Positions 1 to 24,000 of a stretch of DNA of 24,000 nt are shown here, one piece after another. Numbering within the stretch: the stretch's first letter is position 1; the number at the start of each line of letters is the position of its first letter. Under the pieces are notes generated by a model. It was not told the origin of the DNA and did no database searches. It was given only the letters and a program-made list of their open reading frames with translations. Source of the stretch: Pontiellaceae bacterium B1224 (GTDB lineage: Bacteria; Verrucomicrobiota; Kiritimatiellia; Kiritimatiellales; Pontiellaceae); NCBI GenBank assembly GCA_029432815.1, contig JAROBA010000002.1:161770-185769 (forward strand), in the 5' to 3' direction. Both the position numbers and the translations under genes were made by a program.

Positions 1-1224
1 TACACAGGGGATCTCGTCAGGTGCCGGTTCGAAATCGTGGTTGTGGAACACCATCGATAATCCGGAAATGGAGGCGAGCCCTTTTCCGCTGGTTCCGGAG
101 GCAAGATAGATGCCCGACAGATCCACCGGCACGGTTCCGAGCGAGCTGATGCAGTCGAGACAGAGCTTTATACCGCGAGCCTCGCAAATCTCCTGATACA
201 TTTTTATGTCGTTCAGCACACCGGTTGAGGTTTCGCAGTGGGTTCCCCAAATCCATTCAATATCGGGATGCTCATGAAGCACTTTTTCAATCTCCGAACG
301 CTCGAAGGTCTGCCCTTCCGGAACTTCCAGAGTATGGAAAAAGAGTTTGGCCCCGTTGGCATTTTTCGTGAGCCGCCGACCAAATTCGCCGCTCACCAGA
401 ATCAGCCCTGTGGAGCACAGCAGAGAAAGCTGCCCCGCAACAGCATCGTTGGCCAGCGTTCCGGGGCCCATGAGAACCTGCACCTGCTGCGCACAGGCAA
501 GTTCGCAAAGTAGGTTGCGAACCCGCTGGAAATCTTTCAAAAATGCATGGGATCGATGCGAACAGGGCTTTTCGTTATAGACCTCCTGCACCTGCTTGGA
601 AAAGTCGACCGGGCCCGGGAGGAAATTGAACAGTATGGTATCGTCGTTGGCGAGCGCCGGCGTGTCTTTTGCGAAAGAACGCGACTTGCCCTGCAGATCT
701 CGATATCGCTCGATGGCGGCATACATGGGTTGATATTCGGCCCCTTCGCTGCCGACTAATGAACCGAACGGAGTGAAGCCGAGATACTTGTAGAGTTTGA
801 TCTGCCGTACCGTGGCCGAGATAACGAACAGCTCACAGCATTGATCATCCGCATATTCGGTGAGCAGTGCAATCAGCCCCTGCGAAATACGCGTATAGCG
901 GTACGTTTCCTCGACGGCCAGCAGCCGAATCTCGCAAATCTTTTTTACTTCAGGGAGATAGGAATCAAGATTTTCCACTTTGCTATCGAGAGAGAACGGG
1001 CGTTGATCGCGATAGGCAATCATACCTGCGAGCTCTTTGCGCTCTTCGTTCACACAGATGATATATGTATTCTGATTGTGGAACTTATCAACCAGCTTTT
1101 TTTCCTGATTCATCGAATGCTGTGGAATTTCTTCCACAAACGTTTTGTAGTTCAAAGCGTGGATTGCATCAAATTCCCACTCCTGATCAGCCACTTTAAA
1201 GGTAAAACTGTCGAGCAAACCCAT
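1..1224 (-). CDS. Partial CDS (first 408 codons; C-terminus lies beyond the left window edge): GNAT-type N-acyltransferase domain fused to a class-V (AGXT/PhnW-like) PLP aminotransferase domain
   Basis: Absent from the ORF track because no stop falls inside the window. Reading 1..1224 as triplets from position 1, I found no tta/cta/tca (minus-strand stops). ATG = cat at 1222-1224, with GGAGG (cctcc 1230-1234) 5 nt upstream. Translation starts MGLLDSFTFKVADQEWEFDAIHALNYKTFVEEIPQH. Residues ~1-190 show a GNAT / N-acyl-amino-acid-synthase-like pattern (KFHNQNTYIICVNEERKELAGMIAYR; RQIKLYKYLGFTPFG). From ~195, LFNFLPGPVDFSKQVQEVYNEKPCSHRSHAF...GPGTLANDAV...THCETSTGVLND...SGKGL looks like a class-V aminotransferase. 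Confidence 0.75.
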   Translation of the reverse strand, partial: MGLLDSFTFKVADQEWEFDAIHALNYKTFVEEIPQHSMNQEKKLVDKFHNQNTYIICVNEERKELAGMIAYRDQRPFSLDSKVENLDSYLPEVKKICEIRLLAVEETYRYTRISQGLIALLTEYADDQCCELFVISATVRQIKLYKYLGFTPFGSLVGSEGAEYQPMYAAIERYRDLQGKSRSFAKDTPALANDDTILFNFLPGPVDFSKQVQEVYNEKPCSHRSHAFLKDFQRVRNLLCELACAQQVQVLMGPGTLANDAVAGQLSLLCSTGLILVSGEFGRRLTKNANGAKLFFHTLEVPEGQTFERSEIEKVLHEHPDIEWIWGTHCETSTGVLNDIKMYQEICEARGIKLCLDCISSLGTVPVDLSGIYLASGTSGKGLASISGLSMVFHNHDFEPAPDEIPCV

Positions 1225-1815
1225 TTAAGCCTCCTTCTGAGGTGAAACCTCGGCAAACGCTTTTCGGATTCGTTCGCGATGAGCAAATAGAATTATAACG
1301 GAAGAGCCGGCAAGTGCCGCAACGGTGTGACCCGGAAGATGCATCGCATAGGCCACTAATGGAAGCAGGAGAAATGCGGCCAGGCCGCTAAGGATAAAAC
1401 CGCGCCGGAAAACCATCAGGAGCAGTGTAATCCCCAACAGCAGCAACGCAAGTTGCGGATCATAGGCGATGTACGCTCCAATGGCAGTGGCAATACCCCG
1501 CCCTCCGCGGAACTGGAGCGGAAGCGGCCAGATGTGGCCCATAATGACAGCCACGAGAACAAGTGAAACCGCGAACTCTGAAATTTTGAATTGTCGGGCC
1601 AGAAGAATAGCGAGTAACCCTTTCAGCGCGTCACCGAACAACGTGACGATGAATCCGGGCTTCCCCAGCACACGACCCACATTCCGGGCCCCGACTCCAC
1701 CACTGCCGGAATCGCGAATATCCTGGCCGGTTTTGAATCGAACGAGATAGTACCCCGTGCAAATCCCCCCCAGTAGATAGGCCAGTATGATGTAAATGAT
1801 GTCCTTGCCCGTCAT
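1225..1815 (-). CDS. plsY: Glycerol-3-phosphate acyltransferase PlsY (acyl-phosphate dependent)
   Basis: 196-aa polytopic membrane protein. It has PlsY-type motifs GSGGVGARNVGRVLG (the GSGN.GATN loop) and HIWPLPLQFRGGRGIATAIG (the F.GGKGVAT motif). Its TAA stop (1225-1227) is immediately followed, in the same frame, by the ATG of the next gene. Confidence 0.85.
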   Translation of the reverse strand: MTGKDIIYIILAYLLGGICTGYYLVRFKTGQDIRDSGSGGVGARNVGRVLGKPGFIVTLFGDALKGLLAILLARQFKISEFAVSLVLVAVIMGHIWPLPLQFRGGRGIATAIGAYIAYDPQLALLLLGITLLLMVFRRGFILSGLAAFLLLPLVAYAMHLPGHTVAALAGSSVIILFAHRERIRKAFAEVSPQKEA

Positions 1816-1847
1816 CGAACACTCCCCAGTATTGGCATAGTGTTAGC

Positions 1848-1875
1848 AGATTAGCAGGATGCGAATGTTTTTCAA
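1848..1875 (-). promoter_or_regulatory. Possible sigma-70-type promoter for plsY (TTGAAA-N16-TAATCT on the minus strand)
   Basis: tttcaa at 1870-1875 is the reverse complement of TTGAAA, and agatta at 1848-1853 is the reverse complement of TAATCT, with a 16-nt spacer. It lies in the 111-nt gap between the flavoprotein stop (1927) and the plsY start (1815). The only support is the hexamer match. Confidence 0.3.
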
Positions 1876-1926
1876 CTTCAATTGCGTCCCTTGGAAAATG
1901 GACAAACTGTTCCGAAGGTCGTGGAA

Positions 1927-3543
1927 TCAGGAAAGGTTGTATCGGCCGGGCGCGATGATGTTGTTTGGATCGAGCACTTTCTTCAGATTTCGAATGGTAT
2001 GCCAGTAGGGATCGTCGCCTTTCACAACATGATGCATGGAGTTGATTCCAACCCGATAGGGGGGATAGCCCTGCTCCATATAGCGTGCTTCCATTTCCTG
2101 AATACATGCTTTAGCTCGTTCAGCCTGCTCCGCATTGCGGCGGTCGAACGCCAGGCTCACAACCCCTTCCATCGCCTTGGTATCCATCAGGTTAACCGTT
2201 ATGGCCGCTTCGAATCCATGTTTTGCAAAGGTGTCGCGGGTGTCGGTGACAACTTCGAGCACCGTTTTTCCAAAGGCTGGAATAATCGGAAGGCAGAACA
2301 TGACGCCGCTGTCGGACTGATCCGGGTCCAGTTCTTCCAACCGTTGGAAATCACCGGCGGCCCAATAGACCGCTTTTAATGATTTGTCGGTGGCGTGGCC
2401 GCGGGTAAAGCCATAAACCGGTTCCACGGCTTTCAGCATCATCAGCTGGATGCGCATGGCCGGCATAAATGACAGGTTGCTCAACACCGCTTTAGCCTGA
2501 GCCACTAAACCGTCGTTCAGAAACATGGTTTTGGCAAATCCGGATACCGCGCGCCGGATTTCCTTTTTTGCTATGCGAAGCTGGGCCTTAGTGCCGAGTA
2601 CTCCAATGGCTGCACTCCAGGGGCCAAACCCACCGTCTTCCAACATTTGCACAGCTTTATCACGCGTTGCTTCGCCTTCGGCATCTCCATGCGCGATGAG
2701 CTGTTCGTAAATCAAGGGAGCGAGCGTTATGTAGGAACGCTCTCTATTGCCGACATGCGCGATGGTTGTGAATATTCCGCGCGTTCGAAGCGAGACCAGT
2801 GCATTAATCAGCACAGGCAGTTTCTCTTCGGAATCAATTTTTACGATGGCTGCCATGTGCTCTTCAGGCTTGGGCATTAAATCAATGCACGCCGAGGTTA
2901 CGATGCCAAAATTTCCCTGAGGAAACAGACCATCGAGAGAAGGGCCAACCCCGTGCGAATATAGATTCTTCGTCTGCGCATTCTCATAATGCCCGAATCC
3001 GGTCCGAATACTTTCACCGTTCCCGAGAACAACCTCTATATTCGACATTCCGTGCGCGCGGGAATCGAAGTAGCCGACACCCCGATCCATTGCATTTCCG
3101 ATCAGACTGGTGTCAGACGTTGATCCGGTTACGTTCAGCATCAGCGAAAGTTTCTTATCCGTAATGTAATCGAGCAGCTGGCGCTGGGTCACTCCGGGCT
3201 CCAGAACAACATAATGAAACTGCTCGCTGATTTCGATGATCCGGTTCATGCCGGAAAGGTCGACAATGGCCGCACCATCTTTAACCGGAAGCTTGGAACC
3301 CATGCCCCACTGCTTTCCACAACTAATGGGATAGAGCGGAGTTTTATACTCATTCGCCACAACAACAAGCTGTTGAACCTGTTCGTGGCTGGTGGGCTTC
3401 AGCACCGCAATGACATCGCGTCGGGAAGCACAGACGCTTTTTGTGTAATTTTCCAAGGCTTGGAAATTATCAATAACGGCATGTGTGCCGAGCACCTGTT
3501 TCCAGGCTTCGATAACTTCAAATGAAGCTGAAATATCAGACAT
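1927..3543 (-). CDS. FAD-binding oxidoreductase of the VAO/PCMH (vanillyl-alcohol oxidase / p-cresol methylhydroxylase) family
   Basis: 538 aa. The N-terminal FAD_binding_4-like region reads LKPTSHEQVQQLVVVANEYKTPLYPISCGKQWGMGS...VLEPGVTQRQL. The motifs GNAMDRGVGY, GPSLDGLFPQGNFGIVT, LMPKP, a PYRVG (Tyr-Arg) pair and the C-terminal LDPNNIIAPGRY resemble, from memory, the PchF/VAO subgroup more than GlcD-type oxidases. Confidence 0.8.
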   Translation of the reverse strand: MSDISASFEVIEAWKQVLGTHAVIDNFQALENYTKSVCASRRDVIAVLKPTSHEQVQQLVVVANEYKTPLYPISCGKQWGMGSKLPVKDGAAIVDLSGMNRIIEISEQFHYVVLEPGVTQRQLLDYITDKKLSLMLNVTGSTSDTSLIGNAMDRGVGYFDSRAHGMSNIEVVLGNGESIRTGFGHYENAQTKNLYSHGVGPSLDGLFPQGNFGIVTSACIDLMPKPEEHMAAIVKIDSEEKLPVLINALVSLRTRGIFTTIAHVGNRERSYITLAPLIYEQLIAHGDAEGEATRDKAVQMLEDGGFGPWSAAIGVLGTKAQLRIAKKEIRRAVSGFAKTMFLNDGLVAQAKAVLSNLSFMPAMRIQLMMLKAVEPVYGFTRGHATDKSLKAVYWAAGDFQRLEELDPDQSDSGVMFCLPIIPAFGKTVLEVVTDTRDTFAKHGFEAAITVNLMDTKAMEGVVSLAFDRRNAEQAERAKACIQEMEARYMEQGYPPYRVGINSMHHVVKGDDPYWHTIRNLKKVLDPNNIIAPGRYNLS

Positions 3544-3553
3544 TGCTCAGGAG

Positions 3554-4744
3554 TCAGGCCTGAACTAACGATTCAGGACTTGAAAAATAGCCAAGTGCCG
3601 TATGTGCTTGAGGAACACGAACTGAAACCACACTGCCATCTCCCACCCGGCTGGAGAACTGCATCGAACCGCGATGCTCTTCAATCACCTTTTTGGTAAT
3701 GAAGAGGCCGAGACCAGCCCCTTTTTCAATGGTTGCGGTATTGTCGAACGGCTCAAATATCCAGCGTAATGTCGCCGTATCCACTCCGCATCCGTTATCC
3801 TTCACTTTTATATCGATATCGTTCTGGGACAGGGAAAACAGTACGGTGATTACCGGGGAAGAGTGATTGTCTACGGCCGTTACCGCATTATCGATGAGGT
3901 TTTGGATGGCCCGCTTTACCTGAAGGCGTTCACCGAGCATTTCATACTGATCTTCGATCCCGTCGACCTGAACCGAGAAGGAAATATCTGAATGAGCGGC
4001 GGCATCGCGGAAACAATCATTTACAAGCTTTGGAAGACTCAGACGCTGCATCTGGGAAAAATCGAACCGCCCCAGGGCCCGCCAGGATTCGACCAGTTCT
4101 GCACAGCGTTCTACGTTACGCTCGATCTGGTCAAGATATTCACTCATTTCATCCGAGGTGGATTCCTGCTTTTCCTTCAGCTCATAATTAAGCAGATCAA
4201 GATAACCGCGAATGATGGTGAGCGGATTGCGCAGATCGCGAACCAGTTCCGATGAGGCAGCTCCCAACGATGTGAGCTTGTTGGTTTTTCCAACTTCACG
4301 ACTCAATGACTGCGTCATTTTGTTCAGCTCTTCCTGGGCCTGTTTCTTTCGGGAATGCAACCGGGTACGGTCAACATATTTTTTAACAACTGCTTGAATT
4401 TCATCGGTATCAAAGGGTTTTTGAAGATAATCGTTTGCTCCGAAACGGATCGCCTGCTGTGCCGTTTCCAGATCGCCATATCCCGTGAGCATAATAATGG
4501 AGACATTGTTATTAATTTCGCGGATCTCCTGAAGCCCCTCAATGCCGCTCTTTTCCGGCATGCGGATATCCATTATAACCAAATCAGGATCGCTGTCGCG
4601 GAGAAGCTCGATTCCGGCATCAACACGGTCTGCCAGAATCATATCGTAGTCATATTTGAGTACCATGCGCAGACTTTCACGTGGCCCGCGCTCATCATCG
4701 ATGACCAATACCGTACCGAGCTTTTGCTTTGCATCCGCGATCAT
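3554..4744 (-). CDS. Receiver domain fused to a histidine-kinase-like DHp + HATPase_c core that lacks the canonical H-box histidine
   Basis: 396 aa. The REC domain is canonical (VLVIDDE, DLVIMDIRMP, IIMLTG, YLQKPF). The DHp box reads SSELVRDLRNPLTIIRGY, with Arg169 (codon 4238-4240) where His is expected. The ATP-lid motifs are intact: N box QNLIDNAVTA, G1 VKDNGCGV, F IFEPF, G2 GAGLGL. Confidence 0.85.
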   Translation of the reverse strand: MIADAKQKLGTVLVIDDERGPRESLRMVLKYDYDMILADRVDAGIELLRDSDPDLVIMDIRMPEKSGIEGLQEIREINNNVSIIMLTGYGDLETAQQAIRFGANDYLQKPFDTDEIQAVVKKYVDRTRLHSRKKQAQEELNKMTQSLSREVGKTNKLTSLGAASSELVRDLRNPLTIIRGYLDLLNYELKEKQESTSDEMSEYLDQIERNVERCAELVESWRALGRFDFSQMQRLSLPKLVNDCFRDAAAHSDISFSVQVDGIEDQYEMLGERLQVKRAIQNLIDNAVTAVDNHSSPVITVLFSLSQNDIDIKVKDNGCGVDTATLRWIFEPFDNTATIEKGAGLGLFITKKVIEEHRGSMQFSSRVGDGSVVSVRVPQAHTALGYFSSPESLVQA

Positions 4745-4756
4745 ACCTACTACCCC

Positions 4757-5956
4757 TTAAAATGAAACCGAGTATGTCATACCTATGAGGTTGGAAGCAA
4801 TATCATAAGTACCCGGATATACAGGGTTGGTACTGGATCGATCTGCGTAGACAGTATGGGAATATGAAAGATCCACTGTGTGGCCCCCAAACGTATACCC
4901 CAGCCCCAAACCGAAGATATTCCGGTCAGTATCGGGCAGAATCGGTGTGATGGAGGAATCGGGGATCGGGCTTTCAATAAACGAATATCCTGCACGAACA
5001 ACCCACCCTTCTGCAAATTGCCAGCTTCCGCCAATTGCCGCCGTAATGGTATCCTCCCAATTATTGACGAGCTCAAAAGTTCCCAAGCCAGTGACCGTCG
5101 CTGTCTGCACATCATTGACCGACCACTCGATCCATTCAATAAGCGCCTCCACCTGAATGTCATCGGTCAGCTGAATGCCATAGCCAGCTCCGAAAATATT
5201 CGGGAAACTGATATCCATTGTCAGGTCACCTTCATATTCAAGATCCACCTGGCTACGATAAGTCAGAGCCAGACGCTGATTATCGGTCACCATCCAAGTC
5301 AGCGCAGCGTTTCCTCCGATGCCCCAGCCGTCACCATCCGCATCGACGTCAACATAGGGGGGAGCGGGGTTAGGAGCCCCTGTGGCCACCAATCCCTTAA
5401 ACCCCAGCTGTGAATAGTAAACGTCCAGGCCAGCTGCCAGAGAGACTGAATCTCCAAGTTTGACCGCTACGGTTGGATTAAAATTGATCACTACCATTTC
5501 GGCATCATATAGAATTGCTGTACCTGCGGGAGGCAGCGGCGCAGGGGGAAAAGGCGCCAACGAAGCGGGATCCCAGGAAACGCCTTGACCATAAGGCGTA
5601 GTGATACCCAAACCCCAGACGATACCTTCCGCGGCGGGCATTGAGTAGTAAAGGTTGGGAAGAACGGCCCATGGATCATCGGAAACGACCTCCCCTGCCT
5701 GCGGATGCGTATAAGTATTTTCCGCTCGCGCAAAAGCAACAGCCACCACAGCGGAAGCATTCGTCTGTAATGCGAGGTTGGCCGGGTTATACGAGATGGC
5801 AGACGCATCGTCGACGAAGATCATGTTGGCCCCGGACTTTGCGATACCCTCCGCAGTCGGCGCCGGATTCCGATAACCATCTGCATGTGCACCACATAAA
5901 GATGCACCAACTATTAGAAAGGTTAAGGTGTTTAACTTTGATTTACTGTATTTCAT
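4757..5956 (-). CDS. FadL/TodX (OMPP1) family outer-membrane channel for hydrophobic compounds
   Basis: 399 aa. The signal peptide MKYSKSKLNTLTFLIVGASLCGAHA is followed by the family-typical N-terminus (GANMIFVDDASAISYNPANLA). The sequence is Gly/aromatic-rich with an alternating beta-strand pattern and ends in a C-terminal Phe (GMTYSVSF). Its stop is 12 nt upstream of the next gene's start. Confidence 0.8.
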   Translation of the reverse strand: MKYSKSKLNTLTFLIVGASLCGAHADGYRNPAPTAEGIAKSGANMIFVDDASAISYNPANLALQTNASAVVAVAFARAENTYTHPQAGEVVSDDPWAVLPNLYYSMPAAEGIVWGLGITTPYGQGVSWDPASLAPFPPAPLPPAGTAILYDAEMVVINFNPTVAVKLGDSVSLAAGLDVYYSQLGFKGLVATGAPNPAPPYVDVDADGDGWGIGGNAALTWMVTDNQRLALTYRSQVDLEYEGDLTMDISFPNIFGAGYGIQLTDDIQVEALIEWIEWSVNDVQTATVTGLGTFELVNNWEDTITAAIGGSWQFAEGWVVRAGYSFIESPIPDSSITPILPDTDRNIFGLGLGYTFGGHTVDLSYSHTVYADRSSTNPVYPGTYDIASNLIGMTYSVSF

Positions 5957-6003
5957 TTATATGTACCCCGCTCAAGAAACCTATTTAAATTTGCCGCGTA
6001 TAT

Positions 6004-6019
6004 TGCAGAATACATGCCA
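6004..6019 (-). promoter_or_regulatory. Sigma-54 (RpoN) -24/-12 promoter directed toward the FadL-family gene
   Basis: The minus strand reads TGGCATGTATTCTGCA, against the consensus TGGCACG-N4-TTGCA. It has the exact GG-N10-GC spacing and resembles nifH-type promoters. The -12 GC lies about 50 nt upstream of the ATG at 5956. Confidence 0.5.
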
Positions 6020-6033
6020 TATGTCACAGATTT

Positions 6034-6045
6034 ATTACGCGTAAT
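6034..6045. promoter_or_regulatory. Perfect 12-bp palindrome ATTACGCGTAAT immediately upstream of the sigma-54 -24 element
   Basis: ATTACGCGTAAT is its own reverse complement. It lies 15 nt from the -24 GG, inside the 385-nt divergent intergenic region. Confidence 0.3.
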
Positions 6046-6341
6046 TGGCGCCAAGCTGCATAACCACAACTTACGAATCCGATACGAACTTCTGCTGCCA
6101 AAGAAACACGGTCCGAATATCTCCATCACGTCGAATAAAATACGCCCTATGGAACTGCCCGGCATAGCTTCAGCATTCTTTGGCCAAAGAAAACTCCTGA
6201 TTTCTTCTGCCGCAAGACAAGGGTGCCAATCTTGACATACCCCTGATTATTCCCTAGTACATTGCCGATGAAAATACATCCGACAACGAGTTCTCTACGT
6301 CTGCGATCTGATATAACGATGCATACCTCCTCTCCCCTCCC

Positions 6342-7811
6342 ATGAGCCAAAGAATGAAAGCTCTGATGGTATACCCCAACCGCTACCGGCCGCATGTAAT
6401 GCCCGTGGGTATAGAATACGTATGCAACTCCCTGCTCCACGCCGGAATTCCATTCGAAGTTGCCGACCTTAACTTTGAGTCTGTAGAAGATGTCTGCAGC
6501 CGGATCATCCAGAATAAGCCGGATTTAGTCGGAATCAGCATACGCAACGTCGATGCCTGCTACCTCCGCCAGAACGAGTTTTTCATCCCGCAAATCCGGG
6601 ATCTTGTGCATCGTATCAAATCGGTCCACTCCTGCCGCGTTGTTCTAGGTGGAGCGGGCTATTCGCTGTTTCCCAGCGAGATTCTGGAGTACACCGGTGC
6701 TGACTTTGGCGTTGCAGGCTTCGGAGAAAAAGCTTTGCCTGAATTGATTTCAGCGCTTGAAGGCGGAAAAGATCTTGCGGGCGTGAACAATCTTGTCTGG
6801 CGCAACGACCAAACGGTCGTCCTCAATCCGCGCAGCAAACTTGGTTATGAAGAGCTGCCCCCCCGCCGGCGAAACATTATGCGCAATCGCGACTATTATC
6901 GTGCCTATGGATTCGGAAACATCGAAGCCCGGCGAGGCTGTCATAAACCTTGCGGATATTGCGCCGAGCCTGAAATTGTCGGAAGAGATGTGCTCACACG
7001 AAGTATCGACCATGTACTGGCCGAGCTCCGCGAACTACGCGAGATGGGCATGTCATTCGTCCATTTTTCCGACAGCGAATTCAATGTTGGCTCCCCAAGA
7101 TTCACCCGCGAACTCTGCAAAGCAATGATTCGCGAAAATCTGGGCCTTCGGTGGAGTGCGTTCATTCATCCTGATCCGCGCTCGCTCTCCCCGGAAATCT
7201 GCAAATTAATGCGGGAAGCAGGATGTGCAGAAGTCGGGCTCTCCGTGGATTCCGGTTCGGATAAAATACTTGCCGGAATGGGTAAACAACATACGGTTGA
7301 TGACTCGGTTGAAGTTAGCCAATGGTTTAAGCAGGCGGGGATCTCGGTTGCACATACCTATCTATTCGGCTGGCCCGGGGAATCCTTGGACACGCTGGCC
7401 GAGACCGTTAACTTCATGCGGCGCACAGAACCCGATTTTAAACTTATTTTTGCAGGAATACGCATTCTCCCCGGCACGCGTATTGCGGACGTGGCATTGC
7501 AACAAGGCCTCGTGCCTGAAGATGCCGACCTTCTTGTACCTGTTTTCGCAAACCCGGAGCAGGTACTGAGCGAGTTTCTCCCCTACCTACGCCGAGAAAC
7601 ACGCGGAATTGAAAATTGCATACTCCCATCAAAGGGCGTGGATTTTTCAAATCTGGTGATGCAGGCAGCTTACCTGCGGGGATACGAGGGAGGCTATGCT
7701 GATTTCATGGACCATATCACCTCTCTCCCCCTTCGTGAAAAAGTTGCAATCGGCTGGGATGCTGCGCAGCGCTTTCTGCTTAAGAAGCAGTTTATCCCTT
7801 CTGCACGCTGA
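6342..7811 (+). CDS. B12-binding-domain radical SAM enzyme (class B rSAM)
   Basis: 489 aa. The N-terminus is Rossmann-like and resembles a B12-binding domain (MKALMVYPNRYRPHVMPVGIEYVCNSLL...KPDLVGISIR). The radical-SAM cluster motif is CHKPCGYC (CX3CX2C) in EARRGCHKPCGYCAEP. An alternative start is the ATG at 6354. No obvious Shine-Dalgarno sequence. Confidence 0.85.
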   Translation: MSQRMKALMVYPNRYRPHVMPVGIEYVCNSLLHAGIPFEVADLNFESVEDVCSRIIQNKPDLVGISIRNVDACYLRQNEFFIPQIRDLVHRIKSVHSCRVVLGGAGYSLFPSEILEYTGADFGVAGFGEKALPELISALEGGKDLAGVNNLVWRNDQTVVLNPRSKLGYEELPPRRRNIMRNRDYYRAYGFGNIEARRGCHKPCGYCAEPEIVGRDVLTRSIDHVLAELRELREMGMSFVHFSDSEFNVGSPRFTRELCKAMIRENLGLRWSAFIHPDPRSLSPEICKLMREAGCAEVGLSVDSGSDKILAGMGKQHTVDDSVEVSQWFKQAGISVAHTYLFGWPGESLDTLAETVNFMRRTEPDFKLIFAGIRILPGTRIADVALQQGLVPEDADLLVPVFANPEQVLSEFLPYLRRETRGIENCILPSKGVDFSNLVMQAAYLRGYEGGYADFMDHITSLPLREKVAIGWDAAQRFLLKKQFIPSAR

Positions 7812-8041
7812 CGCAATCTTCCATAAAGTTTGAGCACCCTTTCGCGTACTGACTTTTAGGGTATCCATGGCAATCCATCGCCAGGAAACGTTGTTCCACA
7901 GCTTCTCTATCTGCAGGAATTCATGCCGCGACAAGCAATTGAATTATCCAATCCAGGATCAGATAGCGAGGATTCTACCGGATAAGATTATACCCACAGG
8001 TTGTGCATTAATTCTTGATATATACAATATATTGATATTTA

Positions 8042-8059
8042 GTGTACAAAATTGTACAC
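8042..8059. promoter_or_regulatory. Operator-like inverted repeat GTGTACA-AAAT-TGTACAC in the AT-rich leader of the ketosynthase operon
   Basis: It has perfect 7-bp arms and a 4-nt spacer (two TGTACA boxes). It lies just downstream of a possible TTGTGC(8001-8006)-N16-TACAAT(8023-8028) promoter and about 100 nt upstream of the likely KS start. Confidence 0.35.
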
Positions 8060-8155
8060 GAATACACTTATAGTGCTATGCGCACTTCATTGCGGTGCTC
8101 ATTAGGTTGCGCACAAAAGGGATACACTAATTATGGGCCAAGGGGAAATGCGCGC

Positions 8156-9385
8156 GTGATCGGTAAAAACAGAGTGGTCATCACTGGGGTTGGAGTGCTC
8201 GCAGCCAATGGCATTGGAAAAGAGGCCTTTTGGAATTCCCTCCTCGCTGGCGAATCCGGGATTGGACCAATTACTTTATTTGATACTTCTGATATACCGC
8301 ATGCTATTGCAGGAGAAGTGACTGATTTTAATCCTGAAACATATATAGAAAAGTCATTCAAACCGAAAAGAATGGCACGCTTTACTCAATTAGCTTTAGC
8401 AGCAACGAATTTAGCTATTGAAGATGCCCATGTTCTGGATTCCCTGAGAACAATAACTGTTCCAATTTGTATGGGAGTCAGCACAAGTGCAACCGAGGTC
8501 ATTGAAACTCAAGTTCTTAGAATTAATGATCGTGGAGTTCGATATGCCAGTCCTCTGACCGCAATCACTTCACTACCACAGGCTGGCGCAGGAACTATTG
8601 CTGCAGTTTTAGGCATCAAGACGGAAACGATGACCGTTTCTACAGGTTGCCCTGCCGGACTAGATGCTATTGCTTTGGCATTTGACTCAATTCGACGAGG
8701 TAAGAGAGATATTGCAATCGCAGGAGGGGCCGATGCTCCTATCACAAAATTAACCATAGCTACATTTGATGCAGCAAACATGATCCCCTCGGCCCACAAA
8801 CACCCGGAAAAAGCTAGTAAGCCTTTTGACCAGAATAGAGATGGAGGGGTCATTGCCGAGGGAGCATGCGTTTTGATACTTGAAAATCTGGATAATGCCC
8901 TTTCCAGAGGAGCCCAACCGCTCTTGGAAATTCTCGGCTACGGCTATGCAGGAGATAATCAAGGACAACCGCCAGGCCATGGATTAAATGACAGCATGTC
9001 TGAGGCTCTCTGCAATGCCGGCATAATGCCTCAGCAAATTGATTACATTTCTGCACATGGCCCAAGTGATATACACTTGGATTATATTGAGACCCTTGCG
9101 ATAAAAACAATATTTGGAGAACATGCCTACAAGCTCGCAGTCAGCTCCATCAAAGGTGTGACGGGCAACCCTTTGGCCGCCGCCGGCCCTATGCAGATAT
9201 CTGCCTGTGCGAAAGCATTCGCAACCGGGATTCTTCCTCCAACGGCAAACTATGAAACTGCAGATCCATCTTGCGATCTGGATTATGTTCCTCAGGCAAG
9301 AGAATCACAAATCGACTTCGCCATGATCAATAATCACGGTTTTGGCGGCAGCAACAGCAGCTTAGTGGTTAAGAGATATAAATGA
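8156..9385 (+). CDS. FabF/KAS-II-like beta-ketoacyl synthase with an atypical Cys-His-Asn active site
   Basis: The track ORF starts at 8042, but I prefer the GTG at 8156 (AAGGGGA 8140-8146 as RBS). That gives MIGKNRVVITGVGVLA, a typical KAS N-terminus. Motifs: active-site Cys in VSTGCPAGLDA (tgc 8648-8650), first His in ISAHGPSD (cat 9056-9058), and Lys plus Asn in SSIKGVTGNPLAAAG (aac 9167-9169) where FabF has GHLLGAAG. The C-terminal motif is NNHGFGGSN. Confidence 0.85.
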   Translation: MIGKNRVVITGVGVLAANGIGKEAFWNSLLAGESGIGPITLFDTSDIPHAIAGEVTDFNPETYIEKSFKPKRMARFTQLALAATNLAIEDAHVLDSLRTITVPICMGVSTSATEVIETQVLRINDRGVRYASPLTAITSLPQAGAGTIAAVLGIKTETMTVSTGCPAGLDAIALAFDSIRRGKRDIAIAGGADAPITKLTIATFDAANMIPSAHKHPEKASKPFDQNRDGGVIAEGACVLILENLDNALSRGAQPLLEILGYGYAGDNQGQPPGHGLNDSMSEALCNAGIMPQQIDYISAHGPSDIHLDYIETLAIKTIFGEHAYKLAVSSIKGVTGNPLAAAGPMQISACAKAFATGILPPTANYETADPSCDLDYVPQARESQIDFAMINNHGFGGSNSSLVVKRYK

Positions 9386-11898
9386 CACTTCTTATAATAG
9401 CCCTAATAAGCACTCAGTTCATCACATTATTTCTGGGTTTGCTCGTTTACTTAAACAACAAGACACGTCTCGTAAATAAGCAGTTCATTATTTTATCAAT
9501 ACACTTAACCACATGGGCTTTCTGTGTTTTGAAAATAATAGAATCCCCGACTTCCGCCTCGGCAAACTTCTGGATTCGAGGGGCCTTCTTCGTGACAGCT
9601 TTCTTTCCAGGTAGCTTCACGTTGATTTTATCGGCTATCAAATTCAGTAATTACACTTGGTCGATGCTGTATAAAAAACTTGCTCCCTATCTGAGCCTTA
9701 ACCTTATCGCTGCCTTATTGACCCTGACGCCATTCTTTATGAATAGCGTAAGCATCTCGCCCCAAATAGCTAATAATATAGCCAGCGTTCCAGAAGCTAC
9801 ATATGGCCCAGGATATTATATTTATGCAGTCTACTTCATCGTAACCTGCCTAATTGCCGGGAAAAAATTCTACCATACGTATAAAGAATCGTCCGGCATC
9901 GAACGTTTCGAACTGCAGTATATTTTATACGGTTTTAGTGCGACTTTCATCATTGGAGCTTTTGCATCCTTAATCCTTCCCATTCTGGCCGGAACAAATA
10001 AAACCAGTCAATTTGGTCCATTAGGCATCATTCTTCTGGATGGAATCGTTGCATACGGTATCACAACAAGGCGTATCTTGGGAATTGCCACCATTCTACA
10101 ACGAATCACAGCCTACATTCTGCTCACGTCGTATTTAATCGGCGTCTATTACATTACATGGCAAGTATCAGCTTTCGCTCTTGGAAGTTTAACTGAGACT
10201 TCAGAAAGGCTGCCCTATCTACTAGCCACTATGGCTGTGGTCTTCTCAATGTTCCCCGTACAAGGCCGCTTTCAGGCTGTTGCGAATAAGCTCATTGCAT
10301 CAAGAACAATGGATGTGCCGGCAACGATGAAGCAAGCCAACTTGATATTTCAGTCAATCACAACAATAGACGCATTGTTAAAACAATACTCAACTTTACT
10401 AGGCAACGCTCTCGAAACAACAGGAGTACACATTTTACTTGCCAACAACAAATCTTCAAATAATTTATATGTTAATTATAATAATATTTCAGATTCTTTA
10501 GCTTTTGATGGCCCCGTATGCCAACTCTTGATCTCTGAGCGAGAGCCCGTCAGCAGAGATACCCTAAAGCGGACACGAGCCACCAAATTAAACAATCTCG
10601 CAGAGCAAAGTCTTTCTGACAGAAATGCCAGTGTCGCCATAGGTGTCTTTGCACAAAATATTTTAAAGGGAGTTGTACTCCTCGACCCTAGACTTGACGG
10701 AAGAATATACGACCGAAATGAGCAGGATGCGCTACAGATGCTTTGTAACCAGTTTTCTGTAGCCCTTGAAAATGCTGATTTATATACAAAAATGCAGGAT
10801 AGTAAGATTCAGAATGAAATCATGCTGGATCAGTTGGTCAGCGGCGTTGTGGTGGCAAACCCTGAAGGTGAAATAACGCTGTTCAATCACGAGGCACAGC
10901 GAATTACAGGAATTGAGGATAAAGAAGCGATCGGTCAGAAAATTACAATCCTGCCCAAAGAAATCTATTTGGCCCTCGAGGTTACTCTCGAAAATAAAAA
11001 CGGCGTTCGCAACATTGACGCCACCTTGTTCCCACAGGAGGATTCTGAAGAGAGTAGAAAAAATATTCGTATGGGCTCGGCGTTCCTTTTCGGACATGAC
11101 GGCAAGCCTATGGGCGCCTTACTCGTGTTCACAGACATTACTGAATTGAAAGGCCTCGAAGAGCAGGTTCGTCGATCTGACCAGCTATCCAGCGTCGGCA
11201 CTCTGGCCGCCGGCATGGCACATGAAATCAAGAACCCGCTGGTCACCATTAAAACCTTCACGCAACTCTTGCCTAAACGATACGAGGATGAAGATTTTCG
11301 CAATGATTTTTCCTCGCTGGTTGCACATGAAGTTAACCGGATTGACGGCATCGTAAATGAGCTGCTTAGTTTCTCCAAACCGGCCAAGCCTCATCTGATA
11401 CCGATGAATATTCAGGAAACCATTGACCAATCCCTCAAGCTGATTCAAGAGCAGTTATCGCAGAAAAACATTACCCTCACTAATAACTGCCGGGCAGCCT
11501 CGACCCATATTTTCGGGGATGCAAAACTACTGTCTCAAGCACTAATCAACCTGAACCTTAATGCCATCGAAGCCATCGGGGAATCCGGCAGTATTACCTT
11601 TGGAACATTGAATTGCGCACACCGTTTTGCCAATGGCGACTCTCCTGGTATAGCAGTAACCCGGAAATGCATCCGGCTCCAGATTTCAGATACCGGGAAA
11701 GGCATTGAACGCTCTGACCTGCAGAAAATATTCGACCCGTTTTTTACCAATAAAAGCGAAGGCACCGGTATGGGGCTTTCTGTCGCACATGGCATTATTT
11801 CGGAGCACCACGGAGTTATTGAGGTTGAAAGCGAACCGGGACGCGGCACCTCATTCTATCTCTATATCCCACTCTTAGAGGAGGGAACTATGTCATGA
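9382..11898 (+). CDS. Membrane sensor histidine kinase: N-terminal multi-TM (about 8-9 helices, 7TM-HK-like) input, GAF-like, PAS, HisKA, HATPase_c
   Basis: 838 aa. Its start overlaps the KS stop (ATGA at 9382-9385). The first ~295 aa contain hydrophobic helices. PAS region: LVSGVVVANPEGEITLFNHEAQRITG. H box: GMAHEIKNPLVTIKTFTQLLP. N box: LNLNAIEA. G1: SDTGKGI. G2: GTGMGLS. Confidence 0.85.
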   Translation: MTLLIIALISTQFITLFLGLLVYLNNKTRLVNKQFIILSIHLTTWAFCVLKIIESPTSASANFWIRGAFFVTAFFPGSFTLILSAIKFSNYTWSMLYKKLAPYLSLNLIAALLTLTPFFMNSVSISPQIANNIASVPEATYGPGYYIYAVYFIVTCLIAGKKFYHTYKESSGIERFELQYILYGFSATFIIGAFASLILPILAGTNKTSQFGPLGIILLDGIVAYGITTRRILGIATILQRITAYILLTSYLIGVYYITWQVSAFALGSLTETSERLPYLLATMAVVFSMFPVQGRFQAVANKLIASRTMDVPATMKQANLIFQSITTIDALLKQYSTLLGNALETTGVHILLANNKSSNNLYVNYNNISDSLAFDGPVCQLLISEREPVSRDTLKRTRATKLNNLAEQSLSDRNASVAIGVFAQNILKGVVLLDPRLDGRIYDRNEQDALQMLCNQFSVALENADLYTKMQDSKIQNEIMLDQLVSGVVVANPEGEITLFNHEAQRITGIEDKEAIGQKITILPKEIYLALEVTLENKNGVRNIDATLFPQEDSEESRKNIRMGSAFLFGHDGKPMGALLVFTDITELKGLEEQVRRSDQLSSVGTLAAGMAHEIKNPLVTIKTFTQLLPKRYEDEDFRNDFSSLVAHEVNRIDGIVNELLSFSKPAKPHLIPMNIQETIDQSLKLIQEQLSQKNITLTNNCRAASTHIFGDAKLLSQALINLNLNAIEAIGESGSITFGTLNCAHRFANGDSPGIAVTRKCIRLQISDTGKGIERSDLQKIFDPFFTNKSEGTGMGLSVAHGIISEHHGVIEVESEPGRGTSFYLYIPLLEEGTMS

Positions 11899-13883
11899 AA
11901 ACCATGCCCTCCTGCCTCCTCTATTCCCGCGATGAAGAACTTGTTTCGCGTTTGATACGCATCACGACGTCAATTTCAGCAATCCATCCCATTGATGAGC
12001 AGAATGATTTAGAGCAATGGTTCCGGCAATTCGGCGATACCGTATTGCTGGCAGACCTGCGGGCACCAAACTGTCTGGATGCTATTGCAGAACTACGCAC
12101 CGAGTACCCTACCTCTATTTTTATTATGTTAGGAGCGGAACGCTCCGACCCCATGCTGGCGGCTCAGTTACTCGATCCATATGCAACCTGCGCCCTTGAA
12201 CCCGACCGTCGTGAATTTCAGGCGCTGGTTAAACAGGCCATTGAATGCCTTCTGCTCCGCCAGAAAAACAGGGTTCTTGAAGATGAACTGGCCGCACTCA
12301 ACGCCCGAAAAGTTGAGCATCGCCCGGAGCCTCGCACCCTATTCTCGGCTCCGTTGCGGAATTTCTCGAAAGCGCAGCGCAACTTCGACAATGTTGAAAT
12401 GTTGTTTGAAAGCGTGGTTGAAGGTTTGGTTGCCACCGCCCGGGTTTCCCGTGCCGGCATCTTTATCCAACCCGACCCCCACTCAGAATACGCCTTCGAA
12501 GCGGGAACACGCTGCTTAGCCGCCACTGAAAAACTAACCCTCCATCCAACAAATCCATTTGTCCGATGGTTGGAAATGAATACCCATCTCATATCGCGCA
12601 AAACGCTCGAAAATATTGTCGCTCCAGACGAGCGCGCCATGCTCAAACAGATGCTGGATTCGCTGGGAGCAGAAATCATTATTCCCCTCTACGCCACGGG
12701 GTGCATCAAAGGCTGGATATTTGTCGGGCAGCGCTCCACGGGAATTCCATTCGATGTCGCAGATCTTGAAGACCTGACCGGACTGGCCGATCACATTTCA
12801 ACCACACTGGAAAAGGCGTTCCAGTATGAAGAAACCGCGTTGCAGAAAGCACTGGCGGAAACGGTGCTCCACTCCATTCCGTTCGGCATCGTTGCGTGCG
12901 ATGAAAATGCGGTTATCCGGTGGTTCAATTCCTCGGCGAACGAAATACTCCAGCCGTCTGAAAGCGTTATAATCGGTGAGCGCGCAGAAATTCTCGGCAG
13001 CCGAATTGCCGACCTTTTCCACCGGGCCCTCGCCAACGATAGCGCATACGATATACGGGACTGGACCGATCCCCGGACCAAGCTCACCGTATCGGCCGAA
13101 ACCCGCTGCCTCACAGATAAGGGCCTGTGCGTGGGCGCCATGATCATGATCCGCGATATTACCGGAGCCAAACTGCTGCAGGAAAAAGAAGATCAGCTTG
13201 AACGTGCTTCCTTCTGGAATGAACTGGCCTCAAGTATGAGCCACGAAATCCGCAATCCGCTTGTGGCGATCAAAACCTTCTCTCAGCTGTTGCCGCAACG
13301 CTACGAAGATCCCGACTTCCGGTCTGAATTCAGCGAACAGGTAACTGCGGAAGTCGATCAGCTCAATCATATCATCGATAAAATCAATGAGTTTGCGAAT
13401 CCGCCTAAGCCGGTTTTCCAACCATTGGATGTTCGCAAACCCATCGAATTTGCCGTTACCCGAATCCAGAACGAGCTCGACCATGACAATCTGAAGATCC
13501 ACCTTTCTGCCGACGATTCCCTGCTCACGATCAACGGCGATGCCTCATCGCTCGAAGAAAGTATCTACCATCTGCTCAAGAATGCCGCGGAAAATCTGGC
13601 CAACAAACCCGGCTCCAGAATAAATGTCACCGTCAAAGGTCGCTCACCGGATAAAGGGACCGGCAACATCTATATCATGATCACGGATAACGGCAGCGGC
13701 ATCCATGAATCCGTTCGGGATAAAGTCTATTCGCCCTTCAGCACCATCAAAGCACGCGGGCTGGGCCTCGGAATACCGATTGCCAAACGCGCGGTCATCG
13801 ATCACAACGGCCAGATCGATATCGATACCAGTTCCGGAGGAACGACCGTATCAATCATTTTGCCCACACTGGAGGCGGAATAA
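11895..13883 (+). CDS. Cytoplasmic sensor histidine kinase: degenerate receiver-like N-domain, coiled coil, GAF, PAS, HisKA, HATPase_c
   Basis: 662 aa. Its start overlaps the upstream stop (ATGA at 11895-11898), with GAGGAGGG about 10 nt upstream. The N-terminal ~120 aa has a REC-like fold pattern (LLYSRDEE, VLLADLRAP), but the positions of the conserved Thr/Ser (IMLGAE) and Lys (ALEPD) are not conserved. H box: SMSHEIRNPLVAIKTFSQLLP. G1: TDNGSGI. G2: GLGLGIP. The kinase core is paralogous to that of the upstream kinase. Confidence 0.85.
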   Translation: MKTMPSCLLYSRDEELVSRLIRITTSISAIHPIDEQNDLEQWFRQFGDTVLLADLRAPNCLDAIAELRTEYPTSIFIMLGAERSDPMLAAQLLDPYATCALEPDRREFQALVKQAIECLLLRQKNRVLEDELAALNARKVEHRPEPRTLFSAPLRNFSKAQRNFDNVEMLFESVVEGLVATARVSRAGIFIQPDPHSEYAFEAGTRCLAATEKLTLHPTNPFVRWLEMNTHLISRKTLENIVAPDERAMLKQMLDSLGAEIIIPLYATGCIKGWIFVGQRSTGIPFDVADLEDLTGLADHISTTLEKAFQYEETALQKALAETVLHSIPFGIVACDENAVIRWFNSSANEILQPSESVIIGERAEILGSRIADLFHRALANDSAYDIRDWTDPRTKLTVSAETRCLTDKGLCVGAMIMIRDITGAKLLQEKEDQLERASFWNELASSMSHEIRNPLVAIKTFSQLLPQRYEDPDFRSEFSEQVTAEVDQLNHIIDKINEFANPPKPVFQPLDVRKPIEFAVTRIQNELDHDNLKIHLSADDSLLTINGDASSLEESIYHLLKNAAENLANKPGSRINVTVKGRSPDKGTGNIYIMITDNGSGIHESVRDKVYSPFSTIKARGLGLGIPIAKRAVIDHNGQIDIDTSSGGTTVSIILPTLEAE

Positions 13884-14092
13884 TGAGCCCCTTACATCAA
13901 TTCCAGTCATTGGAAAAACCGATAAATCTTGAAAAAGAAGTCGGAAAGTTTGAGCGGTCACTGATTCTCGAGGCATTGGAAAAATGCAATGGCGTGCAAA
14001 CCCAGGCCGCACAGCACCTCGGAACCACCCGCCGAATCCTGCGCTACCGTATGGACAAGCTGGGGATCGATCCCCGTTCGGAACGACAGTAA
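13883..14092 (+). CDS. Stand-alone Fis/NtrC-type helix-turn-helix (HTH_8) DNA-binding protein, 69 aa
   Basis: FERSLILEALEKCNGVQTQAAQHLGTTRRILRYRMDKLGI matches the C-terminal DNA-binding domain of NtrC-family activators and Fis. GGAGG at 13871-13875 lies 7 nt upstream of the ATG. The start overlaps the kinase stop (TAATG at 13881-13885). Confidence 0.7.
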   Translation: MSPLHQFQSLEKPINLEKEVGKFERSLILEALEKCNGVQTQAAQHLGTTRRILRYRMDKLGIDPRSERQ

Positions 14093-14121
14093 AAATCATC
14101 CGCGCGAATTAAATCCCCCCC

Positions 14122-14149
14122 TTGTCTAATTCAGTTGATGCTTTAAAGT
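14122..14149 (+). promoter_or_regulatory. Possible sigma-70-type promoter for the UspA-family gene (TTGTCT-N16-TAAAGT)
   Basis: The only support is the hexamer match (14122-14127 and 14144-14149). It lies about 25 nt upstream of the ATG at 14175 (GGAGGA RBS in between). Confidence 0.25.
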
Positions 14150-14174
14150 AACGTTTTAACTCATGGAGGATTGA

Positions 14175-14660
14175 ATGAACAACCTACTCGTTGCGGTGGA
14201 CTTTTCCAAATCCACAGATGCCGTTCTCTCGGAATCCGCTAAACTCGCCACAGCACTCGGTGCGAAACTTTGGATCGTACATGTCACAACGGATGAAACC
14301 CAGAACCTGATGTACGAATCCACACAATACACCGGCTTTGATTTCGATTTCACCCCAATGCCCGGCGATATCGAACTGGCGCGCGACATCACGGCCGAGG
14401 AAATTAAAAGGGAGCATGATCAACTGCTTGGAATGACCGCCAAATTGCGGGAAAGCGGCGTCACCACCCAGGCCCTCATCCTCCAGGGCAACCCGGCGCT
14501 TGCCATCCTTGAAAAAGCCGCCGAACTTAGTGCCGACATGATTATCCTCGGCTCACACGGTCACGGCCTGATGCACAAAGCCCTGCTGGGCAGCGTATCC
14601 GAATCCATTATCCACAAATCTCCCGTAAAGGTATTGATCATACCCTCCCAAAAAGAATAA
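14175..14660 (+). CDS. Universal stress protein (UspA family)
   Basis: 161 aa. It shows the typical Usp pattern: N-terminal LLVAVDFS, LWIVHV, and the C-terminal ATP-binding-type motif MIILGSHGHGLMHKALLGSVSESIIHKSPVKVLII. A GGAGGA RBS precedes the ATG. Confidence 0.85.
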   Translation: MNNLLVAVDFSKSTDAVLSESAKLATALGAKLWIVHVTTDETQNLMYESTQYTGFDFDFTPMPGDIELARDITAEEIKREHDQLLGMTAKLRESGVTTQALILQGNPALAILEKAAELSADMIILGSHGHGLMHKALLGSVSESIIHKSPVKVLIIPSQKE

Positions 14661-14720
14661 ATACCGAAGCGGTCTGAGTTGTCCAAACAGATCATATTAA
14701 GATCGTTCTTTAATTGTTTG

Positions 14721-14750
14721 AATTTGGAACACGCGGCGAAAATGCCGCGT
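14721..14750 (+). terminator. Rho-independent terminator downstream of the UspA-family gene
   Basis: Stem ACGCGGC, loop GAAAAT, stem GCCGCGT (a 7-bp GC-rich stem), followed by TATTTTTTTG. It starts 60 nt after the usp stop and ends 22 nt before the moxR-type ATG. Confidence 0.6.
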
Positions 14751-14771
14751 TATTTTTTTGAAAGGCACACA

Positions 14772-15761
14772 ATGCATGAAGAGATTGTAAAAATGAACGA
14801 ACGCTATCAGGCGGAAAGCGAAGTGCTACAGAAGGTTCGGGACGAAATCGGCAAGGTCATTATCGGCCAGGAAGATCTCATCGAGGCCCTGCTGCTCGCA
14901 CTTCTCTGCAACGGCCACGTGCTGATTGAAGGCATTCCGGGGCTGGCTAAAACGCTGGCAGTCACCACTCTCGCCCAAACCCTGCATGCCGGTTTTAACC
15001 GCATCCAGTTCACACCCGACCTGCTGCCCGGCGATCTGCTTGGCACCATGATGTATAACCCGAAGACCAATGAGTTTACGCCCCACAAAGGCCCGATCTT
15101 CGCTAATATTATTCTGGCCGACGAAATCAACCGCTCGCCCGCCAAGGTGCAGAGTGCACTGCTCGAAGCCATGCAGGAACATCAGGTTTCGATTGGCGAC
15201 GCAACCTATAAGCTTGATGAACCGTTCCTCGTGCTTGCCACCCAGAACCCCGTGGAACAGGAAGGCACATACCATCTACCCGAGGCTCAGGTGGACCGCT
15301 TCATGTTCAAACTCGATGTCGTCTATCCATCCAAGGAAGAGGAACACCGCATCCTTAAACGAATGGGAAAAACCAACGTGGATCTCTCCGTCAACGCCGT
15401 CATGGATATTTCCGATATCAACCGCCTGCGAAAAATGGTCGATGAAGTTTTCATGGATGAAACACTCGAGCACTACATTCTGGACCTCGTGCAGGCCACG
15501 CGCCACCCCTCAAAATACGGAATCGATTGTGCCGGAATGATCCGTTACGGCGCATCGCCCCGCGCCACCATCTTCCTCTCGGTCGCGGCCCGCGGCCGCG
15601 CCATGCTCAGCGGACGCGGCTACGTGGTTCCTCAGGACGTGAAAGATGTTGCGCTCGATGTGCTTCGCCACCGTATTCTCCTCACCTACGAAGCCGCCGC
15701 GGAAGAGAAAAGCTCTAACGATATCTTAAAGCAGATCCTCGACACCGTTGAGGTTCCGTAG
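14772..15761 (+). CDS. MoxR-family AAA+ ATPase
   Basis: Walker A is EGIPGLAKT and Walker B is ILADEINR, followed by LLEAMQE...LATQNP. I chose the start at ATG 14772 (MHEEIVKMNERYQ...). This leaves about 27 aa before KVIIGQ, as in MoxR homologues. The track's upstream extension would read through the terminator hairpin. Confidence 0.9.
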   Translation: MHEEIVKMNERYQAESEVLQKVRDEIGKVIIGQEDLIEALLLALLCNGHVLIEGIPGLAKTLAVTTLAQTLHAGFNRIQFTPDLLPGDLLGTMMYNPKTNEFTPHKGPIFANIILADEINRSPAKVQSALLEAMQEHQVSIGDATYKLDEPFLVLATQNPVEQEGTYHLPEAQVDRFMFKLDVVYPSKEEEHRILKRMGKTNVDLSVNAVMDISDINRLRKMVDEVFMDETLEHYILDLVQATRHPSKYGIDCAGMIRYGASPRATIFLSVAARGRAMLSGRGYVVPQDVKDVALDVLRHRILLTYEAAAEEKSSNDILKQILDTVEVP

Positions 15762-15767
15762 TCAAAC

Positions 15768-15828
15768 GTCGGAAGGTCAAAGGTCGCAAGTCACGGACCT
15801 TCAGACCTTCGACCCTCAGACCTTCGAC
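15768..15828. repeat. Inverted array of tandem 7-8-mers (GGTCNAAG units / their complement GACCTTC) filling the moxR-DUF58 intergenic space
   Basis: The left arm is GTCGGAAG GTCAAAG GTCGCAAG. The right arm is TCACGGACCT TCAGACCT TCGACCC TCAGACCT TCGAC and includes a 13-nt direct repeat TCAGACCTTCGAC (15801-15813 and 15816-15828). GAAGGTC/GACCTTC pairings allow an imperfect long hairpin. The array abuts the ATG at 15829. Confidence 0.65.
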
Positions 15829-16719
15829 ATGAAGAATTCAGCCCACAAAGAACTGCTCAAACGTGTCCGCCAGATCGACATCAAAAGTCGAAAGGTGGTC
15901 ACAGAACTGCTCGGCGGTGAGTACAAAAGCGTATTCAAAGGTCGCGGTATGGAATTTGACGAAGTCCGCGAATATATGCCGGGCGATGAAGTCCGCACCA
16001 TCGACTGGAATGTAACCGCGCGAACGGGAAAGCCCTTTGTTAAACGCTTCATCGAAGAGCGCGAACAGTCGCTCTTTTTCCTCATCGATATGTCCGCCTC
16101 CGGCACCTTCGGATCGACCGCTGCATCCAAAAATGAAATCGCCGCCGAGCTGTGCGGGATTCTGGCCTTCTCCGCCATCAAGAATAACGACAAGGTCGGA
16201 CTCATCATTTTCACCGACGAGGTCGAACTTTTTATCGCACCGGACAAAGGGCAGATCCATGTGCTGCATATCATCCGCGAAATCCTCAGCTTCCAGCCCC
16301 GCAGCAAAGGCACCTGCATTTCATGTGCACTCGAATATCTCGGGAAAATGGTGAAGAATAAGTGCGTCACGTTCCTGATTTCTGATTTTCTGGATTCGGA
16401 ATACGACAAACAACTGAAGCTCGCGGCCATTCACTATGATCTCATCGCCGTAACCATCACCGACCCGCGGGAACTGGAACTGCCGAATGCCGGGCTGGTC
16501 GAACTGGCCGATGCCGAATCCGGCGAACGGATTCTTGTGGACACCGCAAGCGCTGCCGCACGAAAACAATTCAGCACAGCGGCTAAAGCGCGTCGGCTGG
16601 AACTCAAAGACTCGCTTAACCGCCTCAACATCGATCAGATTGATGTGCGCACCGACCGCGACTATGTCCACGACCTGGTCCGCTTCTTCCACAGCCGCGA
16701 CCGGAGGCAATCGCTGTGA
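15829..16719 (+). CDS. DUF58-family protein (vWA-like, MoxR-associated)
   Basis: YKSVFKGRGMEFDEVREYMPGDEVRTIDWNVTARTGKPFVKRFIEERE is the DUF58 signature. A MIDAS-like FLIDMSASG follows. I chose the start at ATG 15829; the track's extension from 15748 translates the repeat and overlaps the moxR-type end. Confidence 0.85.
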   Translation: MKNSAHKELLKRVRQIDIKSRKVVTELLGGEYKSVFKGRGMEFDEVREYMPGDEVRTIDWNVTARTGKPFVKRFIEEREQSLFFLIDMSASGTFGSTAASKNEIAAELCGILAFSAIKNNDKVGLIIFTDEVELFIAPDKGQIHVLHIIREILSFQPRSKGTCISCALEYLGKMVKNKCVTFLISDFLDSEYDKQLKLAAIHYDLIAVTITDPRELELPNAGLVELADAESGERILVDTASAAARKQFSTAAKARRLELKDSLNRLNIDQIDVRTDRDYVHDLVRFFHSRDRRQSL

Positions 16720-17705
16720 GCCGGCACAACAACGTAGGACAGGCTTCCAGCCTGTCAACAGTAGCGCGGGAAACAGGCTGGAAGCCTGTCCTACTTTCCT
16801 GCCTCTTTGTGGCAATCCTCGGTTGTTCAGATAAACAAGATCAGTCGAAATCACTCACCGAACCGGTCTATTCCAAACAATACCGGCAGGATTCAACAAC
16901 CGTCATCGTCACGCTCAGCGAAACCAACATTCCAACCTCTGGAAAAATTCAGCTGATGATCGATGTCCATGCACCGGCCGGCATGGAAGTCATTCTTCCA
17001 GACTCTGGAAACTTTTTGGAGCCGTTCTCAGTGGCCGATGGCTATACCGAACCAGTTCAAACGCTACCTAATGGCAAACAGCTTCATCGCCGCGTTTGGA
17101 TTCTCATCCCCAGCCTGCCCGGTGACCACCGGTTCCAACCACTGGAAATTATGGCCGGTCCGGATTCGTTGAAAACAGATGCCCTCAAGATCCACGTCGA
17201 ATCGCTGCTTCCGCCCGGCATCGACTCTTTTGAAATCAAAGATATTGCCGAACCGGTTGCCCTCCTGCCGGAAGAGGAACAACAACTTCAGCTTATAAAA
17301 ATTCTATCAGGCGGCGTCTGCGCCCTTATATTTTTGGTGCTCGTAATCCGATTAAGCCGCCGGCGCCCCAAACCCGAAAAGGTGCTCAGTCCGCATGAAA
17401 CCGCATGGCTGACTCTGGAGAATCTGCCGGAGGATGAACTGGAAAAAATCCAGATTCTGCACTCCCTGCTGCTGCATTTTATCGAAGCTGTTTTGAATAT
17501 TCCAACAACGGGAAAAACACTGGACGAGATTCTTCCAAAACTGCCGAAGGCCACTCTACTCGGCCAACGGTATTCATTGGAAAAATATTTAAACACCAGT
17601 GAGCAGACCCGCTTTTCCAATAAAGTTCCGCCTGGATTTTCAGAAGAACTCGAACAATATGTCCGGAAATTTATTCAGCAAAATCCGGAGGTCAAATGCG
17701 CCTAG
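16716..17705 (+). CDS. Membrane-anchored / lipoprotein-like protein at the position of the DUF4381-type gene of Bat operons
   Basis: 329 aa. The GTG start overlaps the DUF58 stop (GTGA). It has a lipobox-like VAILGC|SDKQ, a beta-rich N-terminal domain, and an internal TM helix (ILSGGVCALIFLVLVIRL) followed by SRRRPKPEKVLSPHETAWLTLENL, typical of the small TM protein between DUF58 and BatA. The N-terminal 26 codons are encoded by the palindromic repeat, so the true start is uncertain. Confidence 0.65.
   Translation: MSRHNNVGQASSLSTVARETGWKPVLLSCLFVAILGCSDKQDQSKSLTEPVYSKQYRQDSTTVIVTLSETNIPTSGKIQLMIDVHAPAGMEVILPDSGNFLEPFSVADGYTEPVQTLPNGKQLHRRVWILIPSLPGDHRFQPLEIMAGPDSLKTDALKIHVESLLPPGIDSFEIKDIAEPVALLPEEEQQLQLIKILSGGVCALIFLVLVIRLSRRRPKPEKVLSPHETAWLTLENLPEDELEKIQILHSLLLHFIEAVLNIPTTGKTLDEILPKLPKATLLGQRYSLEKYLNTSEQTRFSNKVPPGFSEELEQYVRKFIQQNPEVKCA
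16734..16794. repeat. Perfect 22-bp inverted repeat (17-nt spacer); each arm is itself a 7-bp-stem mini-hairpin
   Basis: GTAGGACAGGCTTCCAGCCTGT (16734-16755) and ACAGGCTGGAAGCCTGTCCTAC (16773-16794) are exact reverse complements. Within each arm, ACAGGCT/AGCCTGT can pair. The element lies 15 nt downstream of the GTG start at 16716. Confidence 0.8.
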
Positions 17706-18730
17706 CACTTCCATGGGCCCTGCTGCTGTTGCTTCCCCTGCTGAAAATGATGATCGATCATTTCAGACGTCGAGGCGGACCGACGCTCAGTTTTTCAACG
17801 CTGGATTCATTTAAAAAAGTGCCGACCACCCAGCGTCAGCGCTTCATGCCTCTGCTGTTCTGGCTTCAGGCGCTGAGTCTGCTCATGCTCATTACTGCCA
17901 TGGCCCGCCCTCAAATCAAAGACATGACCCAGGGGATTCCCAAAGAAGGGGTGGCCATCGAACTGGTGGTCGACATCTCCAGCTCAATGGATATTTCGAT
18001 GCCTTTTCAGGACACCGCGATGAGTCGGATGGAAGTCACTAAATTGGTAGTTGAGCAGTTTTCCGCCGAACGGCCGAACGATTTGCTCGGTCTGATTTCC
18101 TTTGCCCGCTATGCCGACACCGTCTGCCCGCTGACACTGAGCCACGATTCCCTGCTCTATTACATTCAGGATCTGGAAATTGAATCGCGACCGAATGAAG
18201 ACGGCACCGCCTTTGGCGATGCCGTAGCCCTTGCCGCCGCACGCCTGAAAACCGCCGAAGAGCGCTACAGCCAGGACGATGATAACGACACCGGTTATGA
18301 AATTAAGAGCAAGGTGATTATTCTGCTGACCGATGGCAACAACAACTGCGGGCGGCATCTGCCCATGGAAGGCGCAGCGCTGGCCGAATACTGGGGCATA
18401 CGCCTGCACACGATTGCCATCACCGATCCACCGGAAATGAAAACCATCCAGACTCCGGAAGGCCCGGTTCAGGTCGAGGAAGAGCCGCTGGTTCAGGAAC
18501 GCATTCTGCAGAAAATGGCCGAGACCACCGGCGGCATCTACCGCCGTGCCACCGACGAAGCTTCGCTGCGCGATGTCTATGCCGAAATCAATATCATGGA
18601 AACCTCGGAAATCGAATCCGAGCGCTACCACACCTACAAAGAAATCTTTCAGCCCTTCGCAGCAACCGGATTGTTTCTGCTCGTCACCCACGCCCTGCTC
18701 AGCACGACCTGGCTCAGGAGGATTCCATAA
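17696..18730 (+). CDS. batA: BatA-like membrane-anchored von Willebrand factor A (vWA) protein
   Basis: 344 aa. It has an N-terminal TM helix (LALPWALLLLLPLL), a second TM helix, the MIDAS motif VVDISSSM, LLTDGNNN, and a C-terminal TM helix. GGAGG lies upstream, and the start overlaps the previous gene by 10 nt. The assignment also rests on its position in the operon. Confidence 0.85.
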   Translation: MRLALPWALLLLLPLLKMMIDHFRRRGGPTLSFSTLDSFKKVPTTQRQRFMPLLFWLQALSLLMLITAMARPQIKDMTQGIPKEGVAIELVVDISSSMDISMPFQDTAMSRMEVTKLVVEQFSAERPNDLLGLISFARYADTVCPLTLSHDSLLYYIQDLEIESRPNEDGTAFGDAVALAAARLKTAEERYSQDDDNDTGYEIKSKVIILLTDGNNNCGRHLPMEGAALAEYWGIRLHTIAITDPPEMKTIQTPEGPVQVEEEPLVQERILQKMAETTGGIYRRATDEASLRDVYAEINIMETSEIESERYHTYKEIFQPFAATGLFLLVTHALLSTTWLRRIP

Positions 18731-19719
18731 TGCCGGTTCATTTTTATAATCCGAGCGTACTCCTTTGGCTGTGGCTGGTTCCTGTGGTCGCCGCGTTGTT
18801 TATCCGCGCAGCCGTTAAGCGGACAAAAGCGCTGCAGGCCTTCGGCGCAACGAATCTGGCCACCAGCCGGAAACGCGAAGCCGTGGCCGGTTGCCTGGCC
18901 ATCGCCCTCGTTGTACTCGCGCTGGCACAACCCGCCTGGAACCTGCAGGAACAGCAGTTGCAGGAATCCGGCCGCGATGTCATTTTCCTGCTCGATGTTT
19001 CCCGCAGTATGCTGGCCGACGACATGCACCCGAACCGTCTCGAAAATGCAAAAACGGCTATCCTCGACTGCGTCGAAGATCTTTCCGGCGACCGGGTGGC
19101 ATTAGTCCTCTTTGCCGGCTCGGCGGAGATTCGCTGCCCGCTCACCGTCGACTATGATTATTTCCGGATGGCCCTGCGCCAGGCATCGCCGGAGAGTCTG
19201 GGTGCCGGCGGCACCATGATTGCGCACGCACTCGAGCGCACGGTGGATAAGCTGATCAACCCTGAAAACGCCGGCATGCAGGATCTGATTCTGATCACCG
19301 ATGGAGAGGATCTGATTGACGGGCCGGATGAAGTGGAAGCCATGCTGGCATTGGAAGAAGCCGGCGTACGGTTTATCGGGATTGGAATCGGCGATCGTTC
19401 CCGCGGCAGCCGAATCTCCCTCGAAGATGAAGAAACCGGCGCCCGATCCTTCATGAAACACGGCAACACGGAGGTATGGACCAAACTTCATTCCGAAACA
19501 CTGCGCCGTATGGCCGCCGCTATTTCGGACGGCATCTATTTTGATGTGGGCAGCGGCCCCTTTAATCTCGATCAGATTTATCGTCAGATTATGGCCAATG
19601 CGCAACAGACTTCGACCGATAAACAAGTCATGGAGCGCTACGAAGAAAAGTTCCACCTGTTTCTTTCAGCCGCCGTGATCGTTCTGTTCGTTTCCAACCG
19701 TTGGAGGAAACAAACATGA
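18730..19719 (+). CDS. batB: BatB-like membrane-anchored vWA protein
   Basis: 329 aa. It has an N-terminal TM helix, the MIDAS motif FLLDVSRSM, LITDGEDL, and a C-terminal TM helix (LFLSAAVIVLFV). There is a TAATG overlap with batA and an AGGAGGA RBS. Confidence 0.85.
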   Translation: MPVHFYNPSVLLWLWLVPVVAALFIRAAVKRTKALQAFGATNLATSRKREAVAGCLAIALVVLALAQPAWNLQEQQLQESGRDVIFLLDVSRSMLADDMHPNRLENAKTAILDCVEDLSGDRVALVLFAGSAEIRCPLTVDYDYFRMALRQASPESLGAGGTMIAHALERTVDKLINPENAGMQDLILITDGEDLIDGPDEVEAMLALEEAGVRFIGIGIGDRSRGSRISLEDEETGARSFMKHGNTEVWTKLHSETLRRMAAAISDGIYFDVGSGPFNLDQIYRQIMANAQQTSTDKQVMERYEEKFHLFLSAAVIVLFVSNRWRKQT

Positions 19720-20813
19720 GGGTCGAAGGTCGGAAGGTCATAGGTCGAAGGTCTCTTTTGCTCTGTATGCTGATGCTTACGGGAATGGTGCAGGCCAACC
19801 CGCAAAAGCTGTTCAAGCTGGGCAATCAGGCGCTGGAGGAACAGCGTTTTGAAGATGCCGTTAACTCCTTGCAAGAGGCGGCGGCGGAAGCTCCGGAATC
19901 GGCAGAGACCTATTATAATCTGGCAACGGCGCAGTATCGGCTCGGCCGCTTTGATGAAGCGATTGCGTCTTATGAATATGCGGCCTCCATGGCCCGGAAC
20001 GATTCCATACGCAGCCGCAGCTGGTATAACATCGGTAACTGCATGGTGAAAACCGGCGAAAGTCTAAAAGAATCCGATCCGCATGCGGCGGCAAACTATT
20101 GCACTCAGGCGGCATGGTTCTACCGCATGGCGTTGGAATATGATCCCGCCTTTTCGGATGCCGCCTATAACCTCGAGATCACCCAGCTGATTGCCGCCAG
20201 CATAGAAGAGGAAATCCGGAAACAGGAAGAGCAGGAGCAACAGCAGAACGAACTCATCACCTATATCAGAGAAAAGCTGCAGGAGTTTATCGATCGGCAA
20301 ACCAGACTGCTGGAGGGCTCAAATACCGGCGAATTACAAAAGGCGCTCGAAAAGGAAACCCGCGAGCTGGCCATCGTGATGGAGCAATCCGGACTTCATG
20401 AAGAAATTCCCCTGCCGGATGGAACTTCCGTTCCCGGCCCCCTGCAAGAAACGCTGGAACATACGCGTAAGGCCGCCGAAGCCATGAGCCTACCGGACCA
20501 ATCGACCGCGCTGGCGGAACTGATGGCCGCCCTGGGCTCCGCGCCCGAAGACCCGAATCAGCAGGACGGCGAATCGGATGAAGATTCGGAAGACTACGAA
20601 GATTATGATATGGAATATGAGGAATCCGACGAGGATGCGGATATGTATGAAGACGCCGACCCATTCGGCGATTTCTCGGAATACGAAGAAATCCGCGGCG
20701 TACCGCCGCCAAACCAGACTGAAATGGATATCCTCGCGGAAGAGGTTCGGAACCAGGAACGCCGCAAAGAGAAAAAGGCCGGTGAATATAAAGCCGTCGA
20801 GAAGGATTGGTAG
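19716..20813 (+). CDS. batC: BatC-like TPR protein with coiled-coil and highly acidic C-terminal extension
   Basis: The start at ATG 19716 has GGAGG at 19703-19707 and an ATGA overlap with the batB stop. The signal-like N-terminus is MRVEGRKVIGRRSLLLCMLMLTGMVQA. TPR repeats include YYNLATAQYRLGRFDEAIASYEYA and WYNIGNCMVKTG. A QE-rich helix and the D/E-rich tail ESDEDSEDYEDYDMEYEESDEDADMYEDADPF follow. Confidence 0.8.
   Translation: MRVEGRKVIGRRSLLLCMLMLTGMVQANPQKLFKLGNQALEEQRFEDAVNSLQEAAAEAPESAETYYNLATAQYRLGRFDEAIASYEYAASMARNDSIRSRSWYNIGNCMVKTGESLKESDPHAAANYCTQAAWFYRMALEYDPAFSDAAYNLEITQLIAASIEEEIRKQEEQEQQQNELITYIREKLQEFIDRQTRLLEGSNTGELQKALEKETRELAIVMEQSGLHEEIPLPDGTSVPGPLQETLEHTRKAAEAMSLPDQSTALAELMAALGSAPEDPNQQDGESDEDSEDYEDYDMEYEESDEDADMYEDADPFGDFSEYEEIRGVPPPNQTEMDILAEEVRNQERRKEKKAGEYKAVEKDW
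19718..19753. repeat. Second copy of the GGTC-octamer tandem repeat, here inside the first codons of the BatC-like gene
   Basis: The sequence is GAGGGTCGAAGGTC GGAAGGTC ATAGGTC GAAGGTC. The first 14 nt are identical to the reverse complement of 15808-15821, and the match continues (after one mismatched base) into a further GAAGGTC unit. It encodes RVEGRKVIGRRS, the n-region of the predicted signal peptide. Confidence 0.65.
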
Positions 20814-20814
20814 A

Positions 20815-22620
20815 ATGAAAAGGCTCTTTCTAATTTTAGTATTGTTGACTGGGACAGCTACTGCCTCAACCAATTTCTACGCGCAGGCCACGGCATCGGA
20901 AACGAATGTTTTTCTGGGGCAGGTATTTAATCTGGATGTCCTTGTTAAAACCGAGCAAAAACCGGATGTGCCGACGAACGAGCTGGCTGATTTCAATATG
21001 ACTACGCTTGTAGCCGGACAGAATACCAGCGCAACAAATACCTGGCTCTACCGTTTTGCACTGCGCGCTAAACGGGAAGGTGAGTTGTCGGTTCCGGCCC
21101 TGCATTTCGGCAGCCTCTATACCCAACCGATTTCCATTAAGGCCCGCAAACCGCAGGCAACCGACCGAATGACGCTGAACCAGCAGGCTTCTGCGACTTC
21201 GGTATATGTCGGCGAGCCCGTTTTGCTGACCACCACCTGGGACAGCACCTATCAGTTCGGGGCCATCAAAGCCGTCGATTTTAACTTTCCCATTCTAAAC
21301 GATACCCGTTTCCAACTATTGGAACTTTACGAACCGGAAAAAGAAAAGAATGCCCAGACTACCGGCCTGCCCGTGCACGGCACGCGGGTACTCGCCACCC
21401 GCAACAGCTATCAGGATGGTGAAATACAGCATCAGGAGCTACAGTTCAGTAAAATTTTGATTCCAAAGAAAAGCGGCAGCATCACTCTTGCTCCGGTCAC
21501 CCTGCTCTGCGCCGCAGAAGCGGAGAAAGTGGTCAATAACAAGACCCGCCGTGCGGCTTTCCAATATCCTGCTTATTTCGACAATACCTTCTTTGATCAG
21601 AATGCAACGGGCGATCAATGGACCCGTATTTACGTGGAATCAAAACCGCTGGAGCTGGAAATTAAACCACTCCCGACCGAAGGCCGCCCCGCGCTTTTCA
21701 ACGGGATGGTCGGTGAATACTCGATTGCAGTAACCGCCGAACCCACGCAGGTGCGGGTGGGCGATCCGATTACTCTGACGGTAAAGATTACGGTCGCTGG
21801 ATATATGGAAAACATTTTCTTTGAACCGCTGCGTTATCAACCGAATCTGGTGAATCGATTTGAAATTCCATCGGACCGCTCGCTGCCGTTGCGCGAGAAG
21901 AAATCGAAGATCTATACACAAACCATCCGTCCGCTCTCAACGGATATCACCGAGGTTCCTCCGATCCAGCTTTCCTTTTTCAACCCGGCTTCAAATCGAT
22001 ACGTCACCGTTGCGTCGGCGGCAATTCCCATCATGGTTTCTCCTGCCAACGAAATCGGCGTCTTTGGCGGTACCGCGTATCAGCATCGCCTGCGGACGGT
22101 TGATGAGGGCATTCGGCATAACTATGAAAATCCTGACATGCTGAACTCAACGCAACCTCCAATGTTTGGCTGGGCTCATCCAGCCGCCGTACTAATCCTG
22201 CTGTTGCTTCCTCCGCTAACGGTTGGCGGTATTTCGCTGGTCTCCTTATTCGGCGAGAAAAAGCACCACATTCATCGAACGGCCAAAGCCGCCAGGGCCT
22301 TCAAGATTTTTCGAAAAAATGCAAAGCACATTTATTCACATTCCATGAAGTGCGAAATTTACGGCGATTTAGATGAAGTGCTGCGGGCGTATCTGGGCGA
22401 CCGATTGCACCTGACTCCCGGAGCTCTGTCGTATCGGGATGCGGAAGCATGCCTGATGAAAGCCGGTGCCGACTTCCAAACACTGGAAGAACTCAAAAAA
22501 CTGTTTGCGCTGTGTGAGGCGTATCGCTTCACCACCAACTACGATGAACCGGGCGATGCCCGGCAGATTGTCCGCGAAGCAACCCGTATCGTTAAAACTG
22601 TGGAGAATTCACTCAAATGA
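20815..22620 (+). CDS. batD: BatD-like (oxygen-tolerance family) protein
   Basis: The start at ATG 20815 has GAAGGA upstream and lies 1 nt after the batC stop. The signal peptide is MKRLFLILVLLTGTATAS. Repeated beta-rich domains are followed by a C-terminal TM helix (AAVLILLLLPPLTVGGISLVSLF) and a cytoplasmic tail. The size and operon position fit BatD. Confidence 0.8.
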   Translation: MKRLFLILVLLTGTATASTNFYAQATASETNVFLGQVFNLDVLVKTEQKPDVPTNELADFNMTTLVAGQNTSATNTWLYRFALRAKREGELSVPALHFGSLYTQPISIKARKPQATDRMTLNQQASATSVYVGEPVLLTTTWDSTYQFGAIKAVDFNFPILNDTRFQLLELYEPEKEKNAQTTGLPVHGTRVLATRNSYQDGEIQHQELQFSKILIPKKSGSITLAPVTLLCAAEAEKVVNNKTRRAAFQYPAYFDNTFFDQNATGDQWTRIYVESKPLELEIKPLPTEGRPALFNGMVGEYSIAVTAEPTQVRVGDPITLTVKITVAGYMENIFFEPLRYQPNLVNRFEIPSDRSLPLREKKSKIYTQTIRPLSTDITEVPPIQLSFFNPASNRYVTVASAAIPIMVSPANEIGVFGGTAYQHRLRTVDEGIRHNYENPDMLNSTQPPMFGWAHPAAVLILLLLPPLTVGGISLVSLFGEKKHHIHRTAKAARAFKIFRKNAKHIYSHSMKCEIYGDLDEVLRAYLGDRLHLTPGALSYRDAEACLMKAGADFQTLEELKKLFALCEAYRFTTNYDEPGDARQIVREATRIVKTVENSLK

Positions 22621-23402
22621 AGATGCCTCTGAAAATTCTCTGTCTCGGCCTGCTGGTCGTTCTTCCAGCCTTTGGAAACGACTATAAAACCCAGACCCTG
22701 GAAACGGCACACAGTCTGTTTCGCTCGGCCACCAATTCTGTCGGCTATGCCGCCGCTGCCGAACAGTATGAATATCTGGTTCAGGAAGAAGGCATTCGGA
22801 ACGGTCAACTTTTTTACACCATCGGAAACAGCTGGTTCATGGCCGGCGATATGGGACGTGCCATTCTGAATTATCGGCGGGCGCAGCAGTTCATGCCTAA
22901 TAATGCCGACCTTAAACATAACCTGAAAGCGGCGCTGGAATTGCGGTCAGATCTGATTCCCGCAAAAGAGCCGCATCCTTTGGCCGAAAAACTCCTCGGC
23001 TGGCATCTGAATACCTCCACCTCTTTCCGATGGTGGTTGTTTGCCAGCCTATGGATTGGCTTCTGGGCTGCATGGTTCTGGAAAGTGCGTTCAGCCAGAA
23101 AGGAAGCCCGAATTACCGCTGCTGTGACCGGCGTTCTGTCGCTGGTCCTTCTTTGCTCATTGATTTCTGAAAGTATCATGAAACAACGGGCCGACCCTGG
23201 GGTGATTACAGCTCAGGAGGTCGTTGCCCGGAAAGGGGATGGCACCATGTATGCTCCGGCATTTCTGGACCCGCTTCATACGGGCACGGAGTTCCAATGT
23301 CTGGAAAACCGCGAAGCCTGGTGGCACATTCGTTTGGCCGATGGTCAGACCTGCTGGATTCCGGCCCGTGCGGCTGAAAAGATTGAGCTAGCCGGCGAGT
23401 AA
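22617..23402 (+). CDS. batE: BatE-like protein: TPR + two TM helices + C-terminal SH3b domain
   Basis: There is an ATGA overlap with the batD stop and a signal peptide MKMPLKILCLGLLVVLPAFG. TPR: FYTIGNSWFMAGDMGRAILNYRRAQQFMPNNADL. TM helices: WWLFASLWIGFWAAWFW and AAVTGVLSLVLLCSLI. The SH3-like end is VVARKGDGTMYAP...WWHIRLADGQTCWIPARA. Confidence 0.8.
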   Translation: MKMPLKILCLGLLVVLPAFGNDYKTQTLETAHSLFRSATNSVGYAAAAEQYEYLVQEEGIRNGQLFYTIGNSWFMAGDMGRAILNYRRAQQFMPNNADLKHNLKAALELRSDLIPAKEPHPLAEKLLGWHLNTSTSFRWWLFASLWIGFWAAWFWKVRSARKEARITAAVTGVLSLVLLCSLISESIMKQRADPGVITAQEVVARKGDGTMYAPAFLDPLHTGTEFQCLENREAWWHIRLADGQTCWIPARAAEKIELAGE

Positions 23403-24000
23403 AGAACGAACCATCGAAACCACCTTATCGGGGGTGAATGGTTTTTCCAGCACGGCGGCATCGGGCGGGACTCCCTCTTCAATGAGCTGAGAACGGGAAT
23501 AGCCCGACATGAACAGCACCTTAATCTCAGGATAAAGCTCCTGGGCAGCGACTGCCAACTCGGCTCCTCCCAGACCGGGCATGACCACATCGGTGAAAAG
23601 CATATCTATTTTCCCTTTGTGATTGCGCGCAACCTTGATGCCTTCCCAGCCTTCTTCAGCCAGTACGACATTATATTTCTGCATTTCCAGTGTCTGGGCA
23701 ACCAGCGTCCGAATCATCGGATCGTCTTCAACCAGTAGAATAGTAGGCCCGCCGGTTTTTTCCGAATCATCGCCCTGTTTCTCCTGTTCAACAGCTTCCG
23801 GTTTTTCTGCAGGACGATTAGCGGCTTCCGGCTTTACTTTATCCTGATGATAATAGTCATCTGCCAGATCTTTCACCGGCAGATAAATGAGGAAAGTGGT
23901 TCCGCTTCCAACCTTACTTCTGACATCAATGAATCCATCATTTTCCTTCATGATGCTTTTGACGATGGATAGGCCCAGGCCAGTTCCTTTTCCGGCTGCC
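23388..24000 (-). CDS. Partial hybrid sensor histidine kinase (end of HATPase_c plus C-terminal receiver domain); N-terminus lies beyond the right edge
   Basis: The reading frame is open to the window edge. The minus strand from 23999 reads AAGKGTGLGLSIVKSIMKENDGFIDVRSKVGSGTTFLIYLPV (G2 box and the end of the ATPase domain). A linker follows, then the REC domain TILLVEDDPMIRTL...DMLFTDVVMPGLGG...VLFMSGY...LEKPF. The track lists it only from an internal Met at 23951. Confidence 0.8.
   Translation of the reverse strand, partial: AAGKGTGLGLSIVKSIMKENDGFIDVRSKVGSGTTFLIYLPVKDLADDYYHQDKVKPEAANRPAEKPEAVEQEKQGDDSEKTGGPTILLVEDDPMIRTLVAQTLEMQKYNVVLAEEGWEGIKVARNHKGKIDMLFTDVVMPGLGGAELAVAAQELYPEIKVLFMSGYSRSQLIEEGVPPDAAVLEKPFTPDKVVSMVRSLLAG

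Follow-up and report, generated by a model that had tools for sequence, protein, structure and literature searches.

Does a ketosynthase (KS)-like gene that is chained to sensor kinases make a signal that its neighbouring kinase reads? The question is raised by four overlapping genes in a 24,000-nucleotide stretch of DNA (the window) from Pontiellaceae bacterium B1224 (Kiritimatiellota), in which the first-pass annotation proposed a synthase that makes or remodels a lipid-like molecule, a kinase that senses it and a small helix-turn-helix (HTH) protein that delivers the output.

A conserved unit of a KS-like protein and sensor kinases

The KS-like protein (8156..9385, forward strand) comprises 409 aa from the GTG at 8156, is identical to an NCBI protein of Pontiellaceae bacterium B1224 and carries PF00109 and PF02801, a FabF-derived thiolase fold. 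It is followed by the kinases HK1 (9382..11898, +; 838 aa) and HK2 (11895..13883, +; 662 aa) and by a 69-aa HTH_8 (Fis-type) protein (13883..14092, +). Re-reading of the sequence bore out the chain of overlaps reported earlier (ATGA at 9382-9385, ATGA at 11895-11898 and TAATG at 13881-13885), and profile searches returned the same domain identities for the KS, both kinases and the HTH_8 protein, the last matching HTH_8 at 50 bits as a stand-alone Fis-type HTH. When the start codon nearest the upstream stop was picked per locus, KS and HK1 overlapped in 71/86 loci and HK1 and HK2 in 65/66; start/stop coupling of the three genes exceeds chance.

HK1 begins with a HisKA_7TM-like sensor (aa 1-295; 29.6 bits against a Pfam cutoff of 28.6), where hydropathy places ~8-9 transmembrane (TM) segments, consistent with the multi-helix membrane input described before; GAF-like (a weak Pfam match), PAS, HisKA and HATPase_c domains follow. 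The sensor family comprises 333 representatives (50% clusters, E<=1e-10), and its full-length members are mostly ~810-845 aa. HK2, which has no TM segment and is cytoplasmic, consists of a receiver-like N-terminus, a weak GAF-like match, PAS, HisKA and HATPase_c. The proposal that this N-terminus is a pseudo-receiver received moderate support. It has no Pfam domain match, but profile-profile comparison with the module's receiver domains gave 87% probability (E 3.9e-6), a low-confidence AF2 model (pLDDT 58) has a (beta-alpha)5 pattern, and the best Foldseek matches of this low-confidence model are nearly all receiver domains (E ~2e-3). In this N-terminus an Asp aligns with the phospho-acceptor, whereas the DD pair, the Thr and the Lys are missing.

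The four chained genes hold together as a module, although its limit to four genes does not. A divergently transcribed REC-HisKA-HATPase hybrid kinase (3554..4744, reverse strand) with an intact receiver (D16, D17, D59, K109) is a core member, present in 40 of the 47 module loci that span 9 kb or more. A FadL/TodX-family outer-membrane channel for hydrophobic compounds (4757..5956, -; PF03349, E 2.8e-45), found in 12/47 of these loci, counts as part of the unit in Kiritimatiellota and, in Pontiella, falls within the hypervariable segment. A p-cresol methylhydroxylase/vanillyl-alcohol-oxidase-type flavoprotein (1927..3543, -; E 1.9e-60 to 4-cresol dehydrogenase 1wve) comes immediately downstream of these two genes, FadL and the REC-kinase, on their strand and has the same position in L001, L085, L167 and L168; it is a lineage-specific accessory of Pontiella-related Kiritimatiellales loci and L089. 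A universal stress protein gene (14175..14660, +; Usp, E 4.5e-27) is directly downstream of the unit, as it is in the Pontiella-related L001, L167 and L168. The B12-binding radical SAM (rSAM) gene between FadL and KS (6342..7811, +; Pfam B12-binding and Radical_SAM; 275 bits for TIGR04072, under the cutoff of 360) lies outside the conserved unit; it is an insertion, not occurring at this position in L001, L085, L167 and L168, the closest relatives with readable context.

Linkage of the KS to the kinases is genuine, ancient and nearly obligate. The unit is conserved in Kiritimatiellota, Lentisphaerota and Verrucomicrobiota, and the gene order, on which the earlier proposal had staked itself, is kept in all three phyla. 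The KS adjoins HK1 and HK2 in 12/12 contexts fetched via KS or HTH homologues and, among the 77 evaluable metagenome loci retrieved solely by their HK1 sensor domain, lies directly upstream of the HK1-type sensor in 76. Near-obligate co-occurrence and conserved start/stop overlaps are, however, typical of stoichiometric partners, and they favour an alternative in which the KS-like protein is no signal synthase; as a FabF-derived subunit that binds acyl groups or forms an acyl-enzyme, it would dock on HK1 (or HK2) and report the state of the acyl-thioester or fatty-acid pool to the kinase network. This co-sensor alternative also accords with vertical inheritance over the three phyla, where KS, HK1 and HK2 distances are intercorrelated (r 0.86-0.96, with most loci being metagenome contigs and related sequences counted repeatedly), and with the near lack of receptor solos. 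Solos are common for true quorum-sensing receptors; here the only HK1-type sensor found without a KS is L087, and this almost complete absence counts against a signal-synthase/receptor pair.

Remodelling of the KS active site

With 381 bits, the KS falls under the fabF equivalog cutoff of 493.75, and a neighbour-joining tree placed the HK-linked KS as a clade of its own nested in FabF, with canonical-triad forms (L039/L049) at its base. The absence of fab neighbours noted earlier was confirmed, as AcpP, FabG and FabD gave no tblastn match across the window and no fab gene was among the Pfam/NCBIfam matches of the neighbours scanned within 1-15761. AcpP was a neighbour in 0/9 module loci tested versus 47/75 canonical FabF loci.

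The window KS keeps Cys165, His301 and Lys333, has Asn338 in place of FabF His340 and HGPSD in place of HGTST, and its gating loop 2 is 3 residues shorter than that of FabF. The His-to-Asn change first read from the letters is genuine, with TGH in Bacillus subtilis FabF aligned to TGN in the window KS, and Asn occupies this position in all of the best 120 KS homologues. We tallied the active sites of 123 module KS and 75 canonical FabF in FabF numbering, with residue roles taken from a published study (PMC7138838). The module KS retain Cys163 (100%), Lys335 (122/123) and Asp311/Glu314 (100%). His340 is replaced by Asn in 121/123 and Thr305 by Pro in 119/123, Thr307 by His or Asp; position 303 is Tyr in 68/123 and His in 54/123, and His268-Thr270 is deleted in 121-122/123. 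In canonical FabF, Cys163, His303, Thr305, Thr307, Lys335, His340 and His268 are invariant or nearly so, and Thr270 is Thr in 63/75. The residues serving malonyl-ACP decarboxylation and gating in canonical FabF are thus missing from the module KS, as are half of the ACP-docking basic residues (Lys65, Arg206 and Thr270 being lost from the docking site). The protein is therefore no ordinary condensing enzyme and, judged by these residues, canonical condensation cannot be its chemistry. The replacement residues are themselves conserved and covary as two sets, HGPSD...H and YGP(S/G)H...R, which argues for a working pocket and not for decay.

Several of these features count against a synthase. The substitutions vary by lineage (His340 to Asn/Ser/Cys/Ile, His303 to Tyr/Asn, Lys335 to Arg), and such variation at both catalytic His positions is unusual for an enzyme of fixed chemistry; a recent study of anammox FabF homologues states that catalysis would suffer severely from His replacements of this kind (bioRxiv 10.64898/2026.05.19.726425). 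The lost ACP docking, in a unit that encodes no acyl-activating enzyme or carrier, weighs in the same direction, and so does the lack of any encoded export function. For a docked co-sensor, the invariant Cys163 combined with loss of the second-half-reaction residues in several ways would fit loading without turnover, and the full triad of the basal L039/L049 in the same operon type would fit a gradual conversion from enzyme to sensor, even though the partial loss of ACP-docking residues is difficult to accommodate.

A mutated triad could also mark a chain-length-factor (CLF)-like partner that forms a heterodimer with housekeeping FabF or another KS and alters its product, as modelled on KS/CLF pairs and the anammox amxFabF2/amxFabFmut heterodimer. 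PDB entry 9s5h, which may be this heterodimer, is among the sequence matches of the window KS. There are known cases, one of them from a PVC-group organism, of mutated-triad FabF homologues working as CLF-like subunits, but CLFs and amxFabFmut are without the cysteine (bioRxiv 10.64898/2026.05.19.726425) that is invariant in the module KS. With a single KS gene per locus, no partner KS or ACP nearby, and the kinase-sensor linkage and co-variation left unexplained, we consider a CLF-like role very improbable.

A hypervariable KS/HK1 cassette

The main new result is a cassette formed by the KS and the HK1 sensor. This hypervariable input cassette (8336..10640, +) extends from KS codon ~61 to HK1 codon ~420 and coincides with a low-GC block (0.41-0.47 versus 0.48-0.55 in the flanks). 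Measured along the window's genes against P. desulfatans and strain S94, the KS body shares 30-53% identity and the HK1 sensor plus GAF 18-45%, whereas the HK1 PAS and kinase core share 63-93%, HK2 58-93% and the REC-kinase 72-96%. Overall values are 47-48% for the KS, 29-32% for the HK1 TM sensor and 38-42% for GAF, against 76% for PAS, 81-83% for the HK1 kinase core, 77-80% for HK2, 76-80% for the HTH and 87-90% for the REC-kinase; FadL stands at 48% in this comparison and at only 48-53% among relatives with REC-kinases at 87-90%. Within the KS, the first 60 residues are 68-80% identical to the window, residues 1-100 are 56-65% identical within the trio (window, P. desulfatans, S94) and residues 101-200 are the most variable part (29-40%). 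The window KS is nearer to those of more distant organisms (L085 72%, L001 64%, L086 61%). Among soil Verrucomicrobia, L161 and L152 share 95-99% nucleotide identity across most of 17 kb, yet identity drops to 52-71% within a 1.8-kb block from KS codon ~60 to HK1 residue ~245, and L153 and L099 have the same divergent KS/HK1 block.

The KS body and the HK1 membrane sensor co-diversify as an exchangeable, sharply bounded cassette (joined by FadL in Pontiella), with r 0.93 over 64 locus pairs with kinase-core distance <0.10 and a partial r of 0.51 over 1326 pairs, related sequences being counted repeatedly in both. Such a signature is what a ligand-maker and the receptor matched to it are expected to leave. 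A direct protein-protein interface can be another source of co-variation, and this is how a docked co-sensor would account for the cassette. Sensing of a universal metabolite, however, gives no reason for bounded cassettes 30-50% apart in genomes that are 95-99% identical, and the variable part of HK1 is mainly membrane-embedded, yet the KS has no TM segment. Moreover, FadL lies inside the same variable segment in Pontiella, which points to a transported ligand. We therefore regard the co-sensor as possible but doubtful.

Such specific co-diversification (r 0.93) and one-block exchange are also not expected if the KS-like protein is lipid-remodelling cargo, regulated by the kinases in the manner of a DesK/DesR-Des-type membrane-homeostasis operon and having no role in signal input. 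Co-transcription with kinases, including one whose membrane domain is polytopic, is in line with cargo, as are lipid-related neighbours in some loci (PlsY, FadL and nearby B12-radical SAM genes), but these neighbours are not conserved beyond narrow lineages. Escherichia coli FabF has a known role in adjusting fatty-acid composition to temperature, which we count as support, whereas the residues for chain elongation are missing from the module KS. Altogether, a cargo role seems unlikely.

Regulatory output and the proposed mechanism

In relatives, the ortholog of the 69-aa HTH is the C-terminal DNA-binding domain of the module's REC-HTH_8 or REC-AAA-HTH_8 response regulator; identity is 60% to residues 138-192 of the L001 regulator (202 aa) and 59% to the C-terminus of the L086 sigma54 regulator. 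On these alignments, the 69-aa HTH is a receiver-less descendant, or C-terminal remnant, of the module's NtrC-type REC-(AAA)-HTH_8 regulator. A ~70-aa HTH is conserved throughout Pontiellaceae (84 clusters, mostly 64-80 aa) and occupies the same place in P. desulfatans and strain S94. Lacking a receiver, it cannot itself carry direct phospho-output, and the output route assigned to it at first is doubtful.

A sigma54-type -24/-12 candidate, TGGCATGTATTCTGCA (6004..6019, -), faces FadL 48 nt upstream; it is given as a candidate only, because a similar chance match sits inside the rSAM gene. Counterparts occur 53-107 nt ahead of FadL in L002, L085, L086, L089 and L096, and none was found before FadL in the four loci whose regulator is without AAA. 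Two operator-like palindromes (8025..8058) precede the KS: CAATATATTG at 8025-8034 and TGTACA-N4-TGTACA, of TGT-N10-ACA form, at 8043-8058. The latter, which had been placed at 8042-8059, is real and occurs once in 24 kb versus 0.10 expected. The palindrome block aligns across Kiritimatiellales, with palindrome 1 at -107 to -134 and palindrome 2 at -76 to -113 relative to the KS start in L001, L002, L086, L093, L167 and L168.

The original synthase/sensor idea is partly supported: the KS/kinase linkage, the conserved order and the cassette speak for it, while canonical condensation drops out, HTH output is doubtful and the rSAM gene stands outside the unit. In its revised form, the KS would make a lipid-like ligand that HK1 reads, the two being paired as an exchangeable specificity cassette; we hold this tentatively, at somewhat less than an even chance. 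The sequence comparisons show the gene linkage, the start/stop coupling, the remodelled active site, the co-diversifying cassette, the origin of the HTH in the regulator and the conserved cis elements. The scheme that we infer adds the acyl-enzyme chemistry, a ligand that HK1 recognises, the direction in which phosphotransfer runs and the targets of regulation. The FabF-derived protein, with its acyl-accepting cysteine kept and its malonyl-decarboxylation and gating residues lost, may use an acyl thioester to make or tailor the ligand. HK1 would read this ligand through its membrane-embedded input domain, and in Kiritimatiellota the ligand could cross the outer membrane through FadL. Three kinases, HK1, the cytoplasmic HK2 with its degenerate receiver and the divergent REC-kinase, would integrate the signal. 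In relatives, output would pass through the NtrC-type regulator, probably acting on a sigma54 promoter before the FadL operon and on palindromes before the KS. In Pontiellaceae, including the window, this regulator has been cut down to a 70-aa HTH, so that phospho-output must go elsewhere and the HTH would be at most a constitutive or indirectly controlled DNA binder. Taken jointly as one explanation, the window might represent one allele of a conserved signalling locus of PVC bacteria, a proposal that falls a little short of probable.

Quorum-sensing signal-maker/receptor pairs likewise diverge together. ComP, the kinase of comQXP, is polytopic. The KS and HK1 would form a matched specificity pair, exchanged and diversifying like agr or comQXP pherotypes. 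The hypervariable cassette resembles the specificity types of these systems, and in comQXP the enzyme and kinase show high polymorphism against a background of nearly identical housekeeping genes (PMC4408185).

Composition and conservation of the unit

The ketosynthase-like protein (KS, 8156-9385), the polytopic membrane kinase HK1 (9382-11898), the cytoplasmic kinase HK2 (11895-13883) and a small DNA-binding protein (13883-14092) are all encoded on the plus strand. Re-reading of the junctions bore out the start/stop overlaps described in the first-pass annotation, namely ATGA at 9382-9385, ATGA at 11895-11898 and TAATG at 13881-13885. Read from the GTG at 8156, KS has 409 residues, carries the N- and C-terminal ketoacyl-synt domains (PF00109 and PF02801) and is identical to a protein listed at NCBI for Pontiellaceae bacterium B1224, a member of the phylum Kiritimatiellota. 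HK1 matches HisKA_7TM just over the cutoff and has ~8-9 hydrophobic helices, with a weak GAF match and then PAS, HisKA and HATPase_c domains; HK2 has the same weak GAF, PAS, HisKA and HATPase_c series and no transmembrane segment. The fourth protein of the chain, of 69 aa, matches HTH_8, and a Usp gene (14175-14660) lies downstream of the unit. Encoded on the minus strand are a FadL/TodX outer-membrane channel (4757-5956), a REC-HisKA-HATPase hybrid kinase (REC-kinase, 3554-4744) and a flavoprotein of the p-cresol-methylhydroxylase/vanillyl-alcohol-oxidase type (1927-3543). A B12-binding radical SAM (rSAM) gene (6342-7811, plus strand) sits between FadL and KS. No Rfam family was matched in the window.

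The gene order is kept in relatives, among them Kiritimatiellales MAGs, a Lentisphaerae MAG and several Verrucomicrobia. The contexts of KS homologues with 44-76% identity revealed a core of REC-kinase, usually FadL, then KS, HK1 and HK2; the unit is conserved and larger than had first been stated. The exact layout of the window, including a 70-aa HTH protein and Usp, is found in the cultured Pontiella desulfatans (locus L167) and in the complete genome of strain S94 (L168). Cultured carriers of the locus are these two together with P. agarivorans and P. sulfatireligans, and most other loci in the set (L numbers) come from metagenome contigs. A scan of a genome collection with the KS alignment returned 80 loci; 75 were canonical FabF and served as the control set, and five (L007, L022, L038, L039 and L049) were module loci.

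As an unbiased test of linkage, metagenome contigs were searched with the N-terminal sensor part of HK1 only. The search returned 80 loci, of which three were cut by a contig end, and a KS-like gene was found immediately upstream on the same strand in 76 of the 77 evaluable loci. The sole exception, L087, encodes an HK1-type kinase (1417-3885) with no KS in the 1395 nt available upstream and no HK2 downstream. The HK1 sensor family comprises 333 representatives (50%-identity clusters, E<=1e-10), whose full-length members are mostly ~810-845 aa, and KS, HK1 and HK2 are co-inherited over the whole data set (r 0.86-0.96). The near-absence of solitary HK1 genes would be accounted for if KS were a docking co-sensor, loaded on its cysteine by acyl thioesters and reporting lipid status to the kinases. 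This is the main rival reading, which we consider rather unlikely overall.

Overlapping starts and stops are general in the family, occurring at the KS/HK1 junction in 71/86 loci and at the HK1/HK2 junction in 65/66, counted with the start codon closest to the upstream stop in each locus, a choice that favours small spacers. The 4-nt overlap class alone accounts for 43 (KS/HK1) and 62 (HK1/HK2) loci. Despite the start choice, this far exceeds the frequency of ~5% at which a start codon should occupy any one position.

The rSAM gene, initially considered together with the unit, is absent from P. desulfatans, S94, L001 and L085, and therefore is an insertion specific to the window's lineage. No homologue of it occurs in 80 metagenome loci; other B12-rSAM genes, only distantly related, lie near the module in L002, L086 and L022. 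Its best match, TIGR04072 ('lipid biosynthesis B12-binding/radical SAM'), reaches 275 bits against a cutoff of 360, and we rejected its membership in that family as well as in the unit.

The flavoprotein gene follows FadL and REC-kinase immediately, in the same orientation, and is kept in the Pontiella-related loci (L001, L085, L167 and L168) and in L089. It resembles 4-cresol dehydrogenase and vanillyl-alcohol oxidases (E 1.9e-60 to 1wve), which hints that the locus may handle 4-alkylphenol-like hydrophobic compounds. Assignment as an alkyl-DHAP synthase of ether lipid synthesis was rejected, the AGPS match being only 6e-5. Just beyond the flavoprotein gene on the same strand is a PlsY-like gene (acyl-phosphate:glycerol-3-phosphate acyltransferase; 1225-1815, minus strand), which matches Pfam G3P_acyltransf and narrowly misses the TIGR00023 cutoff (133 bits against 137).

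At the other end of the unit, a MoxR AAA ATPase gene downstream of Usp opens a run of same-strand ORFs (14679-23402, plus strand), and the syntenic genes of S94 are annotated as DUF58, BatA/VWA, TPR and BatD, resembling a Bacteroides aerotolerance operon. Where Kiritimatiellota have FadL, beyond REC-kinase, Verrucomicrobia-type loci keep a ~740-800-aa protein and a ParA/MinD-like ATPase (in 25-26 of the 47 larger loci). The ~740-800-aa protein (L003 4732-8054 and L004 5384-8439, both minus strand) matches no family apart from a faint Lant_dehydr_N hit.

Kinases, regulators and upstream elements

HisKA and HATPase_c were matched in HK1, HK2 and REC-kinase, and the H-box motifs HEIKNP and HEIRNP can be read from the translations. 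The N-terminus of HK2 had been described as a pseudo-receiver. Pfam detects no receiver there, but profile-profile comparison with the module's own receiver domains gave a probability of 87% (E 3.9e-6), with the phospho-acceptor Asp aligned and the acidic pair, Thr and Lys lost. An AF2 model of low confidence (pLDDT 58) has a (beta-alpha)5 pattern, and its top Foldseek matches are nearly all receiver domains, at weak E-values. The pseudo-receiver assignment is thus reasonable but not proven.

The gene that follows HK2 varies among relatives. It encodes a REC-AAA(sigma54)-HTH_8 regulator in L022 and L086, a REC and sigma54 AAA protein with no detected HTH_8 in L039, and a REC-HTH_8 protein in L001 and L007; L085 has no regulator gene at this position. 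The window lacks a receiver-containing regulator and has HTH_8 only. Its 69-aa protein aligns at 59-60% identity with the C-terminal DNA-binding part of the relatives' regulators, by which it is identified as a receiver-less descendant of the module's regulator. We rejected the possibility that it is a decaying pseudogene: its family has 84 clusters, mostly of 64-80 aa and 50-87% identity (most >60%), with members in P. agarivorans, P. desulfatans, P. sulfatireligans and strain S94, and in the two genomes whose context was read, P. desulfatans and S94, it holds the same position. The proposal that the kinases signal through this protein has to be revised, since without a receiver it cannot accept a phosphoryl group and direct phospho-output through it is impossible.

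Unlike the window, P. desulfatans (L167 11932-13268, with the HTH called as a separate 38-aa ORF) and L001 (13141-14481) encode a receiver-less PAS-sigma54 AAA-HTH_8 protein a few genes past the end of the unit, in both cases after Usp and a BATS-type radical SAM gene. This protein could serve as the activator of the sigma54-like FadL promoter where the module's regulator is truncated.

That candidate promoter is a -24/-12 match at 6019 to 6004, which points to FadL and lies 48 nt before its start. Comparable sites precede FadL in L002, L085, L086, L089 and L096, and the site is missing in the four loci with an AAA-less regulator; the correlation between site and AAA domain is suggestive, but such matches also arise by chance. 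The upstream region of FadL and the sigma54-like site are also overlapped by a 70-aa ORF (5953-6165, minus strand), which has no family match and is probably not a gene. Scans for sigma70 promoters and terminators performed no better than on shuffled sequence.

The region upstream of KS forms an alignable block common to Kiritimatiellales. Two palindromes lie in it. In the window they read CAATATATTG at 8025-8034 and TGTACA-N4-TGTACA at 8043-8058, the latter occurring once in 24 kb against 0.10 expected. They recur in relatives at comparable distances upstream of the KS start, palindrome 1 at -107 to -134 and palindrome 2 at -76 to -113, where the KS proteins themselves are only 44-64% identical. 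Soil Verrucomicrobia-type loci (L003, L004, L038 and ~40 metagenome loci) carry a different element, TGTGAATAA, 100-225 nt upstream of KS, which is often directly repeated once at a spacing of 18 or 21 nt; a sigma54-like TGGCGCGCAAG(C/A)TGCA stands before it in L003 and L004.

Residues of the ketosynthase-like protein

The top NCBIfam and PDB matches of KS are FabF, and yet it falls below the cutoffs of both the FabF equivalog TIGR03150 (381.2 bits, cutoff 493.75) and NF005589 (364.7 bits, cutoff 387). In a neighbour-joining tree computed without bootstrap, the kinase-linked KS proteins form a single clade nested in canonical FabF, with the Verrucomicrobiae loci L039 and L049 at its base. The genetic setting also differs from that of canonical FabF. 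AcpP is a neighbour in 47/75 canonical loci, including the Verrucomicrobia L047, L063 and L075 (fabG-acpP-fabF), whereas none was found in the nine module loci tested or in the window. As first reported, acpP, fabG and fabD are absent from the window, and no other fab gene appears among the family hits of the neighbours (1-15761). A homologue search seeded with a canonical Verrucomicrobia FabF and aimed at a housekeeping fabF in Pontiellaceae returned only Opitutales-type proteins.

We compared 123 module KS proteins with the 75 canonical FabF proteins (E. coli numbering), with PMC7138838 as the source for which residues belong to the catalytic triad, to gating loops 1 and 2 or to the interface with AcpP. 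Cys163 (123/123), Asp311 and Glu314 are invariant in the module proteins and invariant or nearly so in FabF, and Lys335 (122/123 versus 75/75) and Asp265 (121/123 versus 74/75) are likewise kept. In contrast, His340, present in 75/75 canonical proteins, is Asn in 121/123 module proteins. The His-to-Asn change called in the window could be confirmed, with Asn338 at the position of FabF His340 and His301 retained. Replacement extends to Thr305 (Pro in 119; Thr in 74/75 FabF), Thr307 (His or Asp; Thr in 75/75) and His303 (Tyr in 68 and His in 54; His in 75/75). Residues His268 to Thr270 are deleted in 121-122 module proteins (FabF has His268 in 75/75 and Thr270 in 63/75), Phe229 is Gly in 122 (Phe in 73/75), and Phe400 is Leu, Ile, Phe or Met (Phe in 73/75). 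The window protein accordingly reads HGPSD where FabF has HGTST and has a three-residue deletion in loop 2. The AcpP interface of FabF consists of Lys65/Arg68/Lys69/Thr270 and Arg127/Lys128/Arg206 (PMC7138838). At these docking positions, Lys65 (Lys or Arg in FabF) is hydrophobic in module proteins and Phe in the window, and position 206 (Lys or Arg in 60 canonical proteins) is Gly in 100 and Asn in the window.

Further lineages show other replacements, either Cys-Asn-Arg-His or Ile, Cys or Ser at 340. Such lineage-to-lineage variation at the former catalytic histidines is accounted for by the docking co-sensor reading. A dead, drifting pseudo-enzyme was rejected, given that the replacement residues Asn340, Pro305, His/Asp307, Arg/His398 and Gly229 are themselves nearly fixed; this near-fixation, together with two covarying sets, makes the pocket look functional rather than decayed. 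The invariant cysteine also conflicts with the idea that KS is a partner of another ketosynthase in the manner of a chain-length factor (CLF).

The residues suggest that the first half-reaction, acyl transfer to the cysteine, is plausibly still feasible, and that canonical malonyl-ACP decarboxylation and condensation cannot be assumed. The same judgement on such His replacements is made in a preprint on anammox FabF homologues (bioRxiv 10.64898/2026.05.19.726425). The basal KS proteins of L039 and L049 retain the full canonical residue set. In this Verrucomicrobiae variant (L039 7371-17876, and L049), all genes are on one strand in the order polytopic kinase, KS (canonical Cys-His-Lys-His and HGTST), HK2, sigma54 regulator, FadL and REC-kinase, and it may represent an ancestral state with an active enzyme. 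The whole family is annotated only as 'beta-ketoacyl-ACP synthase family protein', and in metabolic reconstructions it is easily taken for a fatty-acid synthesis gene.

The hypervariable cassette and its relation to known systems

Comparison of the window with P. desulfatans and strain S94 revealed that conservation within the unit is highly uneven. REC-kinase (87-90% identity), HK2 (77-80%), the small HTH (76-80%) and MoxR (85%, S94 only) are well conserved. KS, however, is only 47-48% identical and FadL 48%, and within HK1 the identity rises from 29-32% in the TM sensor and 38-42% in GAF to 76% in PAS and 81-83% in the kinase core. Between P. desulfatans and S94 themselves, KS identity is only 44%. 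Higher values link the window KS to organisms that are farther away by every other protein (L085 72%, L001 64% and L086 61%). Within KS, residues 1-60 are 68-80% identical to the window and residues 101-200 only 29-40%. The hypervariable part, which runs from the KS body through the HK1 sensor and GAF (8336-10640), roughly coincides with a low-GC block at 7900-11100 (0.41-0.47, against 0.48-0.55 in the flanks) spanning KS and the N-terminal two-thirds of HK1.

Direct evidence for a cassette comes from two soil Verrucomicrobia loci of different metagenomes, L161 and L152, which are 95-99% identical in nucleotide sequence over most of 17 kb and only 52-71% identical in a 1.8-kb block from KS codon ~60 to HK1 residue ~245. 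The same variable block is seen in L153 and L099. As read from the alignments, its edges seem to coincide with the best-conserved motifs, namely the N-terminus of KS and, on approximate coordinates, the sensor motif AYGI(A/T/S)T(R/H)(R/K)I, which is where one would expect homologous exchange. Across 52 loci, the 64 pairs whose HK1 kinase cores differ by <10% have mean distances of 0.06 in the core, 0.07 in KS residues 1-60, 0.14 in the KS body and 0.25 in the sensor. Distances of KS body and sensor are correlated at r = 0.93 in these pairs, against 0.6 with the core, and the partial correlation over all 1326 pairs is 0.51; these values are descriptive and not tests, as related sequences are counted repeatedly. 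A sharply bounded cassette, consisting of an enzyme-like gene and the ligand-input half of the adjacent kinase, is exchanged between otherwise near-identical backgrounds. Its alleles are incongruent with the background, in which the kinase core, regulator and flanks are conserved.

Exchange of this kind means that KS and the HK1 sensor have to be matched to one another. It would be explained most simply if KS makes or tailors what the sensor recognises, as the first-pass annotation had supposed, and we hold this view tentatively, at slightly under even confidence. In the docking co-sensor reading, the co-variation of KS and sensor would instead reflect a protein interface, which gives no reason for allelic cassettes. 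That KS is merely regulated cargo is improbable, and a role as a CLF-like partner of another ketosynthase is more improbable still; neither fits the co-variation.

If KS does make or tailor the ligand, the chemistry, judged from the residues, would probably not be canonical condensation; acyl transfer or non-decarboxylative condensation on the retained cysteine are possibilities. The ligand would be membrane-soluble and transported, which fits the largely membrane-embedded variable region of HK1, the variation of FadL along with the cassette in Pontiella and the absence of a peptide gene from the block. Indeed, the variable block begins inside KS, the intergenic region upstream lies outside it and is conserved (L161/L152 comparison), the KS stop overlaps the HK1 start, and there is no precursor peptide gene of the agrD/comX type; any signal would thus be non-peptide.

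It is possible, and we say so with clear reservations, that the locus represents a new class of system by which cells of the Verrucomicrobiota, Kiritimatiellota and Lentisphaerota signal to one another (or to themselves). This would be a lipid-based pherotype system in which a FabF-derived enzyme with new Cys-based chemistry supplies a signal, a polytopic kinase reads it in the membrane, and specificity changes by exchangeable cassettes. Few soil bacteria are more abundant than Verrucomicrobiota, and Kiritimatiellota degrade sulfated polysaccharides in the sea; to our knowledge, little has been described on how either senses its own kind or its lipid environment. If true, this would be the first lipid-based equivalent of the agr/comQXP specificity groups and, as far as we know, among the first quorum-sensing-type systems described for the PVC phyla concerned. 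The locus is a directly testable candidate, with natural allele types as built-in specificity controls and one conserved cysteine whose mutation would give a clean catalytic null. The result would be new in either case, be it a ketosynthase scaffold turned to signal synthesis and diversifying in the manner of pherotypes or a ketosynthase-derived pseudo-enzyme acting as the acyl-sensing subunit of a kinase. In the part of the literature that was covered, neither histidine kinases linked with a ketosynthase-type protein nor such cassette polymorphism are described.

The closest parallels in organisation are agr of Staphylococcus, with its specificity groups, and ComQXPA of Bacillus, whose comQXP polymorphism is described in PMC4408185. 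As in these systems, a polytopic membrane histidine kinase is encoded immediately after the enzyme, hypervariability of the enzyme and of the N-terminal sensor contrasts with a conserved kinase core, regulator and flanks, and allele types are incongruent with strain background. Unlike them, the unit has a FabF-derived enzyme in place of an isoprenyl transferase or peptidase, no peptide precursor gene, three kinases, a presumed sigma54-type output and diderm PVC hosts, and its signalling role is putative.

Lipid-like signal synthases beside multi-TM sensor kinases that read hydrophobic ligands are known from CqsA/CqsS and LqsA/LqsS (alpha-hydroxyketones) and RpfF/RpfC (DSF). The comparison with CqsA/CqsS and LqsA/LqsS had already been drawn in the first-pass annotation. 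The unit shares with them a gene next to that of a multi-TM kinase, the synthase role of KS being putative, but CqsA and LqsA are PLP-dependent and RpfF is a crotonase, folds unrelated to KS, and we know of neither start/stop coupling nor cassette polymorphism in those systems. PpyS (photopyrones) and DarB (dialkylresorcinols) are condensing-type enzymes of the thiolase superfamily that yield lipid-derived signals by non-standard condensation. They are FabH-type (KAS III) enzymes with Cys-His-Asn and an extra base, whereas KS is derived from KAS II, and their receptors PluR and PauR are LuxR solos rather than histidine kinases.

KS keeps the two-domain thiolase fold of FabF (KAS II) with Cys163, Lys335, Asp311, Glu314 and Asp265, but differs from it in the replacement or deletion of His340, Thr305, Thr307, His268, Thr270 and often His303, in a variable Phe400 gate and in the loss of Lys65 and Arg206. 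As a FabF homologue with a mutated catalytic triad in a new role, it resembles KS/CLF pairs and the anammox amxFabF2/amxFabFmut. CLF-type subunits, however, lack the cysteine that is invariant here and stand beside an intact ketosynthase and a dedicated ACP, whereas each locus here has a single KS and neither partner.

On the output side, the unit resembles NtrB/NtrC and AtoS/AtoC: the best named match of HK1 (305 bits) and HK2 (198 bits) is AtoS, below cutoff, that of the small HTH is the C-terminus of AtoC, below the equivalog cutoff, and relatives carry NtrC-type REC-AAA(sigma54)-HTH_8 regulators. In the tod system (TodS/TodT/TodX), a FadL/TodX channel accompanies a multi-kinase relay containing a receiver, and the same arrangement is seen here. 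Unlike in NtrB/NtrC and tod, the relay is split over three proteins and has a KS-like partner. Pairs of an enzyme and a sensor kinase that come in specificity types and feed a phosphorelay are known as a general kind; the novelty lies in the components, in the phyla involved and in the lipid chemistry that they imply.
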